Origin: a bacterium
GTDB taxonomy: Bacteria > Patescibacteriota > Minisyncoccia > Phycocordibacterales > Phycocordibacteraceae
Assembly (NCBI GenBank): GCA_037200965.1
Contig: JBBCGK010000001.1
Coordinates: 128,001 to 192,000, forward strand
Reading direction: 5' to 3'
Length of the DNA: 64,000 nt
This document shows, piece after piece, positions 1 through 64,000 of this stretch (positions within the stretch are counted from its first letter, which is position 1; each line of letters starts with the position of its first letter). The notes below the pieces were generated by a model, which saw only the letters and a program-made list of their open reading frames with translations, did no database searches and had not been told where the DNA came from. The translations under genes and the position numbers were made by a program.

Positions 1-368
1 ACAAACGAATATGCTTCCTTGTCCAGGTATGTTCCCCTGAGTTCGAATCTGCCGGTGTCGAAGTGAAGCAGCAGGCGCGTCTCGTCGGGCGGTCCCGGGT
101 CCGTAAACGCGCGCGAAGCTCCCTGCCAGTTATTGGCATAGAATTGCACCGTCGAGATCGCCGGAAGCTGCATCGTCTGAAACGCGCCCGGGTACACAAT
201 TCGCATCAGCGCGTGGTCGCTCAAGTCGAAGACATCCGTGCCGCGCGCAAGCCAGAACTCGTTTTCGCCCTGATAGGGGACATCAAGCGTGACGGGTATG
301 GTTTCACCCGGAGCATTGGCCTGGCAGGTGCCAAGGCCATAGGGCGTGATCACTCGTTTCGTTGCCAT
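1..368 (-). CDS. hypothetical protein, N-terminal part (gene runs off the window start)
   Basis: Reverse-strand ATG at 368 opens a stop-free frame to position 1 (MATKRVITPYGLGTCQANAPGETIPVTL...). Balanced amino-acid composition. The overlapping +strand ORF 63..485 is Arg-rich, typical of wrong-frame translation of high-GC DNA. Confidence 0.4.
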   Translation of the reverse strand, partial: MATKRVITPYGLGTCQANAPGETIPVTLDVPYQGENEFWLARGTDVFDLSDHALMRIVYPGAFQTMQLPAISTVQFYANNWQGASRAFTDPGPPDETRLLLHFDTGRFELRGTYLDKEAYSF

Positions 369-481
369 GGCGGCTATCCTTCTGTTGTGCGCTTCCAAGC
401 GCGTTTCATCCGCTATAAAAGTGCCATTTTAGGCCCTATATGTCAAAGCCCGGGTGCTAAGAAGACCACGGCTTTCGGCTA

Positions 482-510
482 TTGACAAATTATGGTGGGT
501 TTGCTATAGT
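482..510 (+). promoter_or_regulatory. sigma70-like promoter (TTGACA-17nt-TATAGT) upstream of the 3D-domain gene
   Basis: TTGACA at 482-487, 17-nt spacer, TATAGT at 505-510, about 45 nt upstream of the ATG at 554. Confidence 0.45.
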
Positions 511-553
511 AGCCCTACGAAGCGACCTTGCGTTGTTTCGTACCAAACCTTAC

Positions 554-1102
554 ATGAATCCACTTATTGCCCTAGTAGGGGCTTTTCTTTTGGCCGGTAA
601 CGCCCAGGCGGCCCCTGCGCCCGAGCCTCTTCCTGCCATCGAGACACCTGCCTATGAGGTGAAGCTCACCGCGTATAATGCGGTGGCGGCCCAGACCGAC
701 AATGACCCCTTCGTGACCGCTTCCGGCGCCTTCTCTAACCCCGAAGTCGTCGCGGCGCGCTCGAAGGACCTCGCGGACAAGCTCCCGTTCGGTACCATTA
801 TCAGCATCGAACGCACGGCGGAAGCGACGCCGACCTGCGGCCTCAACCTGGTCGCGCACCAAGTCGGATACCGCGTCATCGCCGACAGCATGAATTCCCG
901 CAAGGTGAACCAGGTAGACGTGCTCCTTAACCAGAACGATACCGTCTCGCACGAGGGCCGGGCCGTAAACCCAAGTCTCGTGCTCGGTATCTGCGACAGC
1001 GTGACGATCCATGTCGTCGGACATGTCGACCTCAAAGACATCCCGAAGACCCAGGAAGATCTCGCCCGCCTCGTCGAAGGCAGCACGCTCGCGGTACGAT
1101 AA
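554..1102 (+). CDS. secreted 3D-domain (MltA/YuiC-like) protein
   Basis: N-terminal signal peptide MNPLIALVGAFLLAGNAQA. Motif TAYNAVAAQTDNDPFVTASG is typical of 3D (Asp-Asp-Asp) domain cell-wall proteins. Start moved to the internal Met preceding the signal peptide. Confidence 0.7.
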   Translation: MNPLIALVGAFLLAGNAQAAPAPEPLPAIETPAYEVKLTAYNAVAAQTDNDPFVTASGAFSNPEVVAARSKDLADKLPFGTIISIERTAEATPTCGLNLVAHQVGYRVIADSMNSRKVNQVDVLLNQNDTVSHEGRAVNPSLVLGICDSVTIHVVGHVDLKDIPKTQEDLARLVEGSTLAVR

Positions 1103-1123
1103 GCGCGCGCGATATACATACGA

Positions 1124-1151
1124 AAAGCCGCTCCCCGGGGAGCGGCTTTTC
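1124..1151. terminator. bidirectional rho-independent terminator hairpin
   Basis: AAAAGCCGCTCC-CCGG-GGAGCGGCTTTT perfect stem between convergent genes (554..1102 + and 1163..2035 -). Confidence 0.7.
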
Positions 1152-1162
1152 GTATGTGCTTG

Positions 1163-2035
1163 CTAGTCGAAAATGCTTATCAAATACGAATCGATGGTGC
1201 GCTGGTCGAGATCGTAGAAGTTCTTGTCCTGGTTGTGGAGGTACCGGGCGAGCTTTACGCCCACAAAGCGCCAGTGCCACGGCTCGAACTGATAGTACGT
1301 GTTGCCCTGCGGATAGGAGAGTATGAAGCCGTACTTGTAGCCGTATTTCTCCAGCCAGGCGTACGCTTTCGTGGCCGCGAAGCTGTCGAAGGCGGTTCCG
1401 AGCTCGGGGGTCGTGAAGTCAAGAGCGGTCCCGAGCTGGTGCTCGGAATATCCCTGATCCGCGGAAAACTTGTTGGCTCCGGTGCCGTAGGTGACGACGT
1501 AATTCGACTTGAGGGCGGCCTGGGTTCCGAACGAGCGGTACGCGGAAATAACCCGCAAGTCGATACCGTCGTCTTCCGCATCATCGATCATGTCCCGCAG
1601 GAAGGAATACGCGTGTTCTTCGAACTGCGCGGGCTTCTTGGGGTCGAAAAGGTAGTTCGTATCGATATCCGTAAGGTCGGCGGGAACGTAGTTATCGCTC
1701 AGGAAGAAGACTTTCGAATATTTCTGAAGGAGCTCCGGATCGATCTTCGAGAGCTTGGTGAGCGTCCCGACGGTATGCGAAATCTCGCCGATCTGATCCT
1801 CGAATTCCTTGTTTTTGCCTTTCTCCGTTTCATACGCCTCGGAGAGGGAATCGCGGTCGGCATTCGCCTGCGCGAGCTCGGTCGAAAGATTCGCCGCCTG
1901 CTCCTTCGAAGCCGCGAGGTCGTTTGCGAGGGCCTGATAGCGGTACCAGCCGTAGCTTGCGCCTGCGACGGCAAGCGCTACCAGGGCAAGGAAGCCGAGA
2001 ATGACGAGAATGAGGTTTGAGCGCGAGCCGTTCAT
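1163..2035 (-). CDS. VanY / peptidase M15 family D-Ala-D-Ala carboxypeptidase-like protein, membrane anchored
   Basis: N-terminal TM helix, a coiled region, then ISAYRSFGTQAAL...SEHQLGTALDF, resembling VanY/M15B zinc-carboxypeptidase signatures. Confidence 0.75.
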   Translation of the reverse strand: MNGSRSNLILVILGFLALVALAVAGASYGWYRYQALANDLAASKEQAANLSTELAQANADRDSLSEAYETEKGKNKEFEDQIGEISHTVGTLTKLSKIDPELLQKYSKVFFLSDNYVPADLTDIDTNYLFDPKKPAQFEEHAYSFLRDMIDDAEDDGIDLRVISAYRSFGTQAALKSNYVVTYGTGANKFSADQGYSEHQLGTALDFTTPELGTAFDSFAATKAYAWLEKYGYKYGFILSYPQGNTYYQFEPWHWRFVGVKLARYLHNQDKNFYDLDQRTIDSYLISIFD

Positions 2036-2044
2036 GCTTGCATT

Positions 2045-2407
2045 CTACCCCGGAATCCCCTCAAGAAGGGGAAGGAGCTCCGAGAGGCCGATAGGCTTCG
2101 TGAGATGGTGGTCGAAGCCCGCAGCCTCCGCCTTTTCCTTGTCGCCCTCCTGGCCGTAGCCCGTGAGCGCGATGAGGAGGAAAGGCTTTCCAGCCGCCGA
2201 CTCCCGAAGCCGCTTCGCCACTTCATATCCTTCGATATCGGGGAGCCCGATATCGAGAATGACGGTCCCGGGTTCTACGGCAGAGAACTTCCCGAGCGCC
2301 TCGGTACCGCTATAGGCGAGCGTAACGTCATAGCCTGAAAGCGTCAGGAGCTTTCCGAGGCTCCCTGCCGCGATATCATTATCGTCGACCAGGAGAATCC
2401 TTTTCAT
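2045..2407 (-). CDS. single-domain response regulator (CheY-like receiver)
   Basis: MKRILLVDDNDIAAGSL...VILDIGLPDIEGYEV...TGYGQEGDKEKA: acidic pocket DD, phospho-acceptor D and K of a REC domain. The 430-aa ORF in the track is an artefactual upstream extension (S/R-rich). Confidence 0.8.
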   Translation of the reverse strand: MKRILLVDDNDIAAGSLGKLLTLSGYDVTLAYSGTEALGKFSAVEPGTVILDIGLPDIEGYEVAKRLRESAAGKPFLLIALTGYGQEGDKEKAEAAGFDHHLTKPIGLSELLPLLEGIPG

Positions 2408-2432
2408 TGCGCCCAGTATAGCAAACCAGCTT

Positions 2433-3230
2433 CTACGGCCTGTTTTTGCGCCTCCGCTCGCGGAACATAAGGAGTACGACCCGGAACAGTACATACAGGA
2501 TCGCGACGAAGGCGATCCAGAAGAGAATGTCCGACTGGAAGACGACGAGCGCGCCGTGGAGGACTCCGGTCCATGCGCTGCCGATCGTTCCAAGGATTCC
2601 GCGTGCCGCCTGGCCCTTCTTCCAGCCCGAATCCTGCGGCACGGGAACGGTCTTTTGGGTCGAGGTGCCGAGAATTTCGCCGGATGCGGCCGGACCGCTG
2701 CTTCGCGCGATCGCGCGCCCGATCGTATCGATGGCCGACTGGCGGACCGCTCGGACCGTCCCCAGCGTGGTGCCGGCCGCGGCTTTGACCGCCGGGGCAT
2801 TCGCCGCAATAGTGTCGGCTGCCGCGCTTGCGGCCGCGACAACGGGCGAAGGCGGCGGGGGAGGAGCGACGGTGAGCGTAAGGGTGTTCGTCGTTGACAG
2901 GGCACCTTCGGCGCTCGCGTTCTCGATCGAAGCAACGGCCCGGTGTTCGCCTGTTTTCGCGGTCCACGGAAGTGAAAGTACCTGCGTCGTCCCGGGGCCG
3001 AGATTGAAATGCTTCGTGCCGAGCGTGCCGCCGTCGAGTCTGAAGACGACGTCGCCCGAAAGGGATGCGGCGCTTGAGTTATAGACGACCGTATAGAAAG
3101 CCGCGCTGTCCCCGTCGCCAAGCGTTGTTTTGGAGATCCAGAGCGTGCCCGGCTGGAAGCCCGCGGGAAGGGAAGCGGCAAGAACAGGCGTAGTGAAGAG
3201 GAGAAATAGGATGAAGAGAACGAGACGCAT
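2433..3230 (-). CDS. secreted/membrane-anchored hypothetical protein (signal peptide, Pro-rich linker, C-terminal TM)
   Basis: MRLVLFILFLLFTTPVLAAS signal peptide; C-terminal hydrophobic helix followed by RERRRKNRP. Confidence 0.5.
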   Translation of the reverse strand: MRLVLFILFLLFTTPVLAASLPAGFQPGTLWISKTTLGDGDSAAFYTVVYNSSAASLSGDVVFRLDGGTLGTKHFNLGPGTTQVLSLPWTAKTGEHRAVASIENASAEGALSTTNTLTLTVAPPPPPSPVVAAASAAADTIAANAPAVKAAAGTTLGTVRAVRQSAIDTIGRAIARSSGPAASGEILGTSTQKTVPVPQDSGWKKGQAARGILGTIGSAWTGVLHGALVVFQSDILFWIAFVAILYVLFRVVLLMFRERRRKNRP

Positions 3231-3454
3231 ATCCAGATAGTATCATCCGCACGCATAATGCGGATTGAAAAACTTCCGGAATCCGCTATGGTTACGAAAG
3301 ACACCTTAGTATGGAGGTTCTGATGTGGGCAATTCACGCATGGTGCCTGTACATGCTTATCGCGCTTGCGGTCACGATGTACGCCGCCTTTACTATAACC
3401 AGCATGCTCCTGCTGTTCTTTGCGGTCGGCATAATCGTTATCTTCTACAAGACG

Positions 3455-3481
3455 AGGCGTCTCTGAAGTTCAGAGACGCCT
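3455..3481. promoter_or_regulatory. perfect 13-bp-arm palindrome (operator-like) upstream of the GT2 gene
   Basis: AGGCGTCTCTGAA-G-TTCAGAGACGCCT, about 55 nt upstream of the ATG at 3535, followed by a TAAAAT -10-like box. Confidence 0.35.
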
Positions 3482-3534
3482 GTGCTGTTCTCCGCGTGGA
3501 CTTAGTTTTATACTTGTGGTAAAATAGCGGCCAT

Positions 3535-4479
3535 ATGAGAGAAGAAACAATCTATTCCGCCATCGTTCCCGTCTACAACGAAGCCGGGAATCTTGCGGCG
3601 CTCCACGCGGAGCTTGTTTCCGTCTTCCGGAATCTCGGAGAAAGCTTCGAGATCGTGTATGTAAACGACGGCTCGACCGACCCCTCCCTCGCCGAGCTCC
3701 GCGCCCTTTCCGGCGCGACCATCCTCGACCTGCGCCGACGCTACGGCCAGGCTACGGCGCTTGATGCCGGATTTAAGGCCGCCGAAGGGGAGACCGTTAT
3801 CACCCTTGACGGCGACGGCCAGAACGACCCCGCGGATATACCGCGCCTTCTCGCGGTCTTACAGGAAGGGAAATACGACGTGGTCGCGGGGTGGCGGAAG
3901 TCGAGGGCCGACAAGCACTCGGTCCGGATCCTGACGCGCGTCGGCCGCGCGCTTCGCCGCCTCCTTATCTCCGACGTCGTGCACGATACGGGCTGCACGC
4001 TCCGCGTCTATACGCGCGAGGCGGCGAAGAGCCTCGATATCCAGGGCGAGATGCACCGCTATATCCTCGCCCTTCTCCACTGGAAGGGTTTCCGGATCGG
4101 GGAGATCGCCGTGTCGGACCGCAGGCGCATCCACGGCATAAGCAAATACGGGGCGTCGAAGGCGGTCCGCGGCCTTATCGACCTCCTCTACATCTGGTTC
4201 ATCCACAAGTATTCCCAGCGCCCGCTCCATCTCTTCGGCTATCTCTCCCTCGCGTCCTTCACGCTCGGCTTCCTCTCCCTCGTCTGGACCCTCTACGGCA
4301 AGCTCTTCCTCGGGCTCTCGCTTAACAGGAACGGCTGGTTCTTCCTCACGTTCTTCTTCCTTCTGGCCGCCATCCTTTTGTTCAGCTTCGGCGTGATCAT
4401 CGATCTCCTGATGCGGGTGTATCTCAATACCTCGATGAACGAGAAGCGGTATGACGTGCGGGAGGTTATCAGGACCTAG
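3535..4479 (+). CDS. GT2-family polyprenyl-phosphate glycosyltransferase (DPM1/ArnC/GtrB-like) with C-terminal TM helices
   Basis: IVPVYNE...YVNDGSTD...DGDGQNDP motifs of GT-A fold GT2 enzymes; two C-terminal TM segments. Confidence 0.85.
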   Translation: MREETIYSAIVPVYNEAGNLAALHAELVSVFRNLGESFEIVYVNDGSTDPSLAELRALSGATILDLRRRYGQATALDAGFKAAEGETVITLDGDGQNDPADIPRLLAVLQEGKYDVVAGWRKSRADKHSVRILTRVGRALRRLLISDVVHDTGCTLRVYTREAAKSLDIQGEMHRYILALLHWKGFRIGEIAVSDRRRIHGISKYGASKAVRGLIDLLYIWFIHKYSQRPLHLFGYLSLASFTLGFLSLVWTLYGKLFLGLSLNRNGWFFLTFFFLLAAILLFSFGVIIDLLMRVYLNTSMNEKRYDVREVIRT

Positions 4480-4586
4480 CCGGTTGAAAATACGCCGGAG
4501 CCCTGATGATAAATAATGGATTTAGTCTTGTGGATAAATAGGCTATATTTATTGAACATCTTGGCATTATATGATACATAATAAGT

Positions 4587-5774
4587 ATGCCTCCGGAAAA
4601 TAACTCCTTCAAAAACATCCCTCTCGAGCTTTATAAACCGGACTGGGATTCTGCGCTCGCGCGGACGATTCTTGAACTTGAGAAGCTTCGCGTTAAAAAA
4701 CTCGGCGGACCTGTGCCTCCTTATATTTTCTTTCAGTTGAAAAATATTTTTCACATGATGGAGAGCCTTGGTTCCGCGCGCATCGAGGGAAACAACACGA
4801 CGCTTGCCGAGTTTGTCGAGAAGATCATCGACCGCACATCGGAAGAAGCCGGGGACGATCAGCTGCGCGAAATATTGAATATTGAACGCGCTATCGATTT
4901 CATCGAAACCGTCATTACCGATCAGATGCCGCTGACACGGGCGCACTTGTCTCAAATCCACCACAGTATCGTAAACACTCTTCCGCCGCCGCCAGGCGGC
5001 GAAGGTTCGCGTACGCCTGGAGTGTTCCGGTCCATGGCGGTAGCGATAAAGAAATCCGGCCTTGTCCCGCCGGAGCCGATACAGGTTCCGGAATATGTGA
5101 GGGAACTGCTCGATTTCGTGAACGCACCGGTCGACAGCCAGAATGACCTTCTGGTAACGGCGCTTGCACATCACCGCCTGGCGTGGATTCATCCTTTCGA
5201 CAACGGGAATGGTCGTACGGTCCGGTTGTTCACGTACGCCTTGCTTATTAAGCAAGGCTTCAGAGTGAAAGTCGGGCGCATTCTGAATCCTACGGCGATT
5301 TTCTGTATGGACCGCGAACGCTATTACGATATGCTCGCGCGGGCGGATTCCGGCACGCGAGAAGGCGCACTTGAGTGGTGCTCGTACGTGCTTGAGGGCT
5401 TACAGCGGGAAGTAGAGAAGATAGATCGCCTGCTCGACCAGGCCTACCTTACCGAAAACTTGCTGCTGCCCGTGCTTTCGTATGCGCGAGAGCGCGAGCA
5501 TATCACCGCCCGCGAATACGAAATCCTCTTTGCCGTGGTCAAAAGCGAGGAGATGAGCGTCAAATCAGTCGATCTGGAGGCTATTATCGGCCAGGAAACG
5601 CCCCTGCAGCGCTCGCGCATCATCAAGCGCCTTAAAGATAAGGGCATGCTGCGCCCGCTTAAGGAGAACGGGCGTATCTATACGATCGGGTTCGTCAATA
5701 ATTACCTGCTGCGCGGCATATTCGAAACACTCACGAAGAACGGCTTTGTTCCCGAATCGCTTACCAGAAAATAA
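4587..5774 (+). CDS. Fic-family protein with N-terminal SxxxEG inhibitory motif and C-terminal wHTH
   Basis: Fic core HPFDNGNGRTVR (N at the usually acidic position) and upstream SARIEG inhibitory helix motif. AT-rich promoter region at 4500-4586. Confidence 0.8.
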   Translation: MPPENNSFKNIPLELYKPDWDSALARTILELEKLRVKKLGGPVPPYIFFQLKNIFHMMESLGSARIEGNNTTLAEFVEKIIDRTSEEAGDDQLREILNIERAIDFIETVITDQMPLTRAHLSQIHHSIVNTLPPPPGGEGSRTPGVFRSMAVAIKKSGLVPPEPIQVPEYVRELLDFVNAPVDSQNDLLVTALAHHRLAWIHPFDNGNGRTVRLFTYALLIKQGFRVKVGRILNPTAIFCMDRERYYDMLARADSGTREGALEWCSYVLEGLQREVEKIDRLLDQAYLTENLLLPVLSYAREREHITAREYEILFAVVKSEEMSVKSVDLEAIIGQETPLQRSRIIKRLKDKGMLRPLKENGRIYTIGFVNNYLLRGIFETLTKNGFVPESLTRK

Positions 5775-5786
5775 TGTTGTTGCTAT

Positions 5787-5975
5787 ATGGATTGGAGTCC
5801 ATGCAAAAAGTGCGGAAGTCAGAATATACTGCTAGTTGAGCACGGGCTCAACCACCCCGAATTTTATGACGGCATAAGCGAGATAGAGTGCAAATCCTGC
5901 GGGGCCCGCATCGGCCGCTGGTCCGGAAGTGAGTTGGCGCCCGGGGAAGCCGGGCCTCGCTTTGGGAGCATATGA
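5787..5975 (+). CDS. small zinc-ribbon protein (CxxC...CxxC)
   Basis: CKKCGS...CKSCGA pair; stop overlaps the ATG of the downstream GT4 gene (ATGA coupling). Confidence 0.35.
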   Translation: MDWSPCKKCGSQNILLVEHGLNHPEFYDGISEIECKSCGARIGRWSGSELAPGEAGPRFGSI

Positions 5976-7084
5976 AACGCATCCTCGTCCTTAATTACGA
6001 ATTCCCGCCGCTTGGAGGAGGCGGAGGAGTGGCGGCTAAAGTGCTTGCGAAGGGATTCATCCAGAACGGCTGCCAGGTCGACTACCTCACAAGCTCGTAT
6101 ACGGGCCTGAAGCGGTCCGAAGTCGTGGACGGTATTAACGTGTATCGCGTATACGTTCCCGGCCGCACCGGCCTTGCCACCGCAACGATGCTTTCGCTCG
6201 TTCTCTTTCCGTTCGCGGCATTTTGCCAGGGAGTCCGTCTCTGCCGGAAGAACCGCTACGCATTCATCAATACCCACTTCGCCGTCCCTACGGGCCCTCT
6301 CGGCTTCGCGCTCTCGAAGCTCTTCGGCATCAGGAATATCCTTTCGCTCCACGGCGGTGACATTTATGACCCGACGAAGAAAAGCTCGCCGCACCGAAGC
6401 GCGCTCATGCGAAGCGCGGTCCGGTTCGTCATGAACCATGCGGACCGGGTCGTTGCCCAGTCGTCAAATACGAAGGAGAACGCGATCAGGTACTATCATC
6501 CGAGGAAAGACATCGACATCATCCCGCTCCCGTATGAGCCGTTCGAGTTCAGTCCTGCTACACGGGCCGAACTGGGGCTTTCAGACGATCTGTTCTATAC
6601 CGTGAGCGTGGGGAGGCTCGTGCCGCGCAAGGGCTTCGACTTCCTTATCAGGAGCATTGCGGAGATCAGGAACCCGAAGATACACGCGCTTATCATCGGC
6701 GACGGCCCGGAACGGGAGAACTTGCTTAAGCTTGCGCACGAGCTTGGCATCGGGGATCGTATACACTTAACGGGACAGGTGAGCGAGGAGAGGAAGTTTC
6801 AGTATCTCTCGAATGCGAACGTATATGTCCTCTCATCCGTGCATGAGGGCTTCGGTATAGTGCTTCAGGAGGCGATGCAGGTCGGGTTGCCGATTATTTC
6901 GACGGATACCGGGGGGCAACGAGACTTGATTCGCACTGAGAGCGATCTGACTATAATTTATAATGATACAAATGCATTGTCCGATCTTTTGAACATACAT
7001 TTAAGACAATCTCTTTATAATAACACTAAAGTAAATATGCAGGACTTCTCTTTAATGAACATTGGTGCACGATACTTACAATGA
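5972..7084 (+). CDS. GT4-family (GT-B) glycosyltransferase
   Basis: N-terminal LNYEFPPLGGGGGVA and C-terminal ...SSVHEGFGIVLQEAMQVGLPIIST signature of GT4 retaining glycosyltransferases. The 3' ~170 nt are abruptly AT-rich. Confidence 0.85.
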   Translation: MKRILVLNYEFPPLGGGGGVAAKVLAKGFIQNGCQVDYLTSSYTGLKRSEVVDGINVYRVYVPGRTGLATATMLSLVLFPFAAFCQGVRLCRKNRYAFINTHFAVPTGPLGFALSKLFGIRNILSLHGGDIYDPTKKSSPHRSALMRSAVRFVMNHADRVVAQSSNTKENAIRYYHPRKDIDIIPLPYEPFEFSPATRAELGLSDDLFYTVSVGRLVPRKGFDFLIRSIAEIRNPKIHALIIGDGPERENLLKLAHELGIGDRIHLTGQVSEERKFQYLSNANVYVLSSVHEGFGIVLQEAMQVGLPIISTDTGGQRDLIRTESDLTIIYNDTNALSDLLNIHLRQSLYNNTKVNMQDFSLMNIGARYLQ

Positions 7085-8163
7085 AAGTCCTTCATCTCAT
7101 AGATTCGTTAACATTCGGTGGGGCCGCTAGTTTGGTGAAAGATATTTTTGAATTTCAACCCGGCAATACCAATATTTATTTATACCCACTTCGTTTAAAA
7201 GGTAATGTCGTTGATATTGTGCATCCTAACGTAATTCCTACGACTTCTAAATTCAAATACTCACTTTTCCCGTTCTTTGATCTCTATAAAATTATTCGCC
7301 AGAACAATATCGATATATTGCACTGTCACCTTTTCAGATCACAGATGTGTGGATATATATTGAAAGTCTTCTGTTTTCAGCATCTAAAACTTATTTTCCA
7401 TCGTCATGGAGCACCTAATGAATACTGGTTCGCATATGTCCTATTCTTACTCTGTAGTATCTCTCAGGTAGATTACTTTATAGCTATATCTAAAATGGCT
7501 CAAGGTTTTTTATTTGAAAGAGCTCATGTTCCTAAACGAAAGATTCAACTTCTGTATAACTTTGTTAATTTAAGTAAATTTGACGTATCCTCGGTCAACG
7601 TTTCTCAAGCACGAACCAAGCTCGCTTTAAAGAAAACTGATTTTGTAGTTGGCTTTGCGGCAAGAATAGTAGAAGCGAAAGGATGGAAAGAGTTTATAGG
7701 TAGCGCTGTCTTATTAAGGGAGGACAGAGACATTAAGTTTGTTATTGCGGGCGACGGTATTGATAGACCACAATTACTTTCTCAATTGGAGAGACAGCAG
7801 CTTGAAAAGCAGGTTATATATCTTGGGTATCAGTCAAATATGACTGACTTTTATGCTGTGTTGAACTGCTTTATAATTCCTTCTCATTTTGAAACAATGG
7901 GGCTTACAGAAATCGAAGCAATGGCGATGGAAGTGCCTGTTATAGCGTCGAATGTTCCAGGGCTGAATGAAATTATCGAGGATCGTAAAAATGGTTTGTT
8001 GTTCCCAAACAAAGACATAAAGGCACTGACTGATAAAATCCAGCTTTTACGAGACAACGCAACATTGCGGAAAGCTCTTATTGAGCAAGGAAGACGGGAT
8101 TTACAAAAATACTCCTTGCCTGAGTATTTGAAACGATTAGACAATATCTATGCCCAAATCTAA
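7081..8163 (+). CDS. GT4-family glycosyltransferase (low-GC island)
   Basis: ...ETMGLTEIEAMAMEVPVIASNVPGLNEII...; start overlaps the upstream stop by 4 nt. Confidence 0.8.
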   Translation: MKVLHLIDSLTFGGAASLVKDIFEFQPGNTNIYLYPLRLKGNVVDIVHPNVIPTTSKFKYSLFPFFDLYKIIRQNNIDILHCHLFRSQMCGYILKVFCFQHLKLIFHRHGAPNEYWFAYVLFLLCSISQVDYFIAISKMAQGFLFERAHVPKRKIQLLYNFVNLSKFDVSSVNVSQARTKLALKKTDFVVGFAARIVEAKGWKEFIGSAVLLREDRDIKFVIAGDGIDRPQLLSQLERQQLEKQVIYLGYQSNMTDFYAVLNCFIIPSHFETMGLTEIEAMAMEVPVIASNVPGLNEIIEDRKNGLLFPNKDIKALTDKIQLLRDNATLRKALIEQGRRDLQKYSLPEYLKRLDNIYAQI

Positions 8164-8986
8164 CATCTCTGCATATTTGGTTGTATATAACGAAGGCGAG
8201 AAAATAGAGGCTTGTTTGAAAAGTCTGCGTGACGTAGTTAATGAAATAATAGTCGTTCACGACGGTCCTTGTACAGATGATACGTTAATGATTTGTGCAA
8301 AGTATGAGTGTAAGATATTTACCCGAGAGCGACTCGGCAACGCAGAACCACATCGGCCTTTCGCAATTGCACAAAGCAACTATGACTGGGTTTTACAAAT
8401 AGATGCTGATGAGAGATTATCGGAAGGCCTGCGCAGTGCATTAGGAGAATTGACAAACGATCCAGAAGTTGACGCATATACTTTCAGATGGGTTACAGAT
8501 ATAAACGGTACCAAATCTAATTGGCTTGTGAAGCGTATTCTATTCAGAAAGAGTAAAATGTATGCGGTGGGATTCCCTCATATTCAGGCAGAGACAAGAG
8601 GAAGCGAAAAAGATCTTAGTCTCGAATTATTGCATGACACAAAAGAATATAACTCCCCAACTCAGCTACTAAAGAAATACCTTCGCAAAGATAAGGAGTG
8701 GGGTAGGGTAAGCGCCTCCATATTAAATGGACCACTGAGTGCTATTCCAACATATAACTGCGTATTCCCGAGTAAAGACACGAAAGAGTCAGGCCGATTG
8801 CTTCTGATAAAACATCACCCGCTGTTATCAATCCTGAGCATACCCCTCTATGGACTACTCTATGGATACATCATAAAAGGCTCTTTTACACACGGGTATG
8901 TTGGATTTGTATTGAGTTGTCACACGCCCTTGCATTCATTTTATACTTGCTTGTTTTTGTTGAAGAGAAAATTTCCATGGCTCTAG
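8150..8986 (+). CDS. GT2-family glycosyltransferase
   Basis: YLVVYNEGEKIEACLKSL...VVHDGPCTDDT...QIDADE (GT-A DxD region). Confidence 0.7.
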   Translation: MPKSNISAYLVVYNEGEKIEACLKSLRDVVNEIIVVHDGPCTDDTLMICAKYECKIFTRERLGNAEPHRPFAIAQSNYDWVLQIDADERLSEGLRSALGELTNDPEVDAYTFRWVTDINGTKSNWLVKRILFRKSKMYAVGFPHIQAETRGSEKDLSLELLHDTKEYNSPTQLLKKYLRKDKEWGRVSASILNGPLSAIPTYNCVFPSKDTKESGRLLLIKHHPLLSILSIPLYGLLYGYIIKGSFTHGYVGFVLSCHTPLHSFYTCLFLLKRKFPWL

Positions 8987-10254
8987 CAAAGTTATACCTC
9001 GAACATAAGTCGACTATCCACAATCTCGGTTGGAGGATACTTCAAATCACGAGTCAACAGGGAATGGTTCTTTTTCTGTTCATCCTATGCGCCCGTTTTC
9101 TTTCTCCGATAGAATTCGGTTTCTATAATTATACACTGGCGATAGTATTATTCTTAGTAATGTTCGGGGATTTCGGTATTTCCTCGGCAACTTCCAAATA
9201 TGTTGCTGAATATAATGTTACCAATAAAGAAAAATTGCGAGCCATACCTTTCAACGCCGGTATCACTGTTTTTGGGTTCGGATTGCTTACATCCATTATT
9301 GTTCTTATATTTGGCTCATTATACCTCGGCAATCATTTTGAGTCGGTCTTATATGTTTTACCTCTTGTTTTTCTTACCCCTCTCGTTTCGCTCTATGATG
9401 GTATATATCGCGGATTAAGACGTTTCCGCTCTTTAACTTTGATATCAGCTGTCATTGCCTGCCTTTTTGTACCACTAGCTTATTTTTTGGTAAAAACACA
9501 GGGTCTTTTAGGGGCGTTACTGGCGCAAGATGTGTTCTACTTCGTACTATTGGCAGGTCTCGTTATAGGCTATAGGGATTTTGCTTTCAAAATTAATTGG
9601 AAGGTAATTAAAATGATACTAAAGTACTCGGTTATTGTTGGAATTGGTAGTGTGGGATTCTTTTTCTTTGGAAAAATTGATACGATTTTCCTTGGTTCGT
9701 TTGGTTATATCAAAGATATCGGCTATATTGAGATCCTCAATAGGCTTTTTAGCATAGTTGGAACTCTTCCCCTTATTATAGCGAGCGTCATCGGCCCCAC
9801 AATTGCGGGAATCCATAGTCGGAAGGAACATAAACTTTTGCTAATAAAGCTAAATAAATATATTGTACTCTCTTTAATTATTGCGCTGATTGGCAGTCTG
9901 GCCTTTTTGTTCTTTGGCAAGTACGTTATTCAGTTCGCTTTTCCTCAATATTACGATCAGACAATGATAAATATTATTCCTTTATATTCTTTACTACTGT
10001 TTAGTTACTTATGTGCAAGTATAGTGCCCTCGGGCTTTGCTGTATATACGGGCCACGCGAAGATAAGCGCTTATTTTCTTATTGGTTTCGGCATCTTGCA
10101 TGTAATATTAAATTACGTTTTTCTCTCAGCTTTCGGTTTCTACGGACTTATATTCTCAATTCTACTGACCCGTATACCTTCTGACTTATTATTTATATTT
10201 TTTTATAAAACTATTCTTTCTCGAGAACAAACAGCCGAAACGGCTGCATATTAG
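8977..10254 (+). CDS. Wzx-like polysaccharide flippase / MOP-superfamily membrane protein
   Basis: ~12 predicted TM helices; SSATSKYVAEY motif typical of polysaccharide biosynthesis protein (Wzx/RfbX) family. Start chosen at the internal MALAKLY. Confidence 0.65.
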   Translation: MALAKLYLEHKSTIHNLGWRILQITSQQGMVLFLFILCARFLSPIEFGFYNYTLAIVLFLVMFGDFGISSATSKYVAEYNVTNKEKLRAIPFNAGITVFGFGLLTSIIVLIFGSLYLGNHFESVLYVLPLVFLTPLVSLYDGIYRGLRRFRSLTLISAVIACLFVPLAYFLVKTQGLLGALLAQDVFYFVLLAGLVIGYRDFAFKINWKVIKMILKYSVIVGIGSVGFFFFGKIDTIFLGSFGYIKDIGYIEILNRLFSIVGTLPLIIASVIGPTIAGIHSRKEHKLLLIKLNKYIVLSLIIALIGSLAFLFFGKYVIQFAFPQYYDQTMINIIPLYSLLLFSYLCASIVPSGFAVYTGHAKISAYFLIGFGILHVILNYVFLSAFGFYGLIFSILLTRIPSDLLFIFFYKTILSREQTAETAAY

Positions 10255-12157
10255 GCACTTCCCTAAAGCCGACAGCTGACAGCTGATTATAGGTATTCTG
10301 TGTAATGTCTGAGGGCCACGGCCTGATAAAAACAACTACGCTAAAAGGCTCATTATTCATCAAATTCTCGAGATCCTGAATATTAATATAACTTGCGTCC
10401 AAGATGAAATGTTTGCCCGACTTTGCGTTAAAAACATTACCCAGCACATTTTTTTTTCCATAATTTCCAGCGTTTTCATTATAAAAGAAAATCTCTTCGT
10501 CGTACAAAATATATTTAATTGGCAATCCGTAATCGCCAATTTGAACCCCCATGTAATTTGGAATTACGATTGTGTCCTTAGGTAGAGCATTTTTAATAAA
10601 ATTTGCTGGTTGCGAGAAATCTAAAGTTTTAGACCACATAACGTCTTGAGCGTTCAATATTCCTACCGAAAAAAGAGAGGTGGCAATAATTGTTCCAAAA
10701 GCAATTCGCTGCCCTAACGAAAGACCTTTAAAGAATTCAGTAACACTTAGTGCAATTGCCAAAGCCCAGATAGGAGATGTAATAAAAAAGTACCGATACC
10801 CAGCAGGTGTACCTGCTAGCATAATAGGAATGTAAGACACCACAAGCCATATTATGAGATAGATCAGTTTATTCTTAAGAAACTTATCTCTTGCATATAA
10901 CAGCATCGCTATAATACCTGATAATGCAATCGTATTTACTAAAATGGTTGCTATATTACCCCATGAATAAGAATACGGATAAAAAACACTTTCTCTATAA
11001 CTTGCCCACGGAGGAAGACCGCCGATTAAACCATGATAGTAGAAAGCGATGGCGTCAGCAGGATTGCCCTTATAAGCCAGTAGAGCGCACACAGGTAAGC
11101 CTAAAGAAATAAAGAAAAATACCTGATAAAACTCCCGCTTTCTATTTAAAATAACCCACAGAAAAGAAGTGAGGTAAGCCGTAAAAACAAACCAGATATT
11201 AGTGAGATTATTATCTAATAAGATAGCAAGCGCTACGGCAGATAGAATATATTTAAGTATCCTTTGCTGAATACAAACGATCAAAAATAAGAATAGATAA
11301 AATAATGCTACGCTAAAAATATATCCACGAACCTCGTTTTCCAATGTAAGTAGAAAGTAAGAAGTAGAGTAAATTAATAGTGCTAACAAGGCAGTCCTTG
11401 AATTTGTATACTTCTTTGCTAAAGAAAATAAAGGGTATAGTGCGCCAAGGTAAAATAAAAGATTTAAGAATCGACCAGCGTGCAAATAATTATGAGTTAA
11501 TACATTTGCTATATGTAGAAAAAAGAAATAAATAAATCCGGATGATATAGGATTCTCTGATGGAAAATAAGGAAACGAACTAGTGCCATAAATGCTTGCG
11601 GTTTTAATCGATATCCATTCATCTAACCAAAAGGAATGAATAAAAGGCCATTGATAGACAACCATTCCTAAATTTATTACAAATATCGAAACAATAAGAA
11701 CAATATATATAGGACTGTTATCCACTTTATCAATCACATGAGGATCTATTTTTATTTTATGCAAGAAAGACCTTTGGTATACAAGAATACCTGCACAAAT
11801 GCCAATAAGAACTGCGTAATATGCTGAGTCTGGATTAGTTGTCTCAACAAAGCTAAATAATTTATTTAAATCTAAGAGAAGCAGAAAAGTTAAGCAGCTC
11901 CATAATGAGGTAATAGCTACAATAAAAACATATTTATCTAAGACTTTAGAGGTAAAACTACGATACCAATTAAGAAAAGCTGCGTAACTAGATACTATCC
12001 CACATGTTAATAGAAATGTTTTAGGAATAAACCAAGTAAAATCGAGTCCGAAACACGCAATGCAGAACAGTACTATTGAAATAGTAAGAAGAAAAGGCGT
12101 GAGAAAGCGAGTCTCAAGTACTTTAAGTAACCTGAATATTTTGCTTCTACTGAACAT
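10211..12157 (-). CDS. GT-C-type polytopic membrane glycosyltransferase-like protein (ArnT/PMT-like) with C-terminal soluble domain
   Basis: ~450-aa multi-TM N-terminal region plus ~180-aa C-terminal domain; architecture of GT39/GT83 enzymes. No precise family call is possible from sequence alone. Confidence 0.5.
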   Translation of the reverse strand: MFSRSKIFRLLKVLETRFLTPFLLTISIVLFCIACFGLDFTWFIPKTFLLTCGIVSSYAAFLNWYRSFTSKVLDKYVFIVAITSLWSCLTFLLLLDLNKLFSFVETTNPDSAYYAVLIGICAGILVYQRSFLHKIKIDPHVIDKVDNSPIYIVLIVSIFVINLGMVVYQWPFIHSFWLDEWISIKTASIYGTSSFPYFPSENPISSGFIYFFFLHIANVLTHNYLHAGRFLNLLFYLGALYPLFSLAKKYTNSRTALLALLIYSTSYFLLTLENEVRGYIFSVALFYLFLFLIVCIQQRILKYILSAVALAILLDNNLTNIWFVFTAYLTSFLWVILNRKREFYQVFFFISLGLPVCALLAYKGNPADAIAFYYHGLIGGLPPWASYRESVFYPYSYSWGNIATILVNTIALSGIIAMLLYARDKFLKNKLIYLIIWLVVSYIPIMLAGTPAGYRYFFITSPIWALAIALSVTEFFKGLSLGQRIAFGTIIATSLFSVGILNAQDVMWSKTLDFSQPANFIKNALPKDTIVIPNYMGVQIGDYGLPIKYILYDEEIFFYNENAGNYGKKNVLGNVFNAKSGKHFILDASYINIQDLENLMNNEPFSVVVFIRPWPSDITQNTYNQLSAVGFREVPNMQPFRLFVLEKE

Positions 12158-12428
12158 TTAGGTTAATCTTTGAAAGATTTGTAGATGTGCCACTCGCTAT
12201 CGGTATACTCGTCTGTGACCCGCTTACCTGAGTTAAGTAACCATTCGTGTTGGTATCTTTCCGTACCGGAGAAAGCGGTATTCCTTTAAATGCGAAAATT
12301 CCAGCCCGTACATACGAGCCGGAACAGGTCCGTTGCTCCCGGAGAGGTTCTTGAAAAATACGTTTTTCCCGCCAATTAAACAAGTGTTTGTATATTCGCG
12401 TTCAAAACAGGCAAAAGGGCTCGATACC

Positions 12429-13541
12429 TCAAGCTTTTTTGCGTATTTTGACCAACACGGAATTTAACGTAGCTCCGCTTACCTCATATTTATATTTTGC
12501 ATACTTATTAATCAAATTTAGTGGGCTGTAACCTATTTTATATAAACATCCACGATAGAAAGTGGCTGTCCCATGTCCAGCCTTACCGAAAGTTAAGTTT
12601 TGATGACCATTATAATCCTTCCAAATTGTACTGGTCTCTATATACGTTCTTCCAACTAGATTTTCATCAATATACAGTTCGATATAGGCGCTCGTGTCTG
12701 GAAAAGGAGAATACGTAGCGAAAGCGCTGTGCTTGCTATTAAAAAAATCTTCCTTAATTGGATAAGTAATAACATAAAATGGACCTTGTGCGTCGGTCAT
12801 ACGTCCCACTTGAAAAGATACCGTACTTTTATTTTGCAACAGCTCCCAATTATAATGCCCCACAATCTCCTGAAAACCCTGCGTCGGGTCCTCCGGCGTC
12901 CACTCGGCATACACCGTAAACGGTCCGTCTTCGAACATATCGGCAGATCCGGGAAGCTCGAGCTTGCTCTTCCCGTCGAAATACTCGCACCCGTCAAAGT
13001 GAAAGGAATCGCCGACAAGATCGCCCGGCGTACTCGTCGAGAAATCCCACGAATAATCCCAGTCCACCGAGTCCGGATCGAAATCAAGATGCGGCGGGAT
13101 AACCTCGATGCCCGGTCCGCCTTCGACGGAAACCGTCACCCGCGCATTCTTAAGCGCAACGCCTGGATCGAACGTGGCCATGACAAGCCCGTTGAGCTCC
13201 CGATAGGGAATTCCGTTCTCGTCAACCTTCCGCTCGCTTAGCTGCCGGGAAGGCTCGAGGCGGAAAGGACCCGACGTATCGCCCGGAGAGCCCACTTCTA
13301 TAGTAAAGTTCTTCGAGTACCCGAAGGGAAGGAAATTGACGTAGAGAACATAGAGAAGGAAAACGAGCGGGATGGCATACGCGGCAAAGGTCAGCCAGAA
13401 CTCGAGAGTCCGGACGGCCCGCCGGAATCTCGCAGGAGTCTCTCTAATGAAGCGCGTAACTTCCGCAGCGGCCCTGTGAAGGGCCGCTGCCGCGTAGCTA
13501 GCTACGCGCTCGTATATGCCGTTTGCGTCCATGCAATGCAT
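12429..13541 (-). CDS. membrane-anchored hypothetical protein with probable LamG/ConA-like beta-sandwich domain
   Basis: One N-terminal TM helix, then a W/Y/G-rich beta-type sequence. High GC resumes here. Confidence 0.45.
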   Translation of the reverse strand: MHCMDANGIYERVASYAAAALHRAAAEVTRFIRETPARFRRAVRTLEFWLTFAAYAIPLVFLLYVLYVNFLPFGYSKNFTIEVGSPGDTSGPFRLEPSRQLSERKVDENGIPYRELNGLVMATFDPGVALKNARVTVSVEGGPGIEVIPPHLDFDPDSVDWDYSWDFSTSTPGDLVGDSFHFDGCEYFDGKSKLELPGSADMFEDGPFTVYAEWTPEDPTQGFQEIVGHYNWELLQNKSTVSFQVGRMTDAQGPFYVITYPIKEDFFNSKHSAFATYSPFPDTSAYIELYIDENLVGRTYIETSTIWKDYNGHQNLTFGKAGHGTATFYRGCLYKIGYSPLNLINKYAKYKYEVSGATLNSVLVKIRKKA

Positions 13542-13731
13542 TTAGCCACGATTCTCCGATTTCTGCAATGCATCTCGTCCTTAATATCCCATATAATTGA
13601 GACCACACCAAAGATACCAGCGCAATATCCGAACTGCCGCTATCCCCACGATCATTGATTTTTCACTTGCGCGCGCTATACTGCAGTCATACATAGCTTC
13701 GTCCGCTTTCCACGGAACGGAGAAATAATGC

Positions 13732-14581
13732 ATGAAAACGAACAACCGAAAGAGGGTTCCCGCCTCGGACGCGCTTATTTCAAAGCTGGTGCAGCTTGAG
13801 ATAGAGATAAGCAAACTGCCCCGCCTTTCCCCGCTTGAGCAGGCGAAACTTAACAACGGACGCGCGATCGAGCATTTGTATTATTCCAGCAAGCTGGAAG
13901 GCAGCAGCCTCAGCGAAAAGAAAATAGAACACGCCATCTATGGCCGACGGATTTCGGCCGCCTAAAGACAAGGATGAGCTCGAAGACCGCGAAGTGCGCG
14001 GCTTCTGGAAAGCTATCGCGCTTTCAAAGAAAATCGGCGAGAGCAGGGAACGCATCACCCTCGATACTATATTGCGCATCCACCGGACCATGTTCGAGTC
14101 CGTAGCCCCGGCAATGGCCGGTCGTTTTCGCACTGCCGGGGAGGATATAAAGAAGTTGGAATGCCTGGAACCTCCTCCGGGGAGGGTTGTACAGGAAAAG
14201 ATGTATGAATTCTGGAAAATCCTAGACGCGCAGTTGTCAGTACTCCCGTCGCATGCCAAAGGGAATACCGTCACGCAGACAAGAAAATGGAGGACCTCCG
14301 TTTTTGACACAGCGACTTGGACCCAGCATCAGGTTGCCGCAATACACCCGTTCTGCGACGGGAACGGCCGCATGTCCCGGCTCCTCACGAATCTTATACT
14401 CAGCAGATACGGGCTCCCTCCGAGCCAAGTTAAATATGAAGGTGAGGATAAGAAAATGTATCTGAGAGCGCTTTGCCAGATTGATCTCTATGGGGACTAT
14501 GAGCCGCTCAAAAAACTCATCGTGCGGAGCGTCTACGAGGAGTACCGAAAAGAACGCATTTTGAGAAGGAGAAACGGTTAG
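13732..14581 (+). pseudogene. Fic-family protein split by a +1 frameshift (77-aa N-terminal SxxxEG piece plus 213-aa Fic core)
   Basis: ORF 13732..13965 carries YSSKLEGSS (SxxxEG); overlapping ORF 13940..14581 in the +1 frame carries HPFCDGNGRMSR. Together they reconstruct a ~290-aa class II-like Fic. Promoter TTGATT-N17-TATACT at ~13657-13690. Confidence 0.55.
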
Positions 14582-14676
14582 CGGCGAATCTGCGAATTCA
14601 CTCATCGCTTTTTATAAAAATCTTATACGCGGGATGCTATCACATTCCTCATACAAGGAACGATAACGACATCGAC

Positions 14677-14910
14677 ATGCTATCCACGTGCGGAAGATGC
14701 GGATCATTTTCATTCGAACGAAAGGGGCTTGAGCGCGAAACCGCGTTCGCGTTCGTTCAATGCGCGCGGTGCGGGGTTCCCGCGGGGCTTGCGCAGGAGC
14801 GGATTGACGGCGCGGACTCCGTAAGCGCGCTTGCCGTCAAACTCGACGGAATTACATCCGCTCTCGCCGCGCTTACGGAAGCCGTGCGGCAGCTTGAACA
14901 ACGAAACTAA
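14677..14910 (+). CDS. small CxxC...CxxC zinc-ribbon protein
   Basis: CGRCGS...CARCG; followed by a perfect hairpin at 14909-14934. Confidence 0.3.
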   Translation: MLSTCGRCGSFSFERKGLERETAFAFVQCARCGVPAGLAQERIDGADSVSALAVKLDGITSALAALTEAVRQLEQRN

Positions 14911-15046
14911 CTCCGCCACTTGCGTGGCGGAGTTAGTCGGCGCTTGGCTACGGTGTATGTAGTAACCGTGGGAGAACTAGGTCCTCACAAGCGCTGATAA
15001 CAAAATAAGCTCTCGGTCCAGAAAATACAAATACGCCGGGACCTGC

Positions 15047-16594
15047 CTAGAACCGATACACCCAGATTTCGGAATAAGAATTCGTCTTGCTGTAAAACAC
15101 CTCCGTAAAATGCTCCCGGATATAGGCGGTTTCCTCCTCCGGAAGGCGGCCGGGGCTCAGGGCAAGCGTATCAAGGACGAGGTAGCCGCGCGAAGAGGAG
15201 GTGAGCGCCTGAAGCGGGGCGAGTCCGTCGAGCACCCTTGCTCCGACATAGGATTCGCGCCCGTCGGGGGAAACCGCCGCAGGATCGTCAAAACCCAGAT
15301 AGTCATACCGCACCCAATAGCCGGGCTCGCCGAGGAATATCTTGGTGAATTGAGGGAGAGACGAGACGATCGCGTCTCCCGGGACGCGGTGCGACTTGAT
15401 GTACGCGTACGCTCCCGTCCAGTCCGGCTGCGGCGTATAGGCGTAGTAGGGGCGGGCGGCGAGCGCCGCAGGATCGTCCGACTCGAGGAAGTAGAGGCTC
15501 TCGGGCTTCCATACGCCCGTACCCGAGGCAAAGAAGGCCAGAACAACGAGAAGCCCGATACTTATCTTCTGCCACCGCGGGCGCGCCAAGCTTATAAGAT
15601 CGGAAGTCCCGAGCGCGGCGAGAATGAAGATGACGGGCGTGAGGTGGAAGAGGTAGCGGTAGTGCACGATGCCCGTCAGAAATCCGAGCGGAAGGAGATA
15701 CGCGAGAAGGGCGAAGAGAAGGAGCCATACGCCGCGCCGGTCCTCCCGCGTTCGCGCAAGCGCGACCAGGGCAAGAAGGAGGAGCGGCCAATAGGAGCGG
15801 AGGTAGAAGCTCAGGTAGTAGGGAAGTTCGTAGTGGAAACTTATATGGCTCATAAGTCCTGCCAAGGAAGCGGGCGCGAACGCGCAGCCGACGGCACCCG
15901 CGCAGGCCAAGGCAAGCGCTGCGAATCCCGCCTCGCGAAGCCTAAAGAGTTTTCTAAGAATCCAGCGGTCAACCAGAAACCACGCGATAAAGATGCCCGG
16001 CAAAAGCCAGCCAAGGCCGTGCGTGAGAATCGCGAGGGCGGACAGAACGAAGGTGGCGGCGCCGTACATAACGCGCGATGCCCGGCTTCCGCCCGCATAG
16101 AGAAAGCGGTAGAAACACAGGAGCGCGAGCCAGAAGAACAGCTCGAAAAGCGTATACCAGCGAGCCTGCCGCGACCAGGCGATCTGGAAGTACGAAAGGG
16201 CGGTGAAGGCGGCTGCGGCAAGTCCCGCGAAGCGCCCGAACATGCCGGCTCCCGCGAGATACGCGACAAGAATGAAGGCCGTCCCGGCGATCGCGGCGAG
16301 GAGACGGTACGAGAACGGGCCGTCTCCGAATTCCTGCGCGATAACGGCGGTCGGGTAGCAGTACGTAGGACAGGAGTACTGCTTGCCCGAATCGAGCACG
16401 GTCGAGCCGTGCTCCTTTACGGAAAGCACGGCATTTATCGTGTACCCTTCGTCCATCCAGTAGGATTGCGCGGAGAGGCCGTAGAAACGAAAGAAAGCCC
16501 CCGCGAGAATAAGGACCGGAAGGAGCGAGAGGACGAGCCAGGCCGCGCAGCCGTTACCCCCAGCCCGAAACCCCGGATGCCTTGCGTTCTTCAT
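15047..16594 (-). CDS. GT-C-type membrane glycosyltransferase (ArnT/PMT, GT39/GT83-like)
   Basis: Polytopic membrane protein; N-terminal region FYGLSAQSYWMDEGYT resembles the first-loop motif of ArnT/PMT enzymes. Start moved to MKNARHPGF (16594), avoiding overlap with the divergent gene. Confidence 0.6.
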   Translation of the reverse strand: MKNARHPGFRAGGNGCAAWLVLSLLPVLILAGAFFRFYGLSAQSYWMDEGYTINAVLSVKEHGSTVLDSGKQYSCPTYCYPTAVIAQEFGDGPFSYRLLAAIAGTAFILVAYLAGAGMFGRFAGLAAAAFTALSYFQIAWSRQARWYTLFELFFWLALLCFYRFLYAGGSRASRVMYGAATFVLSALAILTHGLGWLLPGIFIAWFLVDRWILRKLFRLREAGFAALALACAGAVGCAFAPASLAGLMSHISFHYELPYYLSFYLRSYWPLLLLALVALARTREDRRGVWLLLFALLAYLLPLGFLTGIVHYRYLFHLTPVIFILAALGTSDLISLARPRWQKISIGLLVVLAFFASGTGVWKPESLYFLESDDPAALAARPYYAYTPQPDWTGAYAYIKSHRVPGDAIVSSLPQFTKIFLGEPGYWVRYDYLGFDDPAAVSPDGRESYVGARVLDGLAPLQALTSSSRGYLVLDTLALSPGRLPEEETAYIREHFTEVFYSKTNSYSEIWVYRF

Positions 16595-16667
16595 GGGATT
16601 GTGCAATACTCGATCACGACAGTATAGGGGGAATATTATCGGATCGCAATTTATTTTATTTCGCATG

Positions 16668-17195
16668 AAAAGCTTTTCAATCAAGAAATCGGCCGTTCTC
16701 GCGACGCTCGTCCTCGTGCTTTCGAGCGTCGGGTTCGGCACGGCCTTCGGCTACGGCAGGAGCGGCCAGAGCGTGCGCGTCCAGCTTCAGCCTACGGTCA
16801 CGACGACGACCGGCGGCCAGGTGCTCGGCGCATCCGCCTTCAACTTCTCGACCGATCTCACGGTCGGCTCGACCGGGGATGCGGTCACCGCGCTCCAGGA
16901 AACCCTTATCGCGGACATCTATCTCAAAATAGACGCCCCGACCGGATACTTCGGGCCGATGACGCTCGCGGCAGTGAAACTCTGGCAGGCGGCGCACGGC
17001 GTTCCGGCAACAGGCTATGTAGGGCCGCTGACCCGCGCAGCTCTCAATTCCGGCAGCCTTCCGACTGCCTCTGACGAAACGAAGGCAATGGCTTCGGTTG
17101 AAGCAAAGGCACAGCTTGCGAAAGCTCTCGAGCAGCTTGCGAAACTCCAGGCCGCCTATGACGCGGCAGTAAAGGCAGGCACCCTTAAGCCGTAA
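16668..17195 (+). CDS. secreted peptidoglycan-binding-domain protein
   Basis: Signal peptide; GDAVTALQETL...YFGPMTLAAVKLWQAAHGVPATGYVGPLTRAAL matches the PG_binding_1 pattern. Confidence 0.7.
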   Translation, partial: KSFSIKKSAVLATLVLVLSSVGFGTAFGYGRSGQSVRVQLQPTVTTTTGGQVLGASAFNFSTDLTVGSTGDAVTALQETLIADIYLKIDAPTGYFGPMTLAAVKLWQAAHGVPATGYVGPLTRAALNSGSLPTASDETKAMASVEAKAQLAKALEQLAKLQAAYDAAVKAGTLKP

Positions 17196-17220
17196 AGAGC
17201 AGGGAAGTTATCCCCTCCCG

Positions 17221-17250
17221 AAAGCGCCCGCTTGTAAAGCGGGCGCTTTC
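17221..17250 (+). terminator. hairpin terminator
   Basis: AAAGCGCCCGCTT-GTAA-AGCGGGCGCTTT. Confidence 0.5.
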
Positions 17251-17269
17251 GTGTCATGCTTATGCCAAC

Positions 17270-18277
17270 ATGGCGAGCCCCCGAAAGCCCTGGTGGAAAC
17301 ACCTCAAGCATACGTTCGTCGCTTCGGTCGAGAACGACCGCCATCCGCATCTCCTCAGGCGCGAAGCGGTGCTTGGCGTCCTCATCCTCGCCATTCTTAT
17401 CGAGGGAGCGGTGTTCGCCCAGGAATTCATCACGTTCAGGCAAAGCGACTATCTCGCAAGCGTCCTTCCGGGGGTCGTGACCGCGCTTACGAACGATGCC
17501 CGCAGCGAAAGCCATCTCGCCGTTCTCACGCCCGACCCCGGGCTTGCCCGCGCGGCGCAGGCCAAGGCCGACGACATGTCCGCCAAGGGCTATTTCTCGC
17601 ATGTGAGCCCCGACGGGACGCTCCCGTGGCACTGGTTTACGGCCGCAGGCTACGACTATACCTATGCCGGGGAAAACCTCGCGGTCAACTTCGGCGACTC
17701 CGAGCAGCTCGTCGACGCCTGGCTCGCTTCGCCCGCGCACCGCGCGAACATCCTTGGCACCCACTTTACGTCGATCGGCATCGGGATGGCGACCGGCACC
17801 TATGAGGGCAAGTCCACGCTCTTCGTCGTGGAATTCTTCGCAAAGCCCGCAGGCGGCGCGAAACTTGCGGCACAGCCTGCTCCGACGGCTCTCAAAGCCC
17901 CGGAGATCGCGAAAGCGACAGCAGTCCCCGCTACGGTTCCGGTCGTGACGGAAAAGGGAGGCGCGACGGAACCGGTCGTTCTTGGCGTGCAGGACGAACG
18001 CGTTTCCCCGGTTGCCGCAGTCCTCGCCTCGCCGCTTAAGTTCTCCGCTTACGCGTTCGGCGCGATCATCCTCGCCTTTCTCCTTGCGATCGGGCTCGGG
18101 CTCGTATTCCACCTTAAGCTCCCGCGCTTTAGCGCCCTTACCGCGGGTCTCGTCGTGATAGCGGTGATGCTCGGTCTTGGGCTTCTCAACCGGAGCCTGG
18201 CATTCCCTCCGCTTGAAATCCCGGCTGATGCGGCAAGCGCGAATGTCCTTACCGGACTCACCCTGCCTTCGCCATGA
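17270..18277 (+). CDS. CAP/SCP (YkwD-like) domain protein with C-terminal membrane anchor
   Basis: HVSPDGTLPWHW...GENLA...AWLASPAHRANIL signatures of CAP superfamily. Confidence 0.7.
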   Translation: MASPRKPWWKHLKHTFVASVENDRHPHLLRREAVLGVLILAILIEGAVFAQEFITFRQSDYLASVLPGVVTALTNDARSESHLAVLTPDPGLARAAQAKADDMSAKGYFSHVSPDGTLPWHWFTAAGYDYTYAGENLAVNFGDSEQLVDAWLASPAHRANILGTHFTSIGIGMATGTYEGKSTLFVVEFFAKPAGGAKLAAQPAPTALKAPEIAKATAVPATVPVVTEKGGATEPVVLGVQDERVSPVAAVLASPLKFSAYAFGAIILAFLLAIGLGLVFHLKLPRFSALTAGLVVIAVMLGLGLLNRSLAFPPLEIPADAASANVLTGLTLPSP

Positions 18278-18448
18278 AGCTCACCTACGGACAGTCCCGA
18301 AGCGCGCGTCCCTGGATCAGGGAATTCTTCCATTTCACGGGCGGCTTTACGCTTATCCTCGGGAGCGCCCTGGTGCTGCTGTTTGTGATCCAGTCGGTAT
18401 TGGAATAATCCGGGCTTTCCCTACAAATTCATCCTTGCATGCGATAAG

Positions 18449-18829
18449 ATGAAAACCATGAACACCAGAGAATCGACCATCAAAGAATACCGGTCCAGGC
18501 TGCCGCAAAGGATAAAGGTATCGATCGAATCCTCGGAAGAGGGGCTCTGGGCGCGCATTTCCGCGGACGACGGGTCTTTGGAGCACTGCTACACGCAGGC
18601 GGCTAATATAACCGAACTCGTTCCGATGGTGAACGACGCGGTGCAGACGCACTTCGAGGTTCCCGAAGAATTCAGGAGCGAGGTAGGCTACTATTCTCCC
18701 TTGTCCGACACCCACATACAACTTGAAGACATGTTCCGAAAGCTCGTATCCATGGAACGGCAGGCAAGCGCTACCGGAAAGAGCGAAGCAATCCTTACCC
18801 TCAAGGATAACCAGCTTGAGGTTTGCTAA
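18449..18829 (+). CDS. hicB: HicB-family antitoxin-like protein
   Basis: VSIESSEEGLWARISADDGSLEHCYTQAANITELVPMVNDAV resembles the HicB N-domain pattern (E-dGgY-a-vpdlPGC-TQG-T-eEA). Confidence 0.5.
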   Translation: MKTMNTRESTIKEYRSRLPQRIKVSIESSEEGLWARISADDGSLEHCYTQAANITELVPMVNDAVQTHFEVPEEFRSEVGYYSPLSDTHIQLEDMFRKLVSMERQASATGKSEAILTLKDNQLEVC

Positions 18830-18841
18830 ACCAGGGAGGAT

Positions 18842-19102
18842 ATGGCGAGGATCGGCAAACCGAAGCTCGCGGCCTGTACTCCCGAGGATGTGTTCAGGGC
18901 CTTGCGAAAGATTGGCGGGTTTGAAATCAGGTACAGCGGCAGCAAGCATACGAAAGCAGTACATCTTGTTTCCGGCAAGTGCGCCACAATTCCAAGGCAT
19001 GCCATAGTCAACAAATTCCTGTTGCGGGATTTCGTGGGAGATTTTCTGGTGCGCAATATCGGTCTTGCGGAGGAGGATATCTATAAGCACCTGTGGTGCT
19101 AG
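18842..19102 (+). CDS. hicA: HicA-family mRNA-interferase toxin-like protein
   Basis: ALRKIGGFEIRYSGSKHTKAVHLVSGKCATIPRHAIVNKFLLRDF matches the YcfA/HicA pattern (GW-vR-GSHH...TvP-H). 12-nt gap from hicB. Confidence 0.55.
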   Translation: MARIGKPKLAACTPEDVFRALRKIGGFEIRYSGSKHTKAVHLVSGKCATIPRHAIVNKFLLRDFVGDFLVRNIGLAEEDIYKHLWC

Positions 19103-19138
19103 CCGAAACGCGTGCGGAGGAGTTATCCACTTGCCGGT

Positions 19139-19150
19139 GAACCGTGGTTC
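19139..19150. promoter_or_regulatory. LexA operator (Cheo-type SOS box GAAC-N4-GTTC)
   Basis: GAACCGTGGTTC inside the longer palindrome GGTGAACC-GT-GGTTCACC, 16 nt upstream of the lexA ATG. Confidence 0.65.
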
Positions 19151-19165
19151 ACCTATCATGTATGC

Positions 19166-19744
19166 ATGAGCGACTACCGCGCGCAGAAGGAGAAAGTCGT
19201 CGCTTTCTACGAGCAGCACTATCGCCTCCCGGGATACGGAGAACTTATGAAGCTCGCGCGGTTCAAGTCGAAGAACGCCGCGTATAAGCTGATCGGCAAG
19301 CTCGTCGAGGACGGCATCGTGGAGAAGGACGCGGGCGGCAAGCTCTCGCCCGGAGAGCGGCTCCGGAGTTCCGGCGTACGGCTTCTCGGCCTCATCGAAG
19401 CGGGCTTTCCGTCGCCCGCGGAAGAAGAGCTTCTCGATGTGATGGATTTCGACGAATACCTCACGCCCCGAAAAGAGTCGACCTATATCCTCAAGGTAAA
19501 GGGCGATTCCATGATCGACGCGGGGATCCGCCCGGGCGATCTGGTCGTCGTCGAGCGCCGGGCGACCTATAAGCCGGGGGAAATCGTCGTCGCCTCGATC
19601 GACGGCGAATACACGATGAAATACCTGCGGAAGAAGGGCGACGCGTACTATCTCGACCCCGCGAACGAAAAGTTCAAACCTATTTATCCGAAGGAAGCTT
19701 TGAGCATAGAGGCGGTGGTGACCGCGGTGGTGCGTAAATACTGA
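19166..19744 (+). CDS. lexA: LexA repressor (wHTH plus S24 peptidase)
   Basis: N-terminal wHTH (SKNAAYKLIGKLVEDGIV), AG cleavage-site region, catalytic GDSM (Ser) and K of S24 fold. Confidence 0.85.
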   Translation: MSDYRAQKEKVVAFYEQHYRLPGYGELMKLARFKSKNAAYKLIGKLVEDGIVEKDAGGKLSPGERLRSSGVRLLGLIEAGFPSPAEEELLDVMDFDEYLTPRKESTYILKVKGDSMIDAGIRPGDLVVVERRATYKPGEIVVASIDGEYTMKYLRKKGDAYYLDPANEKFKPIYPKEALSIEAVVTAVVRKY

Positions 19745-19748
19745 CGGT

Positions 19749-21002
19749 ATGGAGCGCGCTCTTGTCCGCGCCATTTTTCATGTCGACGGGGACGCGTTCT
19801 TCGCTTCCTGCGAGATCGCGAAGAATCCGGCGCTCAGGGGGAAGCCGGTTATCACGGGCAAGGAGCGCGGCATCGTCTCTTCCGCAAGCTATGAAGCCAA
19901 GCGGCTCGGCGTTACCCGCGGCGTTCCGCTCTCCCAGGTGCGGCGCATCTGCCCACAGGCGATCATTCTGTCTTCGGATTATGAGACGTATCAGATGTAC
20001 TCGAAGCGCATGTACGCGATCGCGAGACGCTATACGCCCTTGGTCGAGGAATACGGAATCGACGAATGCTTCGGCGATCTCACGGGACTCGCTACACCCC
20101 CGGAGGAAGCGGTCCGCAGGATGCGGGAGGATCTGAAGCGGGAACTCAACATGACGTTCTCGGTCGGCCTTGGTCCGACCAAAGTTCTTGCGAAGCTCGG
20201 CTCAAAGCACAAGAAGCCCGACGGCTTCACGGTCGTGACGCCGGAGAACGTACCGGAGCTTCTTTCGAAGACGCCCCTTCGGAGGGTCTGGGGTATAGGG
20301 CCGAACATCGCGGCGAAGCTCGAAGGGGAAGGGCTTCATACCGCGCTCGATCTCGCGAATATGTCCGGGGCATGGGTTCGCGCCCGCTTCGCGAAGCCCG
20401 TACTCGAGCTGTGGCAGGAACTGCGGGGCGAATCCGTCATGCCGCTTTCGTGCGGCGCGGATACGGCCCCGCATTCGATACAGGTGACGCGCACGTTCGC
20501 GCCCCGGCAGGGTGCGGAGTATCTGCGGTCCGCGCTTTCGAAGAATATCGAGAATGCGTGCTCGAAGGCGCGGAGGAAAAAGCTTATCGCGGGAGAAGTT
20601 TCCTTTTTTCTCAAGACCCAGAGCTTCCGGTATGCGGGGACGCATTTCAAGCTTGGGGAAGCGACCGCGGCACCCCAGGAAGTCATCGCCGCCGTATTCG
20701 AACGTTTCCCGGAGTTGTTCCGGGAGGGCTCCCTCTACCGGGCCACCGGCGTGACGCTCTACGGGCTCGAGAAGGCGGAAAAGCCGCAGCTTGCGCTCTT
20801 TAGCGAACCGGGGGCCATGAACCGCTTCGGCGGGCTGTATAAGAGCGTGGACGCGCTTGCGAGGCGCTTCGGCCCCGGCACCGTCTATCTCGGTTCAAGC
20901 GCGGCGGCGCTTGAAGGCAAGGGGAACCCACAGGAAGGCCTCTTTAGCGGCGCATACGGCGCGAAACGCCTGCCGGTGCCGTATCTGGGAGAAGTGGGGT
21001 AA
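19749..21002 (+). CDS. Y-family translesion DNA polymerase (DinB/UmuC-like)
   Basis: IFHVDGDAFFASCE (catalytic DxD...E), SIDECFLD-like IDECFGDLTG; 417 aa; 4 nt after lexA, forming an SOS operon. Confidence 0.85.
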   Translation: MERALVRAIFHVDGDAFFASCEIAKNPALRGKPVITGKERGIVSSASYEAKRLGVTRGVPLSQVRRICPQAIILSSDYETYQMYSKRMYAIARRYTPLVEEYGIDECFGDLTGLATPPEEAVRRMREDLKRELNMTFSVGLGPTKVLAKLGSKHKKPDGFTVVTPENVPELLSKTPLRRVWGIGPNIAAKLEGEGLHTALDLANMSGAWVRARFAKPVLELWQELRGESVMPLSCGADTAPHSIQVTRTFAPRQGAEYLRSALSKNIENACSKARRKKLIAGEVSFFLKTQSFRYAGTHFKLGEATAAPQEVIAAVFERFPELFREGSLYRATGVTLYGLEKAEKPQLALFSEPGAMNRFGGLYKSVDALARRFGPGTVYLGSSAAALEGKGNPQEGLFSGAYGAKRLPVPYLGEVG

Positions 21003-21071
21003 AAGAAAAGTTGACGGGAACGACGGGAGCCGATAGTGTCGTATTAGGCCGCACACCGTGGGAGAATTCAA

Positions 21072-21245
21072 ATGAGCGGAGCAAACAAGCGCCGGAAGGC
21101 GAATCGCAAGAAGGGTCCGGGTAGCAGGCCCTCAAGAAAAGACAAAGCCGCGAAACGCGAAAAAGCCAGACTGCGGCGACAGCTGCCTATCGATTGGGGA
21201 AGACCGCTGTATCCCTCAGTCTACAACCGATTTTATTGATGGGAG
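21072..21245 (+). CDS. possible small highly basic protein (57 aa)
   Basis: MSGANKRRKANRKKGPGSRPSRKDKAAKREKARLRRQ...; below the ORF-track size cut-off; followed by a hairpin terminator. Confidence 0.2.
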
Positions 21246-21253
21246 ATTTTGAA

Positions 21254-21285
21254 AGCCGGTTCGCAACGAATGTTGCGAACCGGCT
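21254..21285 (+). terminator. hairpin terminator (+ strand)
   Basis: AGCCGGTTCGCAAC-GAAT-GTTGCGAACCGGCT. Confidence 0.55.
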
Positions 21286-21300
21286 GAATGTATCCGGCGG

Positions 21301-21340
21301 CAAACACAACGTCCCGGCAAATGCCGGGACGTTGTGTTTG
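21301..21340 (-). terminator. hairpin terminator for the csp gene
   Basis: CAAACACAACGTCCCGGC-AAAT-GCCGGGACGTTGTGTTTG, 17 nt downstream of the csp stop. Confidence 0.6.
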
Positions 21341-21356
21341 CGTTACTGACGAAGAT

Positions 21357-21572
21357 TTATGCGGTTGCTTCGACTTTGCTCACATTGACCGCGTTCGGTC
21401 CCTTCGGGCTTTCGCCGACTTCGAAAGAGACGGTGTCTCCTTCCTCAAGCTCGGGGAAGGTGATTCCCTGAACTTCGTTGGCGTGGAAGAAGAGGTCCTT
21501 CTCCATGCCTTCTGCTTTGATAAACCCGAAGCCTTTCTCCTTGACGAGGCGGGCGATGATTCCTGTCTGCAT
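21357..21572 (-). CDS. cspA: cold-shock protein (CspA family)
   Basis: MQTGIIARLVKEKGFGFIKAEG...DLFFH: RNP1/RNP2 motifs of the CSD; 71 aa from the internal Met. Confidence 0.9.
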   Translation of the reverse strand: MQTGIIARLVKEKGFGFIKAEGMEKDLFFHANEVQGITFPELEEGDTVSFEVGESPKGPNAVNVSKVEATA

Positions 21573-21700
21573 ACGATGGTGGTTTAGATGGATAGCGCAC
21601 AAGCACGCGAATAAGATATCAATTCCAGTAAGCTGAAGATCGACACCCTCTTCCGCACCCTTCACTCAGCGCCAGGTTGACTCCTCAAGTATAGCACGCT

Positions 21701-21934
21701 TTAGGAAACGGCGCTTTCACGGGGAAGCCAGTCAATGATCTTCTTCCGGTGGAGGTCCAGGGACCAGAGATCGCCGTGCTTAAAAAGGGAGGCGTTCGAC
21801 TCCTTGAACTTCCGCAGAAGGGCGGTGGTTGCGCGCGGAAAGCTCTCCGGCATGTCCCTATTGTATGACTTCAGGAAGTCGGCAAGAGGCACCAGCATCT
21901 CGCTTATCTTCGCCTCCTCGCCGTATTTCCTCAT
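21701..21934 (-). CDS. hypothetical small protein downstream of marR
   Basis: ORF 21701..22069; start is uncertain (MRKYGEE... chosen to avoid overlap with marR). Confidence 0.3.
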   Translation of the reverse strand: MRKYGEEAKISEMLVPLADFLKSYNRDMPESFPRATTALLRKFKESNASLFKHGDLWSLDLHRKKIIDWLPRESAVS

Positions 21935-22031
21935 TGGGGCTGATAATACCATATGAGAGGGGAAAAGAAAAGCCGCCTTCCCGCACGAGACGGGAAGACT
22001 GAGCTTCTCGTTCGCGCGGATAGGCGGCGGA

Positions 22032-22439
22032 TCACTGGTTGGATTGGAAGGCGCCGACGAGCCGAACAATCCGCCTGGCGGCGAATTCGCCAGAAGACGT
22101 CAGGGTGAGGATCGAGAACTTGGGACTGGCGGGGTCTTTCTTCGCCGTCAGCAATTTCTGGCCACGCCCGCCGAGTTCACGCACCATGGTATTCAAGGTC
22201 GAATCGTCGGTTCCCGTGAGCTTCGCCAGACGGGCCTGGGAAATACCGGGGTGCGCCAGCAGGCACGTAAGCACGACACACTGTCGCGCTGGCGTTCCCT
22301 GCATACCTATGCGGTCCGCAATAGCTTTCTTTGCCTCCCTGAATTTGTGCGTTGCTCGAACGAATTCCATCAAGAGCGACTCTTCTGCGGTTTCCGACGC
22401 GGTCCGCGCAAGATGAATCACTATCATTCTCTTGGCCAT
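22032..22439 (-). CDS. MarR-family transcriptional regulator
   Basis: wHTH region QCVVLTCLLAHPGISQARLAKLTGTDDSTLNTMVRELGGRG. Confidence 0.7.
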   Translation of the reverse strand: MAKRMIVIHLARTASETAEESLLMEFVRATHKFREAKKAIADRIGMQGTPARQCVVLTCLLAHPGISQARLAKLTGTDDSTLNTMVRELGGRGQKLLTAKKDPASPKFSILTLTSSGEFAARRIVRLVGAFQSNQ

Positions 22440-22589
22440 GGCATCCTCTTCGCTACATGTTGCACCAACTAGACTGCTCGGATTCTAGGCCGAACCCTGC
22501 TTGCCGTCAAGCAGCAGCCCGAACCGTGTTATTGCCGAATCTTCCTTTTCCGCTAGAATGCAGAAGTCCCGCATGCGGGGCACAAACAT

Positions 22590-22900
22590 TCCGCGGTAGC
22601 TCAATGGTAGAGCAGCTCCCTGTGGCAAACGCAGCTTCCAAAGGAAACTTTGGTCGAAGAACGAGGTGAATTCGGGGAACCCCGAGCGAGAAATCGCGGG
22701 CAATCCCGAGCCAAGTCCCGAATGTCGGGAAAGGTGTAGAGACTATCTCGCAAGAGAGTACTTGGAAAGACGGATTAATCTTTGTCTTTCCCGGGAAGCG
22801 CCTCGCACCCTTCGGGGTGATGATATAGTCCATCCCTGCCAGTAATGGAAGGAGCGATGTAAGGAGTTGGTTCCAGGTTCGAGTCCTGGCCGCGGAGCCA
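22590..22900 (+). tRNA. tRNA-Asn(GUU) interrupted by a group I intron
   Basis: Exon 1 (22590-22623): acceptor TCCGCGG, D-arm GCTC-AATGGTA-GAGC, anticodon stem GCTCC plus CUGU. Exon 2 (22860-22900): UAA-GGAGT, variable TGGTT, T-arm CCAGG-TTCGAGT-CCTGG, acceptor CCGCGGA, discriminator G, CCA. Spliced anticodon loop CUGUUAA gives anticodon GUU. Confidence 0.75.
22624..22859 (+). ncRNA. group I intron (~236 nt) in the tRNA anticodon loop
   Basis: 5' exon ends in U; intron ends in G. An IGS-like GCAG (22631-22634) can pair with exon CUGU, including a U-G wobble. Conserved core R-like GTAGAGACTA (~22735-22745) and S-like GATATAGTCC (~22822-22831). Confidence 0.7.
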
Positions 22901-24502
22901 GATAGGATTAACATCAGCGAAAGCTGGTGTTTTTCCTTTATTGACGGGCTTTTTTGGCGGTTCGAAAGTTCTTTTTTCGTCTGTTTTTTCTCCCATCATC
23001 TGCATGACACGGTCGGAGATGATTTTGAAGGCTTTATGGTATGAAATCTCCACTTTCTTGCCGTTTATCGTCGAGTTCGAAAATAACAGCGACATCAAAA
23101 GCTTCTTGTCGTCGACCATCTCGAGCGTGCTCCGGTTTACGTAAATCTTCCGCGCCTCCTTGGCCATCTGCAAGAAAGTCGATCCCATGTCGAAGTACTT
23201 GAGATTAGCGTTCTTGTGCTTATTGAGGCTATCCATCACTTCTTCCTGCTCGAGCTTGTACTGCGCGTACTTTTTCTGATAGAAGTCCTCGCTTATTTTG
23301 CCGTCGATCTTATCGTCATATATTTTGTCGAGCCGTTGCGTCGCCGTCTGATATCGTCGCTCCAGCTCGCCGGTTGCCTTTTCCCTGAATTCTATTTCCT
23401 CGCTATGGCTTTCCTTGAGTGCTTCCTGAACCCAGGTGAGCATATGCTCGATGGCCTCGTCATGCTTCGAGCTTAACTGCTCGATATTTTCCATCACTTG
23501 CTCGTCGACCTGCTCCTGCCGGACATATTCTTTCTGCGTGCAGTTTTTATAGTGATTGCAGTGGCCATACCAATGGCCTTTCTGTATCTCCCACGTTACG
23601 CGGCCCTTGCACTCCTCGCACCGAAACACGTTTTTGAAAAGCGAGTTGTGCTTGTTGTATCTCGGCGTGCCGTTGCTGTGCATGATGTCTTGGCACCGCA
23701 TGAATAATTCTTTGGTGATAAGCGGCTCATGTCCGCCCTGGGCGACTTTGCCGTTCCAGCGGTTCATGCCGTAGTAGAACGGATCGCCAAGAAGCTGATG
23801 CACGCGCGAGTGACTTACCTTGTTGCCTCCGCGCGAGCGCATGCCGAGCTTGTACATCTCATCGGCCAGTTTCTTGGTCGAGTGTATATTCGTGGCATAG
23901 AGTTCGAACATTCTTTTGACGATCGGTGCCTTATCCGGATCGAGCACGTGGATTTTGTGTCCCTTCTCGCCGACGGTTTTGTAGCCGAGCGGCGGCTTGC
24001 TCGGCAGCCAGCCTTGCGCGAGCTTTTCTTTCTGGCCTTTCTTCACGTTCTCGGAAAGGAGTCGGATGTAGTACTCGGCCGTGGCTACTTTGACGCGCCA
24101 CATAAACCACTCGTGCGACTTGGAGTCCTTGTGGAGCGTACAGCTCTCTTTGACGAGGTGGATGGTGTGCTTTTCATCGGCCAGTATCCACTCGTCGATG
24201 ACCGGCACGTCGGCAAAGTTGCGCGTGAGGCGGTCGGTCGTCTCGACGAAGATCGTGTTGATCTTCGTCTTGGTCACGTATTCGAGCATCTCGTGGAATA
24301 TCTTGCGCTGGATTTTGCCAGCCGCCGATTCCTGGATGGCGAATACCTTGACCATCTCGTAGCCGTTGCGATCGGCATAGTCGTGCAAGAGCTTTTCCTG
24401 CGCCGGAAGCGAGTAACCGGTATCCTCCTGATCCTTGGATGACACGCGGGCGTACCCCACGGCTCGCAATGGTTGATTTTCTTGATTCATTGTCATGGTC
24501 AT
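22775..24502 (-). CDS. large serine recombinase (phage/ICE-type integrase)
   Basis: AVGYARVSSKDQ catalytic Ser region, recombinase domain, Cys-rich zinc-ribbon (CEECKG...CNHYKNC), coiled-coil C-terminus. Track ORF starts at a GTG (24550); an ATG at 24502 is the more likely start. The 3' ~126 nt run antisense through tRNA exon 2 and the intron 3' end. Confidence 0.85.
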   Translation of the reverse strand: MTMTMNQENQPLRAVGYARVSSKDQEDTGYSLPAQEKLLHDYADRNGYEMVKVFAIQESAAGKIQRKIFHEMLEYVTKTKINTIFVETTDRLTRNFADVPVIDEWILADEKHTIHLVKESCTLHKDSKSHEWFMWRVKVATAEYYIRLLSENVKKGQKEKLAQGWLPSKPPLGYKTVGEKGHKIHVLDPDKAPIVKRMFELYATNIHSTKKLADEMYKLGMRSRGGNKVSHSRVHQLLGDPFYYGMNRWNGKVAQGGHEPLITKELFMRCQDIMHSNGTPRYNKHNSLFKNVFRCEECKGRVTWEIQKGHWYGHCNHYKNCTQKEYVRQEQVDEQVMENIEQLSSKHDEAIEHMLTWVQEALKESHSEEIEFREKATGELERRYQTATQRLDKIYDDKIDGKISEDFYQKKYAQYKLEQEEVMDSLNKHKNANLKYFDMGSTFLQMAKEARKIYVNRSTLEMVDDKKLLMSLLFSNSTINGKKVEISYHKAFKIISDRVMQMMGEKTDEKRTFEPPKKPVNKGKTPAFADVNPIWLRGQDSNLEPTPYIAPSITGRDGLYHHPEGCEALPGKDKD

Positions 24503-24546
24503 AATTGCTAATAATTTGTTGGTTCGAATTCGACGTTCGGTACCAG

Positions 24547-24596
24547 ACACACCATATGCCTATTCGTTTGCGCTGCTAAGCCCGAGTTACCCACAT
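24547..24596. repeat. copy A of an imperfect ~50-60-nt repeat (TATGCCTATTCG...AAGCC...GTTACCCACAT)
   Basis: Shares blocks CCTATGCCTATTCG and GTTACCCACAT with 35475..35534; same orientation; immediately upstream of the intact recombinase gene. Confidence 0.5.
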
Positions 24597-24708
24597 TCCA
24601 CCAGTCTTTTGCTCGAAACGTTGGGTTTTGTTGGCTTTTGTTGGGTATTTGCAGCATTTTCCGGTGGCTACTGGTGGGTTCCGGTGACTCAAAAACGGTT
24701 AAATAAGG

Positions 24709-25293
24709 TCAGTTGCGGTTAAATGACGACCGGCCTTTCATCGTCATTTTTGCTACCAGCTTGGCTTTCATGTCGTTGATCTTCTTGAGGTTCGCGCCGT
24801 TAACTTCTTTATAATTTTCTTTAATTTCTTTTGAACCCTTAGCTTCTCTATCTTCTCCGTGCGATGCGGTATGCGCCGCGTGCCGGCCGGCATTTCGTGC
24901 AGATCGGCCGCCATCCTGCGCCAGATGTAGGACGGAAAGCAAGGTGATGCTTCGTGGCTTGAACTTGGCATCCGCGCCACGCACTTTCGTGGTCACGATA
25001 AATGCCCACGCTTCGAGCGTGTCGAGACATTTCTTGATCGTGCGCCAGTCTTTGAGGCCACAGTAAAGCAAGAGCGTCCGGTTCGACGCCTCGATGGTTT
25101 GGCTCGCTTTGTTCGATGCGATCTCAGTCAGAGCGCAGTAGACATTCCGCAGATTGCGGTACGCATCATCGCTTACGCGCTTGTCGATCCATTCCTGTCG
25201 CATGTACCGCAAAGCCGGCTTGTCTTGATAGGCAAACGGAGCTTCGCGGTAGTCTCGGACCTTATGCTTTTGTTCGCTTTGGTTTGGTGTCAT
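24709..25293 (-). CDS. hypothetical protein of integrative element (possible wHTH replication/regulatory protein)
   Basis: Basic protein; wHTH-like segment ASNRTLLLYCGLKDWRTIKKCLDTLEAW. Confidence 0.4.
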   Translation of the reverse strand: MTPNQSEQKHKVRDYREAPFAYQDKPALRYMRQEWIDKRVSDDAYRNLRNVYCALTEIASNKASQTIEASNRTLLLYCGLKDWRTIKKCLDTLEAWAFIVTTKVRGADAKFKPRSITLLSVLHLAQDGGRSARNAGRHAAHTASHGEDREAKGSKEIKENYKEVNGANLKKINDMKAKLVAKMTMKGRSSFNRN

Positions 25294-25471
25294 ACGGTTC
25301 GATGAGCGTGCGGCCGCTCGTGATGTCCTCGAGGTAAAACCGCGACAGCGCGTCGTAGTACCTCACCAGATTGAAGGCGATGTCGTGCAGGTCTTGGTCG
25401 TTTACGTCCAAGCCAAAGTCATGCTTCAGGATCGCACGGAGCTTCTCCAGCGTTTCCGGTTTGATTTTCAC
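25262..25471 (-). CDS. hypothetical small protein
   Basis: 69-aa ORF; 3' end overlaps the next gene start. Confidence 0.3.
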   Translation of the reverse strand: MKIKPETLEKLRAILKHDFGLDVNDQDLHDIAFNLVRYYDALSRFYLEDITSGRTLIEPYDTKPKRTKA

Positions 25472-25476
25472 AGGTC

Positions 25477-25719
25477 TTAGTCCTCGGCATAAATCCGTAC
25501 TTTGACCTGTTTGAGCTGGTTGAAGAACGCCTGCGGTTCGACCGCAAGCTCGCGATTCCAGTATCGCTTCACCAGAGAATCCAGGTCAGGGCTCTTGCCG
25601 AAACAAAAGAGCACCTTGTGCGGATTTCCCCGATCCACGACCTCCAGAGAATCAGGAATGAATAATAAAAGCACCGCGACCAATGCCAGGTCGGCGGTTT
25701 TGTAATAATTGTTTTGCAT
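25477..25719 (-). CDS. hypothetical small protein
   Basis: 80-aa ORF in the same gene string as the recombinase. Confidence 0.3.
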   Translation of the reverse strand: MQNNYYKTADLALVAVLLLFIPDSLEVVDRGNPHKVLFCFGKSPDLDSLVKRYWNRELAVEPQAFFNQLKQVKVRIYAED

Positions 25720-25868
25720 GTGGCATTTTCATTGTCATTAACGTCCTCTCACACGCATTCATTGTGGCAATTTGGCATACGCTTCTGGAATACTGCGAGC
25801 GTGTAGTCAGACACGAAAAAAGCAGCCATTTTGCTGCTTGTCGCTCCCACTTATTAACTACATCAGAG

Positions 25869-26534
25869 CTACACCTCTTTTATTTTGTATTCCGGATTGA
25901 GTTTGTATCCGTTTACGGCGCGGCCAACGATAAAGCTGTCGATGCCGAGCGCGTAGCGCACCTTGCGGTTGATCATGAGCTTCGCGTTGTGGAGCGACTT
26001 GCGGTTCTTGCTTCCGGTCAATCCTACAAGCTCGTCCGTTGGCACATACCCCTTTCGTTCAAGAAGGACCCGTACGATTTTCTGCCGTTGCTTTTCCGTA
26101 CCCATCGAGTAGCAATGCTTAGCTTTCGGCTCGCGGTACAGGTCGCCATCTTTTGAAAAGTAAACGGTCTTTTTACTATCTGCCGGCTTGGTTCGCTTGC
26201 CGGCAAGGCCGTATGCCGCGCCTTCGGCCGTGAGCTTCGCCACGCTTGTTTCCAAGTCCGCGATTTTGCCAAGCGCAGCCAGATACGCTCGTGTCATTGC
26301 TTCTATGCTCCGGCTGTTTTGATTGAGCGCACCCACCAATGCTTGAATGGCCAGATCGTCGGTCTTTACCAGTTCGGCCGGCCGCTCGATGTCCGCAAAG
26401 TCCCTGAGCGCGGATCGCAGTTCGCCGGTAATCGCAGAGGTAGAAAAGCGATAAGCATTCGCCATACCGACAGACCGGTTCGTATTGAATTTGTACGTCT
26501 TGGCCAATGTGGCCTTTTTCATCTTCATAATCAT
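25869..26534 (-). CDS. hypothetical protein of integrative element
   Basis: 221-aa ORF; C-terminal wHTH-like region; divergent from the AbiE operon. Confidence 0.4.
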   Translation of the reverse strand: MIMKMKKATLAKTYKFNTNRSVGMANAYRFSTSAITGELRSALRDFADIERPAELVKTDDLAIQALVGALNQNSRSIEAMTRAYLAALGKIADLETSVAKLTAEGAAYGLAGKRTKPADSKKTVYFSKDGDLYREPKAKHCYSMGTEKQRQKIVRVLLERKGYVPTDELVGLTGSKNRKSLHNAKLMINRKVRYALGIDSFIVGRAVNGYKLNPEYKIKEV

Positions 26535-26636
26535 CTTTAAGCCGTATTGCTTATTCTGGATAAGCTACTTGTGCTTAAGCTTAGTATATCATATAATGCA
26601 CTGGAAGTTAGCTTTAAACTAACTATAGGTAAGTAT

Positions 26637-27254
26637 ATGGATAATAAACCGACAAAAGGTCAATATGTAGAGGTCTTATTGAGATCTCCCAAAACCGTCT
26701 TTTCAATCAAAGACGTGGCTTTGTTATGGGGAGAAGAAGCTGAAAATGCTGTTCGCGTCAGATTAAACAGCTACGTAAAAAGCGGTAAGTTGATCCGAGT
26801 ACATCGCGGCTTTTATGCTAAAGACAAGAATTACAACCGTTCTGAATTAGCGACTGCGATCTACACTCCCTCTTACATCAGCTTTGAGTCTGTTTTAACT
26901 CGTGCCGGTATCAACTTTCAATACTACGGCAATATTTTTGTTGCTTCATACGTGACCAGAGAGATCGAAGCTGATGGTCAAAAAATCTCTTTCATCCGCA
27001 TGAAAGATTATGTCTTAAGTAACACTGCCGGCATCGAGCATACGGAAGGTATTGCCACAGCAACTAAGGAGCGCGCTTTCTTGGACCGGATTTATGTCAG
27101 CAAAGACTATCATTTCGATAATTTGGATGCTTTGGATTGGGATAAAGTCTTTGAGATGTTACCTATCTACCACAACAAGCGAATGGAAAAGAAAGTAAAG
27201 ACCTATCTCGAGCACTATAAAAGCAACCAGCCCGATAAAGCGAAAAACGTATGA
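26637..27254 (+). CDS. AbiEi-family antitoxin/transcriptional regulator
   Basis: N-terminal wHTH and ...SGKLIRVHRGFYA... typical of AbiEi; stop overlaps the AbiEii start. Confidence 0.6.
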   Translation: MDNKPTKGQYVEVLLRSPKTVFSIKDVALLWGEEAENAVRVRLNSYVKSGKLIRVHRGFYAKDKNYNRSELATAIYTPSYISFESVLTRAGINFQYYGNIFVASYVTREIEADGQKISFIRMKDYVLSNTAGIEHTEGIATATKERAFLDRIYVSKDYHFDNLDALDWDKVFEMLPIYHNKRMEKKVKTYLEHYKSNQPDKAKNV

Positions 27255-28285
27255 CTTTAGATTACTCAAAGCACAAAGCAATATTGCTCCAAATTCTCAA
27301 GGATATTTATTCCGATACTTCGATCGCTCCTCACTTGGGTTTCAAAGGCGGGACGGCCGCGCTTTTATTCTACGGACTCAATCGTAACTCGGTAGACTTG
27401 GACTTCGATCTGTTGGACGAAAGCAAAGAGGCAGAGGTCTTTGAGAAGATTCAGAAAATCACTGCGGCCTATGGAACGATTACCGATTCCTACATTAAAA
27501 AGTTCAATCTCCTGAATGTTATCTCTTACGCACCTGGAGCACAGAAGATAAAAGTCGAAATCAATCGCCGGAACTTTGGCTCGCGCTATGAGCTTAAGAC
27601 CTTGCTTGGTATCTCCATGCTGGTCATGGTGGAAGCTGATACATACGCCCACAAATTGATGGCCATGTACGAGCGCGTCGGTAAGACGAGCCGTGATATT
27701 TTCGACGTGTACTATTTCGAAAAGAAAGGCTGGGATATCAATAAAACTATTGTTGAGGATCGTTCCGGACTGTCATTCAAGGACACCCTCGCCAAGTGCA
27801 TCGATTTGCTGGAAAAGATGGATAACAAGCACATCTTGGATGGCTTGGGTGAATTGCTGACAGATCCGCAAAAAGATTGGGCCCGCGCCAAGCTCAAAGA
27901 AGAGACTATTTTCTTGCTCAAAGTAAAAATGGAAGGCTTGGGCAAGATTGATACCCTGCCGCCATATACTTCGGCCGATGTTGAAGCTATACAAACCATA
28001 CTCAATGATAAGTTCTTTAAGAACACTCCTTTTGCATGCGAGAAATTGACGGTTAAAAAGGATAAAGTGTTTTTCGAAAAGAACAGCTCTGACGAGGATA
28101 GCTACGGGTACGACATTGAGTGCGTGCTTTTGCAGGATGGTAAGAAGGTAGAAGTCTCGATCGATCCGATAACAAACAAGGTCGGCGCAGATCAAGTTGC
28201 CCATCTCATAGCACATACCGTTTGGGCAAAGCTGGATCAATCGATGACCAGTCAGCTTTGGAAGAATTTTCCAACCAACCTATAA
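27251..28285 (+). CDS. AbiEii/AbiGii-family nucleotidyltransferase toxin (DUF1814)
   Basis: GFKGGTAALLFYGLNRNSVDLDFDL, the hallmark NTase motif of AbiEii. Confidence 0.7.
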   Translation: MTLDYSKHKAILLQILKDIYSDTSIAPHLGFKGGTAALLFYGLNRNSVDLDFDLLDESKEAEVFEKIQKITAAYGTITDSYIKKFNLLNVISYAPGAQKIKVEINRRNFGSRYELKTLLGISMLVMVEADTYAHKLMAMYERVGKTSRDIFDVYYFEKKGWDINKTIVEDRSGLSFKDTLAKCIDLLEKMDNKHILDGLGELLTDPQKDWARAKLKEETIFLLKVKMEGLGKIDTLPPYTSADVEAIQTILNDKFFKNTPFACEKLTVKKDKVFFEKNSSDEDSYGYDIECVLLQDGKKVEVSIDPITNKVGADQVAHLIAHTVWAKLDQSMTSQLWKNFPTNL

Positions 28286-28289
28286 ATTT

Positions 28290-29360
28290 ATGCCAAAGGA
28301 AATCGCCAAAAAGTCATTGAATAAGAACTTGCACAAGGCAAGCGCCGCGAAGAAAGATGAGTTTTATACTCAGATTGTTGATATTGAAAAAGAGTTGAAA
28401 CACTACAAAGATCAATTCCGTGGCAAGGTAGTGTATTGCAACTGCGATGATCCATTTGAGAGCAACTTCTTTAAATATTTCGCAGGAAATTTCAATGCAC
28501 TCGGACTGAAAAGACTTATTGCCACTAGTTACAAGCCGTCTCCTATAGCCAATACGCAATTAGGGCTATTTGGCGACATCAAGGCCATAAACACGCCCAA
28601 GGGCCGTCCTAAGGTAACCGCGAACAAATTCATTATCAATGAAGTTGATGATATAGACGGCGATGGCGCATTTGACTTGCGTGATATTGCCGAGCAACTC
28701 AAGGCTAACAAAAACAATGAATGGGCTCCATTAGAGGGTGAAGGAGATTTTAGAAGTGAAGAAAGCATAGAACTGCTGAAGCAAGCTGATATTGTAGTAA
28801 CAAATCCGCCTTTTTCCTTGTTCCGCGAGTATGTCGCACAGCTAGTAGAACACAACAAAAAGTTTTTGATTCTAGGTGACCAAAATGCAGTAACCTATAA
28901 AGAAACCTTTGGCTTCATCAAAGAAAATAAACTATGGCATGGCTACGACAATGGTGGCACAAAATGGTTTCAGGTTCCTGACGATTATGACATTGAGACT
29001 GAATCAAGAATAAAAGTTGAGAATGGTATAAAGTTTTTCAGCATGGGTAGAATTGTGTGGTATACAAACCTCGAGACCACAAAACGTCACGAGAAAATAG
29101 TCTTGTATAAGAAATATACACCAGAGGAATTCCCTAAATATGATAATTCCGATGTTATAAACATCGATAAAGTCTCCGATATTCCGATGGATTATGACGG
29201 AGTGATGGGTGTACCAATTACTTTTGTTGATAAATATAGTCCAGCACAGTTTGAAATTTTGGGTATCGCTAATTCCGCAAGATGGATTGGTTACGAATGT
29301 TTTACCTTGATTAAAGGTAGGAAAATATATAATCGAATTTTAATTAAGCGTAAAAAATAA
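28290..29360 (+). CDS. putative N6-adenine DNA methyltransferase
   Basis: NPPF (VVTNPPFSLF) motif IV and upstream DEFYTQ; 5 nt after AbiEii and 1 nt before the next gene. Confidence 0.55.
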   Translation: MPKEIAKKSLNKNLHKASAAKKDEFYTQIVDIEKELKHYKDQFRGKVVYCNCDDPFESNFFKYFAGNFNALGLKRLIATSYKPSPIANTQLGLFGDIKAINTPKGRPKVTANKFIINEVDDIDGDGAFDLRDIAEQLKANKNNEWAPLEGEGDFRSEESIELLKQADIVVTNPPFSLFREYVAQLVEHNKKFLILGDQNAVTYKETFGFIKENKLWHGYDNGGTKWFQVPDDYDIETESRIKVENGIKFFSMGRIVWYTNLETTKRHEKIVLYKKYTPEEFPKYDNSDVINIDKVSDIPMDYDGVMGVPITFVDKYSPAQFEILGIANSARWIGYECFTLIKGRKIYNRILIKRKK

Positions 29361-29361
29361 T

Positions 29362-30465
29362 ATGAAAATTGATCTAAACAAAATTACTGTGCGGGAAGTC
29401 GTGAATGGCTACAAAGATGGCTCTGAGGAGGGCGTTGTTGCGTATGGTGGAAAGCTTGATGTGCGCCCGAAGTATCAGCGCGAATTCGTATACAAAGACA
29501 AACAGCGCGATGCGGTTATTGATACCGTTAGAAAAGGCTTCCCTCTCAACGTGATGTATTGGGTGAAAACCGATGACGGAAATTTTGAAGTACTTGACGG
29601 ACAGCAGAGGACAATCAGTCTAGGCCAGTATGTAAATGGCGACTTCTCGGTGGATTTCAATGGTCGCCTCGCTATGTTCCATAACCTTACCAAAGAGGAG
29701 CAGGAACAAATTCTGAACTACGAATTGATGATTTATTTCTGCGAGGGAAACGATAAAGAGAAACTTGATTGGTTTAAGACAATCAATATTGCCGGAGAGC
29801 GTTTAACCGACCAAGAGCTACGCAACGCTGTATATACCGGCCCGTGGCTTTCTGATGCAAAGCTAAAATTCAGCAAATCAAACTGTGCGGCGTATTTGTT
29901 GGCAAACGATGGCGGACAGTTAATTAGCGGCTCGCCGATCCGGCAAGAGTATTTGGAAACCGCACTCTCGTGGATAAATAACGATGAAGTGGCCAATTAC
30001 ATGGCCAAACATCAACACGACGAGAATGCAGAGGAATTGTGGGCTTACTTCCAAAGCGTTATTGCATGGGTACGAAAGACGTTCCCAAATTACCGCAAGG
30101 AAATGACGAGTGTGAATTGGGGTGAGCTATACAACGAATTCAAAGACAAGAAATTGAATGAGACTAAGCTCGAAGCCGAAGTTAAGAAGTTGATGCAAGA
30201 CGAGGACGTGACGAAAAAGTCCGGTATCTACCCTTATGTCTTAACGGGACAGGAGCGAGAGCTTTCTATCCGCGCTTTTACCGACAAGATGAAGCGTGAA
30301 GCATACGAGCGGCAAGATGGCATCTGCCCGTTTTGCAAGAAAAAATATGACATCTCAGAAATGGAGGCCGATCATATTGCTCCATGGCATGAAGGTGGAA
30401 AGACTACGGCCGAAAATTGTCAGATGCTCTGCAAACAAGACAACCGGACGAAGTCTGGAAAATAA
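29362..30465 (+). CDS. DUF262 (ParB-like DGQQR NTPase/nuclease) plus C-terminal HNH endonuclease protein (GmrSD-like)
   Basis: DGQQR motif (LDGQQRT) and HNH motif DHIAPWHEGGKTTAENCQMLCKQDN. Confidence 0.75.
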   Translation: MKIDLNKITVREVVNGYKDGSEEGVVAYGGKLDVRPKYQREFVYKDKQRDAVIDTVRKGFPLNVMYWVKTDDGNFEVLDGQQRTISLGQYVNGDFSVDFNGRLAMFHNLTKEEQEQILNYELMIYFCEGNDKEKLDWFKTINIAGERLTDQELRNAVYTGPWLSDAKLKFSKSNCAAYLLANDGGQLISGSPIRQEYLETALSWINNDEVANYMAKHQHDENAEELWAYFQSVIAWVRKTFPNYRKEMTSVNWGELYNEFKDKKLNETKLEAEVKKLMQDEDVTKKSGIYPYVLTGQERELSIRAFTDKMKREAYERQDGICPFCKKKYDISEMEADHIAPWHEGGKTTAENCQMLCKQDNRTKSGK

Positions 30466-30482
30466 GGTTATGAAAGAGTCCC

Positions 30483-32966
30483 ATGAAAATCATCCGAGCT
30501 ATACAATTTTTCTTTCGTAGGATTTCATGGAGACAGAGAACCTCTCCCTCCTTTGCTTTTGAAGTGGACAAAAAACCGAACTGGCTCGTCTATGCTTGGG
30601 GTGTCTTTGCCGGCTTCTTTTACAGCATCTTTCAGCGACGACGCGAGTCATTAAGGGTACTTTACCGCAATCAGGAACGCCGGAAGACTGAGTACACCAT
30701 ACCGATGCAGATCGTGCGGCAGTCTATGGGTACGATCTTGGTTCTAATACTGGCACTGGTCGGAGTAACCCTCGCTGATTGGGGCGTCGAGAAGCTCGCA
30801 AATCTACTCTCTCAGGTGCAGGCCGGCTGGTTTATAGCTTTCGCCGCACACTTTAATTTCTTTACGATTCCCGACAAAGAATTCTTTAAGCTCGTGCTTG
30901 AGATATCTATTGGCGCGATCTCCGCCATCCTCGGACTCTTATTTGCTTTATACGCGGTCGGTCTCCAGCTCACGACCGATAAGTACTCGTCTAAGGTGTC
31001 CGATTACGTCAATCAGGAAACCGTCGGCAATTTCTTTTTCAAACTCCTCGTCTTTACTGATATCTTTGCGATTGCCGTCTTGCTCCGTATTCAGATTCTC
31101 GCGCTTCCGTCACCGATCAGCTTCATTGCCGTTGTCGTTCTAGTAGTTATCTGCTTGCTTGGCATCATTGTTTTCAAGAATCACTACATTCTCACCATCA
31201 AGCCGAAGAACCTTTTTGAGAGGTTGCAGTCCGACATAAAGACGAGCATCCGGCTTGCCTCGGATCGGACCCGGTATTCCTATAAAAGCTGGAGCATTGT
31301 GCAGACTTCGCGCGTGCGAACGCAGGATCATCTCTCAATACTCAAAACTCTCTTTGAAGATCTCTGGCACGCCGAAAATTGGAACGACGTGATTTACACG
31401 CCGATGGTGCTTGCAAACTTGATCACCGACTACGCCAAGCGAAAGAAATATATCGACAGAGAGCGTGGCTGGTGGTTCCCGCAAACGCAGGTGGAGGTCA
31501 AGGCAAACAGCATGTCTACGCTCACCCTGAAGCTGAATTTCGAGCTTCAGGGCAAAGGGCCTCTGCGTATAGGTAGCCCAGACTATTTGTGGTTCGAGAA
31601 CGGTATTTTCGACATTCTCAAAGCGGTAGAGTCTCGTGTTGGAACTGCGCCGCAGGATACTCATCTGCTCAAATACGTCATTGATTTTTATCAGACCGCA
31701 CTTGCTGGCGACTACGAAAAAGATGAGTACAGCCGCTATCAGAAAGCAGTCGCGGGTCTATATGAGAATCAGGAGACCGACGCTTTCGAGAAATATCTCG
31801 ATGGCTTCTTTGCTTTGTATGAGAGAGTGCAAACCGACGACGAGCTGGGCGCGTATCTCAACGCTTACTTTGCGATCGGGCTGACTCTTATCGACGGCTT
31901 CGATTACGCCAAGTATCAGGAGGTAATAAAATCGCTCATCGGCGCAGACGGCCAGCTCACTCGCACCCGTGAGGAGCTTGCTCGGCTCGATCTGCCCGGA
32001 GTGTTTTATAACCAAATCCTCGACTACTGGGATCGCCTCGATCTTGAAGTCCAGTGTGAGGGACGCGTTATAACGCCGCAAGACCGGCTCGAAAAGGAAA
32101 CGCTCGACGATGCCCATGCAAAGGAAAAGCAGTACTTCGCCAAATTCTTTGAGAAGCTGATTACGCACCACAACACCGTTCTCCAAGACCTCTACCAGAA
32201 AGGAAAACATAAGGAGCTTGCGATGTTCATCAAGGCTCGCTTCGAGTGGATCAGTCGCTTGCTTTATATCAACAAGGTTGCTCTGGCCGACGAGTATGGC
32301 GCGAAGATCGCCGGTGCTGGCGTTTACCTTCCATTTCTGCCAAAGCAGATACTTCTCGACTCGGAGTTTTGGGAAGAACTTGAAAAGACTCTATTCCCAT
32401 CAGTCATTGAAAATTGCCCAACGCTTTTTAAGGTGTTGTCCGGATTGCTCACGCTCATGTTGCCAGTCATCAATGCCGACGAGAAAAATGTCGACAACAT
32501 CATGTATCGCAATCGCCTCGGTCTCATTCTTGGCGGATTCGTATACCTCGTCTGCGAATTCAGGCAGGATTACAGCCTGATGATCGAGTACGTGCAAACG
32601 ATTGAAGTTGCGTACCAGCCAGGCCAGTTCGTCAAAGCAATGGAGGTACTCTCGAAGCCGAAGGAAGTCGGAGGTCTCGACCTCACGCTCAAGCTCATAA
32701 ACTGGGAGCTTACTCGCTACCATCACTGGTTCGGCGAAATCCTCGGCCAGATATCGGAGCTTCCTAAGACCTACGATAACGTCCGTGTCTATTCCGGCTT
32801 GCAAGAGGTCGCAGACCATCCGAGCAAGTTCATCCGTGAGTTGAGCTACCGGCCGTACCAGCCGGAGGAAGAATGCGCGGAGGCATTTGTCGAGTGGGCA
32901 AAGAAGCGAGATGCTATCCGACAATTGGTCGAAGTGCTTAAGAAAGTTCAAGAGAAAAAGATATGA
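30483..32966 (+). CDS. large (827 aa) membrane-anchored protein of unknown function
   Basis: ~4 TM helices in residues ~80-230, then ~600-aa soluble region with no recognisable motif; low GC. Confidence 0.5.
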   Translation: MKIIRAIQFFFRRISWRQRTSPSFAFEVDKKPNWLVYAWGVFAGFFYSIFQRRRESLRVLYRNQERRKTEYTIPMQIVRQSMGTILVLILALVGVTLADWGVEKLANLLSQVQAGWFIAFAAHFNFFTIPDKEFFKLVLEISIGAISAILGLLFALYAVGLQLTTDKYSSKVSDYVNQETVGNFFFKLLVFTDIFAIAVLLRIQILALPSPISFIAVVVLVVICLLGIIVFKNHYILTIKPKNLFERLQSDIKTSIRLASDRTRYSYKSWSIVQTSRVRTQDHLSILKTLFEDLWHAENWNDVIYTPMVLANLITDYAKRKKYIDRERGWWFPQTQVEVKANSMSTLTLKLNFELQGKGPLRIGSPDYLWFENGIFDILKAVESRVGTAPQDTHLLKYVIDFYQTALAGDYEKDEYSRYQKAVAGLYENQETDAFEKYLDGFFALYERVQTDDELGAYLNAYFAIGLTLIDGFDYAKYQEVIKSLIGADGQLTRTREELARLDLPGVFYNQILDYWDRLDLEVQCEGRVITPQDRLEKETLDDAHAKEKQYFAKFFEKLITHHNTVLQDLYQKGKHKELAMFIKARFEWISRLLYINKVALADEYGAKIAGAGVYLPFLPKQILLDSEFWEELEKTLFPSVIENCPTLFKVLSGLLTLMLPVINADEKNVDNIMYRNRLGLILGGFVYLVCEFRQDYSLMIEYVQTIEVAYQPGQFVKAMEVLSKPKEVGGLDLTLKLINWELTRYHHWFGEILGQISELPKTYDNVRVYSGLQEVADHPSKFIRELSYRPYQPEEECAEAFVEWAKKRDAIRQLVEVLKKVQEKKI

Positions 32967-34066
32967 GACGACGCGCTTACAAACAAAGAGTGAAAGGCTA
33001 TGTGTTCGATGATCCGTTCCTCGGCTACATTCAAGGCCGCGACCGGCTAGAGAAGGCGTCATGGAACGCAATGGAACTAAGCAACGAGACCGACTCTGTA
33101 CGGTACTCGCTCTTTCCGTTGCGCGATATACCGGTGGCGGATCGTCCCGGCTATGTGACTCACGAACGCAATTACTTCAGCATCGAGTGCGATGATCCAG
33201 TCTTGAAAAAAGACCTCGAGATGTATTTCACCGACGAGCATTCGTTCTATCGGGATGGCCTGTACGGTCAGGGCGATGTGCTAGGAGGCTTTTTGGAGAG
33301 CATCGCGCACGAGCTGTTTGTGGTCGGCGATTCATTCCGCATGATCGAATGGGAGGAGGTCGATATCAAAGGCCGGAAGTATCAATTTCCAGTCGACTTT
33401 GAATATCTCAGGAACGAGACGATGAAAGTGCGCCGCAAGGGAGGGTTGATCGTAGGTTATCGGCAAAAGTACAGCCTCTTTACCTATCTCAAGGAGAAGC
33501 GATTCAAGGGATACGAGGATAAAGAGAAGCCGCGATCGTTTGAGTTTGAAAAAGAGGAGGTTGTGTACTGCAAGTATCCGTTTGCTAAAAAGTCGCCGAC
33601 GGCGCAGAGCATCAAATACCTTAAGCCAATCAAGAAGTTCTGGCAGTTCGGCATTGATCAATCGAAGAGTGGTGTCGAGGTAGAAAATCATTATCTGCCG
33701 CTTGAGCGAGCGCGGTACACCACCTATTCGCGAGAGAAACGGAAGTACGATATCGCTCGTGGAAAGATACGCACCATTTTCAATTACTTGATGGAAACGA
33801 ACGGGCCTAAGCTCACGCAGTATTACGATATATACACCGTGATCCGCTACAAAAAATTCCTCAATGACTTTAGGGATTATTTGGTACGAGAATTCAACGA
33901 GCAGGTGCTGGCGATCGTGGCAAAAAGGAATGGCTTTACTTCCGTCCCTAAACTCGTCTATAGTGGCTTTCTCTCTAATGCCGAACTGGATGCCGCACTA
34001 CAGGGTTACACAGACGGCACGATCACGTTTGATCAGATTGTTCAGCAAATAGTAAAAAAGTCTTAA
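32963..34066 (+). CDS. hypothetical protein (367 aa), translationally coupled
   Basis: ATGA overlap with the upstream gene; no recognisable motif. Confidence 0.45.
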   Translation: MRRRAYKQRVKGYVFDDPFLGYIQGRDRLEKASWNAMELSNETDSVRYSLFPLRDIPVADRPGYVTHERNYFSIECDDPVLKKDLEMYFTDEHSFYRDGLYGQGDVLGGFLESIAHELFVVGDSFRMIEWEEVDIKGRKYQFPVDFEYLRNETMKVRRKGGLIVGYRQKYSLFTYLKEKRFKGYEDKEKPRSFEFEKEEVVYCKYPFAKKSPTAQSIKYLKPIKKFWQFGIDQSKSGVEVENHYLPLERARYTTYSREKRKYDIARGKIRTIFNYLMETNGPKLTQYYDIYTVIRYKKFLNDFRDYLVREFNEQVLAIVAKRNGFTSVPKLVYSGFLSNAELDAALQGYTDGTITFDQIVQQIVKKS

Positions 34067-34072
34067 AAAGAT

Positions 34073-34666
34073 ATGGGAGAAAAAGATAAACAAATTCTAA
34101 AAGATTCCGCGTTGGTCATTGCCGACCAGATAGCGTCCGCATTGCCGGGATTAAATATTGCATGGGGTTTAAGCAAGGCATTGTATGGTGCTGGTCTAAA
34201 ACTTCGTGAACAAAGAGCATTGGAATGGATTGAAATGGTTAGAGATAATCCCTCGGCATTTACTGAAACAATTATGCAAGATGCGAAATTCCAAGACGGA
34301 TTTGTGTACGCGTTGGAGCGTTATATCAGAGAGAAAAACGATAACAAAAGAAAAGCGATGCGCTCCGTATTTCTTGGGTTTGCGCTATCTCCGAATCAGG
34401 ACACTTTTGAGCTAGAGAGGATGTACCATGTATTAGGTATTCTTAGTGCAGAGGATATGATCGTTTTGAAGGATGTCGATTTTACACGAACCGATTTTCA
34501 TCAAGTGTATGAGCAGACTACCGACAAAAATGAGAACGTCTACAATTTGGTGAATGCCGGAATCTTGATGTCTGACTATTCATCTCGCATTGGCCCCATA
34601 GCCGCGCCATTTATAAAAGTAACTGCGTTTGGGAAAAGTTTTGTCGGATTCTTAAAATCAACATGA
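34073..34666 (+). CDS. hypothetical protein (197 aa)
   Basis: 6-nt gap after the upstream gene; stop overlaps the start of the DUF2726 gene. Confidence 0.4.
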   Translation: MGEKDKQILKDSALVIADQIASALPGLNIAWGLSKALYGAGLKLREQRALEWIEMVRDNPSAFTETIMQDAKFQDGFVYALERYIREKNDNKRKAMRSVFLGFALSPNQDTFELERMYHVLGILSAEDMIVLKDVDFTRTDFHQVYEQTTDKNENVYNLVNAGILMSDYSSRIGPIAAPFIKVTAFGKSFVGFLKST

Positions 34667-35175
34667 CAATCTTTTATATAATTATAGGCATCATTATAGT
34701 CATCGCAGTAGCACTCGCAATTTCCCGTGGAGGTTTTGCTGACGTGGCGGAGAAAGCTAAGTATCGCTATAACCGCAAGAATTTCTTCCTTACTCGAGCA
34801 GAGCACGAATGCTATGACGCTCTCGTTGCGGCAGTCGGCGCGGAGTATCGCATTTTCGCACAGGTGCATTTGCCAACACTGGTCGATCACACGGTTCGGG
34901 GGCAGGATTGGCGCGCGGCTCTGGCTCACATCAATCGGAAGTCTGTTGACTTCGTGCTATGCGATAAGGCGTATCTCTCTCCAAAGCTTGCTATTGAGCT
35001 TGATGATAAGTCCCATGAGCGACCCGATCGGCAAGAGCGCGATCGCGAAGTCGAGCGGATTCTGCGCGAAGCCGCCGTGCCGCTTTTGAGGCTAGAGAAT
35101 CATGGCCATTTTGCTCCTGACGAACTAAAAAGATTGATCGAGAACGCTCTGACACCGTCTACTCCAACAACTTAA
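34663..35175 (+). CDS. DUF2726 (NERD/PD-(D/E)xK-like nuclease fold) protein with N-terminal TM helix
   Basis: FLTRAEHECYDAL...RKSVDFVLCDK...AIELDDKSH, characteristic of DUF2726. GC content rises sharply relative to the upstream genes. Confidence 0.6.
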   Translation: MTIFYIIIGIIIVIAVALAISRGGFADVAEKAKYRYNRKNFFLTRAEHECYDALVAAVGAEYRIFAQVHLPTLVDHTVRGQDWRAALAHINRKSVDFVLCDKAYLSPKLAIELDDKSHERPDRQERDREVERILREAAVPLLRLENHGHFAPDELKRLIENALTPSTPTT

Positions 35176-35470
35176 AACGGCGCAGTTCTTTCTGCGCCGT
35201 TTCTATGTCCTCGAGGACTTTGAGATAGATTCGCTTTGTTTTCTTTGATTTCGGATTGCGCTCGGCAAAGAGGACGTCGTCATCCTCGACGAAGCCGGCG
35301 AGCGAGATGTACGCGCCCGCGAGATGTCTCATGCGATCTTTGAGCGCCGCCTTCAGTTTGGCTTTCGGCTCCGGAAGCAAAGAGAGCGGATTGAGCATGC
35401 CTTTCCGGTATTTGAGTCGTATATCTTTCGCAGCGCGGATAGCTGCGTCGATGTCCTCGGTATCTTCCAT
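35159..35470 (-). CDS. hypothetical small protein
   Basis: 103-aa ORF convergent with the DUF2726 gene; the 60-nt repeat lies in its upstream region. Confidence 0.3.
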   Translation of the reverse strand: MEDTEDIDAAIRAAKDIRLKYRKGMLNPLSLLPEPKAKLKAALKDRMRHLAGAYISLAGFVEDDDVLFAERNPKSKKTKRIYLKVLEDIETAQKELRRFKLLE

Positions 35471-35474
35471 CGCA

Positions 35475-35534
35475 ACACGACCCTATGCCTATTCGCGTGA
35501 GAAGCCAAGCTCGTTTTGGCGTAGTTACCCACAT
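35475..35534. repeat. copy B of the imperfect repeat
   Basis: See copy A; lies between ORF 35159..35470 and the recombinase remnant. Confidence 0.5.
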
Positions 35535-35729
35535 CTCGTGCCAAGGCTTCAAATTTCGTCAAACCGGTGGTCGAGGGTGCAAACTGGTATCAGTTGTGGA
35601 TCGCTCCGACAAAGTTCGCTACAGGGGCACACAGGCGGGAAATCGAGGGGTTATAGGTTTTCGTACTTGGCCAGGAGGCCTTTCATTTGGTCGAGCACCA
35701 CGGTCGGATATTTGTACTCCTCCGCCCAG

Positions 35730-36319
35730 TCAAAAGTTCGAAAGTCGTTCAGAAGGGCGAGCAGAATAGGACAGAGAGACTCGAAAGAGTCTTTTATTTA
35801 CCTTGTTATTTTCGAGTTCGAAAGTCTTTCCTAGGTCTATCCTCTCTTGAACACGCTGGGCCAGCTTTTCAACTGGCTTTGTGAGTGTGTAGGCCACTTT
35901 TTCGTCCTTAAGTAGTAGGTTCGAAAAAATTTGACCCAAAAAAGTACCCTCCGCTCCTCAGGGGTTCTGCGTAGGTAGATTTCTCGTGCTCGTGTTGCAA
36001 GATCAACAATGTTAAGCCAAATCTCGAAGTATTTAGCCTCATCATCTTTAAGTCTCGAAATCTGAGACTGGGGGCTTGTTTGCTCCTCGGTTATTTCCTT
36101 CTGCTTAGTTTCCCATTGATAGACGGTAATACGTCCCTCCAAACGATCATCGTAAAGTACGTCCAAACGCCTCTGTAAGGCCTTCCAGCGGGCGTTTAGG
36201 GCACTTACGGTCTTCTCCTTGTATTCGATTTCTTCAGCAGGAAGTTTATTTCGAAAGTAAGCAAAGCACCTTAATGTATCATTTCGAAACCTTCTCGACC
36301 TTGCCAGTCGCCCGATCAA
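35730..36319 (-). pseudogene. remnant of a second large serine recombinase gene (C-terminal coiled-coil/tail only, frameshifted)
   Basis: ORF 35837..36319 (EEIEYKEKTVSALNARWKALQRRLDVLYDDRLEGRI...) aligns with EEIEFREKATGELERRYQTATQRLDKIYDDKIDGKI of the intact recombinase. ORF 35730..35939 (...KLAQRVQERIDLGKTFE) aligns with its tail (...KIISDRVMQMMGEKTDEKRTFE). Confidence 0.55.
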
Positions 36320-37196
36320 GTGAATACTGTCCGCAATCTGCGCATGTTTGTTCGCCTGCGCCGTCTCCCTTCAGATATTTGTAGAACAAGACCTGCGAGC
36401 CGTCTGTTGAGAGAGACGCGCTATCCGAGAAGCCATATGGGAAGCTCTGTACGGTTGCTGCCTTTTTATCAATAACGCAGATGCGAGAAGCACTCATATA
36501 TCCAATCACTTGCAGGTCGTCGGAGAATGCGCCGGGAAATATTTGCGGTTCGATAGGATCGGCATCTGCCGGATTGCACGCCGGAGGCAGTGCCTTTGCA
36601 TACTGCGCGTTGTCGGTGATGAGGCTTGCAGGACCAAATCGCTTGTCGCTTATATAAATCGCATTCTTATCCCTCGAAGCACTCTGAGGCAAAATCTCGA
36701 ATGTTGTAGGGTTGGCACCGGGCAGCTCGCGCCACGTATCCCAGACGCGGTACTGATCTTTGGCATAGCTGCTTCCCGGAATCACACTGAAAGTCCTGGT
36801 ATCCGCGCCGGGCACGAGGTAGTAGCCTCCGTAGACGACATGCGTTGCGTCTTTACCGTAGTTGGCATCAACAACGACAAAGGTCGCTGGATCAAAATTC
36901 GCCACGACATTTGTGCACATGTAGACATTGTTCTTGTCTTTAGCATATGCACTGTTCGACGATGCTTCAAACGTTGCGACGTCCGCTTCGCCTATGGGAT
37001 TTCCCTGGCAATAAATCGTATCGCCATTCATCCAAAACCATTTGTTGTCGCTGACAGAGGGTTCATGTTTGGGCAGGGCGCTCGCCGGAATCCATGTGGA
37101 TTGCTGAGAAGCTGGTGAATACATTTTCCATATCGCAAAACCGCATGCGAGTATCGCTACAATCAGTATCGTGCCAAGAATAGTTTTTCGTTGCAT
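36279..37196 (-). CDS. membrane-anchored DKNYY-repeat protein
   Basis: N-terminal TM; repeats DKNNVY, DKNAIY (DKNYY family). Confidence 0.6.
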   Translation of the reverse strand: MQRKTILGTILIVAILACGFAIWKMYSPASQQSTWIPASALPKHEPSVSDNKWFWMNGDTIYCQGNPIGEADVATFEASSNSAYAKDKNNVYMCTNVVANFDPATFVVVDANYGKDATHVVYGGYYLVPGADTRTFSVIPGSSYAKDQYRVWDTWRELPGANPTTFEILPQSASRDKNAIYISDKRFGPASLITDNAQYAKALPPACNPADADPIEPQIFPGAFSDDLQVIGYMSASRICVIDKKAATVQSFPYGFSDSASLSTDGSQVLFYKYLKGDGAGEQTCADCGQYSLDRATGKVEKVSK

Positions 37197-37200
37197 CTTG

Positions 37201-38028
37201 TTAGAAGGTTAGGTCTACTCCCCGTAGTTTTTTGTTCATCGTCTGCAGCGCATTCGGCTGAGCGTTGGGATTCTGCACGACCTGCGAACCGTCGAACACG
37301 GAAATATGTATCGAGTTGTCGGTATGCGTTTCGTCGACTAGGAGGCTGAAGTCGCCCTTGCCGTTGTGGTACGTTTCGCTGCCAGTGAGCTTTGATCCCG
37401 GCACGAGGACGAACGTACCCTGATCAAGCGTATAGGTATAGATGTCTTCGTAGCCGATATACAGCACAGTCTGTCTGCCGTTCGATGCAGGTTGTGGACG
37501 CTCAAATGGCAGGCGGTGAGCAGCATAACTCGCGGCATTTTGGAGGTAGGAGCTTTCGCCTGTCTGCGAGTCGATCAGCATATCGTAGTAGGTATGCGTA
37601 GGAACCGTGATCAATACATAGCGTTTGCCAATCGCTATCGGCCACGATTGCGAATAGTTGTCCCCGTGCCCGTTAGCGGCTGCTTTGGATGCCAAGATGT
37701 CGGCCACATCGTTCCTGATCTTTTCCTCCTGCGGAGTGAGAGACTTGCCGTCGTAGCTTCTGCTGTCGACAAAGTACGGCGTAATGCCCTGCAGATCCGT
37801 TTGTAGCTTAGTGAGCAATGCAGGATCGACCGCAGTTTTATCAACCACAATTGGTGCGGAAGTGTCAGTAGTTGAGGATGTAGAAGTCGAGGTGGAAGTG
37901 TTCGTGGTGGGCGCGTGCTTTTGAAACACGACGAGCATGGTGACGCCGATTGCTGCCACAATGATAATTATCGCCCCGACCGTTTTACTTATTGGAAATC
38001 GTGTGTTGTTCATATTTTGACGACGCAA
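37201..38028 (-). CDS. membrane-anchored hypothetical protein (paralog of 43483..44868 C-terminal domain)
   Basis: N-terminal TM plus Thr/Ser-rich linker. C-terminal ~150 aa share IGKRYVL...YIGYEDIYTYTLDQG...GSETYHNGKGD...ETHTDNSI...VFDGS...NPNA...LQTM with the other paralog. Confidence 0.55.
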   Translation of the reverse strand: MRRQNMNNTRFPISKTVGAIIIIVAAIGVTMLVVFQKHAPTTNTSTSTSTSSTTDTSAPIVVDKTAVDPALLTKLQTDLQGITPYFVDSRSYDGKSLTPQEEKIRNDVADILASKAAANGHGDNYSQSWPIAIGKRYVLITVPTHTYYDMLIDSQTGESSYLQNAASYAAHRLPFERPQPASNGRQTVLYIGYEDIYTYTLDQGTFVLVPGSKLTGSETYHNGKGDFSLLVDETHTDNSIHISVFDGSQVVQNPNAQPNALQTMNKKLRGVDLTF

Positions 38029-38405
38029 TCAAAATTAATAGCCTTATGGTACTCCTTTTCAGGCTTTTTAGCTTGTGTGAGTGTTATGACGTGCAAAGGC
38101 CTCGTTTCTTGCTGGAGTATAATGAAAGCCTACAGCGACGCGAATTCCCATCAGCTTCGGCTGATGGGAATTTTCGTATAAAAATCACTTTACAAATTCA
38201 AAGGGCGACTCCCGACGTAGCACCTTTACGGCAGCCTCCATCTCGTAGGACTTGTAGCCACTTAAAATAACGGTTCTAAGTTCTCGCACCGCTCGGAGCA
38301 AAGCTGGGCGGACCGACACGAAAGTGTCGGTTTCGTCTTTATTTGCCTAATTCTTTATTTATGATATAGTCCACTCGGCAACTTGAACACGGAAGGAATA
38401 CGGCC

Positions 38406-38771
38406 ATGCCGGTCGGATCTGTCAGACACAAACACGGTCGTGGGCTTGGCGAGCTTGCGGCGAAACTCACCGAGGCGCTGCCTGGCATCGTCGCGCCTGC
38501 GCTCAGCATCGAGGGGCGCGAAATCCACGATGGAAAGGTCACGCCTGACGAAATCATCATCCGGTGCGAAGAAGGAACTGGGGCCGACGCGAACGCGAAA
38601 GACCTCGAAATCATGATCTTCGCGCACGACTTCCCGGAACGCTCCGCGAACCTCGAAGACCGCAAGAAGATCGTCCTCGAAGGTGTCCTTGCGTTCCTCG
38701 CCGACTGGGACCGCAACGTCACGGGCTTCGTGTGGGTCATCCTTGCGCCGACCGCGTTCGGCAGCTTTTAA
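38406..38771 (+). CDS. hypothetical protein
   Basis: 121-aa ORF with typical high-GC codon usage. Confidence 0.4.
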   Translation: MPVGSVRHKHGRGLGELAAKLTEALPGIVAPALSIEGREIHDGKVTPDEIIIRCEEGTGADANAKDLEIMIFAHDFPERSANLEDRKKIVLEGVLAFLADWDRNVTGFVWVILAPTAFGSF

Positions 38772-38837
38772 TTCAATGGGCTTGTGCGAACAGAAGGGCC
38801 GCCGGAGCGATTCGGCGGCCTTTTGTTATACTTTGAA

Positions 38838-39315
38838 TATGACCGACACCGACTTCATTAAGCTCGCGATTGAGGAGGCCAGGAAATCACAGGCTGCGGC
38901 CGGCGCTCCAATCGGGGCTGTCATGGTGAAGGACGGGGAAGTGATCGCGACAGGTTGGAGCTTGGTGTGGCCCAAGAAAGACCCTTCCGCACACGGAGAA
39001 ACCGCTTGTATTCGTGCTGCCTGTGACAAGCTCCAGTCGCTCGATCTCTCCGGCTGTACACTCTATTCAACCCTTGAATCCTGTTCCATGTGCCTCGGCT
39101 GTGCTAGTTGGGCCGGAGTTTCGCGTGTCGTTTTCGGTGCGTACAAAGAAGACATACCGGAGAATCCATACGAACTCACTGACTATCATGCCGAGGAACA
39201 TGCCAAGCGGCTTACTGCTCCGGCAGGACAGAAGGTCGGGGTCATCGGCGGCGTTTTACGCGAGGAGTGCGCGGCACTCATGGCGAAAGTGAAGAATTGG
39301 ACTCCAATGGAATAA
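38838..39315 (+). CDS. CMP/dCMP-type zinc deaminase (TadA/guanine-deaminase-like)
   Basis: HGETACIRAA (H-A/C-E) and SCSMCLGC (PCxxC-type) zinc-binding motifs. Confidence 0.75.
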
Positions 39316-39329
39316 GCTACAGTTCCTGT

Positions 39330-39647
39330 ATGCAAAACTGCATCATCATCCACGGCTGCCCCTCGAACGTCGAGAAGGCGATGAATCCCGAGACTCGGAC
39401 GCATGATAAGCATTGGATTCCATGGGTTAAGAACACGCTTACAAAATTCGGAATTCCGACCGAGGCTCCGCTCATGCCCGAACCGTGGGAGCCGTCATAC
39501 GAGAAATTCAAGGCAGAGTTGCGCCCGCTCCACTACCCTCTAATCGCGAGCCGCCTCTGCGGCAAGATGCCCAGCGAGCGTAGTGATGAAGGTCTTGAGA
39601 CTGGTGAGCTCGCTCATGTCCGAGTAGTCGCCGGTGTCCTTGGCTGA
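39330..39647 (+). pseudogene. truncated RBBP9/YdeN-like serine-hydrolase N-terminal fragment
   Basis: MQNCIIIHGCPS...HWIPWVKNTLTK... resembles the N-terminus of RBBP9/YdeN-family alpha/beta hydrolases. The nucleophile motif is absent or degenerate, and the frame runs into the convergent REase gene. Confidence 0.35.
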
Positions 39648-40274
39648 CTGCGGCGAGAGCATGATGCACGCCGACGTGTAAAGCTGTTCCTGCACGAGCT
39701 TTTTGCAGAGGATGTTGTAGCGATCGGCATAGGATGCGCCTTTGAATTCCGGAAGCAATGGGAAGTGCGGCGAATTATCCGTCACTGGCGAGCGCGAGCC
39801 CGGCGCGTCTTCGAGGAGCATGAGCCAGCCGACGAATGGCTTCGGTTGTTCCCCGAACGCTCCTTCCCGGTACGCGGTCCACAGGTCGTGCGCGGTCCCG
39901 ATTGCTTCTTCTATGCGATTATTGAAATTATTGCCGAACGAGCCGACCTGCGACTTGAATTCGAGCGCGGCGACGAGACGGCCTTCGCTGAGTATGAGGA
40001 AATCCCATTGCTTAGTTGGTCTGAAGAAGCCCGGTAGGGTGACGAGACGCCCGCTATGAATGACCGTCGCATCTGTAAGGCCATTTGCTTCGGCAAGATC
40101 TGCCATCAGCGTGGCGAAGCCATCCATGTTCTTACCCGCAGTGACTGCGCCGCGGGTTCCTTGGTCTACAGTTCCGGATTCCTCCTGTTGCCGGACCGCA
40201 ACACTGCGATTGCCCCAGAACAGTTCGACTGCCTGTTTAGCACGCTTCTCGTATTGCGCGAGGTCTATGGCCAT
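39540..40274 (-). CDS. type II restriction endonuclease, PD-(D/E)xK fold (possibly XhoI/PaeR7I-like)
   Basis: [20 protein letters not shown] gives D...E-x-K. Sits 5 nt downstream of a gamma-class N6A MTase in the same orientation. Confidence 0.5.
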
Positions 40275-40279
40275 ACGTT

Positions 40280-41986
40280 TTATGCCTTGATGGTAGCACG
40301 CTCGGATGGAGAGAGAGAAAACAAGGCGGATACGGCTTCGTCGCGGGCTTCAGAGTCATCACTGCCCGCTGCCGCGCGAAGCGCCTGCTGCAGATCCTTG
40401 GAGACATCGCTCCACCGCGGCAACCGGATACGCCGCAGATACTGTGCCTGAAACCGGAGACAGTTCCCGTGCATGCGCGTCGAGTAGGTCTCGATGAATA
40501 CGCGCGCGATGCCAGAGAGCAAGACGGCACGGAGCGCTTGAAGATCCCATTCGTCGGAGGTGATGTAGTAAAGATTGTGATGAGGATACAGCTTGCCCTC
40601 GTCGTAGACGATATGGGCATCGCCCTTGATATCTGGGATCAGGAGTTTCGGCTTCTGCACGAGCTCCGGATAGATACGGTCGATCGTGCGGTACCAAGCG
40701 CTCGGGTTCTTCTTGGAGACGTGCCGGTTCCTGATCGCCACTTCGTGCTGTCCGAGGTATGCGCGCAGCCGGGGATACTTCTCAAGCGAGACCGGCTTCC
40801 CGTCATTCCCGAATGGATTCACGACGCCCAGTCCGCGCCATGCTACCGTACCCGTCTGAATATCCTTGGTCATTACGAGCGGAAGTTTGCACTCGGCCTC
40901 GACATCGAGCGTATCGAAGGGCGCGATGAACACATCGTCTGCCCCCGTCGCAACGCCGATACCCACCTTGCATCCCGTTTCCTCCAGCGTTGGGAAATCA
41001 CTCTCAAGGCGGCGAATGAGCGCGAGTGTGTCCGACTCCTCAAGCGTCCATGGGTCGCCGCCGGTGATGGTCGTTACTTTTACGGACTCATGGTCGGCCA
41101 ATGCGCCTCGCACGAGCGCGCGGGCCAGATCCTCTAGCGCAGATGCCTCAATCTCCGGGCGCTTCGCCACATAGGTCGGACCGGCCGACTCGCGGGCGAT
41201 TACGGTGATTGCCGGATATGCGATCACTTCCGAATGGAAGGCTGGGGTACCGACCATGTCGACGTATGTCCGCATGTGGAATCGCTTCGCGACAAGTTCG
41301 CGGAGGGGACCTCCGTAGCGATTCTTCATCCAGCGGTCAGCGCAGATAAAACCGAGCGTGCCGCCCTCATCGAGGAGCTTCAGCGAGTATTCGATAAAAG
41401 GGATAAAAATATCTGCTCGATCGTAAATCGTCTCGTACCGGCGACGGTACTCGGCCATCAGCACATTGGGTACCATCTCTTGCCTGATGTACGGCGGATT
41501 TCCGACAACATGAGTAAAGGAGTGCCCGAATGGCGTGAGCAGGAAGTCGCCTTGGACGAGCCAAGCCCCAAGGATTTCTTCGCTTTGATCGATAGTTAGT
41601 CCGTTCTGGAGGAGAATCGCTCGCACTTCCTTCCTCGTCTTATCAAATGACCCCATGTGGAGCTCCACCCCGCGGATACTGTCTCTCAAGAGATCTGCAC
41701 TGGGCTTTATGTTCCTAGTCTTGAGCGAGGACATGAGCCGCTTCACCGCTGGTATGAGGAAATCTCCATGTCCGAACGACGGTTCGAGAAGACGTGCCGC
41801 GTACAGTTCATTGGAAGGCACATAACCGACGAGGTCGAGTATAAAATCCACCACTTCCGACCGCGTGAAAATGGCCCCGCGGTCGTCGGTTCCTGCTGCT
41901 GCAAACTCCTCTATGGCAGACGCGACTGGAGAAAGGCCGGGGAGGAATTCCTGCGCGAGCTGTCCTTTTAGCGTGCCAACTCTCAT
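40280..41986 (-). CDS. N6-adenine DNA methyltransferase, gamma class (Eco57I/TaqI-like)
   Basis: Motif [13 protein letters not shown]; N-terminal AdoMet region [11 protein letters not shown]. Start placed at MRVGTLKG (ATG 41986), preceded by an AT-rich stretch. Confidence 0.8.
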
Positions 41987-42143
41987 GTGTTTAATAATAC
42001 CATTCCCGGGAGTGAGAGAGCGATTTCGAGGTATTGAACCATTACGAAGGACTTGACACAAGTATCTACTTATGATAGAGTCTGTCCTGGTAGTAGATTC
42101 CATTCCGGCATCTCCCCAGCCACGAACCTTACAGGAGGCTTCC

Positions 42144-42485
42144 ATGGCACGTTCAATCATCCTCGAGTCCGACCCCGAAGCACGCGTTGGTTTCAACGCG
42201 CAGGAAGGAGCGGGACACGAGAAGACCGAATCCCGCGTCGTCATCGACATCAGCGGTTACAAGCTGGTGCATGACACGGAAACGGAAGGAGGCCTGCATG
42301 TCGTGCAGCTCTACCTCACCGTTCCTCAAATGGCACAGCTTGTGCGGATGTTTTTCTTGGAGATTGCTAAGGAAAACATCTACGCACAGCTCCTTCGTCG
42401 GCTCCTCCGGCAACGGTGGAAGGTCATGACGAATGGTGCCGCCAAGCACATGGGTTGGATGCCGCGATACGATCAAGGCGTCTGA
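42144..42485 (+). CDS. hypothetical protein
   Basis: AGGAGG RBS 6-7 nt upstream of the ATG at 42144; followed by a canonical terminator. Confidence 0.45.
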
Positions 42486-42508
42486 CCCTAAATATGAGTA
42501 ACCGAATT

Positions 42509-42540
42509 GTCGCCCCGGTGGTTGTGGGCGACTTTTTTAT
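42509..42540 (+). terminator. rho-independent terminator
   Basis: GTCGCCCCGGTGG-TTGT-GGGCGAC followed by TTTTTTATT. Confidence 0.7.
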
Positions 42541-42576
42541 TACCATTACTCGTTCTGGAAGTGTTGGTAAATGAGG

Positions 42577-43419
42577 CTAAAGCGGATCCCGTGCGCCCTG
42601 AAGTCTTTCGGAGTGTCTCGTATTTAGTGTACCCGTCCGCCCCAGCTTATCCCGGTAAATCAAGGAAACAAGCGCGAAGCTTAGTACGAGCAGCAGGAGC
42701 CACGATCCGATCTTCTCGGGCGAAACCGGATGCCAGTGTCCCACCTGATTCGGATACACCCAGATGCGCGCGAACGTCCCGATATTCTCGGCCGCCCAGA
42801 CGAAGAGCGCGGTCAGAACCGCCGTTACGAGAAACGGCATGCTGCGCCTGCGGCGATACACCTCGAAACGCACCCGCGTCTTCCGGAAAACGAGGAGTAT
42901 GTAGATAAAAAGGATGCCGCGGATGTCATAGAAGAAGTGGTGCGTGAAGAAGTTGAGGTAGATGAGCGCCGCAAGCAGCCAGATATGGCCATAGGCAGGG
43001 AAGCGCTCATAGGAAAGTTTGAGGAAGACGAACGCGCGCGAAATATAGCTTCCGACCGCCGAATACAGGAACCCGGTGAACAGCGGCACGGTCCCGAGTG
43101 CAAATACCGTTTCCGCAGCACCGGGATACGTCCACGACCCGATCGCAGGACTCGTCTTAAAGAGCTCCATGCCGGTCGCAAGGAGATGGAACACGACGAT
43201 GACGAGAAACTCCCGCGGATTCTCGAACCGGAAGACAAGCGCACACAGCTGGAATCCGAGCGCGGCGAGGAATATGAAATCGTACCTGCTGATGAGCGGC
43301 ACGGAGACCGCTTCCGTGAAAAGAAACACCGAAAGCAGGAATATGCCGAAATAGCTCGCCCGCGCGTTAGCAATAAAGAAACGCCATAACTCGATGCCGC
43401 GCCCGCGCCATGTTTCCAT
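42577..43419 (-). CDS. polytopic integral membrane protein (DUF817-like)
   Basis: ~8 TM helices; aromatic-rich. Confidence 0.45.
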   Translation of the reverse strand: METWRGRGIELWRFFIANARASYFGIFLLSVFLFTEAVSVPLISRYDFIFLAALGFQLCALVFRFENPREFLVIVVFHLLATGMELFKTSPAIGSWTYPGAAETVFALGTVPLFTGFLYSAVGSYISRAFVFLKLSYERFPAYGHIWLLAALIYLNFFTHHFFYDIRGILFIYILLVFRKTRVRFEVYRRRRSMPFLVTAVLTALFVWAAENIGTFARIWVYPNQVGHWHPVSPEKIGSWLLLLVLSFALVSLIYRDKLGRTGTLNTRHSERLQGARDPL

Positions 43420-43482
43420 GAACGGATATAACGGGCCGCCCGAAGAAGAGGTTGCCGCGCCGCGGAGAACCGGCCTGTTTCT

Positions 43483-44868
43483 TTAAGGCAGGGATAGAGT
43501 GACTTGCCGTATCCTCTTGTACATCGTCTGCATCGCGTTTTCGGGCGCTTCCGGATTCCGGACGATCCGGGAGCTGTCGAACACGGTGAGAGTTATCGAA
43601 TTATCGGTATGCGTTTCTTCCGGATCGAGATAGGCATCAGCGCGCCCGGAATGATATGTTTCGCTTCCGTACAGCTTCGCGCGGAATACGGAGGAAAACG
43701 AACCGCGGTCGAGGCTATAGGTGTACACATCCTGGCTTCCGATATAGACCGCCATCTGCGCAGCGTCAGCCGGCCGGGCCTCCTCCAGGGGCGGATAGAT
43801 CGGCCGGTAGTTCGCGCCGTTCGGGATGGAGGTAGCGTGGCCGGTAGCGGAGTCTATGATCAGGTCATAACTGCTTTCCGCGCTTGGCTGCGAGACAAGC
43901 ACGTATCTCGTTCCTATCGCCCGCAGCCGGAGCCGGGAATAATACTCCGCATTATCGGGTTCCCTTGAGACGAACAGGGCGACGATATCGCTTTTAATCT
44001 TTTCTTCCTGCGGGGTAAGGCGGACATCGGCAAACCCTTTGCCCGCGATAAAATGGGGAACGACTCCCTTCAAGTCGTTTTGCAGCGGAGCGAGCGCCTC
44101 GCGGGAAACCGTCGCTCCTGGGACGAACCTGAACGATTCCGCCATCTTCTCCGCAACCGCATTCCCGAGCGGATAATGGATCATCAATTTGGTCCCGATG
44201 TCGTTTTCCACGAAGATAAATCTATGGACTGCCCCTTCCGGTTCCAACATGTATCCTTCGCCTACCCCCAGAAAGCTTTTTGTGAGGGTAAAGGAATACG
44301 CCTGTCGCCCCGCGAATGTCGTTTCCACGAGATCTCCCACCCGCTTGCCGAAGGCCGCACCATCCCCATCATTCACCTGGTCTTCGCGGATTGTCTCCGC
44401 GAACTCGCGCAACGGGAGCGCGACGCGGTCGGCCTGTGTCTTGTTCGCCTCAGGAATCTCGTTGGTAAAGGGAAGTTCGGCGCTTATCCAGAATATGATC
44501 GGGTGGCCGACTCCCGGGAAGCTCATAACCGCCTCGTCCGATTCCTCGACGGGGATGGTTTCCACCAGGGCAATATAGGAAACATCCATATCCGCGGGAT
44601 GCGAGACTTCATAGCCATGGACCGCATTAACGTATGCCTGCCAGTCCGCCGGAATCTTCGCGGACCGGTATTCCCAGGCGGCAAATACTCCGGCCGTGAT
44701 GATTAGGAAAACCGCCAGACCGATAACCCAGACGTGATGATTCCGTACATATTCGCGCGCGGTCATATATACGCACGATATCATGATGGTCTGGAATAGA
44801 CGCATGGCCTGACAAACAATGCCGTCCGTGGCACTATGCGGGAGGAAAGCTACGGAATAGAAAGGCAA
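43483..44868 (-). CDS. membrane-anchored hypothetical protein (paralog of 37201..38028)
   Basis: N-terminal TM; C-terminal domain shares a motif series with the 37201..38028 product. Confidence 0.55.
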   Translation of the reverse strand: MPFYSVAFLPHSATDGIVCQAMRLFQTIMISCVYMTAREYVRNHHVWVIGLAVFLIITAGVFAAWEYRSAKIPADWQAYVNAVHGYEVSHPADMDVSYIALVETIPVEESDEAVMSFPGVGHPIIFWISAELPFTNEIPEANKTQADRVALPLREFAETIREDQVNDGDGAAFGKRVGDLVETTFAGRQAYSFTLTKSFLGVGEGYMLEPEGAVHRFIFVENDIGTKLMIHYPLGNAVAEKMAESFRFVPGATVSREALAPLQNDLKGVVPHFIAGKGFADVRLTPQEEKIKSDIVALFVSREPDNAEYYSRLRLRAIGTRYVLVSQPSAESSYDLIIDSATGHATSIPNGANYRPIYPPLEEARPADAAQMAVYIGSQDVYTYSLDRGSFSSVFRAKLYGSETYHSGRADAYLDPEETHTDNSITLTVFDSSRIVRNPEAPENAMQTMYKRIRQVTLSLP

Positions 44869-44871
44869 CGC

Positions 44872-45354
44872 ATGAATACGAGAGAAACGCGGTCATGCGG
44901 TACCTGTACCGCATGCTGCAAGACGCACAGCGTATCCGGGTTCACGTTCGAGAAACCCGCGGGCAAGTGGTGCCAGCACTGCACGCCCGGAAAAGGCTGC
45001 AAAATCTACGAGGACCGGCCTCGGGCCTGCGTTCTTTTCAAATGTTCATGGTTGAAGGGTATCGGCGAGGAAGATGACCGCCCCGACCGACGCAAAGTCG
45101 TCCTTGATGCCGTGTATGTCGCAGGCGGACCGCCGGAAGGATATCTCCAGATGTGGGAGGTATCCGAAGGCGCGCTTCGAAAGCCATGGGCGAATGCGAT
45201 GGCGCGGCTGATGGTCGCGAAAGGGGCGATTGTAACCCATATTTATAGTTCAGGACGCAAGAAGATATTCCTTCCCAAGCAATACTCGAAGGAAGACTTC
45301 AGCTTCCGAAAAGCGGATAATTTCGAAATAGGGGATCCTTCGGAACTAAGGTGA
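44872..45354 (+). CDS. YkgJ-family (CxxCxxCC) putative zinc/iron-chelating protein
   Basis: CGTCTACC followed by further Cys pairs (CQHC, CKIY...C). Confidence 0.55.
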   Translation: MNTRETRSCGTCTACCKTHSVSGFTFEKPAGKWCQHCTPGKGCKIYEDRPRACVLFKCSWLKGIGEEDDRPDRRKVVLDAVYVAGGPPEGYLQMWEVSEGALRKPWANAMARLMVAKGAIVTHIYSSGRKKIFLPKQYSKEDFSFRKADNFEIGDPSELR

Positions 45355-45451
45355 TGAGGAACACCCAAGCGCTCCTGTGTCTCAGAAAAGCCGCCCCCGG
45401 AGGGCGGCTTCTTCTTTTGTTATACTTCGTATTATTCCTTAGACATTTCGT

Positions 45452-45793
45452 ATGAAAAAATTTCTTGCTCTCTATATGGCACCCGTCTCGACGCTTGAAG
45501 AGTGGGCAAAGACCGATCCGGGTACAAGAAAAGCGACGGAAGAGAAAATGAAAGCGGAATGGCAGGCGTGGATGGGCGCACACGCCGCGCAAGTCACCGA
45601 AACGGCAGGGCTTGGCTCCACCATGCGCACGACAAAAGAAGGTACTCTGGGTACAAAGAACGGCATCATGCTGTATTCGATGGTCGAAGCGGATTCGATC
45701 GAAGACGCGACAAAGTACTTTGAACACCATCCTCATTTGGAGATTCCCGGCGCGTCGATAGAGATCATGCCGGTCAATCCTCTGGCGGGATAA
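45452..45793 (+). CDS. hypothetical protein
   Basis: 113-aa ORF. Confidence 0.4.
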   Translation: MKKFLALYMAPVSTLEEWAKTDPGTRKATEEKMKAEWQAWMGAHAAQVTETAGLGSTMRTTKEGTLGTKNGIMLYSMVEADSIEDATKYFEHHPHLEIPGASIEIMPVNPLAG

Positions 45794-45809
45794 CCCGAAT
45801 ACATTCCGC

Positions 45810-46385
45810 ATGGAAATCGATCGGGAGATACTCAAGAAGATCAACTCGCTCCCGAATCCGATGCTCATCGCAATCTCGGGCTTTGGGGGATCGGGGAAAT
45901 CGACCGCCGCGGAAAAGCTTGGCGCGTACCTCGACGCTCCGGTGATAGGAGTCGACTCGTTCGCGCGCCACAGGCTTTCCGGCGGAACCGCGTGGAATTC
46001 GGTCGATTTCGGACGCCTTGAACGGGAAGTATTGAAGCCGTTTGAAGCCGGTCAGAATCCCCTCGTATACGGGCACTATGACTGGAGCAGCAACGGCATC
46101 GTGACCACCGCTCCCGTCGAACACCGGGGCCGCCTTATCGTAGAAGGCGTCGGCCTCTTCCGTCCGGAGCTGTATCAATACTTTTCATACATGCTGTGGA
46201 TAGACTGTCCGCTTGAGGAAGCGGCGGCGCGGGGAAAGAAGCGCGACAGGGAAATTCATAACAATCCGCAGGACGAGCGGTGGGACGGGGTTTGGAAAAG
46301 GAACGATCTCGAATACCTTGCGGCCTACAAGCCGGACGAAATGGCGAATGCGGTAATCAAAAACGAGAAGATCGATCTGACTTAA
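45810..46385 (+). CDS. P-loop nucleoside/nucleotide kinase-like protein
   Basis: Walker A ISGFGGSGKST; size typical of uridine/cytidine-kinase-like proteins. Confidence 0.6.
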   Translation: MEIDREILKKINSLPNPMLIAISGFGGSGKSTAAEKLGAYLDAPVIGVDSFARHRLSGGTAWNSVDFGRLEREVLKPFEAGQNPLVYGHYDWSSNGIVTTAPVEHRGRLIVEGVGLFRPELYQYFSYMLWIDCPLEEAAARGKKRDREIHNNPQDERWDGVWKRNDLEYLAAYKPDEMANAVIKNEKIDLT

Positions 46386-46395
46386 ATCAATACGT

Positions 46396-46734
46396 CTATA
46401 GCCACCGACTTACGCCGCCATGATGCGAGCAGGTGCCAGAACGATGCTGGCTGAAACTGTAGGTGCCGTCACGGCACTTCGCGGATGCTCCGGCGGGGGC
46501 GGAGTCGGAATAAGCAGGAGAGTGAACGCGGTTGCCGTCAACGTTGGTGTAGTAAGTATCGTTCGAGAGACTGGAAACTCCCTGCACGGCAGCGGCAGGT
46601 GCGGGAAACGAAGCCTGCGGCGAAGGGGAGGGGGAAGAAAAACCCGCGCTGCCCAGAGCGAGAGCGGCGACAACGCCTACCGGGATGAGGTAGCGCTTTT
46701 TCTTATACCAAGGGCGGTCTGATGCCGGTTCCAT
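46396..46734 (-). CDS. DUF3761-family secreted protein
   Basis: TM/signal, then YYTNVDGNRVHSP...AKCRDGTYSFSQHRSGTCSHHGGVSRW. Confidence 0.55.
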   Translation of the reverse strand: MEPASDRPWYKKKRYLIPVGVVAALALGSAGFSSPSPSPQASFPAPAAAVQGVSSLSNDTYYTNVDGNRVHSPAYSDSAPAGASAKCRDGTYSFSQHRSGTCSHHGGVSRWL

Positions 46735-46815
46735 GGCCGAACCCTACGCTTATAAGGCCGGAATGCAACTGCCCGGCGGTGAATCCCCACCCTAATCGCA
46801 ACAAAGTTTGCAGGC

Positions 46816-47803
46816 TAATTGCAACAGCTCTTTTGGGTTCCACACTCTCTGGATATGGCACATACCCAGATTGGGCCAGGAGACTGGCCGGTGATTGCCC
46901 GCATGCTGCGGGCAGGACACGCGATCCGAGAGATCGCACGTACGCTTGAGAAGGATGCAGGATCGATCTCTCGTCATGTGAACGAATACGGCGGACGTGA
47001 GGGATATGATGTACGCGAAGTACGCAGAAAGAAGAAGCTGAAACGCATTGCTGCAATGGACAGTATTCGCGTGCTCAAGGGTGCGCTCTTGCGCACGGTG
47101 GTGCGTATGCTCAAAGACCACCACTCTCCTGAGCAAATTGAAGGGGTGACGGGTGCAGTCTCCGCCAGCACCATATACCGATATATTGAGGAGCGTGCTC
47201 CGCACCTGAAGCAGTTCCTCAGATCATCCAAAGGCAAATACCGTCGCAGGCGCGGTACCAAAATACGCGAGAAGGCTCGTGAAGCGGCCAAGAAGCAGCG
47301 TATTGATGACCGTCCAACGATTATTGAACGACGAAGCCGGCTCGGCGACTGGGAGGGCGATACGGTGCAAGGCAGCGACAAGCGAGTCCGCATTGTCACC
47401 TTTGTGGATCGCAGGAGCGGATACCTGGTTGCATACTTGTTGCCCAAGATGCGCGCCGAGCTCCTCACGTCGCTTGCGCTCGCACGCTTCCGTCATATTC
47501 CGCGTGCCAAACGCAAGACCATCACGCTCGACAACGGTCCAGAATTTGCCGACTGGAAGCGACTCGGGAAGAAGAGCGGGGCAACCGTGTACTTCGCATA
47601 CCCGCACCGTCCTTGGGAGCGTGGTACCAACGAGAATACCAACGGACTCCTGCGTCAGTACTTTCCTCGTTCGCTCAACTTCAACCTGATCACCCCTGAG
47701 GAGCTGGCGCATGTGGTGAAGAAGCTCAATGACCGGCCGCGCAAGCGTCTGAAATTCGAATCACCGCGCTCGATATTTCTGAGGAAGTGAGTGTTGCAGT
47801 TAG
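46816..47803 (+). mobile_element. IS30-family insertion sequence (~1 kb)
   Basis: Transposase flanked by imperfect inverted repeats: AATTGCAACAGCTC at ~46817-46830 and GAGTGTTGCAGTT at ~47790-47802. Confidence 0.6.
46855..47790 (+). CDS. IS30-family DDE transposase
   Basis: N-terminal HTH; DDE region (WEGDTV...DNGPEF...NENTNGLLRQYFPR) typical of IS30. Confidence 0.8.
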   Translation: MAHTQIGPGDWPVIARMLRAGHAIREIARTLEKDAGSISRHVNEYGGREGYDVREVRRKKKLKRIAAMDSIRVLKGALLRTVVRMLKDHHSPEQIEGVTGAVSASTIYRYIEERAPHLKQFLRSSKGKYRRRRGTKIREKAREAAKKQRIDDRPTIIERRSRLGDWEGDTVQGSDKRVRIVTFVDRRSGYLVAYLLPKMRAELLTSLALARFRHIPRAKRKTITLDNGPEFADWKRLGKKSGATVYFAYPHRPWERGTNENTNGLLRQYFPRSLNFNLITPEELAHVVKKLNDRPRKRLKFESPRSIFLRK

Positions 47804-47925
47804 AGTGGGGTTCAGGCGGCAGTCGATTGACATAATCCGATATGTAGTCCAAAGTCTCGCATGGAAGAGCCCGTGTTCGCGATAACGCGGACACGTCTTG
47901 AAAACAACCAAGAAGGAAGAAGCTG

Positions 47926-49281
47926 ATGGAAAACACGATACTCTATTTCCTGCCCTCACGGGTCGCGAAGAGCATCCCCGATCTCGGAGATGACGTCACG
48001 CTCGGCCCTGAAATGATCTTCAAGGCCGATGACGGATTCTTCGTGCGCGGACACGTGCTCGGTGGTCCCGCAAGCGGCATTCTCAGGCTGCTTCGGGAAG
48101 CCGATCTCACGTCCTGCGGCTCAAGCGCCGCAGACGGCGCACCCGTCGTTATCGTCTCGCGCAAAGCGGACGAAAACGATATCCTCATCACGCATCATCA
48201 GACCGGCGAAAACACGCCGGAGTCGGAACTCTACCCGGTGCTGCTTAACAGCTCCAGAGACGCGCTCATGCGCTTCGCCGCCTATACGGGGCTCGTTCCC
48301 CGGATGCACTTCAGGGCGACGCGCGTTTGCGAACCGTTCGCCGAAGGCGACGATTCCACGATCCACTTCATCGTCGGCGCAAGCCCGCCGGGAGCGATAT
48401 CCGAGCTCGACCGCCGGGACCTGTGCGGCGTGCGTCTGCATCCAAGCGGCCTGTACCGGACTACGAACGGCCCGACGCACGGGCGGGGCTTCCTCATCAA
48501 GGACGAACACGACCAGTTGTGCGCGCAAGTGCTAGACCGGAACGTGTTCCTCTTTACGCCGCGCCTTACTCTCGAGACGTCGGCGCTGTTTTCTTCCGAA
48601 GGGGGCGACCTCCTTCTGAAGATACTCCGCCTTGTTTCGAAGGCCTTGGCCGAAGACCGGAAAGCCGAGACTGAGATATCTCTCGATTCGGCCGAGGCAT
48701 ATGGACAACACGCCTTCGCCAGCATGATCGCCAGCAATAAAGACGTTCTCGCGGCTATCAAGAATGCCGAGAGCGAGATCGAACGGTTACGTACCAGGTA
48801 TCATGAAGCGCTCGCGACACATCGGCACTACATCGCCACCCTTGCGATGGGGAGCGCCATTCTTGAAGGCATGGTGCAGGAAAATGCGGAAAGCGACTGG
48901 AAACGGCTTTCGTCCAATCCGCTCGTCGAGGGGCTATCTGTCCTTGACGGGGCGCTTCATGTGCGGACGAAACCGATTATCGGCATACACGAAGGGCGCC
49001 GCTATGACTATGGGCCCTTCATGATCCGAATGCACTTCCGAGGAACAATCTCGATCTGGGCGCTCGCGCCCACGCATCCCCGCAAACTCCATCACCCGCA
49101 TATCTCGGAACGGAGTTCGCCGTGCTTCGGGAACGCGGGACTGTATATCGAGGAAGCCCTCGAATCGTTTCGGGTCGCCGATGCGCTCGAGCTCGTGCTC
49201 GAGTGGCTCGTGTCCGGGTATGATCCGGCGCTGGCAAGCGTAAAGATCGAAGAGTGGCCTCTCTATCAGGAGGCCGCGTGA
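47926..49281 (+). CDS. protein with C-terminal E2/UBC-like domain (HPH-x7-C motif) and ~340-aa N-terminal region of unknown function
   Basis: LHHPHISERSSPCFGNAGLY matches the HPN-x7-Cys active-site spacing of UBC folds. Following LVLEWLVSGYDPALA resembles the UBC helix-2/PNPDDP region. Stop overlaps the E1 start (TGATG). Confidence 0.5.
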   Translation: MENTILYFLPSRVAKSIPDLGDDVTLGPEMIFKADDGFFVRGHVLGGPASGILRLLREADLTSCGSSAADGAPVVIVSRKADENDILITHHQTGENTPESELYPVLLNSSRDALMRFAAYTGLVPRMHFRATRVCEPFAEGDDSTIHFIVGASPPGAISELDRRDLCGVRLHPSGLYRTTNGPTHGRGFLIKDEHDQLCAQVLDRNVFLFTPRLTLETSALFSSEGGDLLLKILRLVSKALAEDRKAETEISLDSAEAYGQHAFASMIASNKDVLAAIKNAESEIERLRTRYHEALATHRHYIATLAMGSAILEGMVQENAESDWKRLSSNPLVEGLSVLDGALHVRTKPIIGIHEGRRYDYGPFMIRMHFRGTISIWALAPTHPRKLHHPHISERSSPCFGNAGLYIEEALESFRVADALELVLEWLVSGYDPALASVKIEEWPLYQEAA

Positions 49282-49934
49282 TGGGCGCGCTCAATCATTC
49301 GCACCAAGTCAGAATCTTCGATCCGGCCAATGCCCGCAAGACCGTCGTCTTCGGCGTCGGTGCGGTAGGCAGCTGGCTTGTCGAATTTCTCGTCCGGATG
49401 GGCGTGAAGGATATCGAGGTCTGGGACGATGACTTTGTCGCCTCGGACAACCTGCCGTATTCGCGGTACCTGCCGAAGCACCTCCAGATGTATAAAGTGG
49501 ATGCGCTCCGGCAGATACTGGCCGAACTCGGCGTGGAGCTTGCCGTACACCGGGAGCGCTACGTCGGGCAGGTGGAATACCGCAACGTCTCGGTCGTCTC
49601 GTGCGTTGACGACATGATCCCGCGAAACACTATCTGGGACATGGTGAAGCGGCAGAGGATCTCGATCGATCTCTTCTGCGACACCCGTATGGCAGGGGCG
49701 TACGTTGAAGCCTTTGCCATCGCGCCGTGCGATCCGAAGGATGTGCGGCGATACGAAGCAATGCTGTTCCCGAACGAGGAAGCAATTCTTCAAGCGTGCG
49801 GGAATCACAACATCGCCTACGCAGCAAGCCGTGCGGCCGGGATTGTGGCGGCAAACCTGACACAGTTCTGGTCTCACGGCACGAAAGAGTGGCTCCGCCG
49901 CGAGCGTTGTGATACGCTCAAAGTGGTCCCGTAA
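49281..49934 (+). CDS. E1-like ThiF/MoeB-family adenylyltransferase (minimal, 217 aa)
   Basis: Rossmann motif VVFGVGAVGSWLVEFLVRMGV...DDDFVASDNL; AGGAGG RBS upstream. Confidence 0.7.
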   Translation: MGALNHSHQVRIFDPANARKTVVFGVGAVGSWLVEFLVRMGVKDIEVWDDDFVASDNLPYSRYLPKHLQMYKVDALRQILAELGVELAVHRERYVGQVEYRNVSVVSCVDDMIPRNTIWDMVKRQRISIDLFCDTRMAGAYVEAFAIAPCDPKDVRRYEAMLFPNEEAILQACGNHNIAYAASRAAGIVAANLTQFWSHGTKEWLRRERCDTLKVVP

Positions 49935-49967
49935 CCATCAGCCGCCAAACGAGAAGGAGATATTCTC

Positions 49968-50198
49968 ATGGCAAACACCACCGTGACCGTCAAGGTCACT
50001 CCCGCCGGGGGAGATGCCTCGGAACAGTCCGTCGAAATCGAAGCGACCGGCGCACCCGTCAGTGCGGTTCTGGAGAAGGCGGGCATCAAGTACGACCCGA
50101 CCCAGCAGATCATGGTCGACGGCGAGCCGGCCGATCAGCGCACCCACGTTCCGGCAGGCGGCGTGGTATCCATGACCGAAAAGGTGCGCGGTTCCTAA
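49968..50198 (+). CDS. small beta-grasp (ThiS/MoaD/ubiquitin-like) protein ending ...VRGS
   Basis: 76 aa; pattern TVKV...VSAVLEKAGI...QIMVDGEPAD...VPAGGVVSMTEKVRGS resembles ThiS/MoaD but has a single Gly before the terminal Ser. Confidence 0.5.
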   Translation: MANTTVTVKVTPAGGDASEQSVEIEATGAPVSAVLEKAGIKYDPTQQIMVDGEPADQRTHVPAGGVVSMTEKVRGS

Positions 50199-50225
50199 AC
50201 ACTTCGCGCTCAGTGCAAGACAAGG

Positions 50226-50262
50226 CCGTCCGGTAACCCCGGGCGGCCTTTTGCTTTTTATT
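50226..50262 (+). terminator. rho-independent terminator after the Ubl gene
   Basis: GGCCGTCCGG-TAAC-CCCGGGCGGCC followed by TTTTGCTTTTTATT. Confidence 0.65.
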
Positions 50263-50296
50263 GCATATACAGAAAGCACGATATCATCCGGAAGAT

Positions 50297-51460
50297 ATGC
50301 TCCGCGTTCTCATCGCCGACTATAAAAACGCCGATATCTCGGCAGAGATACCCTACCTGTTCAAGAAGGCGGGCTGCGAGGTCGATGTGTATTGCAGAAA
50401 AGGTTCCTGGCTTTTAAAGAACCGCTCATGGGACAGGTGGCACGAGGCAGCGAGCGACCCTGCCGAATATGCAAAGGGCCTTATAGCCCGAGTTGAGAAC
50501 GCCTCGTACGACTGGATTATCCTTACGGACGACCCGGTGCTGAGGATCATGAACGACAGGATCGGCGACGATTCGGCGGCACTCAAGATATTGCCCGTTG
50601 CAAAGCTTGCGAACAGGAATGTGATCGGCTCGAAAGCCGCACTTTCGCTTCTCTGCGAGAAATACCAACTCCGAACTCCTCCGTTCGCGATATATAACGA
50701 GGGAGACGATCTGTCCGCCCTCACGGCAACGGTCGGGTATCCGCTCCTTCTTAAGGTCGACCGGAGCGGCGGCGGGAGCGGCGTATTCCGCTGTATCGAT
50801 GAATCCAAGCTCGCGGAAACACTCCGCCTCCTCGCTCCCGATCAGAGAAAGAATCTCGTATTCCAGAAATACATCGAAGGAGACAACATCGGCGTCGACG
50901 CGCTGTACCGAAAAGGAACGCTGCTCGCCTATGCCCGCTCGAAGGTCGTGCGAACGGTGACGGACGAATTCAGCATTTCTTCGGTGCGTTCGTACGCGCC
51001 GGATGAAACCATCGAACCCGAACTGCGGCGCATAGGGGAAGAGATCGGGATCGACGGCTTTTGTAATTTCACGTTCATGCAGGAGGGAAGGACGGGAACG
51101 TACTACCTCATCGAAGCCGACCTGCGCCCGCACGCCTGGTTCTCCCTCGCGCGCCTCGGCGGCGTCGACTTCTCACTTGCCATACGCAACTACTTGTCCG
51201 GTTCAAATACGCTTATAGGGCAGCCTTGCGCGGCGGAAGTCGAGATCCGGCACTTCTTCAGGGATTTCAATTGGTCGGTCGAGCGGGGGGACTGGCGCGG
51301 CATTCTCATGTGGATCTTCAATAGAGACGGCCGATGGAAATTCGTTCCGCTTCATGACCGGCGGATCTTTTTTGCGACGCTGGGGCAGCTTGCCAGGAAC
51401 CGCCTGCGAAGCCTGCACCGCCTCCTACATGTATCCTTCATGAAGCGCCTGCTAGGGTAG
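50297..51460 (+). CDS. ATP-grasp domain protein
   Basis: GYPLLLKVDRSGGGSGVFRC and downstream E/D-rich Mg-binding region. Start chosen at MLRVLIAD (the track ORF begins 36 nt earlier). Confidence 0.65.
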   Translation: MLRVLIADYKNADISAEIPYLFKKAGCEVDVYCRKGSWLLKNRSWDRWHEAASDPAEYAKGLIARVENASYDWIILTDDPVLRIMNDRIGDDSAALKILPVAKLANRNVIGSKAALSLLCEKYQLRTPPFAIYNEGDDLSALTATVGYPLLLKVDRSGGGSGVFRCIDESKLAETLRLLAPDQRKNLVFQKYIEGDNIGVDALYRKGTLLAYARSKVVRTVTDEFSISSVRSYAPDETIEPELRRIGEEIGIDGFCNFTFMQEGRTGTYYLIEADLRPHAWFSLARLGGVDFSLAIRNYLSGSNTLIGQPCAAEVEIRHFFRDFNWSVERGDWRGILMWIFNRDGRWKFVPLHDRRIFFATLGQLARNRLRSLHRLLHVSFMKRLLG

Positions 51461-51490
51461 GGAAGCAAGGTTTTATAATACTTAATCATC

Positions 51491-52261
51491 ATGCCGGAAT
51501 TCGAGCAGCTCGCGAAGAACGTCGCGCATGAGGCGGGGGCCGTGATGCTGAGGCATTTCGGCCTCAGTGTCGCGCATACGTTCAAGGCCGACCGCAGCCC
51601 CCTTACCCGAGCCGATCGCGAGATAAACGACCTGGTCCTGAAGCGCATCGGCGAGGCGTACCCGGAGCACAGCCTGATCGGAGAAGAAGGAAGCCGAATT
51701 ACCGGAAGCGAGTTCTCCTGGATATTCGATCCCGTGGACGGCACGCAGAACTTCCTGCGCGGGGTGCCGGTAAACGTGTTTTCGATCGCGCTCGCGAAAG
51801 ACGGGAAGCCGATCCTCGGCGTCGTCTATGATCCGCACCAGAAGCGGCTCTATCGGGCAACAAAAGGAGGCGGCGCGTACCTTAACGACGAACCGATCAG
51901 GACCGCTTCCCACACTGAACTCGCCGGAAGCTTCATAGAAGCGGACGGCTTGCGCGAATTCAAGGACATGAATTTCATCGAAACGCTCACGAAAGAAAAA
52001 GCGCGTTTCCTTTCATACGGATCGACCACGTACGCGCAGATGCTCGTCGCGAGCGGGCAGATCGACGCGGCCATCTTCCCGCTTCCGGGACGCCCCTGGG
52101 ACTCGGCGGCGGCGAAGATAATCGTCGAGGAGGCGGGCGGTATCGTCACCGATCTGCAAGGAAAAGAGCAGCGCTACGACATGAATATCGGCGGTACCGT
52201 TTCGGCGGGGAACCGGGAACTCCACGAACGATTGCTTCGCGTTGTTGCGGGTTCGCTCTGA
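51491..52261 (+). CDS. inositol monophosphatase family protein (SuhB-like)
   Basis: LIGEE and WIFDPVDGTQNF motifs. Confidence 0.8.
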   Translation: MPEFEQLAKNVAHEAGAVMLRHFGLSVAHTFKADRSPLTRADREINDLVLKRIGEAYPEHSLIGEEGSRITGSEFSWIFDPVDGTQNFLRGVPVNVFSIALAKDGKPILGVVYDPHQKRLYRATKGGGAYLNDEPIRTASHTELAGSFIEADGLREFKDMNFIETLTKEKARFLSYGSTTYAQMLVASGQIDAAIFPLPGRPWDSAAAKIIVEEAGGIVTDLQGKEQRYDMNIGGTVSAGNRELHERLLRVVAGSL

Positions 52262-52279
52262 TGGGGCTATAAGAGCTGC

Positions 52280-54283
52280 ATGAGAAACGACTTCGCCATA
52301 CTGTACGGAAAGCGGTGGTGGGCGGCAGCCGCGCTTTTTCTCTCGTATGCGGCGGCGCTCCTGTTTCTGGATCCCACGACCTCCGGCCCCGGCGCGCTTT
52401 CTCCGGTATCGGGAATCGCGATCAGCATCCTGTTCTTCGAAGGAGGGGCTTTGTGGCCGATCATCTATATCGCGGCGTTTGCGGCAGGAGTACTGCAGGG
52501 CTGGCCCGCCCTGACCCTTCTTTTCCTCCCCGCCGCATTCGCGCTTGAGGCACTCCTTGCCGCGGCGCTTCTCCAGAAAGCGGAGATCGATCCGCTCTTC
52601 AGGAGCAAGCGGGACGTCCTCTGGCTTTTCGCCACGATCGCGCTCGTTTCCTGCATCGTCCCCTCGGTCGAAGGGCTCCTCGCGCTGCCCGCCTTTACCC
52701 ACCACGGGTACTGGATAGTCTCGCCGCTTGCGTCCTGGGCGCTTTCGTACGCCGGTACCGCGTGTTCGCTCGCGCTCATCACGCCCTTCGTGCTCAGGTG
52801 GCTCGCGAAGCCCCGCTTCAGCCGGCCGTGGCGGGAAATGATCGAAACTGTCGCTGCGCTCCTGCTCCTCGTCGGCATATCGGCGGCGGCGTTCCTCTTC
52901 GGTTTCGATACCGCTGGCGGCGTACCGCTCGCGTATTTCCTTCTCATACCACTCTCGTGGCTCGCGCTTCGCATGCGGCCGCGGTTCGTGAGCCTGGCGC
53001 TTCTCTTCGTTGCGGTATTCGCGCTTTCGGGCACGTTCGCTGGCACTTCGGGCACGACCCTCCTTACGACCGAACTCTTCCTCACGGCCCTCTCGGGCGT
53101 CTTTCTCGTCATAGCGGCGCTTGAGGAAGAACGCCGCCTCCACTCGAACCTGACGCGCTCGCAGGTCGCGACGCTTGAGAACGTCGTCGCCCGCGTCTCG
53201 TCGGAATCGAGGGCGAAGAACGACTTCATCGCCGTGCTCGCGCACGAACTCCGCAATCCGCTCGCTCCGATCCAGAGCGGCATCGATCTCCTCAAGCTCA
53301 CGAGCAAGGGCAGCGACGAACAGGAAACCCTTTCCATGATGGACGGAAGGATGGCGACCATCCGGCGGCTGCTCGACGACTTGCTCGACGTCTCGCGCAT
53401 CTCGGAAGGAAAGATGAGCGTGAAGAAGGAGCGGGTCGACCTTGGCGCGATCATCCGCAGGGCGACCCTTTCGACCGCGCATTATTTCGACGAGCGGCAC
53501 CAGACGCTCACCATAGCCCTTCCGGCGGAACGGCTCAGCATCGAGGGAGATCCGGTCCGCCTCGAGCAGATCTTCTCGAACCTCTTTACGAACGCGTCCA
53601 AATACTCAAGGAGCGGAGGCACCATTTCGATAACCCTGTCGCTTCTCAATAACGAGGCGGAAATACGCGTGGTCGACGACGGGATCGGCATCGAGAAGCA
53701 CGAGCTTGAGGCGATCTTCACGCCCTTCCACCAGGCGAACCAGGGCGTGCGGAGCCGCATGGGCCTTGGCATCGGCCTCGCGCTCGTGCGCAGCCTCGCC
53801 GAGATGCATGGCGGCAGCGTGGCCGCACGAAGCGACGGGCGCGGAAAAGGAAGCACGTTCGTCGTGCGCCTTCCCCTTGACCAGGCGCTTGCTTCAGAGG
53901 CACCGCAAAAGGACGCGCCGTCCAAGCGGGACATACGCGTGCTCGTCGTTGACGATAACGACGCTGCCGCGTGGGGTATCGGGAAAGTGCTCGAGATGCG
54001 CGGCGCGGCCGTCGACTATGCCTATGACGGAAAGCAGGCGCTTGAGAAAGTCGCAAGCCTTCCCCCGCGGGCCATCCTCCTTGATATCGGGCTTCCGGGC
54101 GAAGACGGCTATGCGATCGGGAAGAAACTCCGGTCCGGGGGCTTCGTCGGCAAGCTTATCGCCCTTATCGGCTACGGCGAAAGCGAAGACCGCCGCCGGG
54201 GCAGGGAGGCCGGATTCAACGAATACCTGGTGAAGCCCGCGGGCCTTGAGGATTTGAAGCGGGTAATCCCTGAATTAGGATAA
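52280..54283 (+). CDS. hybrid sensor histidine kinase (multi-TM sensor, HisKA, HATPase_c, C-terminal receiver)
   Basis: H-box FIAVLAHELRNPLAPI; N/G boxes (NLFTNASKYS, DDGIGI, GLGIGLALVRS); receiver VLVVDDNDAA...LLDIGLPGEDGY. Confidence 0.85.
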   Translation: MRNDFAILYGKRWWAAAALFLSYAAALLFLDPTTSGPGALSPVSGIAISILFFEGGALWPIIYIAAFAAGVLQGWPALTLLFLPAAFALEALLAAALLQKAEIDPLFRSKRDVLWLFATIALVSCIVPSVEGLLALPAFTHHGYWIVSPLASWALSYAGTACSLALITPFVLRWLAKPRFSRPWREMIETVAALLLLVGISAAAFLFGFDTAGGVPLAYFLLIPLSWLALRMRPRFVSLALLFVAVFALSGTFAGTSGTTLLTTELFLTALSGVFLVIAALEEERRLHSNLTRSQVATLENVVARVSSESRAKNDFIAVLAHELRNPLAPIQSGIDLLKLTSKGSDEQETLSMMDGRMATIRRLLDDLLDVSRISEGKMSVKKERVDLGAIIRRATLSTAHYFDERHQTLTIALPAERLSIEGDPVRLEQIFSNLFTNASKYSRSGGTISITLSLLNNEAEIRVVDDGIGIEKHELEAIFTPFHQANQGVRSRMGLGIGLALVRSLAEMHGGSVAARSDGRGKGSTFVVRLPLDQALASEAPQKDAPSKRDIRVLVVDDNDAAAWGIGKVLEMRGAAVDYAYDGKQALEKVASLPPRAILLDIGLPGEDGYAIGKKLRSGGFVGKLIALIGYGESEDRRRGREAGFNEYLVKPAGLEDLKRVIPELG

Positions 54284-54365
54284 GACAATCAAGGTTGCAA
54301 AAGTAAAAAAGGATAGTATTGTTACGCCCGGGACTGGGGCTTCGCCCTTACGTAAGGAGCCCGTC

Positions 54366-55007
54366 ATGGACATTACGTTTATGGACGTGACGGCGCTACT
54401 CCTTGCACGAGGAGTAGACCGGGACACGTTCAATGCCAAAAGCCTCAAAACATACGACGACTTGCAGGGAGAGAACGAGAGGCACGAAGTGAGATTTATC
54501 CTTTCTCAGGACGGAAAAATCGTCTGCCTGAGGCGCAGCTCGCTCGTGCTTGCGCAAAGCCGGAAGTACCGGTATATCCAAGTCGCGTGCCTGTATCTCA
54601 AGGGCGGCGTATGGGTACCCGATACTACGGTACGGGGCTGCACCTACAGCGAGACCGCGCGCTGGGGGAAACCGGAAGATCCCCGGGACCTGGGAGAAGA
54701 CCCGGTCGACGCGGCGGTATGGGGAGCGTTTGAAGAATGCGGTGCGCGCGTAAAACGCACTGATTTCCGCCGGGCGCATCTTCGCACCTGGACAAACGAC
54801 AGCATCCTCCAAAGACCCCGTCCTTCAAGGGTATACCACGCCCTCCACAGCCTCACGATCCCGACGCTCCTCAAGATCAGTCCGGTCAAGCTCGGGCTGC
54901 GGCGGGAATGGACCGAGCTGAAGGACGGCCACGCGAAGCGAAGCATCATCCGGCGGATCCCGGTCCTGCACACAAAACAACATACCGGCTGCAACAACCT
55001 CGCGTAA
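54366..55007 (+). CDS. hypothetical protein (weak Nudix-like stretch)
   Basis: ...GEDPVDAAVWGAFEECGARV only loosely resembles a Nudix box. Confidence 0.3.
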   Translation: MDITFMDVTALLLARGVDRDTFNAKSLKTYDDLQGENERHEVRFILSQDGKIVCLRRSSLVLAQSRKYRYIQVACLYLKGGVWVPDTTVRGCTYSETARWGKPEDPRDLGEDPVDAAVWGAFEECGARVKRTDFRRAHLRTWTNDSILQRPRPSRVYHALHSLTIPTLLKISPVKLGLRREWTELKDGHAKRSIIRRIPVLHTKQHTGCNNLA

Positions 55008-55105
55008 GGAAGGGCTCCATGCCCGACTTTGCGCGGGGTTCTTCTTTTTTCCTTTGCATAATCCTGGGGTGGTGTAAACTCAAGGAATAACCACATTCAA
55101 ACGAT

Positions 55106-55531
55106 ATGAACCTTCCACACTGCAGCCGGGCGTATGAGGCATGGGTGCCGGTAGTCGCCCGGGTTATTTTCGGCGGACTCTTTCTTATGGGAGCCGCGTT
55201 CAAAATCCCGATGACGAGCGGGTTCGCGGGCGAGGCGGCGATGACGGCCGCCGCGGGCGTACCGTTTGCCACCCCCGCGGTCTTCCTGGCGTTTATCCTC
55301 GAGGTCGTGCTCGGTGTCGCGCTCATCATCGGCTGGCACGCGCGCACCGCCGGGTTTCTCCTCGCGATCTTCACCCTTATCCTCGCCCTCGTCTTCTACC
55401 GGGACTTTTCGAACCCGATGATCATGGGCCAGTTCGTCTCGCACCTGGGACTCATCGCCGGGCTTCTCTATATCTCGGTGTACGGCGCGCAGCACGTAGC
55501 GGTACGAAGGGATGTCCTTCCGCAGGGCTAA
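55106..55531 (+). CDS. DoxX-family membrane protein
   Basis: Four TM helices with a DoxX-like RIxxGxxF N-terminus. Confidence 0.65.
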   Translation: MNLPHCSRAYEAWVPVVARVIFGGLFLMGAAFKIPMTSGFAGEAAMTAAAGVPFATPAVFLAFILEVVLGVALIIGWHARTAGFLLAIFTLILALVFYRDFSNPMIMGQFVSHLGLIAGLLYISVYGAQHVAVRRDVLPQG

Positions 55532-55537
55532 CGCGCG

Positions 55538-55777
55538 ATGATCCTCTACGTAAAAACCGGGTGCCCGTACTGCGCGAAGGTGCACGCGGCCGCGCAAGAG
55601 CTTGGCATTTCGTTTGACGAAAAGAATATCGCGGACGAGGGCGTTACCGAAGAGCTTCTGGCGCTTGGCGGCAAGAAGCAGACGCCGTACCTTGTCGACA
55701 CCGACCGGGAGGTCTCGATGTATGAGTCGGACGACATTATCGGGTATCTCCGGAAGCACTACCCGGGGGCCGCATAG
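55538..55777 (+). CDS. grx: glutaredoxin
   Basis: CPYC active site, TPY motif; 79 aa. Confidence 0.8.
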   Translation: MILYVKTGCPYCAKVHAAAQELGISFDEKNIADEGVTEELLALGGKKQTPYLVDTDREVSMYESDDIIGYLRKHYPGAA

Positions 55778-55790
55778 AACGGATCAAAAG

Positions 55791-55825
55791 AAAACCCCGC
55801 GCCCATGGGCGCGGGGGTTTTCTTC
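55791..55825. terminator. bidirectional rho-independent terminator
   Basis: AAAACCCCGCGCCC-ATGG-GCGCGGGGGTTTT between convergent grx and prx genes. Confidence 0.75.
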
Positions 55826-55835
55826 TTTGCCTCCG

Positions 55836-56384
55836 CTATTTCGCTCCCCTGAGGTACGCGAGCATGGTATCCGCGTCGGAGACCGTAAACGGATCGTCCT
55901 TACAGTTATCGACCCTGCCCGGCTCGGCGAAGATCTTCTGTACGATGCCGGCCTCCACGTACATGGAGTACCGCCAGCTCCGCTCGCCAAAGCCCAGGTT
56001 TTCCTTCTTCACGAGCATGCCGACGGCGCGCGTGAATTCGGCGTTTCCGTCGGGAAGCATTTTCACTTTCGTAATGCCGAGCTTGTCCGCCCACTGCTTC
56101 ATGACGAACGCGTCGTTCACCGACAGGCAATACACCTCGTCGATGCCAAGCGCCTTGAACTCGTCGTATTTCGCCTCGAATCCCGGAGCGTGGGTGGAGG
56201 AGCAGGTGGGAGTGAAGGCGCCCGGAAGCCCGAAGACGACAACGCGCCTGCCCTTGAAAATGTCGTCGCTTGTCACGTCCTGCCAGCGGAAGGGATTCTC
56301 TCCGCCGACGGCTTCGTCGTGCACGCGGGTCTTAAAAACGACGCTTGGAACGGGGGTGCCCTCGAGTATCGGTTCTTCGCGCAT
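55836..56384 (-). CDS. peroxiredoxin (Prx5-like / AhpC-TSA)
   Basis: PGAFTPTCS peroxidatic-Cys motif. Confidence 0.85.
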   Translation of the reverse strand: MREEPILEGTPVPSVVFKTRVHDEAVGGENPFRWQDVTSDDIFKGRRVVVFGLPGAFTPTCSSTHAPGFEAKYDEFKALGIDEVYCLSVNDAFVMKQWADKLGITKVKMLPDGNAEFTRAVGMLVKKENLGFGERSWRYSMYVEAGIVQKIFAEPGRVDNCKDDPFTVSDADTMLAYLRGAK

Positions 56385-56448
56385 AGTGATCGGTATTAAT
56401 GCCTGATATGCGGGCAGTATAGCAAAACGCGGATGCCGGAGCGACCGG

Positions 56449-57303
56449 TTACCCCAGACCCTTCAGAAAATCCCCGTACGCCATCTCACGTTTGCCCTCG
56501 GGTATGACGCGCTCGACGGCGAACGCGCCGTCCTTGAAGGATGCCTTCGTTATTTTTATGCGCATTCGCATGCCGTCTTTCTTCGTGAAAAAGTACGTGC
56601 CCGGAGACTCGGCGAATGCGCGATACTTCCTCCAGTTCGTTTCCATCGGGGCGCCAAGGTCGAGTTCGCCTTCGGTTTTCGGAATCTTTCGCGCCCGGGT
56701 CGCCAGAGTATGATCCTGGGGTGTGCCTATGAGTTCGCCCGCAAGGTACCGGGGAAGCGTACCGGCAAGAAGCCTGGCACCGGCCTTTATCAACCGCGGG
56801 CGAAGCTCCTTGGTCGTTTCATCAGAGGCGACCGCTACTTCCTCCATCGCAAGGATATCTCCCGCGTCAAGTTCAAGCGCGAGCTTCTGGAGCGCGACGC
56901 CGGTTACGGCCTCACCCGCAAGAAGCGCGGATTCGACCGGGGAAGCGCCGCGGTATTTCGGGAGCAGGGAATAGTGCACGTTTATGAGCCCTTTCGGAAA
57001 GATATCGATGAGCGCCTGCGGAAGTATCTTGCCGTACGCGACGACGATCCCGTACTCGCAACCGTAGTTCTCGATCGCTTCGATCGCGGCAGGGTCGATC
57101 TTTGGGGGAGTGAGCACGGGGATGCCGCGCTCAAGAGCCCAGGTCTTCGTTTCCGGGGGGGTGAGCACAAGGCCCCGGCCGCGCGGTGCGTCCGGTCCCG
57201 TAATGACGACGGCAGGAACGAAACCCTGCTCGCACAGGAACGCGAGCGTATCGCGGGCGACATAAGGCGTTCCGAAGTATGCGAATTTAGAGCTGTTTGC
57301 CAT
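56449..57303 (-). CDS. fmt: methionyl-tRNA formyltransferase
   Basis: N-terminal formyl-transferase domain (HYSLLPKYRGASPV) plus C-terminal domain; start overlaps the def stop. Confidence 0.85.
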   Translation of the reverse strand: MANSSKFAYFGTPYVARDTLAFLCEQGFVPAVVITGPDAPRGRGLVLTPPETKTWALERGIPVLTPPKIDPAAIEAIENYGCEYGIVVAYGKILPQALIDIFPKGLINVHYSLLPKYRGASPVESALLAGEAVTGVALQKLALELDAGDILAMEEVAVASDETTKELRPRLIKAGARLLAGTLPRYLAGELIGTPQDHTLATRARKIPKTEGELDLGAPMETNWRKYRAFAESPGTYFFTKKDGMRMRIKITKASFKDGAFAVERVIPEGKREMAYGDFLKGLG

Positions 57304-57826
57304 GGGTTTCCTCCTCCTCGCGCTTCACTTCGATAAGGTCCTCCGCGTGGTCGATAAACAACGTCCCGTCAAGATGCTCGATCTCATGCTCGAAAATCTG
57401 CGCGAGCAGTCCGCCCCCGCCCCGCTCAAACGATGTACCACCCGCATCTTGTGCCCGCACGGTCGCCCGCTCGTGCCGGAGCGCGCGGCCGTACATGCCG
57501 CGAACCGAAAGGCATCCTTCATCGACGAGCTCCCTGCGGCGGGAGCTTTTGACGAAGCCCGGGTTCGCATAGACGCCGACATCGGCGGGGCGGGGCGGGG
57601 CGCCTTCGGGAAGGGGCGGGAGCGTACGGTCGTAGCGGACGATGAAGAGCCTGAGCGAAACGCCGACTTGAGGCGCCGCAAGCGCCACGCCGTCCGGTTC
57701 CGCGTCAAGCACCTTCTCCATGTCGGCGATGAGCTTAGACAGCTCCTTCCCGCCGAACATGTCGCCGGGTACGGGCTTGCTCACCTGCCGGAGCACGGGG
57801 TCGTCTTTCTGTACGATCTTTCGCAT
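57287..57826 (-). CDS. def: peptide deformylase
   Basis: Motifs GVALAAPQVG, EGCLS, HEIEHLDG. Confidence 0.9.
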   Translation of the reverse strand: MRKIVQKDDPVLRQVSKPVPGDMFGGKELSKLIADMEKVLDAEPDGVALAAPQVGVSLRLFIVRYDRTLPPLPEGAPPRPADVGVYANPGFVKSSRRRELVDEGCLSVRGMYGRALRHERATVRAQDAGGTSFERGGGGLLAQIFEHEIEHLDGTLFIDHAEDLIEVKREEEETHGKQL

Positions 57827-57964
57827 ACGGGGACTATAGCAAAAAAATAACGCCGACGTGGTGCCGGACGTTCGGGAGAAAAGGGCGCGCGCCTATATGT
57901 GCCGATGGGATCTTCGGCGACGTGGGCGCCCGGGGCAGGGACCCCCCTACCGGACTAAATCATT

Positions 57965-59791
57965 TCACCAAAGCGATTCGGGGTCAATGCGGATGCGCAC
58001 AGCAAGAGGCAGCGCGGCGAGGCGTCCGGAGAGAGCCGCATCGGGCCACGCACCCCGCGGAAGCTTGAGGACGCTCGTAGCGGCGTAGCGGCCCTTTGCC
58101 GCAAGGCGCGGCGGAAGCTCGGTTGGCAGAAGCGGCGCAAGCACCTCCTTCACAAGGAGAGCACAAGCGGCAACGCGTTCCTTCGAGCCTTCATGGGAGA
58201 AGGTAACGAGCGTCACATACGGCGGATAGGAAAGCGTCTTGCGAAGCGCCGTTTCTTCCTCGAAAAAAGCGGCGCTCGAAGGACCGGTTATCGCGCCAAA
58301 CACGCTGTCGCCTGGAAGGCGGGTGGCAACGGCGAGATGCTTTGCATGCTGGCGGAGCGAGAGGCCGAAATGGAGAAGCCGCTCCCGCGCCCTCCAGAAC
58401 GGAAGAGCCAAAAGACTGTCAGCGGATGCGATAGCCGCATATTCAAACGGAGGAACTTCGGCCAGCCACGGTACGACCGATTCGGTCGCGGCGAGGATGC
58501 TGCCGGGCTCTTTGATCTTTTCCATGGCGCGTCGCGCTTCCGCCGGAGTCTTCACACTCTCCGCATCAAAGCGCACGATAGTTGCCGTGGGGAAATCGCG
58601 CTCAAGCTCAAGCGCAACCCGCTCGACCCCTATGCCAAGCGGCAGGAGGTTCCAGCTCCCGCATGCGTCGCAGAGCGCTTTCGCGTCCCGGAGCGTTTCG
58701 CCGTCGGCGGAGCGCAGCACGGGTTTCCCGGCGGCGGTACCGACAAGCGAAAGCGCGCGGCCGCGCCCGTCAAGCACCGCCTTGCCGCAGTCGCGGCAGA
58801 TAACCGCGGGCGCGTATCCTTTCCTGACCGCGAACACCGCGGCACGGCCGCCTGCGGCAAGCACACTCCGCACCTCCGCACGCACTGCTTCCGGTACCGC
58901 GGTAAAGGCTGTTTTTTTGCCGGTCGGTTTCTTGCGCACGTCGAGAACCGTCACGGAACCCGGCGGATCTTTCGAAAGCGCTCTCGACGGCGACGGGCGC
59001 CGCTCAAGGCGGAGCGGATAGTCGCCAAGGATAAGCGGGACTTCGCGTGCGCGGGAAAGCGCGCGCGCGGCTATCCGGAGATCGAGATACGGGCGCTTCG
59101 GGGAACTATAGCCCGGGGCGCTGTCGCGCTCGAGGACGATTCCCGCAAGATTGCGGACCGGCGCATACGCAAAGCCCGGCGTTACAACCACGACGCCTTC
59201 CGCCGCGATCGCGGCAGCGAGGGCGGCCGCCCTCTTTTTATCACGCAGCCTTGAGGTCAGCAGTACTGTCGGGATACCGGATTCGCGGAAGTTCCGCGCG
59301 AAGCGCTCCGCTTCGACGATGGCGGGGACGATAAGAAGGAGGGCGTTCCCTGCGGCACGGGCTTTGCCCGCGCGGTCAGCATATTCGCGCATACGGTCCT
59401 TTTCCGGAGATTCCGCGAAGAACTCTTCGAACCCGGGACCGGCCGCAAGCTTCCCGAACCCTTCTTCGGGGAGTACCCCGGGAAGCAGGGCCGTGAGCGC
59501 GGCACCAAGCGGCACCGCATGATACCGGGCCGTTTCTTCCGCCGCGCGCATGAGCGCGGAGGGGAGGGAGCCGACGCGCTTGGCGTCTCCCGCCCGGAGC
59601 ATATAGGAAGCGCTCCGAAGTTCGGCGCGCGCTTCCTTCACGCTCCGGCTTCGGATAACGATGCCAAATACGCGCTGCTTCCGGAGCGGCACTTCAACAA
59701 GCGCCCCCGGGGCAAGTTTCGACGAAGAGCGATAGCTCAGCGTTCCGGCCGGTGCGCTTTTGGAGAAAGTGATGACGTCGATGACGAACAT
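57965..59791 (-). CDS. priA: PriA-like primosomal protein N' with degenerate Walker A
   Basis: N-terminal wing-like region and the Cys4 zinc-binding insert (CRDCGK...CDACGS) typical of PriA. No GxGKT/S found where expected. Confidence 0.6.
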   Translation of the reverse strand: MFVIDVITFSKSAPAGTLSYRSSSKLAPGALVEVPLRKQRVFGIVIRSRSVKEARAELRSASYMLRAGDAKRVGSLPSALMRAAEETARYHAVPLGAALTALLPGVLPEEGFGKLAAGPGFEEFFAESPEKDRMREYADRAGKARAAGNALLLIVPAIVEAERFARNFRESGIPTVLLTSRLRDKKRAAALAAAIAAEGVVVVTPGFAYAPVRNLAGIVLERDSAPGYSSPKRPYLDLRIAARALSRAREVPLILGDYPLRLERRPSPSRALSKDPPGSVTVLDVRKKPTGKKTAFTAVPEAVRAEVRSVLAAGGRAAVFAVRKGYAPAVICRDCGKAVLDGRGRALSLVGTAAGKPVLRSADGETLRDAKALCDACGSWNLLPLGIGVERVALELERDFPTATIVRFDAESVKTPAEARRAMEKIKEPGSILAATESVVPWLAEVPPFEYAAIASADSLLALPFWRARERLLHFGLSLRQHAKHLAVATRLPGDSVFGAITGPSSAAFFEEETALRKTLSYPPYVTLVTFSHEGSKERVAACALLVKEVLAPLLPTELPPRLAAKGRYAATSVLKLPRGAWPDAALSGRLAALPLAVRIRIDPESLW

Positions 59792-59797
59792 TCGTAA

Positions 59798-61117
59798 TTA
59801 TGGCCCCGGCGAGAGTGCCGAGACGTCCGCGCCGATCGTCGCGAGGCGCGCGACGATGTCCTCATAGCCGCGGTTGATCGAATACACGCTCCGGAGCACC
59901 GAGCGGCCGGGAGCGGCGAGCATGGCGATGAGAAGGATGGTCGCGGGGCGAAGCGCGGGCGGACAGACGAGCTCCGCGGCCTTAAGGCGCGAAGGACCCG
60001 TGATCGCGATGCGGTGCGGGTCGTAGAGCATGGTGTCCGCGCCGAGGCGGTCGAGCTCGGTATAGTAGATGGCGCGTTTTTCGTACGACCAGTCGTGGAT
60101 GAGCGTCTTGCCCCTGGCGACCGTCGCGATGACCGCGAAAAAGGGAAGGTTGTCGATATTGAGCGCGGGATAGGGGCGGGCGTGGATCTTTTCGGGAAAC
60201 GCCGTGAGTTCCGAAGGCTCGAGGCGGATGTCCGCGAGCTTCGTGATGCCGTTTTCGGAAACTCCGGCGGGAGTAACGGTAAACGTGAGTCCCATCTTTT
60301 GAAGCACGAACAGCTCGACTTCAAGAAACTCGATCGGGGCCTTGAGGATCGTGAGCGCGCTTTTGGTCACGGCCGCGGCGGCGATGAAGAACATCGCGTC
60401 GGTCGGGTCTTCGGCGATCGTATACTCGGCGTCCGTATTGATATCCGCAATGCCGGTCACGGAAAGCGTACTGGTGCCGACGCCCTCGACGCCGACGCCA
60501 AGGAGCCGCAGGTACCCGCAGACTTCCTGCACCTGATAGTTGGCGGAAGCGTATTTGATGACGCTCGTGCCGGGAATCTTCGCCGCCGCGAGGAGCGCGT
60601 TTATGGTTGCGGTGTCGCTTGCTTCGTATAGAACTACTTCCGCGGGAGAGAGCCCTTCGTGCGAAACCTGGTAGCGGTCGGTCAGCGTCTCGATTGAGAT
60701 GCCGAATTTCTCGAGCACCCAAAGATGCTGGCGGACGGAGCGGAGTCCTAGCGTGCAGCCGCCTGACTGCGGGATCGAAAAAGAAGGGAAGAGATGCACG
60801 AGGGAACCGATAAACATGAGGATGCTTCTCGTGCGCACGGCAGCTTCGGTGTCGATCGTCTCGAGCGTTAGTTCCCTCGGGGGGGTAATGACGATATCGC
60901 GATCCTGCCACTCTACCGAAACGCCGATCGAGCGCAACACCTCTACGAGCCGATGAACTTCTTCGATCTTCGGAACCTTGCGAAGCCGCGTCGTTCCCGC
61001 GTTCAAAAGCGAAGCTGCCAAGAGGGCCACGGCCCCGTTTTTCGAGCGGCTTATAACGACGCTTCCCGAGAGCTTCTTCCCGCCCTCTATCACGAAACTC
61101 ATGCTCTCGGTCGCCAT
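59798..61117 (-). CDS. murA: UDP-N-acetylglucosamine 1-carboxyvinyltransferase
   Basis: Full-length EPT-fold; conserved K22-region (LSGSVVISRSKNGAVALL) and catalytic Cys-region. Confidence 0.9.
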   Translation of the reverse strand: MATESMSFVIEGGKKLSGSVVISRSKNGAVALLAASLLNAGTTRLRKVPKIEEVHRLVEVLRSIGVSVEWQDRDIVITPPRELTLETIDTEAAVRTRSILMFIGSLVHLFPSFSIPQSGGCTLGLRSVRQHLWVLEKFGISIETLTDRYQVSHEGLSPAEVVLYEASDTATINALLAAAKIPGTSVIKYASANYQVQEVCGYLRLLGVGVEGVGTSTLSVTGIADINTDAEYTIAEDPTDAMFFIAAAAVTKSALTILKAPIEFLEVELFVLQKMGLTFTVTPAGVSENGITKLADIRLEPSELTAFPEKIHARPYPALNIDNLPFFAVIATVARGKTLIHDWSYEKRAIYYTELDRLGADTMLYDPHRIAITGPSRLKAAELVCPPALRPATILLIAMLAAPGRSVLRSVYSINRGYEDIVARLATIGADVSALSPGP

Positions 61118-61197
61118 AATGGAGATATTCTAGCATTTCGTACAAAAGCAAACGGGCGCCGATTTTGTCGGCGCCCGAATTAACACTCGGAAGTCTA

Positions 61198-61704
61198 TCA
61201 GGACAGAAGGCCGAGCTCGACTTGTTCGAGGAAAATCTTCGCACGTAGCGCATCGAGCTCGCGGAGCTCGTCTTCGCCCGGGAAAGGACCGTATTGGTCT
61301 TCGAGTTGAGCTTCCTGATCTTGGAGCTTGCCCAGCTTGCTGCCGGGCCCAGTCAAGAATGTCAAGCCGTTCGCCCGTGCGGACGAATCGATAAATCCTT
61401 CGACATTACCGTCTTCCGGACCGCTTCCGTTCACGCGCCATACCGATCCCCTGAAAGTCCATGCACGTCGGTTGGAAGTGCAATCGACGCTGGAAACGGT
61501 CAGATCGTACTCTCCCATTTTCGGAAGTTTGATCCGGACTGTACGGCCCTCGCATACCGCAAGAATACGAAACTGATAGTGCGATGCGCCTGGGCCAGCA
61601 AAGGGAACGAATCCGCGCTTGGAAATGCGTTCGCGTGCGGCTGTGTAGCCATGATCTGGAGCCAGGTAGGCGCGAGCTCCGGTGGCTGTTGTTTGTTGGG
61701 TCAT
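61198..61704 (-). CDS. hypothetical protein
   Basis: 168-aa ORF with plausible composition. Confidence 0.4.
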   Translation of the reverse strand: MTQQTTATGARAYLAPDHGYTAARERISKRGFVPFAGPGASHYQFRILAVCEGRTVRIKLPKMGEYDLTVSSVDCTSNRRAWTFRGSVWRVNGSGPEDGNVEGFIDSSARANGLTFLTGPGSKLGKLQDQEAQLEDQYGPFPGEDELRELDALRAKIFLEQVELGLLS

Positions 61705-61887
61705 CTCGACCTCCGATGAACATGGTTTCCTTGCTTGGGACGGAAACCTGATCCCCTGATCCCTTTACGGGACGACCTATCATCTCGATAGGAATTGCCT
61801 GAAAATATACGTACATACAATAAGTATGTCAAGTATTGCCGCGGCATGGCTTTGCGCCCATGCAGGCAAACGCGGTATCATACGCGC

Positions 61888-62901
61888 ATGAGTTTTTTCT
61901 CTCCCAAGCTTGGCATCGATCTCGGAACGACCAACGTCCTGGTCTATGTCCCGGGCCGCGGCATCGTGCTCAACGAACCGTCCGTCGTCGCGGTATCTAT
62001 GGAGAAGAATAAGGTGCTCGCCATCGGGATCGAGGCCAAGAAGATGGAGGGCCGTACGCCCGACAGCATCAAGGCATACCGCCCGATGAAAGACGGCGTG
62101 ATCGCCGACTATCGCGTGACCGAAGCCATGCTCCGCTACTTCATGCGGAAAGCCCTGGGGAGATGGAACCCGTTCCGCCCGACCGTGCTCATTTCGGTCC
62201 CGGCAGGCGTCACTTCAACCGAGAAGCGCGCCGTTATCGAGGCAGCGGTGAAGGCGGGAGCAAAGGATGCGTATGTCGTAAAAGAGCCCATCCTCGCCGC
62301 AATCGGCGCGGGTATTCCGATCCAGGAACCGATGGGACGCATGGTGGCGGATATCGGCGGCGGCACGATCGACGTGGCCGTAATATCGCTCGGGGGCATT
62401 GTGGCGTCGACCTCGGTCAAGTGCGCGGGCAACAGCCTCGATCGCGCGATCATCGACTACGTGAAGAAGCAATACAATCTTTCGATAGGCGACAAGACCG
62501 CGGAGGAAGTGAAGATCAAGATCGGCTCGGCGGTGCAGGTCGCGGAAGAGACCGCGCTTTCGATAAAAGGACGCGACCTGGTTTCAGGACTCCCGCGCAC
62601 GATAGAACTCAAGACCAACGAGCTCGTCGGCGCCATGAGCCGGGAACTCCGGGAGATGATGGGCGCGGTGCGCAAGGTCCTCCAGGAGACGCCGCCGGAG
62701 CTTGCCTCCGACATCATCGACAACGGCATCATCATGACGGGCGGCACCTCGCAGCTCAAGAACCTGCCCGAGCTCGTCTACCGCCGCACGGGCGTCACGG
62801 CAAAGCTCGGCCAGGATCCCTATTTCTGCGTCGCACGCGGTACTGGTATCGCACTCAAGCATCTCGATACATACAAGCAGAGTATTCTTTCAAAGAAATA
62901 G
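61888..62901 (+). CDS. mreB: rod-shape-determining actin homolog MreB
   Basis: GIDLGTTN phosphate-1, DIGGGT phosphate-2 and adenosine motifs; start at the internal ATG (MSFFSPKLGIDLGT). Confidence 0.9.
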   Translation: MSFFSPKLGIDLGTTNVLVYVPGRGIVLNEPSVVAVSMEKNKVLAIGIEAKKMEGRTPDSIKAYRPMKDGVIADYRVTEAMLRYFMRKALGRWNPFRPTVLISVPAGVTSTEKRAVIEAAVKAGAKDAYVVKEPILAAIGAGIPIQEPMGRMVADIGGGTIDVAVISLGGIVASTSVKCAGNSLDRAIIDYVKKQYNLSIGDKTAEEVKIKIGSAVQVAEETALSIKGRDLVSGLPRTIELKTNELVGAMSRELREMMGAVRKVLQETPPELASDIIDNGIIMTGGTSQLKNLPELVYRRTGVTAKLGQDPYFCVARGTGIALKHLDTYKQSILSKK

Positions 62902-62920
62902 AACAGCGAACCGCAAATGA

Positions 62921-62952
62921 AAAAGGCCCGGCAATTTCTTGCGGGCCTTTTC
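62921..62952. terminator. bidirectional rho-independent terminator
   Basis: AAAAGGCCCGC-AATTTCTT-GCGGGCCTTTT. Confidence 0.7.
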
Positions 62953-62969
62953 CGTATGTCCGCGGGCGA

Positions 62970-63263
62970 CTACGGCTTTTTGGTCGGGAGCCTCAGGTCG
63001 AGGATGGTGTAGTAGCCGGAGTTTTCGGCTCTGTCCTGCCAGCACGACAGCAGCACGACATTGTATTCCTTCACTTTCGAAGGAATATCAGGAATGCCGC
63101 GAACGGTGAGATCGCGCTTGCACGCATCCAGATCCGCGCGTACTTGCTCGAGCGTGACTTCCCCGAACCTGTGTGGACCGGCGGCAAAGACCGGATCCGT
63201 GACGGAACCGATTGCGAGACCGGTAATGACGGCGAAGAACGTGGCGGTTGTGGAAAGTCGCAT
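62970..63263 (-). CDS. small secreted hypothetical protein
   Basis: Signal peptide MRLSTTATFFAVITGLAIGSV. Confidence 0.4.
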   Translation of the reverse strand: MRLSTTATFFAVITGLAIGSVTDPVFAAGPHRFGEVTLEQVRADLDACKRDLTVRGIPDIPSKVKEYNVVLLSCWQDRAENSGYYTILDLRLPTKKP

Positions 63264-63373
63264 GGCATGTCTCCTATCTGCGAGGGGTCGCGTAACCGTT
63301 TGATACCTGAATATACCCTAGCATAGGAGTCAAGGAATGTCAATGGTCAAAATGCGGGATTTAACCGGATACA

Positions 63374-63403
63374 AAAAGGGCGCCCTGTGGGGGCGCCCTT
63401 TGC
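63374..63403. terminator. hairpin terminator
   Basis: AAAAAGGGCGCCC-TGTG-GGGGCGCCCTTT. Confidence 0.6.
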
Positions 63404-63433
63404 TGTATAACCTCCTTTCCGGACTGAATGGAG

Positions 63434-64000
63434 TCAGTTGACCTTCCAGTCGATCTCGATGCTGAACGAGGTGTCCTCGCGCTGGCTCGTGGACGGCTTG
63501 TACTTGCCGATGAGCGAAACGTCTTCGCCAAATCGGATGGTACCGGAGGCGCCCGCATACCAGGGGCTGTAGCAGTTGCCGGAGAGGCAGAACACCTTGC
63601 CGCCTTCGCCCTGGAGCGTGAGCCAGTCGGTCGCCTGGTAGGTCACCGACGCGGGAATGACCCGGACCACACTCTGGAAGGGAAGCTCGCTTGTGCCGAT
63701 GACTCCTTCCAGACGAGCATAGGGAGTGACCGACCAGCGGCCGCCGAGATCGAACGTGTGGCCGACGTTGAGATGCGCGTAGAACGCATCGTCGCGCAGG
63801 TCACCGATCCGATCTTTGCCGAGGGACAGGAAGTAATAGGCGCCTTTGACTTCGTAGTCGAAGAAGCCGAGCTTCCCGTCGTGCCAGCACGACAGATCGA
63901 CTTCGCTTGCCGAGCCGCCAGCGCCGACCGAGCCCCACAGGTCGCAGAAGTTGCCGTTGCCGAAGGAGCGGGTCACTCCGCCCTGGACAACGGCGCTGCG
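63434..64000 (-). CDS. beta-strand-rich (W/Y/G-rich) hypothetical protein, C-terminal part (gene continues beyond window end)
   Basis: Frame open past 64000; track start is a GTG. Alternating aromatic pattern suggests a beta-barrel or beta-sandwich fold. Confidence 0.4.
   Translation of the reverse strand, partial: RSAVVQGGVTRSFGNGNFCDLWGSVGAGGSASEVDLSCWHDGKLGFFDYEVKGAYYFLSLGKDRIGDLRDDAFYAHLNVGHTFDLGGRWSVTPYARLEGVIGTSELPFQSVVRVIPASVTYQATDWLTLQGEGGKVFCLSGNCYSPWYAGASGTIRFGEDVSLIGKYKPSTSQREDTSFSIEIDWKVN

Follow-up and report, generated by a model that had tools for sequence, protein, structure and literature searches.

How a markedly low-GC block came to lie in the genome of a bacterium with ~57% GC is the question raised by the stretch of DNA analyzed here (64 kb in total, hereinafter the window), which was annotated initially as carrying a surface-glycan cassette acquired horizontally. 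We approached this question by delimiting the block, comparing its position and gene content with those of related loci, and weighing the explanations that could account for its composition.

Composition, borders and gene content of the low-GC block

GC content, computed in 300-bp windows, is 0.56-0.60 up to position 6900, 0.29-0.43 from 6901 to ~12750 and 0.50-0.58 thereafter, and a 1-kb profile shows the same block to be the deepest GC trough of the window. The GC drop seen in the initial annotation is thus real, but the flanks measure ~57% GC rather than the ~62% claimed. The maximum-likelihood changepoint on the left lies at 6945 (2-lnL support 6917-6956), close to the border previously put at ~6915, and the one on the right at 12857 (12836-12881), so that low GC runs ~430 bp beyond the ~12.4 kb at which the block had been thought to end. 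The block therefore spans ~5.9 kb, and both of its borders are intragenic: the left one lies in a GT4 gene of 370 codons (GT4a), at codon ~325, and the right one at codon ~229 of a 370-codon gene whose product is a membrane-anchored LamG/ConA-like protein. The latter ORF (12429-13541, minus strand) had been overlooked, and its low-GC 3′ part makes it a second compositionally chimeric gene. The AT-rich GT4 tail reported earlier is present, although it comprises ~46 codons and not ~55. The features of the locus, with gene functions assigned from family resemblance, are as follows.

3535..4479, plus strand: GT2a, conserved frame gene, putative GT2 with C-terminal membrane helices (Pfam PF00535, 3.8e-27)
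5972..6943, plus strand: GT4a, host-type part, residues 1-324, including the E292-x7-E300 motif
6944..7084, plus strand: GT4a tail, residues 325-370, cassette-type and AT-rich (junction 6917-6956)
7081..8163, plus strand: GT4b, putative cassette GT4 glycosyltransferase (PF00534, 1.5e-36; GC 0.37)
8150..8986, plus strand: GT2b, putative cassette GT2 glycosyltransferase (PF00535, 5.5e-14; GC 0.41)
8977..10254, plus strand: Wzx-like (Polysacc_synt/MOP) putative flippase (PF01943, 3.5e-20; PF13440, 3e-12)
10211..12157, minus strand: GTC1, cassette-specific polytopic membrane protein of 648 aa (PF13231, 7.3e-05, below cut-off)
12158..12428, no strand: spacer between GTC1 and the LamG-like gene, 270 bp, intermediate GC (0.45)
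12429..12857, minus strand: LamG-like gene, cassette-type C part, residues ~229-370 (changepoint 12857, junction 12836-12881; GC3 0.32)
12858..13541, minus strand: LamG-like gene, host-type N part, residues 1-228, with predicted cytoplasmic helix, membrane helix and start of the beta-domain (GC3 0.68)
15047..16741, minus strand: GTC2, conserved frame protein, candidate GT-C (PMT_2-like; PF13231, 1.3e-05, below cut-off)

Third-position GC (GC3) changes within both border genes, from 0.73 in the N part of GT4a to 0.28 in its tail, and from 0.68 in the N part of the LamG-like gene to 0.32 in its C part, matching the difference between island genes (0.31-0.39) and flank genes (0.63-0.83; 0.83 in GT2a). 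When the 35 long ORFs of the window are ranked by within-ORF changepoint score, these two come first (LLR 25.5 and 20.6; next ORF 9.6, median 3.0), and both exceed all 2000 codon shuffles (shuffle maxima 9.9 and 10.6). The compositional chimerism of both genes is thus beyond chance, and both junctions are in frame.

By its domains and active-site motif, GT4a is classified as a GT4 enzyme (GT-B retaining glycosyltransferase): PF00534 (8.7e-36, 123.5 bits) and PF13439 (9e-19, 68.5 bits) both score above their cut-offs, and E292 and E300 of the E-x7-E motif are invariant. Residues 1-318 are 75% identical to homologues P0002 and P0003, and many homologues align over only 86-87% of the query. The earlier view of this gene as a mosaic was upheld, since identity to the two closest relatives collapses exactly where GC3 does, from 95-100% at residues 271-320 to 15-28% after residue 321. 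The tail is more divergent than expected (identity 0.18-0.20 versus 0.29-0.34 predicted from the N part), but it aligns with the family and the Pfam match crosses the junction to residue 344, which identifies it by homology as a genuine GT4 C-terminus still. The left border at codon ~324 is found in three genomes only, and the GT4a family as a whole displays no uncoupling of the tail in pairwise-identity block correlations.

The gene content originally proposed for the block (a second GT4, a GT2, a Wzx-like protein and a 648-aa GT-C-type protein) is borne out by Pfam, with a weak call for the last. GTC1, a possible divergent GT-C (PMT_2-like), scores 23.5 bits against the PMT_2 cut-off of 26.1, and the frame protein GTC2 scores 25.9; neither GT-C protein has a match among PDB sequences. 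GT2a resembles polyprenyl-phosphate sugar synthases (ArnC/PgfS/AglJ/PpgS-like), its matches to the NCBIfam ArnC-type (7e-37, 127 bits) and PgfS (5e-33, 115 bits) models lying below the equivalog cut-offs of 529 and 500, respectively, and thus signifying resemblance only. The GTC1-LamG spacer yielded neither homology nor fold signal (z = -1.0).

A conserved frame around a variable cassette

The block occupies a fixed position between conserved syntenic genes. Patescibacteria share a locus in which a GT2 gene is followed by a GT4 gene, a variable cassette of ~4-8 kb and then, in convergent orientation, a LamG-like and a GT-C gene; this frame (GT2a-GT4a and LamG-GTC2) is present in 14 loci. The LamG-like gene lies 4.5-6.5 kb downstream of GT4a, convergent to it, in L004, L005, L007, L008, L009, L011 and L016 and likewise in L084, L085, L089, L090, L091 and L093. 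In related loci, GT2a homologues (41-68% identity) adjoin GT4a, and GTC2 orthologues (44-54%) adjoin the LamG-like gene. The glycosylation-related flanking genes (GT2, GT4, LamG and GT-C) are not chance neighbors but the frame of a conserved locus, and the description of the block as a surface-glycan cassette among such genes is supported.

Cassette gene content differs in every genome: either Wzx or LPG_synthase_TM is encoded, together with differing sets of GT2, GT4 and methyltransferase genes (for example, methyltransferase, GT2 and LPG_synthase_TM genes in L084 and L085) and with mutually unalignable GT-C proteins. The Wzx-like protein is 34-43% identical to the products of same-position wzx genes in L004, L007, L009, L011, L016 and L090; GT4b has its nearest copies in the L091 (40%) and L090 (39%) cassettes and no close relative in JGI metagenomes. 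For GTC1, a search of 5.8 billion proteins returned no match except itself, and 11 clusters were detected among 1.84 billion representatives (nearest 38-40%). An ORF of 600-760 aa is present at the same position, directly after the LamG-like gene, in 12 of the 13 loci checked; these membrane proteins are very divergent, each locus having its own, and half of them (6/12; best 1.7e-15) match GT-C (PMT_2).

Nucleotide homology (blastn) between GC-rich relatives and the window ends at 6919-6924 and restarts at 12760-12828. There is an abrupt break in both identity and GC3 at residue ~320 of GT4a and at residue ~230-240 of the LamG-like protein, with the GC3 drop found at matching alignment positions in all six genomes. 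Furthermore, each of the 14 loci has a cassette lower in GC than its flanks, by 0.047 to 0.219; the shift holds in hosts of 32-38% GC as well, and cassette GC roughly tracks that of the host.

The LamG-like protein of the window has no Pfam match, and PF13385 is recorded on some of its homologues. Its AlphaFold2 model (pLDDT 90; helices 6-43 and 46-69) matches CBM40, LamG (laminin G) and ConA-like domains and AbnA domain 4 in Foldseek (probability 1.0, E 1e-7 to 1e-5, ~170-220 columns, at 10-20% sequence identity), and the protein is predicted from this model to be a beta-sandwich jelly-roll of the LamG/ConA-like fold. Its N part is 68-71% identical to GC-rich relatives. Across 96 homologues, the histories of the two parts are uncoupled, and the break lies at an invariant G-H-x-N-W motif: pairwise-identity patterns correlate among N-part blocks (0.30-0.47) and among C-part blocks (0.29-0.36) but hardly between the two (-0.02 to 0.15), whereas the GT4a control has no such split. 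In 32 of 88 pairs with N-part identity of at least 80%, C-part identity is below 55%; in P0153/P0174, the values are 94% and 47%. The closest pair available for locus comparison, L093 and L094 (frame ~83-92% identical), has LamG DNA that is 84-100% identical up to residue 225, 78% at residues 226-240 and mostly 43-56% beyond, with 0.70-0.71 at residues 271-300, and the downstream genes differ. The similarity of the C part does not track that of the adjacent GT-C (rho 0.04), and hence co-evolution of the two as a unit is unsupported.

A speculative extension, which we consider possible but on the whole rather unlikely, is that across Patescibacteria the LamG-like protein is a two-module adaptor, in which the N part would stay with the GT-C machinery and the C-terminal two-thirds would travel with the cassette as a specificity module, recombining recurrently at G-H-x-N-W. 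If so, the N part would consist of the anchor and the first strands, the swap point would lie in the middle of a single beta-sandwich, and the protein would be a self-glycan-recognizing partner of GT-C, a class of component undescribed in bacterial glycosylation; the locus would then serve as a natural marker for 'serotypes' of the CPR cell surface, and the sharp intragenic GC step, present whatever the GC content of the host, would lend itself to a clean natural test of recombination-dependent GC evolution.

Origin of the cassette and of its low GC content

Collectively, these results suggest that the block at 6945-12857 is probably the variable cassette within an envelope-glycosylation locus conserved in Patescibacteria, that is, a hypervariable glycan island of the replacement type, swapped through recombination. 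Replacement would proceed by recombination within the conserved frame genes, the exchanged unit reaching into the frame to include the final ~46 codons of GT4a and ~140 codons at the 3′ end of the LamG-like gene. In each of these genes, the border directly follows the motif that is most conserved, EX7E in GT4a and G-H-x-N-W in the LamG-like gene. RecA-type recombination directly between DNA of 37% and 57% GC is unlikely; either the exchange partners are relatives with GC-rich flanks in common, or the borders date far back and have been inherited. Because neither a donor nor a near-identical copy of the cassette in another genomic background was found in protein and metagenome searches, we infer, rather than observe, the exchange of this particular cassette. 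AT-richness characterizes the cassette compartment in all hosts examined and is not the signature of one low-GC donor, the block being conspicuous here only because the host has ~57% GC. The product would be a surface glycoconjugate, built on a lipid carrier by the cytoplasmic glycosyltransferases, flipped by Wzx and transferred outside the membrane by the cassette GT-C with the aid of the lectin-like protein. Swapping the cassette would then alter the surface glycan, which might be relevant to phage receptors or host attachment.

Compatible with cassette replacement, and differing from it only on the cause of low GC, is the tentative but serious possibility that AT-richness arises in place: old alleles, too divergent to recombine with each other, would be sheltered from GC-biased gene conversion or codon selection and drift towards AT, so that the GC step would mark the edge of the recombining frame instead of a recent import. 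The AT shift in all 14 loci, scaling with host GC, the coincidence of the GC step with the end of DNA homology, and a border position common to six genomes all speak for such drift, but cross-lineage affinities of cassette genes imply transfer: the cassette GT-C of L091 finds its best match in L005, a distant locus (27% identity over 593 aa, E 3e-48), and gives no BLASTP alignment to close relatives.

The single import from a low-GC donor favored in the initial annotation, with the two chimeric genes as scars of one event in this genome or a recent ancestor, is unlikely. It would explain the sharp 20-point GC step, which bears no sign of amelioration, and the loss of homology to relatives at the junctions, and donors would be plentiful, most Patescibacteria being low-GC. 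It fits poorly, however, with the five closest GC-rich relatives, all of which carry low-GC cassettes with other genes at this site and the right border at the same LamG position, with the AT shift in low-GC hosts and the rough dependence of cassette GC on host GC, and with the failure to find a donor. Recurrence of the same low-GC segment in all relatives had been named as evidence against import, and this check came out midway: a low-GC segment does occupy the site in all of them, but it is never the same one.

It is very improbable that the block is an integrated mobile element with glycan genes as cargo, be it a phage, an ICE or a transposon. A serine recombinase and a defence island are located ~10 kb away, at 22.8-30.5 kb, and Patescibacteria phages have been reported with lectin-like and O-antigen genes (PMC12911398). 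Yet the hallmarks of integrase-driven islands, an integrase and flanking direct repeats, often at a tRNA gene, are not seen: no Pfam-recognizable integrase or transposase is encoded among the five called genes of the block, and no att-like direct repeats occur in or at it. The borders are intragenic and in frame, the position is fixed across lineages, and viral contigs gave one match only, on a 6-kb giant-virus-bin contig.

Least credible is a chimera of GC-rich and AT-rich organisms joined through conserved GT4 and LamG sequence during assembly, because, although the window comes from a metagenome assembly and contigs of two other assemblies end within the GTC1-LamG spacer (at 12258 and 12370), three assemblies yielded the left junction in identical form (100% and 99.99% identity in Logan SRR28211700 and GCA_015655515.1) and two did so for the right one, the exact chimeric LamG protein recurs in GCA_015689235.1, both junctions are in frame with syntenic frame genes on each side, and analogous junctions exist in L084, L085, L089, L090 and L091.

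Comparison with known glycan loci

Aquatic bacteria, Alteromonas and Pelagibacterales among them, provide a close parallel in their replacement flexible genomic islands, also called 'glycotype' or O-chain islands (PMC4033161, PMC4898812, PMC11898729), whose bordering genes show a rise in dS (PMC4033161). As in those islands, the chromosomal position is fixed between conserved syntenic genes, different glycan-synthesis genes are present in each lineage, mobility genes are lacking, and replacement is ascribed to homologous recombination at both borders, where identity is lost sharply. Unlike those islands, the present one resides in Patescibacteria (CPR), its borders lie inside frame genes and yield chimeric proteins, and the comparison is among species and genera rather than strains of one population.

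Other hypervariable polysaccharide clusters of low GC are the O-antigen (rfb) clusters of enterobacteria, located between galF and gnd, and the pneumococcal cps locus, bounded by dexB and aliA. They encode a Wzx flippase and serotype-specific glycosyltransferases, and their serotypes switch when recombination takes place in the conserved flanks. The block resembles them in being low-GC and hypervariable and in its Wzx-like flippase and variable glycosyltransferases. No Pfam family of an initiating phosphoglycosyl transferase, Wzy polymerase or Wzz (chain-length regulator) was found among the called genes of the window at 1-21 kb; a cassette-specific candidate GT-C takes the place expected for a polymerase or ligase, in an organism that probably has no LPS-type outer membrane.

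Extracytoplasmic glycosylation dependent on polyprenyl-P-sugars is exemplified by GtrABC, CsbB-GtcA-YfhO, ArnC-ArnT, S. mutans Pgf and Ppm1-Pmt. Below-cut-off matches point to similar components here, namely a membrane GT2 resembling ArnC, PgfS or AglJ and PMT_2-type GT-C proteins, of which the variable, type-specific one recalls gtrC. The present locus differs in having two putative GT-Cs, one conserved and one in the cassette, and in encoding a Wzx, a LamG-like partner and cytoplasmic glycosyltransferases of families GT4 and GT2 besides; no small flippase of the GtrA/GtcA type is among the called genes, a set in which small ORFs are not exhaustively represented.

Finally, the predicted fold of the LamG-like protein matches LamG/ConA-like and CBM40 carbohydrate-binding modules, but, unlike these, the protein has an N-terminal membrane-helix anchor, its gene is fixed beside GT-C genes, and the part of the domain swapped between lineages is its C-terminal two-thirds. 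The system is thus known in kind, and its novelty lies in the phylum concerned (CPR) and in the intragenic border within a putative lectin.

Borders and gene content of the AT-rich block

A sliding GC profile (300 bp) gives values of 0.56-0.60 up to position 6900, 0.29-0.43 over 6901 to ~12750, and 0.50-0.58 beyond; at 1-kb resolution, this block is the deepest GC trough of the 64-kb window. Two-segment likelihood analysis placed the left changepoint at 6945 (support 6917-6956) and the right one at 12857 (support 12836-12881). The former corresponds to codon ~325 of 370 of the glycosyltransferase gene GT4a, in agreement with the initial annotation, which had the low-GC glycan island begin inside this gene. 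The proposed end of the island at ~12.4 kb has to be moved: the right border lies within the next open reading frame, at codon ~229 of 370, in a gene for a LamG-like protein. Both borders are in frame. The genes concerned are as follows.

3535-4479 (+), GT2a, left flank; resembles the polyprenyl-phosphate sugar synthases ArnC, PgfS, AglJ, and PpgS, below equivalog cut-offs
4587-5774, Fic, between GT2a and GT4a
5972-7084 (+), GT4a, containing the left border
7081-8163, second GT4 (GT4b; Pfam)
8150-8986, GT2 (GT2b; Pfam)
8977-10254, Polysacc_synt/Wzx flippase (Pfam)
10211-12157 (-), GTC1, 648-aa polytopic membrane protein with a sub-threshold PMT_2 (GT-C) Pfam match
12429-13541 (-), 370-aa LamG-like protein, containing the right border
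13940-14581, second Fic, between the LamG-like gene and GTC2
15047-16741 (-), GTC2, second PMT_2-like GT-C, right flank

Across the borders, GC at third codon positions (GC3) falls from 0.73 to 0.28 in GT4a and from 0.68 to 0.32 in the LamG-like gene, matching the difference between island genes (0.31-0.39) and flank genes (0.63-0.83). The internal changepoints of these two genes are the strongest among the 35 long ORFs of the window (log-likelihood ratios of 25.5 and 20.6; next best 9.6, median 3.0), and such values were reached in none of 2000 codon shuffles. The three best sigma70-like matches within 5500-14000 sit exactly on the junctions, at 6930-6964 (+) and 12876-12849 (-), the one on the right being an AT-codon spelling of an invariant H-Y-N-W (CAT TAT AAT TGG); they may be coincidental or represent internal cassette promoters.

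An assembly artefact as the origin of the junctions can be rejected, because the same chimeric proteins recur in other assemblies. The window sequence is contained in a 960-kb contig of GCA_037975565.1, the chimeric GT4 with its neighbourhood recurs at 99.99% identity in a contig of GCA_015655515.1 and at 100% in the Logan assembly of SRR28211700, and a 30.9-kb contig of GCA_015689235.1 encodes exactly the same chimeric LamG-like protein of 370 aa. GTC1 and the LamG-like gene are separated by a spacer of 270 bp (12158-12428, 45% GC); in relatives, the two genes abut or overlap. None of the fetched loci matched the spacer at the nucleotide or translated level, and no RNA fold in it reached significance. 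In two other assemblies, contigs stop inside it, at 12258 and 12370, which suggests a branch of the assembly graph at this position.

Different cassettes within a conserved frame

The N-terminal part of the LamG-like protein (residues 1-228) is 68-71% identical to those of five GC-rich relatives, all of which carry a low-GC block at the same site (block GC of 0.35 vs 0.57 in L084, 0.38 vs 0.55 in L085, 0.41 vs 0.50 in L089, 0.40 vs 0.53 in L090, and 0.37 vs 0.51 in L091). The genes in these blocks differ from those of the window and include methyltransferases, LPG_synthase_TM, and other glycosyltransferases. Homology detectable by blastn between the window and the five relatives is lost at 6919-6924 and regained at 12760-12828. 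In codon alignments with L084 and L085, GT4a is 95-100% identical at residues 271-320 and 15-28% identical past residue 321, and GC3 drops at residue ~321 in all three genomes; the corresponding drop in the LamG-like gene occupies alignment residues ~231-260 in each of the six genomes. Not every genome has the left border: the entire GT4a gene is low in GC in L089, and L090 and L091 lack a GT4a orthologue, the block extending as far as GT2a or a gene for an epimerase. Gene fusions can arise in the junction region as well: GT4a is joined to cassette genes, as a 623-aa fusion with a methyltransferase in L085 (10001-11872) and as a 721-aa double GT4 in L089 (8186-10351).

The same arrangement extends well beyond these genomes. 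In a scan of GTDB species, each represented by a single genome, with the GT4a family profile (best match to GT4a, 62%), seven loci contained a convergent LamG homologue 4.5-6.5 kb downstream of GT4a, most of them with GT2a directly upstream of GT4a and a GTC2 orthologue directly past the LamG-like gene; their interiors hold Wzx genes together with unrelated genes. The same frame is found on the contigs with the closest homologues, namely, those of the five GC-rich relatives and of the low-GC pair L093/L094. An ORF of 600-760 aa follows the LamG-like gene on the same strand in 12 of 13 loci; half of these proteins (6/12) match PMT_2, with a best value of 1.7e-15, and they are barely or not alignable between genomes. 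Among 1.84 billion representatives, no more than 11 clusters are related to GTC1, the nearest at 38-40%. The cassette GT-C of L091 has its nearest relative in a distant lineage (L005), and searching PDB sequences with a profile of the cassette GT-Cs yielded no match.

Several features of the locus deserve mention. For a GT4, the GT4a family (window 5972-7084; loci L004-L083) is conserved to an unusual degree and across domains: its members share 45-60% identity in records titled Patescibacteria, DPANN archaea (Pacearchaeota, Woesearchaeota, Nanoarchaeota), Methanosarcina/Methanolobus, and many Spirochaetota. In some sources, it goes by the name 1,2-diacylglycerol 3-glucosyltransferase. The gaps between frame genes (GT2a-GT4a and LamG-GTC2) are repeatedly filled with unrelated toxin-type genes, such as Fic in the window, Fic-RhuM, PIN, RelB/YafQ, and NYN in L085 (5451-8573, 15933-16931), and a zeta toxin in L084 (8935-9651); in the window, GC dips to 0.41-0.44 in the 5′ region of FicA. 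In the NCBI annotation, GTC1 begins at an internal Met and is a 517-aa GT39-family protein, the 648-aa length being counted from the first ATG; some relatives align from residue ~43-85 onward.

With the cassette defined as the segment from the equivalent of GT4a residue 324 (or the end of GT2a) to the equivalent of LamG residue 228, it is lower in GC than its flanks at each of the 14 loci, the difference being 0.047-0.219. The shift is also present in hosts of 0.32-0.38 GC, in which cassettes reach 0.26-0.27; thus, the striking step in the window reflects its GC-rich host. The AT-rich block of the initial annotation is real, but it is not a uniquely foreign insert. Two sources of the AT shift are conceivable: the cassettes may be imported from a pool of AT-rich DNA, or their alleles, for want of any homologous partner, may drift towards AT.

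The break within the LamG-like protein

The LamG-like family comprises at least 171 proteins, nearly all unannotated, a few being named LamG-like jelly-roll (Minisyncoccia, Taylorbacteria, Falkowbacteria, Uhrbacteria). Homologues named for these groups and for Parcubacteria are the basis for placing the host in Patescibacteria. The AlphaFold2 model (pLDDT 90) consists of two N-terminal helices, the second hydrophobic, and a beta-rich region (residues 75-368) whose fold matches CBM40, laminin-G, and further ConA-like sugar-binding modules. Together with the positively charged N-terminus, from which the topology is predicted, the model points to a membrane-anchored, outward-facing lectin-fold protein.

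Across 96 homologues, identity of the C-terminal part stays flat at 0.47-0.50 as N-part identity rises from 0.40 to 0.80. Pairwise identities correlate within N-part blocks (0.30-0.47) and within C-part blocks (0.29-0.36) but not across residue 228 (-0.02 to 0.15); among pairs with N-part identity of at least 80%, the C parts are less than 55% identical in 32 of 88. In one such pair, L093/L094, 84-100% of nucleotides are identical through residue 225 and 78% over residues 226-240, after which identity is mostly 43-56% (0.70-0.71 at residues 271-300), with unrelated genes downstream. The same analysis revealed no N/C split in the GT4a family. A ranking of homologues by their similarity to the 52-residue GT4a tail was uninformative, so short and divergent a tail being unsuited to BLASTP, and a pairwise-identity regression took its place.

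The break falls at the invariant G228-H229-x-N231-W232 motif and separates two strands of a single beta-sandwich; it thus coincides with the most conserved sequence rather than with a domain boundary. In GT4a, too, the break comes just after the stretch of highest conservation (residues 287-318, which include the EX7E motif). The C part does not co-vary with the adjacent GT-C (rho 0.04), so that a "specificity module" co-varying with it is unsupported at that resolution.

Origin and significance of the cassette

Donor searches identified no source: GTC1 matched only itself among 5.8 billion proteins, and GT4b has no close relative in JGI metagenome contigs. No mobility genes were found in the block by Pfam, and searches for flanking repeats or att sites returned short, chance-level matches only. 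Phage carriage was rejected, the LamG family profile having a single match in IMG/VR, on a probably mis-binned giant-virus-bin contig. This 6.2-kb contig (L092, IMGVR_UViG_GVMAG-M-3300005583-9_000001), with a LamG-family protein 49% identical to that of the window, is probably a Patescibacteria fragment.

Elsewhere in the window, a group I intron (RF00028, 64 bits, 22608-22852) interrupts a putative tRNA gene at 22590-22897 (+), unreported by ARAGORN and Rfam; its 5′ exon starts with TCCGCGGTAGCTCAATGG, its 3′ exon ends with GGTTCGAGTCCTGGCCGCGGAGCCA, and the acceptor stem pairs. It adjoins a large serine recombinase (22775-24550, -), after which follows a lower-GC (41-47%) defence block with AbiEi/AbiEii, an EcoRI-like N6-adenine methylase (4e-133), GmrSD_N+HNH, an 827-aa DUF2254 protein, and DUF2726. 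The region 22775-35175 looks like an integrated element.

Replacement of the glycan cassette probably occurs through recombination whose crossovers lie in the frame, a mechanism described for replacement flexible genomic islands (PMC4033161); crossovers or selection would fix the borders just past the conserved motifs. Direct RecA-type exchange between DNA of 37% and 57% GC is unlikely, and the partners are therefore probably lineages sharing similar frames. The cytoplasmic glycosyltransferases would build a lipid-linked glycan, Wzx would flip it, and the cassette GT-C, assisted by the lectin-fold protein, would transfer it outside the membrane; GT2a and GTC2 might add a polyprenyl-P-linked sugar.

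Patescibacteria are ultra-small, mostly episymbiotic bacteria whose surface determines host attachment and phage infection; to our knowledge, next to nothing is known of the glycans it carries. The locus provides evidence that surface-glycan genes are the fast-turnover part of these streamlined genomes, and the frame GT2-GT4 ... LamG-GT-C is an easily recognised handle for the glycan-type locus in any CPR genome. The intragenic border in the lectin-fold gene gives a testable entry point to the coupling between glycan specificity and the machinery of export and transfer. The locus also offers a concrete explanation for broken assemblies and mis-binned sequence at this position in MAGs and cautions that a GC island in a MAG is not always contamination or a single horizontal-transfer event.

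Earlier work on Patescibacteria mentions genomic islands and surface-modification genes in a general way (PMC12455944, PMC12911398); the literature searched contains no description of the frame or the LamG border, an absence that is not proof of novelty. Lacking an initiating transferase, Wzy, and Wzz, the locus is not a canonical Wzx/Wzy cluster, and its match to Gtr/ArnCT-type systems is a resemblance only. In kind, it is a hypervariable glycan island, akin to O-antigen or capsule loci and to the "glycotype" islands of marine bacteria (PMC4033161, PMC11898729).

Follow-up and report, generated by a model that had tools for sequence, protein, structure and literature searches.

According to the classification of Engel 2012, which PMC3667792 summarises, a class I system consists of a Fic protein that lacks the inhibitory helix and a small ORF, located upstream, that supplies this helix, and HYPE is termed class II in the same source. 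Class I modules in which the small upstream ORF partly overlaps the Fic gene are documented (PMC3667792; PMC5651007, with overlaps of 8 and 15 bp); Fti3, for example, has 78 aa and an 8-bp overlap (PMC5651007). The glutamate of the antitoxin can turn a Fic toxin into a deAMPylase (PMC13327609). We found nothing specific in the literature on Fic modules in Patescibacteria. The gene pair described here is located in a stretch of 64,000 nucleotides, which was analysed as a whole and is called the window. The pair is like VbhT-VbhA from Bartonella, FicT-FicA from E. coli, Fic-1-AntF from Pseudomonas and Fic3-Fti3 from Campylobacter fetus in that an ORF with an (S/T)xxxE(G/N) motif lies upstream of the Fic gene and overlaps it, and the small ORF is of similar size. 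As in these modules, the Fic protein has the canonical HxFx(D/E)GNGRxxR but does not itself contain an inhibitory helix. Thus all three sequence features of class I were found, i.e., the canonical signature, a core without the motif, and a separate upstream ORF with the motif. The pair is a conserved two-gene unit with the class I layout, present mainly in genomes labelled Patescibacteria, and its family was previously without annotation. We consider it probable that this unit is a bicistronic module, carried mostly by genomes labelled Patescibacteria or CPR, in which a small inhibitory-helix gene and an overlapping stand-alone Fic core are the products of the fission of a class II gene.

The first gene of the pair is an ORF of 77 aa (13732..13965, + strand), which starts with ATG and ends in HLYYSSKLEGSSLSEKKIEHAIYGRRISAA before its stop codon. 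It appears in the ORF list and as a gene call in the source assemblies, and its product is designated WDN10_00840 in NCBI and named hypothetical protein. The predicted inhibitory motif, S52-S-K-L-E56-G57, corresponds to [ST]xxxE[GN] and is encoded at 13885..13902 (+) inside the conserved block AIEHLYYSSKLEGSSL. The second gene in the ORF list (13940..14581, +) also starts with ATG, contains AAIHPFCDGNGRMSRLL, and encodes a core of 213 aa, which is assigned to Fic by Pfam and called a Fic family protein in NCBI. Its catalytic signature HPFCDGNGRMSR (aa 136-147; 14345..14380, +) is a canonical HxFx(D/E)GNGRxxR. The ORF coordinates give an overlap of 26 nt between the two genes (13940..13965, +), and the 213-aa ORF is read in the frame +1 to that of the 77-aa ORF. 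The ORF list of the window therefore agrees with the preliminary description of this locus, which had reported a 77-aa ORF with SSKLEG overlapping a 213-aa Fic-core ORF by 26 nt in the +1 frame. The ATG of the Fic gene is embedded in the Tyr70-Gly71 codons of the small ORF (T ATG GC), and the TAA stop of the small ORF is embedded in the Pro8-Lys9 codons of the Fic gene (CCT AAA; the common version of the 26-nt overlap has CCT AAR).

A Shine-Dalgarno-like GGAG (13719..13722, +) was read off the sequence 9 nt 5' of the ATG of the small ORF. No Shine-Dalgarno-like element was found 5' of the Fic ATG in the window locus or in any locus of the family. The small ORF and the Fic core may be translationally coupled, as the genes overlap and the Fic ATG is not preceded by a ribosome-binding site, and the core would then not be made without its partner. 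A promoter-like site, TTGATT and TATACT with a 16-nt spacer (13655..13682, +), lies 5' of the small ORF as the candidate promoter of the operon. The placement of this site would fit transcription of both genes as a single transcript. The consensus scan gave one site against 1.3 expected by chance, which is weak support for the site.

The 213-aa product matched the Pfam Fic domain PF02661 with an E-value of 2.4e-14, and H136, P137, F138, N142, G143, R144 and R147 were invariant in 41 family members. At the N-terminus of the core, M1, P8 and E13 were nearly invariant, and the conserved start can be written as MxKxFRRPxxKxELE. A regex scan found no [ST]xxxE[GN] motif in the window core itself or in 65 of the 72 family cores; the matches in the other seven were non-conserved, had the form S/TV(K/H/R)YEG, and were located in a loop near residue 163. 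The best matches of the core among PDB sequences were human FICD/HYPE (E 1.2e-15), C. elegans FIC-1 and BT_2513, all of which we take to be class II Fic proteins, and no class I chain was present among its PDB sequence matches at E ≤ 0.01. The match to FICD begins at around core residues 11-18, and the inhibitory segment of FICD (chain 122-144) is located about 10-15 residues upstream. The canonical active site is shared with these three proteins, and the HLYYSSKLEGSSLSEKKIE block of the small protein aligns with their inhibitory-helix segment. Unlike in the FICD/HYPE group, where the helix and the core belong to one polypeptide, they are encoded by two genes here, and in this respect the pair is not class II. 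The pair also has no TPR repeats, no membrane anchor, and no C-terminal extension of the kind present in the fused bacterial relatives of 290-297 aa. No significant kinship to the VbhT/FicT/Bep clade was detected; the NCBIfam VbhT model matched with an E-value of 0.013, far below the cut-off. The core was further matched by SoFic and PDC-S04, which are PADLOC anti-phage models (E about 1e-18), and one PDC-S04 model represents a short Fic of about 205 positions. SoFic and PDC-S04 are, however, single-gene systems, and the similarity is at the general level of the Fic domain.

The C-terminus of the core (14540-14578) and the C-termini of the family cores (P0002-P0071) form a conserved, strongly basic tail, such as KKEQKLRKRK or RKERILRRRNG. 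In certain type IV systems, tails with a positive charge at the C-terminus act as secretion signals.

Relatives of the 77-aa protein were obtained by an exhaustive HMMER search; the word-indexed protein search with the same query recovered only the protein itself. Using phmmer against 1.84 billion representative proteins, 42 relatives of 64-141 aa were found. All of them align at their C-terminal end, and a fusion to a Fic domain was found in none of the 42. The genes for the small proteins thus make up a conserved family, which comprises at least 42 clusters (50% identity) and has no Pfam or NCBIfam model. The 77-aa protein alone gave no significant match to Pfam, NCBIfam or PDB. The family profile, on the other hand, matched the inhibitory segment of the C. 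difficile Fic protein 4x2e in PDB weakly (E 0.006), as well as the N-terminus of BT_2513 and FICD chain 122-144, and these matches were weak but specific to the inhibitory segment. In an hhalign comparison between the small-protein family and the fused class II relatives, the same segment was aligned, again weakly (probability 14%, E 0.002). In a separate alignment with fused class II relatives, YYSSKLEGSSLSEKKIEH of the small protein stands opposite their FNSNAIENSTLTLKETEH. Nine of 37 members also matched DUF4172 weakly (best E 8e-4). DUF4172 occurs N-terminal to Fic domains. The chance that [ST]xxxE[GN] turns up in 77 aa was estimated at about 5%. S52, E56 and G57 are, however, invariant across 37 homologous small proteins, and because of this invariance and the match of the family profile to the class II inhibitory-helix segment, the motif is not a chance match. 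The small ORF would provide the inhibitory helix, and its predicted role is antitoxin-like. Unlike class I antitoxins, the small protein has about 45 extra residues at its N-terminus, which correspond to the N-terminal helices of class II proteins.

A structure was predicted with AlphaFold2 for a conceptual fusion of the two ORFs, using an alignment (A7) of the window fusion, class II relatives and cores. Alignments that included stand-alone small proteins were misaligned by MAFFT, and were not used for the model. The A7 fusion model had a pLDDT of 87 and a pTM of 0.84, as compared with a pLDDT of 39 without the alignment. In a Foldseek comparison, the model matched FICD with a TM of 0.65-0.70 over about 275 columns (E 4e-10), and the TM with BepA was 0.45. 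The class II resemblance of the core together with the N-terminal helices was thus found both in the sequence match to FICD and in the fold match of the fusion model. Residues 11-40 of the small protein were modelled as helices set against the core (pLDDT about 95). The motif segment, residues 48-60, had a pLDDT below 50, and this predicted structure gives no support for a Glu56 docked in the active site. Both its sequence and its fold place the core nearest to class II FICD/HYPE and not to the class I toxins VbhT and FicT, and it is in this that the pair differs from modules with toxins of the VbhT/FicT type. The target of the FicT toxins is GyrB/ParE.

The conceptual fusion of the two ORFs was used as the query of a protein search for close relatives, and 72 close clusters were obtained, i.e., the window's own (100% identity) and 71 others at 46-72% identity. 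Each of them is a stand-alone core of 158-223 aa, and none of the 72 is a fused form. Fused relatives of 290-302 aa did not occur until identity had fallen abruptly to 25-29%, and an N-terminal inhibitory motif of the SNAIEN type was present in 48 of 48 fused relatives. The source names of the close clusters include Giovannonibacteria, Kaiserbacteria and "Patescibacteria group". The preliminary description had proposed a comparison of orthologs, and it was made with 14 other family loci (L003, L006-L010, L086-L090, L166, L168 and L170), drawn from genome and metagenome scans, with at least five close loci each, and from exact-protein look-ups. All 14 have a core and, directly upstream of it, a separate homologous ORF of 64-83 aa. 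At 13 of these loci the Fic gene is shifted into the +1 frame with respect to the small ORF, and the two overlap by 8, 11, 17, 26, 32 or 50 nt. The remaining locus, L090, is the most divergent (39% identity), and its two genes are in the same frame, set apart by TAA and an 18-nt spacer. The tail of the small ORF beyond AI(H/Y)G varies in sequence and length among the family loci.

Selection was assessed by Nei-Gojobori counts. Pairwise dS was saturated in most cases, and therefore only the comparison of pN with pS and the closest pairs were informative. Outside the overlap, pN of the small ORF was 0.14-0.41 and pS was 0.6-1.0 (saturated), and pN was far lower than pS in all locus pairs. For the closest pair, L166 and L168, dN/dS was about 0.07 for the small ORF and the core alike. 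Because purifying selection acts on both, both frames are real genes.

Two further observations were made at these loci. TATAAT-like boxes are present about 8-20 nt 5' of the small-ORF ATG in L087, L089, L170 and L006, and the occurrence of such boxes near the start codon in several loci of the family suggests short-leader or leaderless transcripts. In addition, L006 (CAVWNC010000001.1), a family member with 62% identity and likewise a 26-nt overlap, is on a 2.09-Mb contig labelled Acidobacteriota. Most of the other labelled members bear names of the Patescibacteria type, and horizontal transfer or a problem of labelling could explain this case.

Divergently oriented genes from a region for envelope glycosylation flank the pair in the window; this region contains GT2 and GT4 transferases, a polysaccharide flippase, two PMT_2-type transferases, a PG-binding protein and a CAP-domain protein. 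These genes are the neighbours of the pair, and no defence context was seen around it within the window. The flanking genes are different in every family locus, and no third gene or shared neighbourhood conserved with the pair was found among these loci. From the differing flanks, the pair is regarded as an autonomous two-gene cassette. With the antitoxin-like gene first, the overlap, and unrelated flanks around an autonomous cassette, the pair has the layout of type II toxin-antitoxin systems. The sequence itself shows no signal for degradation or regulation. In L168, a ParE-toxin pair (611-1037, +), consisting of a 62-aa protein and an 83-aa ParE_toxin protein, is located immediately 5' of the small ORF and the Fic gene, and fits a toxin-antitoxin-rich islet.

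Just 3' of the pair, the window has an uncalled ORF of 77 aa (14677-14910, +), whose product has two CxxC pairs and is zinc-ribbon-like; no homologue of this ORF follows the Fic gene in the other family loci. A strong hairpin is located at 14905-14938, on the strand opposite to this ORF. The window contains another Fic gene (4587-5774, +), which encodes a protein of 395 aa of the single-chain class II type. As had been described, it carries SARIEG and HPFDNGNGR, which are located at aa 63 and aa 202, and in its signature HPFDNGNGRTVR an Asn occupies the position where Asp or Glu is normal. Asn or Gln is likewise found here in a small number of the split-family cores. Elsewhere in the window, a complete group I intron (22590-22901, +) was detected with RF00028 (Rfam match at 22608-22852, 64 bits, E 6e-14). 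Its 5' flank, GCGGTAGCTCAATGGTAGAGCAG, and its 3' flank, GGTTCGAGTCCTGGCCGCGGAGCCA, resemble tRNA halves, and the locus is probably an intron-interrupted tRNA gene; ARAGORN called no tRNA in the window.

An overlap of 26 nt in the +1 frame, located exactly between the inhibitory motif and the Fic core, resembles a broken gene. The preliminary description had accordingly listed a sequencing or assembly indel and a recent pseudogene, besides a class I-like arrangement of a small inhibitor and a Fic core. Over 5135 nt including the locus, the window is matched without a difference by a separately assembled Logan contig (run SRR28211700). Another NCBI assembly, GCA_015689235.1, has the same gene calls of 77 and 213 aa with the same spacing. 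The split is, moreover, common to every relative found, down to 39% identity. An indel is rejected on these results. A recent inactivating frameshift is rejected as well, because both frames are intact and purifying selection maintains them in lineages that have diverged to saturation at synonymous sites. Since there is no fused form among the close relatives, it is very unlikely that the correction of one nucleotide would restore a single ORF of 290 aa, and the probability that we give to an artefact or to decay of the gene is negligible. The conserved layout and the lack of any fused close relative favour the class I-like arrangement among the three. The phrase "split by a frameshift", which had been used for this gene, is appropriate in the evolutionary sense, for an old frame-changing event that probably detached an N-terminal inhibitory segment from a class II Fic protein; as a description of the present locus it does not hold, because the locus is a maintained two-gene operon. 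It is conceivable that programmed +1 ribosomal frameshifting produces one class II Fic protein of about 283 aa from this operon, possibly alongside the separate products. The predominant +1 relation of the two frames (13 of the 14 other loci) and the FICD-like fold predicted for the conceptual fusion would agree with this. However, a constant frame relation is also expected from one fission event that was inherited, because later indels within the overlap would destroy one of the genes. No slippery or shift-prone sequence is common to the junctions, the stop of the small ORF varies in position from 8 to 50 nt past the Fic ATG, and L090, with both genes in the same frame, needs no shift at all. 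The Fic ATG and the first residues of the core are conserved, which is unnecessary for a fusion product. RNA structure at the junction, as a possible stimulator of frameshifting, was not significant (z = -0.82), and neither a fixed, conserved shift site nor a downstream frame without a conserved start, as in prfB-type frameshifting, was found at the junctions. From these points, we regard programmed frameshifting as highly unlikely.

A different explanation accepts both genes as separate and regards their products as an obligate split enzyme and not as a toxin-antitoxin pair; in this enzyme a stable heterodimer acts as a single-chain class II Fic protein does, as an auto-inhibited AMPylase/deAMPylase, the fission was neutral, and the core is never alone. 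The predicted structure is in line with such a heterodimer, because the small protein has more than the inhibitory helix, and its residues 11-40 would form helices on the core as in the FICD fold. The overlap of the genes and the missing Shine-Dalgarno element before the Fic ATG likewise favour strictly coupled synthesis. In addition, Pfam and NCBIfam detected no recognisable DNA-binding domain in the small protein, unlike in many type II antitoxins; to our knowledge, however, the FicA and VbhA antitoxins are likewise without DNA-binding domains, which counts against this argument. The behaviour of the module as an autonomous cassette in unrelated neighbourhoods, once beside a ParE toxin pair, is more like that of a toxin-antitoxin system. 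We therefore judge an obligate split enzyme to be distinctly unlikely.

We return to the class II fission product with an inhibitor in trans. The core is nearest to FICD-like class II proteins and the classical class I toxins are distant, and therefore an old fission of a FICD-like class II gene would be the simplest history of the pair, as judged from the sequences. The fission could have been caused by a frame-changing indel in the loop that follows the inhibitory helix. The promoter-proximal small gene would then have retained the N-terminal helices and the inhibitory helix with S52xxxE56G57, which are in a single chain with the core in the class II relatives. The downstream gene would provide the Fic AMP-transferase core as a separate protein, which has a canonical active site and is started at its own conserved ATG. 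As the architecture is that defined for class I, the small protein is expected to bind the core and to place Glu56. Binding in trans would be similar to that of VbhA to VbhT or FicA to FicT, and by this analogy the small protein probably acts as an inhibitor in trans. Glu56 would hold ATP in a non-productive pose, and the core would be an active AMPylase only when it is free of the small protein. A class I mechanism for this pair is suggested by the architecture and the motif, and not by membership in a class I family. The pair may serve in toxin-antitoxin addiction, phage defence or regulation.

The complex of the two proteins may instead remove AMP, by analogy with Glu234 of FICD and with Fic-1-AntF (PMC6826200; PMC13327609). 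Extended further, this analogy leads to a two-chain FICD switch of independent class I origin, in which the free core AMPylates and Glu56 of the small protein converts it to a deAMPylase. How far the target is modified would then depend on the relative amounts of the small protein and the core. In such a switch, it is even conceivable that a host cell receives the core, with its conserved basic tail, but not the small protein, and that the latter confers immunity on the producer. We regard the two-chain switch as possible, but rather unlikely. The bacteria that carry the pair are probably episymbiotic and have small genomes.

For annotation, our results mean that the apparent frameshift between the inhibitory motif and the Fic core should not be "repaired", and the locus should not be called a pseudogene. 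What is new is an unannotated family with probable descent from FICD-like class II proteins rather than from VbhT/FicT; the kind of system is already well known, and the pair does not overturn the current understanding. It indicates that the class I layout, with the inhibitor in trans, can arise from a FICD-like class II enzyme through gene fission. By analogy with the characterised systems, the module would be a compact natural system in which the inhibitory or deAMPylating glutamate is placed on a separate chain, and the pair could help the study of how Fic proteins switch between the addition and the removal of AMP. For the very small genomes of Patescibacteria, the module adds a candidate toxin-antitoxin or defence unit.

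Follow-up and report, generated by a model that had tools for sequence, protein, structure and literature searches.

The SOS network of the Patescibacteria was reportedly surveyed by Sanchez-Osuna, Barbe and Erill in 2017 (Environ Microbiol 19:3465), and the locus described here is an instance of that network. In Gram-positive bacteria (Firmicutes and Actinobacteria), LexA combines a winged helix-turn-helix with an S24 domain, an Ala-Gly site and a Ser/Lys dyad, and autoregulates lexA through the Cheo box, a GAAC-N4-GTTC core in an operator overlapping the lexA promoter. According to the summary of Jara et al. 2003 given in PMC6511836, Geobacter sulfurreducens has lexA-(imuB-C)-polY operons, in which an autoregulated, damage-induced lexA shares its transcript with a Y-family polymerase gene. 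A toxin-antitoxin pair has also been linked to such a polymerase, as in the dinB-yafN-yafO-yafP genes of E. coli (PMC2814082): there, the type II pair yafNO follows dinB, and mitomycin C induces it through the dinB promoter, which LexA controls. Among toxin-antitoxin families, HicAB systems (PF07927, PF15919; 1WHZ, 2YZT, 6G1N, 4P78) comprise two genes, encoding a small HicA with a dsRBD-like alpha-beta-beta-beta-alpha fold and a conserved catalytic His, and a HicB whose N-terminal beta-beta-beta-alpha domain is usually followed by a C-terminal ribbon-helix-helix or helix-turn-helix domain.

The window, that is, the whole stretch of 64,000 nucleotides analysed here, contains a HicB/HicA-like pair directly upstream of lexA and a Y-family polymerase gene (polY). 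All four genes and a palindrome were confirmed at the positions given by an earlier sequence-only reading, and the features of the locus are as follows.

18409-19120, no strand: hicBA module, 712 bp inserted here or deleted in the closest syntenic relative
18422-18450, + strand: tentative hicB promoter TACAAA-17-TAAGAT, read by eye and inferred
18449-18829, + strand: hicB-like gene, 126 aa from 18449, or 123 aa if the start is 18458
18842-19102, + strand: hicA-like gene, 86 aa, giving an antitoxin-then-toxin order
19131-19159, + strand: lexA promoter TTGCCG-17 nt-TATCAT, from a consensus scan with 9/12 matches
19136-19153, no strand: predicted LexA operator, filling the promoter spacer
19166-19744, + strand: lexA, 192 aa, N-terminal winged helix-turn-helix and S24 autopeptidase domain
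19749-21002, + strand: polY, Y-family DNA polymerase, 417 aa, internal beta-clamp motif and C-terminal tail
21254-21285, no strand: hairpin AGCCGGTTCGCAAC-GAAT-GTTGCGAACCGGCT with a 14-bp stem, read directly from the sequence

Very probably, these genes form two independent units lying side by side, a conserved SOS cassette lexA-polY and a self-contained hicBA. Sequence features, conservation, family assignments and the insertion/deletion were computed, and from these we infer DNA binding, cleavage, a leaderless start, toxin activity and the absence of coupling beyond possible read-through. Only 4 nt separate the lexA stop (19744) from the polY ATG (19749), while 15 nt lie between the end of the GAAC-N4-GTTC box (19150) and the lexA ATG at 19166. 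The hicA stop is 28 nt from the -35 box of lexA, 33 nt from the palindrome, 36 nt from its GAAC core and 63 nt from the lexA start codon; the 63 nt proposed earlier as the distance from HicA/HicB to the LexA box is thus the distance to lexA itself, the box being 33 or 36 nt away. The hairpin at 21254-21285 sits between the lexA-polY operon and a convergent cold-shock gene, and it is a possible bidirectional terminator, which the terminator scan did not call because no T-run follows on the + strand.

The palindrome is a perfect 8+2+8 repeat, GGTGAACC-GT-GGTTCACC, at 19136-19153, with the core GAACCGTGGTTC at 19139-19150 inside the extended palindrome, exactly as the sequence-only reading had placed it. 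As an 18-mer it is unique within the window, with a chance expectation of 0.01 matches at three or fewer mismatches. The bare GAAC-N4-GTTC pattern occurs twice in the window against 1.2 copies expected, which is not significant, and the second copy (41774) was rejected as a chance match, since it falls inside a 656-aa ORF and the count matches expectation. A 20-nt position weight matrix trained on 70 homologous operators, whose clade consensus is AGGTGAACCATGGTTCACCT, gave the lexA operator a score of 26.0 (training median, 27.5), while the next-best site in the 64 kb scored 6.3, under the mean maximum of 10.4 for shuffled sequence, so that no second LexA-like site was found in the window. The palindrome lies within the 17 nt that separate TTGCCG from TATCAT in the promoter and fills them, and the lexA ATG lies 6 nt past the -10 box; therefore, the lexA mRNA is probably leaderless.

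Gene neighbours were compared at 80 related lexA loci, and usable upstream sequence was available for 79 loci (78 species representatives and the window). The exact GAAC-N4-GTTC core is present in 71 of these 79, and all 70 of the non-window loci with the exact core share the same arrangement of -35 box, operator, -10 box and ATG. The promoter spacer is mostly 17-18 nt, and the ATG falls 6-9 nt past the -10 box in 63 of the 71 loci. The operator flanks are GGT...ACC in most loci of the clade and TA...TA in a minority. Downstream of lexA, a Y-family polymerase gene on the same strand was found in 77 of the 80 species. From the exact core in most loci, the shared arrangement and this recurrent polymerase gene, comparison shows both operator and lexA-polY cassette to be real and conserved features, of a kind that is ordinary among Patescibacteria. 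The identification of the palindrome as a Cheo-type (GAAC-N4-GTTC) LexA operator, placed for autoregulation, is likewise supported, and the proposal of a Cheo-type operator upstream of lexA is borne out by the same promoter position across the related loci. It is extremely unlikely that the palindrome acts instead as an RNA hairpin that terminates or stabilizes the hicBA transcript: its RNA would make a 7-bp stem directly past hicA, but it is followed by no U-tract, the terminator scan was negative there, and the region folds no more stably than shuffled sequence (z = -0.54). Moreover, 70 further loci, all without hicBA, have the palindrome at the same place in the promoter, and this conservation effectively refutes a hicBA terminator.

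The product of lexA matches TIGR00498 over residues 16-191 with 111.1 bits (cutoff, 110.95) and PF00717 with an E-value of 1.6e-27. Pfam LexA_DNA_bind was not reported for this protein, and its DNA-binding domain is for that reason called divergent; the protein nevertheless aligns with residues 26-197 of E. coli LexA, a stretch that takes in the recognition-helix region (SKNAAYKLIGKL vs SPNAAEEHLKAL). The A79-G80 cleavage site, Ser115 and Lys152 are invariant among 23 LexA homologs, and the gene can be accepted as encoding a full-length LexA with an Ala-Gly site and a Ser/Lys dyad. A longer lexA of 210 aa, starting from a GTG at 19112, was rejected, as homologs are mostly 187-192 aa and translation of the added part would run through the operator itself.

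The adjacent polymerase matches PF00817 (5.8e-44), PF11799 (8.2e-14) and PF11798 (5.3e-6), which are the IMS, IMS_C and IMS_HHH domains, and carries an internal beta-clamp motif, QLALF, at residue 347. It misses every NCBIfam family cutoff, of DinB (Pol IV) and UmuC (Pol V) alike, with 211.7 bits against a cutoff of 371 for the best Pol IV model and 177.3 bits against 431 for UmuC. Among NCBIfam models and PDB entries, Pol IV/DinB comes closest, and every one of the best PDB matches is a Pol IV. By these profiles, the protein is a separate Y-family subgroup, and the description of a UmuC/DinB-like polymerase 4 nt past lexA holds for the family and the gap, while the DinB and UmuC equivalog cutoffs are not reached. 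Its tail, judged by eye, resembles the RecA-N-terminus-like motif of polymerases reported to bind RecA in the absence of a small subunit (PMC6511836, PMC12926913).

The C-terminal domain of this LexA raises the question of a dual function of the UmuDAb type, in which a cleaved UmuD'-like fragment would serve as a polymerase subunit and the operon would be an analogue of umuDC rather than simply lexA plus dinB. The match of this domain to UmuD is as good as that of the entire protein to LexA: the UmuD in 8gmt aligns over 116 residues with 73.0 bits, compared with 45.7-62.2 bits for LexA C-terminal-domain constructs, and the UmuD model NF007621 gives 109.9 against a cutoff of 110. The motif AGFPSPA, in addition, equals the CGFPSPA of UmuD except for the Cys, the order of S24 protein and then polymerase recurs in the 77 species with gaps often below 30 nt, and the polymerase has the size of UmuC and an internal QLxLF motif. 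However, Pol IV models give the polymerase a higher score than the UmuC model does, only Pol IV is among its best PDB matches, its RecA-N-terminus-like tail recalls polymerases that bind RecA with no small subunit, and the lexA-polY gap exceeds 60 nt in 48 of the 77 species, many of which have unrelated genes between lexA and polY. Unlike the UmuD of umuDC operons, which is small and has an S24 domain but no DNA-binding domain, the protein has a LexA-type N-terminal domain of about 75 residues. On balance, a dual-function LexA is unlikely.

For the SOS cassette as an independent unit, the following circuit is proposed. A LexA dimer on GGTGAAC-N4-GTTCACC, between the -35 and -10 boxes, would block RNA polymerase; upon DNA damage, RecA filaments would stimulate LexA self-cleavage at Ala79-Gly80, and the promoter would open to yield a probably leaderless lexA-polY mRNA. 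The polymerase may then be recruited via its QLALF clamp motif, and perhaps also via its RecA-N-terminus-like tail, for lesion bypass, while newly made LexA would close the circuit.

The upstream pair is more divergent. HicA of the window matches PF07927 with an E-value of 0.0015 and 19 bits, below the gathering cutoff of 27, while 17 of its 18 homologs match PF07927 (best E-value, 2.8e-6) and some carry precomputed PF07927 annotation. His36, His41 and an IPR motif are invariant. Its match to the structure 1WHZ is weak, and in this weak alignment His36 falls one residue off the His of the 1WHZ GGH motif; the HicA model (pLDDT 75) shows the alpha-beta-beta-beta-alpha order (H-E-E-E-H). Foldseek searches of the PDB returned no significant match for the model of HicA or HicB, and a HicA-family profile had no match among PDB sequences. 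HicB of the window has no Pfam match; it has a HicB-like N-terminal domain, partial RNase-H-like with beta-beta-beta-alpha order, and Pfam recognized no DNA-binding domain (ribbon-helix-helix or Xre helix-turn-helix). Its C-terminal 55 residues were modelled with low confidence as one helix and one strand, and both HicA and HicB end with a conserved Cys. A HicB-like gene lies directly upstream of hicA in 40 of 46 hicA loci, the other six being mostly cut by contig ends, and hicBA loci elsewhere occur in unrelated contexts. The pair can therefore be assigned, at the family level only, as a divergent Patescibacteria HicB/HicA two-gene module; the HicA and HicB assignments proposed before hold at that level, the window proteins themselves being under Pfam thresholds.

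As to start signals, hicB more likely begins at the ATG at 18458 than at 18449, and this ATG lies seven nt past the -10 box of the tentative hicB promoter, which the consensus promoter scan did not call. Homologous hicB genes have a TAnnnT hexamer 7-9 nt ahead of the ATG, and the hicB mRNA may, tentatively, be leaderless. A ribosome-binding site, GGGAGGA, precedes hicA.

The arrangement next to lexA appears to be particular to the window genome. In the closest syntenic relative (L088/L089), LexA is 88% identical and the 712 bp at 18409-19120 that hold hicBA are absent; the two loci have a CAP gene, a small ORF, lexA, polY, CSD, MarR and a recombinase in common, and homology ends past the small ORF and restarts at window position 19121, which corresponds to L088 position 1248. 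The GC3 of the hicBA module is 0.66-0.69, against 0.75-0.78 in the flanking genes. No hicBA was found in the 80 related lexA loci, and neither lexA nor polY in the 46 hicA loci. Accordingly, the adjacency looks accidental, without a regulatory link, because a small mobile hicBA landed upstream of the promoter in the window genome alone. The proposed history is that hicB-hicA, a mobile type II toxin-antitoxin module with HicA as a putative ribonuclease and HicB as its neutralizing partner, entered the window genome 9 nt ahead of the -35 box of lexA, or was deleted from the relatives, and that it would use its own start signals outside LexA control.

The sequence-only reading had suggested instead that the toxin-antitoxin pair is co-regulated with the SOS response. 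That HicBA and lexA-polY form one SOS regulatory unit, either via LexA control of hicBA or via read-through upon antitoxin degradation, is distinctly unlikely. The window has no LexA-like site ahead of hicB; the sole site lies downstream of hicA, and LexA at this box would be unable to repress the hicB promoter, because the box is downstream of hicBA and inside the lexA promoter. The absence of a second LexA-like site within 64 kb, the lack of co-occurrence in either set of loci (0/80 and 0/46), the relative without the 712-bp module and the module composition unlike that of its neighbours also argue against co-regulation. What speaks for some coupling is the short distance of 28 nt from the hicA stop to the -35 box: neither the terminator scan nor folding found a terminator between hicA and the lexA promoter, so the two units are perhaps not transcriptionally insulated, and unterminated read-through from hicBA into lexA-polY is the sole plausible link. 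A precedent is E. coli yafNO, whose mitomycin C induction runs through the dinB promoter.

Inside the operons of several other species, a MazF-like toxin gene comes directly after lexA. In at least five of them, the MazF-like gene starts 2-6 nt past lexA, with LexA in the antitoxin position. These genes also count in favour of a shared unit, and because of them toxin-SOS links in Patescibacteria cannot be dismissed outright. A broader and improbable reading would make lexA-polY a recurrent landing site for ribonuclease toxins through a toxin/SOS link, with the UmuD-like fragment also acting as a polymerase subunit; if this were true, hicBA read-through would be a LexA-independent input to lexA-polY whenever the pair is derepressed.

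With two independent units as the preferred reading, the locus supplies, for an uncultivated lineage of Patescibacteria, a LexA operator and promoter validated by sequence comparison, which may be used for clade-wide regulon prediction. The toxin-antitoxin adjacency would represent a recent insertion (or a loss in relatives) and not regulatory design, and the locus otherwise offers little beyond good annotation. Specialists might be interested in the apparently leaderless lexA and hicB, the UmuD-like LexA domain beside a polymerase and the MazF-like genes in the operons of sister species.

Compared with described HicAB systems, the window pair has the same two-gene composition, the small HicA with its conserved His and the N-terminal domain of HicB, but it belongs to a divergent subfamily under Pfam thresholds, with the antitoxin first, without the usual C-terminal DNA-binding domain of HicB and with a conserved Cys at the end of both proteins. 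Like E. coli YafNO, it is a type II pair beside a LexA-linked Y-family polymerase gene; it is, however, of the HicAB family, its position is not conserved, and it lies upstream of the LexA box rather than downstream of the polymerase gene. Acinetobacter UmuDAb (PMC8565304) clusters with UmuD, whereas the window protein aligns with LexA over its full length and passes the LexA equivalog model. The Geobacter operons, as summarized in PMC6511836, resemble the window in joining an autoregulated lexA to a Y-family polymerase gene, an arrangement that in the window is predicted; they differ in LexA motif and phylum and in having an ImuB-C gene between lexA and polY, where the window has none. The Patescibacteria SOS study of 2017, which concerns the same superphylum and regulator and is also cited in PMC8565304, is placed by a passage of PMC7739468 among cases of LexA evolving direct-repeat motifs, whereas the loci here show a clear palindrome. 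That palindrome has the GAAC-N4-GTTC core of the Gram-positive Cheo box and likewise overlaps the lexA promoter, and the protein shares the winged helix-turn-helix, S24 domain, Ala-Gly site and Ser/Lys dyad of Gram-positive LexA. Unlike in Gram-positive bacteria, the operator has extended GGT...ACC flanks (in most loci of the clade; TA...TA in a minority) and sits between the -35 and -10 boxes of a gene that appears to be leaderless, lexA forms an operon with a Y-family polymerase gene, and the LexA C-terminal domain resembles UmuD more than it does the solved LexA C-terminal domains.

Four co-directional genes make up the locus, and both the sequence and the ORF list place them where the sequence-only reading had put them:

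18449-18829, same strand as the other three genes, HicB-like gene (hicB, antitoxin candidate)
18842-19102, co-directional, HicA-like gene (hicA, toxin candidate)
19166-19744, co-directional, lexA
19749-21002, co-directional, Y-family DNA polymerase gene (polY)

The gap between lexA and polY is 4 nt. The 63 nt given earlier as the distance from hicA to the LexA box is the interval between the hicA stop codon and the start codon of lexA; the palindrome begins 33 nt after hicA. Downstream of polY, a highly basic 55-aa ORF (21072-21239, +), which has no call in the public annotation and is missing from L088, a locus of the closest syntenic relative, is probably not a gene.

The predicted LexA operator, GAACCGTGGTTC at 19139-19150, lies within a perfect 8+2+8 palindrome, GGTGAACC-GT-GGTTCACC at 19136-19153, which occupies exactly the -35/-10 spacer of a promoter found by consensus scan (TTGCCG-17 nt-TATCAT, 19131-19159), with the lexA ATG 6 nt 3' of the -10 hexamer. 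The bare 4-N4-4 motif occurs twice in the window against 1.2 expected, which is not significant, the second GAAC-N4-GTTC copy being inside a 656-aa ORF, and the operator 18-mer is present once (0.01 expected). Among 80 species-representative loci encoding close LexA relatives, 78 had usable upstream sequence; together with the window, these 79 lexA loci carry GAAC-N4-GTTC exactly in 71 cases, with one mismatch in seven and with two mismatches in one. The proposal that this motif is the LexA box of lexA is supported by the unique palindrome in the promoter spacer and by these exact cores. The extended core is GGTGAAC...GTTCACC in most lexA loci and TAGAACG..CGTTCTA, the classical Gram-positive form of the LexA box, in a minority. 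With a weight matrix derived from 70 sites, the window operator scores 26.0 (training median 27.5) and no other site in the 64 kb exceeds 6.3; the best score in shuffled sequence averages 10.4.

The related loci also have mostly TTGACA, TTGACG or TTGACT as the -35 element and TATACT or TACACT as the -10 element, with a spacer of 17-18 nt in 56 of 71 and the first ATG 6-9 nt past the -10 in 63 of 71. One predicted promoter architecture is, therefore, common to the clade, consisting of -35, LexA box, -10 and a start codon placed where transcription is expected to begin, which implies a leaderless lexA mRNA. A start codon 6-9 nt past the -10 without a ribosome-binding site is seen for lexA (19154-19168) and apparently for hicB (18445-18460) and its homologs, which suggests leaderless mRNAs in this lineage; hicA, by contrast, is preceded by a strong GGGAGGA ribosome-binding site.

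The 192-aa LexA narrowly passes the LexA equivalog model (111.1 vs 110.95 bits), has a strong S24 domain and aligns with E. coli LexA residues 26 to 197, helix-turn-helix included, while the Ala79-Gly80 cleavage site and the dyad residues Ser115 and Lys152 are invariant across 23 homologs, all of which bears out its assignment. The closest homologs carry the annotation Paceibacterota or Kaiserbacteria LexA, and because most homologs are 187-192 aa long, the ATG at 19166 is preferred as start over an upstream GTG. The predicted C-terminal domain, which contains the motif AGFPSPA, is unusually UmuD-like, matching UmuD with 73.0 bits over 116 residues vs 45.7-62.2 bits for LexA C-terminal-domain constructs, and the UmuD model scores the protein at 109.9 against a cutoff of 110. 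In one related locus (L049), two lexA homologs flank the polymerase gene (4001-4549 and 6157-6717), the second being 54% identical to the window LexA.

IMS, HhH and little-finger domains support the assignment of PolY as a Y-family polymerase, which is closer to Pol IV than to UmuC and falls below every family cutoff. It carries an internal clamp motif (QLALF, residue 347), and on visual comparison the C-terminal tail looks similar to a RecA-N-terminus-like motif; such a motif has been reported in Y-family polymerases that bind RecA (PMC6511836, PMC12926913). In 77 of 80 species the polymerase gene follows lexA in the same orientation, and in 29 of these 77 the gap is at most 60 nt.

The putative HicAB assignment is supported at the family level; of the window proteins themselves, HicA matches PF07927 weakly (E 0.0015, 19 bits vs 27) and HicB has no match. 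PF07927 is matched by 17 of 18 HicA homologs (best E 2.8e-6), the family has invariant His36, His41 and IPR motif, the predicted model follows an alpha-beta-beta-beta-alpha order, and HicA structure 1WHZ is a weak match. PF15919 is matched by 6 of 12 close and 28 of 71 distant HicB homologs, whose only other matches are UPF0150 and DUF1902; the HicB family profile matches TTHA1756 (2YZT, E 2.8e-4), and the library-wide profile search yielded 275 representatives. Foldseek was negative with both models, and neither a ribbon-helix-helix nor a helix-turn-helix domain was seen in the HicB-like protein. A C-terminal cysteine is kept in both families (...VC in HicB, 18827-18829; ...LWC in HicA, 19097-19099), as is one further invariant cysteine each (HCYTQA in HicB, Cys12 in HicA; alignments A1 and A2); these residues may bind metal or form a disulfide.

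The suggested co-regulation of hicBA with the SOS response is not supported. LexA would be unable to repress hicBA because the box is downstream of hicA; the one link still conceivable is read-through, since no terminator was found between hicA and the lexA promoter. No HicA or HicB homolog occurs within about 4 kb of lexA in any of the 80 loci, and neither lexA nor polY within 3-5 kb of hicA in 46 hicA loci, of which a metagenome scan contributed 40 and contig look-ups the other six; in 40 of the 46, hicB is directly 5' of hicA. Most informative is the closest relative (L088, L089), whose LexA is 88% identical: it shares the neighbours (CAP-domain gene, 46-aa ORF, lexA, polY, cold-shock gene, MarR, recombinase) and lacks hicBA. 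Homology stops after the 46-aa ORF and restarts at 19121, 10 nt 5' of the -35 box; in the relative, the restart point comes just 5 nt after the stop of the small ORF. Positions 18409-19120 thus represent an insertion/deletion of 712 bp, with a GC3 of 0.66-0.69, lower than the 0.75-0.78 of the flanking genes.

The lexA-polY operon is a variable cassette. In other Patescibacteria a gene for a PemK/MazF-like toxin (PF02452) begins within it, 2-6 nt past the stop codon of lexA (L008 4579, L014 4567, L030 3181, L057 4566, L082 4702 and 5193; E 3e-13, 2e-11 and 8e-4 for three tested proteins), so that lexA is there in the position expected of an antitoxin gene; the window's lexA-polY gap holds no such gene. 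Between lexA and polY, sister species carry a DnaQ-type exonuclease fused to GIY-YIG (Cho-like), the exonuclease alone, small GIY-YIG proteins, DUF5680 or a MazG-like protein, the loci grouping as L058, L061 and L066 (482-483 aa); L060, L063, L068-L070, L076 and L078 (about 200 aa); L029, L066, L072 and L075; L011 and L033; and L082.

Further features of the window are a group I intron and a large serine recombinase gene:

22608-22852, within 22590-22900 (+), group I intron (Rfam RF00028, 64.1 bits) inside a tRNA gene
22775-24550 (-), large serine recombinase gene with Resolvase and Recombinase domains

The tRNA-His(gtg), with a 224-nt intron, was called by ARAGORN using the intron option and missed by default, and the 3' end of the recombinase gene overlaps it. 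Beyond the recombinase, at about 24000-37000, GC is 0.41-0.53 vs about 0.58; recombinase gene and low-GC DNA probably belong to one integrated element, some 2 kb away from the lexA-polY operon. Another low-GC stretch, at 6-13 kb, has at its edge a Fic-domain gene whose start is overlapped by a 77-aa ORF (13732-14581, +); gene and ORF may be another toxin-antitoxin-like pair.

Compared with known systems, the window operator is the Gram-positive Cheo-type motif. Sanchez-Osuna et al. 2017 reportedly analysed SOS in Patescibacteria. PMC7739468 places that work among direct-repeat LexA motifs, whereas the motif of the window and related loci is a palindrome. In E. coli dinB-yafNOP, toxin-antitoxin genes lie within a LexA-controlled polymerase operon, 3' of the LexA-controlled promoter (PMC2814082), and hicBA is not so placed. 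The lexA-polY operon itself resembles that of Geobacter, in which, according to PMC6511836, lexA is co-transcribed with a Y-family polymerase gene.

Follow-up and report, generated by a model that had tools for sequence, protein, structure and literature searches.

The group I introns classically described from bacterial and plastid tRNA genes, in tRNA-Leu(UAA), tRNA-Ile, tRNA-Arg and tRNA-fMet, belong to subgroup IC (IC3), are without P7.1 and P7.2 and interrupt their hosts at 33/34, 34/35 or 36/37 (PMC13011429). They are represented by the cyanobacterial/plastid tRNA-Leu(UAA) intron at 34/35 and by those of Azoarcus tRNA-Ile(CAU), Agrobacterium tRNA-Arg(CCU) and cyanobacterial tRNA-fMet. In a survey of 95 complete Patescibacteria genomes, 22 tRNA genes carried introns; group I introns at 35/36 of tRNA-Asn(GUU) account for 15 of them and are the most frequent type of tRNA intron reported for the phylum (Nakagawa et al., mSystems 2026, PMC13011429; preprint 10.1101/2025.07.03.662931). 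According to that study, the class was first listed as 'Asn.4Ug' in Williams 2020 (bioRxiv 10.1101/2020.01.27.920355). Nearly all of the surveyed introns are of subgroup IA, most are without homing endonucleases, and they are missed or misnamed by standard tools (PMC13011429). In vitro, representatives splice themselves, and the sequenced products have exact 35/36 junctions; an omega-G-to-C mutant abolishes ligation. The assayed tRNA-Asn (GCA_016700035.1) and tRNA-Asp (GCA_001029755.1) are each the only copy in the respective genome (PMC13011429).

Here we analysed a 64-kb stretch of DNA (hereafter the window, to which all positions refer) and conclude with high confidence that 22590-22900 is the tRNA-Asn(GUU) gene of a Patescibacterium (Paceibacterota-like), interrupted between U35 and U36 by a 236-nt group I intron that is presumably spliced. 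The host was assigned to the Patescibacteria because the named homologues of the MurA encoded in the window (59798-61117, minus strand), at 75-78% identity, all came from 'Candidatus Paceibacterota' or 'Patescibacteria group'. The intron matches the published 35/36 class in every tested respect: the two have in common the host phylum, the tRNA and the insertion site, the exon-final U and intron-final G, the lack of a homing endonuclease gene, the IA-type periphery (P7.1/P7.2) and the fact that standard finders miss or misname them. The window copy belongs to a draft or MAG genome outside the complete-genome set of PMC13011429 and is relatively G+C-rich (53%), and its 3' end adjoins a serine-recombinase island, the words 'integrase' and 'recombinase' being absent from the text of PMC13011429; nothing of substance differs.

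Like the classical introns, the window intron would be a small anticodon-loop ribozyme without an ORF, whose P1 is built from anticodon-loop nucleotides and carries a U•G; unlike them, it lies at 35/36 and possesses P7.1 and P7.2, both backed by covariation. The original prediction, made from the letters of this DNA, had regarded an Asn(GUU) host at 35/36 as unusual, a view contradicted by the 15 of 22 intron-bearing genes cited above and by the earlier 'Asn.4Ug' entry as reported in PMC13011429; its list of known host tRNAs (Leu, fMet, Ile and Arg) corresponds to the pre-2020 picture.

The split tRNA-Asn gene

Default ARAGORN reported no tRNA in the 64-kb window. In-silico splicing located two exons at 22590-22900, with a candidate promoter upstream and a terminator-like element downstream:

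22532-22559, plus strand: candidate sigma-70-like promoter, TTGCCG and TAGAAT separated by 16 nt, some 30 nt before the tRNA 5' end
22590-22623, plus strand: tRNA-Asn 5' exon, 34 nt (ARAGORN on the spliced sequence), with the 5' strands of the acceptor and anticodon stems (the latter at 22615-22619), the D arm, and C32, U33, G34 and U35 of the anticodon loop
22860-22900, plus strand: tRNA-Asn 3' exon, 41 nt including CCA, with U36, A37 and A38, the anticodon stem 3' strand, the variable loop, the T arm, the acceptor 3' strand, G73 and CCA
22910-22941, plus strand: intrinsic-terminator-like hairpin and T-run right after the CCA, from the element side of attL (see below)

Joining 22590-22623 to 22860-22900 produced a 75-nt sequence that ARAGORN called tRNA-Asn(GTT), anticodon GUU, in which every cloverleaf stem is Watson-Crick or G-U paired and the anticodon loop reads CUGUUAA. 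The predicted splice junction 22623/22860 reads ...CTCCCTGT joined to TAAGGAGTT. Directly 5' of the encoded CCA lies the discriminator G73 (G22897), G73 being an identity element for AsnRS. The exons, which have U1-A72 and G73, can be aligned over their whole length with tRNA-Asn genes from other Patescibacteria. In the alignment of 30 homologues described below, the acceptor, D, anticodon and T stems had 98-100% of cells paired; the acceptor and D stems reached 100%, and the anticodon stem, whose strands lie on either side of the intron, had 98% of cells paired with 4 of its 5 pairs covarying. The promoter candidate agreed with the consensus at 9 of 12 positions in a consensus scan, a pattern match alone that does not imply function.

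The original prediction of a tRNA-Asn(GUU) gene split at 35/36 by a group I intron is thus upheld by the agreement of the Rfam match, the spliced cloverleaf and the covariation, and the exon coordinates, the insert of about 236 nt, the loop CUGUUAA, the discriminator G and the CCA were all present as claimed.

Intron fold and covariation

The intron was delimited as follows:

22624-22859, plus strand: group I intron, 236 nt, without an ORF, ending in omega-G 22859

The last base of the 5' exon is U22623 and the last base of the intron G22859, which puts the intron between anticodon positions 35 and 36. At gathering thresholds, the sole Rfam feature in the window was a match to RF00028 at 22608-22852 (plus strand, E = 5.8e-14) that took in model positions 1-253 of 253; its 64.1 bits against a gathering cutoff of 50 bore out the predicted group I identity by covariance model. 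The minimum free energy (MFE) was -86 kcal/mol (z = -2.96 vs shuffles), and P2, P3, P5a, P6, P7.1 and P7.2 were recovered by the unconstrained MFE fold. The full P1-P9 structure with P7.1/P7.2 was drawn manually from the Rfam alignment on the window sequence, and all helices of the predicted group I fold, including the P3/P7 pseudoknot, could be drawn:

22620-22624 / 22630-22634, plus strand: P1, exon CUGU and intron G1 with CGCAG, loop GCAAA
22638-22653, plus strand: P2 hairpin, CCAAAG / CUUUGG, GAAA tetraloop
22662-22668 (CGAGGUG) / 22799-22805 (CGCCUCG), plus strand: P3
22672-22677 / 22704-22709, plus strand: P4, enclosing P5/P5a
22681-22700, plus strand: P5/P5a, GAAA tetraloop
22710-22735, plus strand: P6/P6a hairpin
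22739-22745 (G-A-GACUA) / 22826-22831 (UAGUCC), plus strand: P7, A22740 bulged, P3-P7 pseudoknot topology
22746-22757, plus strand: P7.1 hairpin, UCUC-GCAA-GAGA, a subgroup IA-type peripheral element
22764-22791, plus strand: P7.2 hairpin, 8-bp stem
22806-22819, plus strand: P8 hairpin, UUCG loop
22832-22833 / 22857-22858, plus strand: P9.0, enclosing P9
22834-22852, plus strand: P9, GUAA tetraloop

In P1, the guide GCAG (22631-22634) pairs with exon CUGU (22620-22623) and forms the wobble U22623•G22631 at the 5' splice site; the exon-final U, the intron-final G and this GCAG/CUGU pairing had been predicted and were found at their coordinates. The R-like and S-like elements of the original prediction likewise proved to carry the two strands of P7: GTAGAGACTA at 22736-22745 comprises J6/7 and the P7 5' strand, and GATATAGTCC at 22822-22831 comprises J8/7 and the P7 3' strand. 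As in group I introns generally, G22741-C22830 beside the bulged A22740 is presumably the guanosine-binding pair, and the J6/7-P7 sequence GGUGUAGAGACUA is probably the same 13-mer as in the Azoarcus intron. No convincing P10 that would pair the guide sequence with the 3' exon emerged from the manual fold, and the exons may be held together by the tRNA anticodon stem instead.

Homologues were collected by scanning a genome collection with the pattern GTAGAGACTA-N55-85-GATATAGTC, a core motif that proved generic. The scan returned at least 120 loci, mostly from Patescibacteria MAGs; most of the loci among the matches listed are split tRNA genes, the tRNA-Asn architecture (...CUGU, an intron ending in G, then UAA) is present at 48 among the 120 matches listed, a count that is not a prevalence, and the window's own species is absent among the matches listed. 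Aligned from end to end, the window pre-tRNA shares about 66-74% identity with its full-length homologues.

Thirty copies with short introns were aligned for covariation analysis. In these 30 sequences, 95.1% of 2394 cells of the manual structure, tRNA included, were standard pairs, compared with 36-44% of cells in a slid control in which the 3' partners were moved by 1-3 columns; the control is somewhat flattering because the structure was derived from the window sequence. The compensatory changes are independent of this bias: 49 of the 85 pairs changed on both sides among the 30 sequences. None of 500 shuffles reached the observed values. All 30 aligned homologues have exon CTGT 5' of the intron and G followed by TAA at the intron 3' end.

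Compensatory changes back the conserved-core helices P3, P4, P5, P6a, P8, P9.0 and P9. P3 had 98% of cells paired over seven pairs, three of them changed on both sides; P4 was fully paired (100% of cells) with two covarying pairs, as was P9.0, in which both pairs covary; and the three base pairs of P5 also reached 100%, P5a being length-variable and poorly aligned. P6 had 99% of cells paired, with covarying P6a pairs at 88-93%, P8 had 93% with 4 of 5 pairs covarying, and P9 had 83% with four covarying pairs. Outside these helices, none of the 30 sequences departed from the four exon pairs of P1, U•G included; the intron-internal P1 pair covaried (GC 9, AU 6, GU 4, CG 1), and P2 had compensatory changes in all 6 of its pairs and 97% of cells paired. 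P7 was paired in 100% of cells and invariant, partly because the retrieval pattern fixed P7 bases, which leaves covariation uninformative for this helix. P7.1 was paired in 100% of cells, with 2 of 4 pairs covarying, and all 8 pairs of P7.2, a length-variable region, changed on both sides, with 84% of cells paired. The P7.1 and P7.2 hairpins, taken together with the published class (PMC13011429), point to a subgroup IA architecture.

The recombinase island and its attachment sites

Integrases that carry attP in their own gene are exemplified by intP of Myxococcus phage Mx8 and int of Sulfolobus SSV1, both tyrosine integrases. A comparable arrangement was seen at the 3' end of the split tRNA gene, where the following features were located:

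22775-24550, minus strand: large serine recombinase ORF, likely start at 24502 (Pfam Resolvase, Recombinase, Zn_ribbon_recom)
22893-22898: attL core CGGAGC, host tRNA/element junction
38185-38299, minus strand: displaced recombinase 3' end, tail ...AVRELRTVILSGYKSYEMEAAVKVLRRESPFEFVK followed by a stop codon, with attR core CGGAGC at 38294-38299

The recombinase matched PF00239 with 79 bits, PF07508 with 67.6 bits and PF13408 with 25.2 bits, the last just below the cutoff of 25.3. In the integrated state it is called as 575 aa, its last ~41 codons (22775-22900) running antisense across the tRNA 3' exon and the P7.2-to-P9 region of the intron, and a recombinase ORF runs into the tRNA likewise at six other loci with a tRNA-Asn intron (L005, L015, L016, L018, L062 and L070). 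Homologues of the recombinase, 50-91% identical, are conserved up to ...PIWL, in which W-L corresponds to the reverse complement of GAGCCA; beyond PIWL their tails are of three kinds, namely an antisense-tRNA type (RHLDSNQEPTP and similar), a very short one, and one reading R-x-V-x3-R-T-..., which is contiguous in P0142, P0146 and P0151.

The attR was located by its similarity to loci L016 and L043 and by a small in-frame ORF at 38185-38319 (minus strand), which continues the recombinase frame across the reconstructed attP. Joining the two ends restored an uninterrupted 572-aa recombinase that ends in WLRAVRELRTVILSGYKSYEMEAAVKVLRRESPFEFVK before the stop codon and contains the R-x-V-x3-R-T motif. 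The joined DNA could be aligned straight through the junction with L122, the contig of P0146, where the recombinase 3' end is contiguous. The rejoined frame and this alignment therefore delimit an island at ~22899-38299, 15.4 kb in length, with CGGAGC at both junctions, in agreement with the original prediction that the tRNA 3' end serves as an integration site. The predicted attP junction is GCACCGCTCGGAGCCAGATAGGATT and the predicted empty attB junction CCGCGGAGCAAAGCTGGGCGGACC. Placed on the sequence in this way, the crossover falls at the end of the acceptor stem and leaves the tRNA intact, the final CA of CCA and a new putative terminator coming from the element. No long direct repeats were found as att sites, as expected for a serine recombinase.

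The island has a lower G+C content than its flanks and encodes AbiEi/AbiEii, an EcoRI-type methylase, a GmrSD-HNH nuclease and a DUF2254 protein. A DinB protein is encoded in the flank. Nine island proteins gave no matches in PHROGs and included no phage hallmark proteins, and a scan of viral contigs (IMG/VR) with the recombinase gave no matches and no close relatives; since both searches were empty, the island is not demonstrably a prophage.

Several further elements were noted around the right-hand end. The segment 38185-38319 had been considered as an ncRNA, a tmRNA or a decayed tRNA exon and was assigned instead to the displaced 3' end of the recombinase gene. Searches of 37500-39500 and 35000-37600 against Rfam by E-value returned nothing relevant, and the repeat D1 (36007-36028 vs intron P4'-P6) was treated as chance. 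Just to the right of attR, the minus strand of 38293-38346 codes for an 18-residue remnant that resembles the C-terminus of a different recombinase, that of L016, and the 13 nt at 38361-38373 reproduce the intron P7' segment exactly, with no exon after them; both look like debris of earlier events at the site.

The attP thus falls inside the recombinase's own 3' coding end, an observation that is only mildly new. It follows from this position that integration swaps the last ~35 codons for antisense tRNA/intron sequence. As with Mx8 intP and SSV1 int, integration alters the 3' end of the recombinase ORF; unlike them, the window enzyme is a large serine recombinase, and its element takes the 3' end of a tRNA gene as target with a common core of only 6 bp. 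We found no relevant literature on Patescibacteria serine recombinases associated with tRNA. One could go further and regard the split tRNA-Asn as the dedicated target of a recombinase-island family widespread in Patescibacteria, with attP in the recombinase and the tail swap as a possible integration/excision switch, a reading that we consider unlikely as a whole. Its structural part appears fairly well supported by the CGGAGC core, the in-frame attP, the homologues with contiguous tails and the six further loci; the tail swap as a switch is pure speculation.

Competing readings, splicing and significance

ARAGORN with long introns allowed named the window locus tRNA-His(gtg) i(35,224), with misplaced boundaries, and mislabelled many of the homologous loci as tRNA-Thr(tgt) i(33,...), a Thr/Asn ambiguity also published for the output of ARAGORN and tFind (PMC13011429). 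Taken at face value, these calls would make the gene a tRNA-Thr(UGU) with an intron at 33/34 or a tRNA-His(GUG). However, the Thr(UGU) reading is excluded because its 33/34 boundary would have the intron end in A22857 and would lose the invariant CUGU/GCAG P1 with its U•G, and the His reading requires a 5' exon ending in G. The end-to-end alignment of the exons with Patescibacteria tRNA-Asn genes, down to U1-A72 and G73, and the exon CUGU and G/UAA present in 30 of 30 aligned homologues argue against both, as does the 35/36 junction sequenced in spliced homologue products (PMC13011429), and the chance of a different tRNA with other boundaries is negligible. A decaying pseudogene, with an intron that has lost splicing or a tRNA made superfluous by an intact tRNA-Asn elsewhere, is suggested by the mobile element at the gene's 3' end and by the nearby debris, that is, the P7' copy at 38361-38373 and the remnant of a second recombinase. 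Yet all tRNA stems and all core intron helices of the window copy are intact, it keeps every position found invariant across the 30 aligned sequences (which holds by definition), integration at the end of the acceptor stem has left the tRNA sequence whole, and the two assayed intron-bearing genes are sole copies in published complete genomes (PMC13011429); decay is accordingly given only a very slight chance.

The recombinase ORF, which in antisense covers the entire 3' exon as well as 85 nt of intron, also raises the question of whether the 3' exon, possibly together with the end of the intron, is non-native and was supplied by the element through a crossover inside the tRNA or intron, as with tyrosine-integrase islands; a pseudo-T-arm-like GGTTCTAAGTTCTCGCACCGCTCGGAGC at the other end of the island would fit such an exchange. 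The copy at attR, however, is unable to form a T arm and therefore cannot be the displaced native exon, and the same pseudo-arm occurs in the contiguous attP of L122, which identifies it as element DNA. Moreover, similarity to L122 on the attL side starts only at CGGAGC followed by CAGATAGG, so that the exchange is placed in or next to CGGAGC, the element having contributed no more than the trailer and the final two bases of CCA. An element-supplied 3' exon is therefore highly unlikely, and we retain the reading of a native tRNA-Asn(GUU) gene interrupted at 35/36.

For this tRNA-Asn(GUU) gene, the fold and the exon structure are established at the window locus itself, and its intron probably splices as the homologous Patescibacteria tRNA-Asn introns do in vitro. 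In the proposed mechanism, the whole split gene would be transcribed as one precursor, in which the intron would fold into the P1-P9 core and P1 would form between loop nucleotides C32-U35 and the internal guide GCAG, placing a U•G wobble at the splice site. Splicing would begin with the attack of an exogenous guanosine, bound in P7, after U22623; the terminal G22859 would then occupy the same site, and the exons would be ligated to give a mature tRNA with the anticodon loop CUGUUAA.

Biologically, the locus adds little, being one more instance of a published and experimentally validated intron class. Its bearing on annotation is more practical: default ARAGORN is blind to the tRNA, and gene callers extend the recombinase ORF through the tRNA into the intron (575 aa), so that the genome would seem to be without a tRNA-Asn and the C-terminus of the protein would be artefactual. 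Both errors affect completeness and annotation-quality estimates for Patescibacteria MAGs. The island with its attP inside the recombinase gene may in turn interest those who mine recombinases and those who study the mobile elements of CPR bacteria.

An attachment site within the recombinase gene

The attP site lies within the large serine recombinase's own 3′ coding end. Two ORFs of the window are concerned:

22775–24550, − strand: large serine recombinase ORF
38185–38319, − strand: small ORF, the displaced 3′ end of the recombinase gene

In the integrated state, the final ~41 codons of the recombinase ORF lie opposite tRNA and intron sequence, in antisense orientation, and gene callers give a 575-aa protein. 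Joining the island ends at the common core CGGAGC gave a 572-aa recombinase ORF with a different tail, and this tail agrees with the contiguous tails of the recombinase homologues P0142, P0146 and P0151.

A copy of the displaced tail ORF (LRAAQELRTVILNGYKSYEMEAAVKML...) was also observed in the Saccharibacteria locus L043 (5829–6146, − strand). It is 82% identical to window 38197–38298 and is located 3.7 kb downstream of that genome's own intron-split tRNA-Asn, with no recombinase between the two; the copy may represent attR of an island that has since decayed.

Island cargo

The island (22899–38299, 15.4 kb) is reduced in G+C and its cargo is of defence type:

25477–25719: DUF5659
26547–28285: AbiEi/AbiEii
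28290–29360: EcoRI-type methylase
29362–30465: GmrSD_N+HNH nuclease
30483–32966: DUF2254

Searching nine island proteins against PHROG returned no matches, and no relatives of its recombinase were found in IMG/VR. Elsewhere in the window, positions 6000–14000 display markedly low G+C (0.35–0.48 versus ~0.58 elsewhere) and hold PMT_2-type glycosyltransferase ORFs; horizontal transfer may have brought in this stretch too, as a second such region.

Apparent recurrence of the tRNA-Asn 3′ end as a target

Two short sequences were recognised at and beyond the right end of the island:

38293–38346, − strand: 18-codon remnant (...SVRPALLR) resembling the C-terminus of the recombinase at locus L016
38361–38400 region: ATGATATAGTCCA, an exact 13-nt copy of the intron J8/7-P7′ segment (22820–22832)

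The remnant shares 72% identity over 18 residues with the C-terminus of the distinct L016 recombinase. At the DNA level it matches the trailer of the L016 tRNA-Asn with 78% identity. It was probably left behind by an older element that occupied this same site. The 13-nt copy is followed 3′ by a loosely P9-like stretch, but within 38361–38400 neither a 3′ exon after it nor an Rfam group I match was found. Approximately 2 kb past the island's right end lies an Eco57I/TaqI_C-type restriction-modification methylase (40280–42250, − strand).

Among the Patescibacteria loci listed from the core-motif scan (L002–L121), tRNA-Asn is not the only host: many of the loci are tRNA-Phe(GAA) genes that related group I introns interrupt. 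The listed tRNA-Asn introns include a minority of 520–600 nt, and these may carry an inserted ORF, e.g. a homing endonuclease.

Among the listed tRNA-Asn-intron loci of Patescibacteria MAGs, at least six further genomes (L005, L015, L016, L018, L062 and L070) have a large serine recombinase ORF that extends, on the opposite strand, into the 3′ exon of the intron-split tRNA-Asn gene. The 3′ end of this split gene therefore appears to be a recurrent target of serine recombinases in Patescibacteria.
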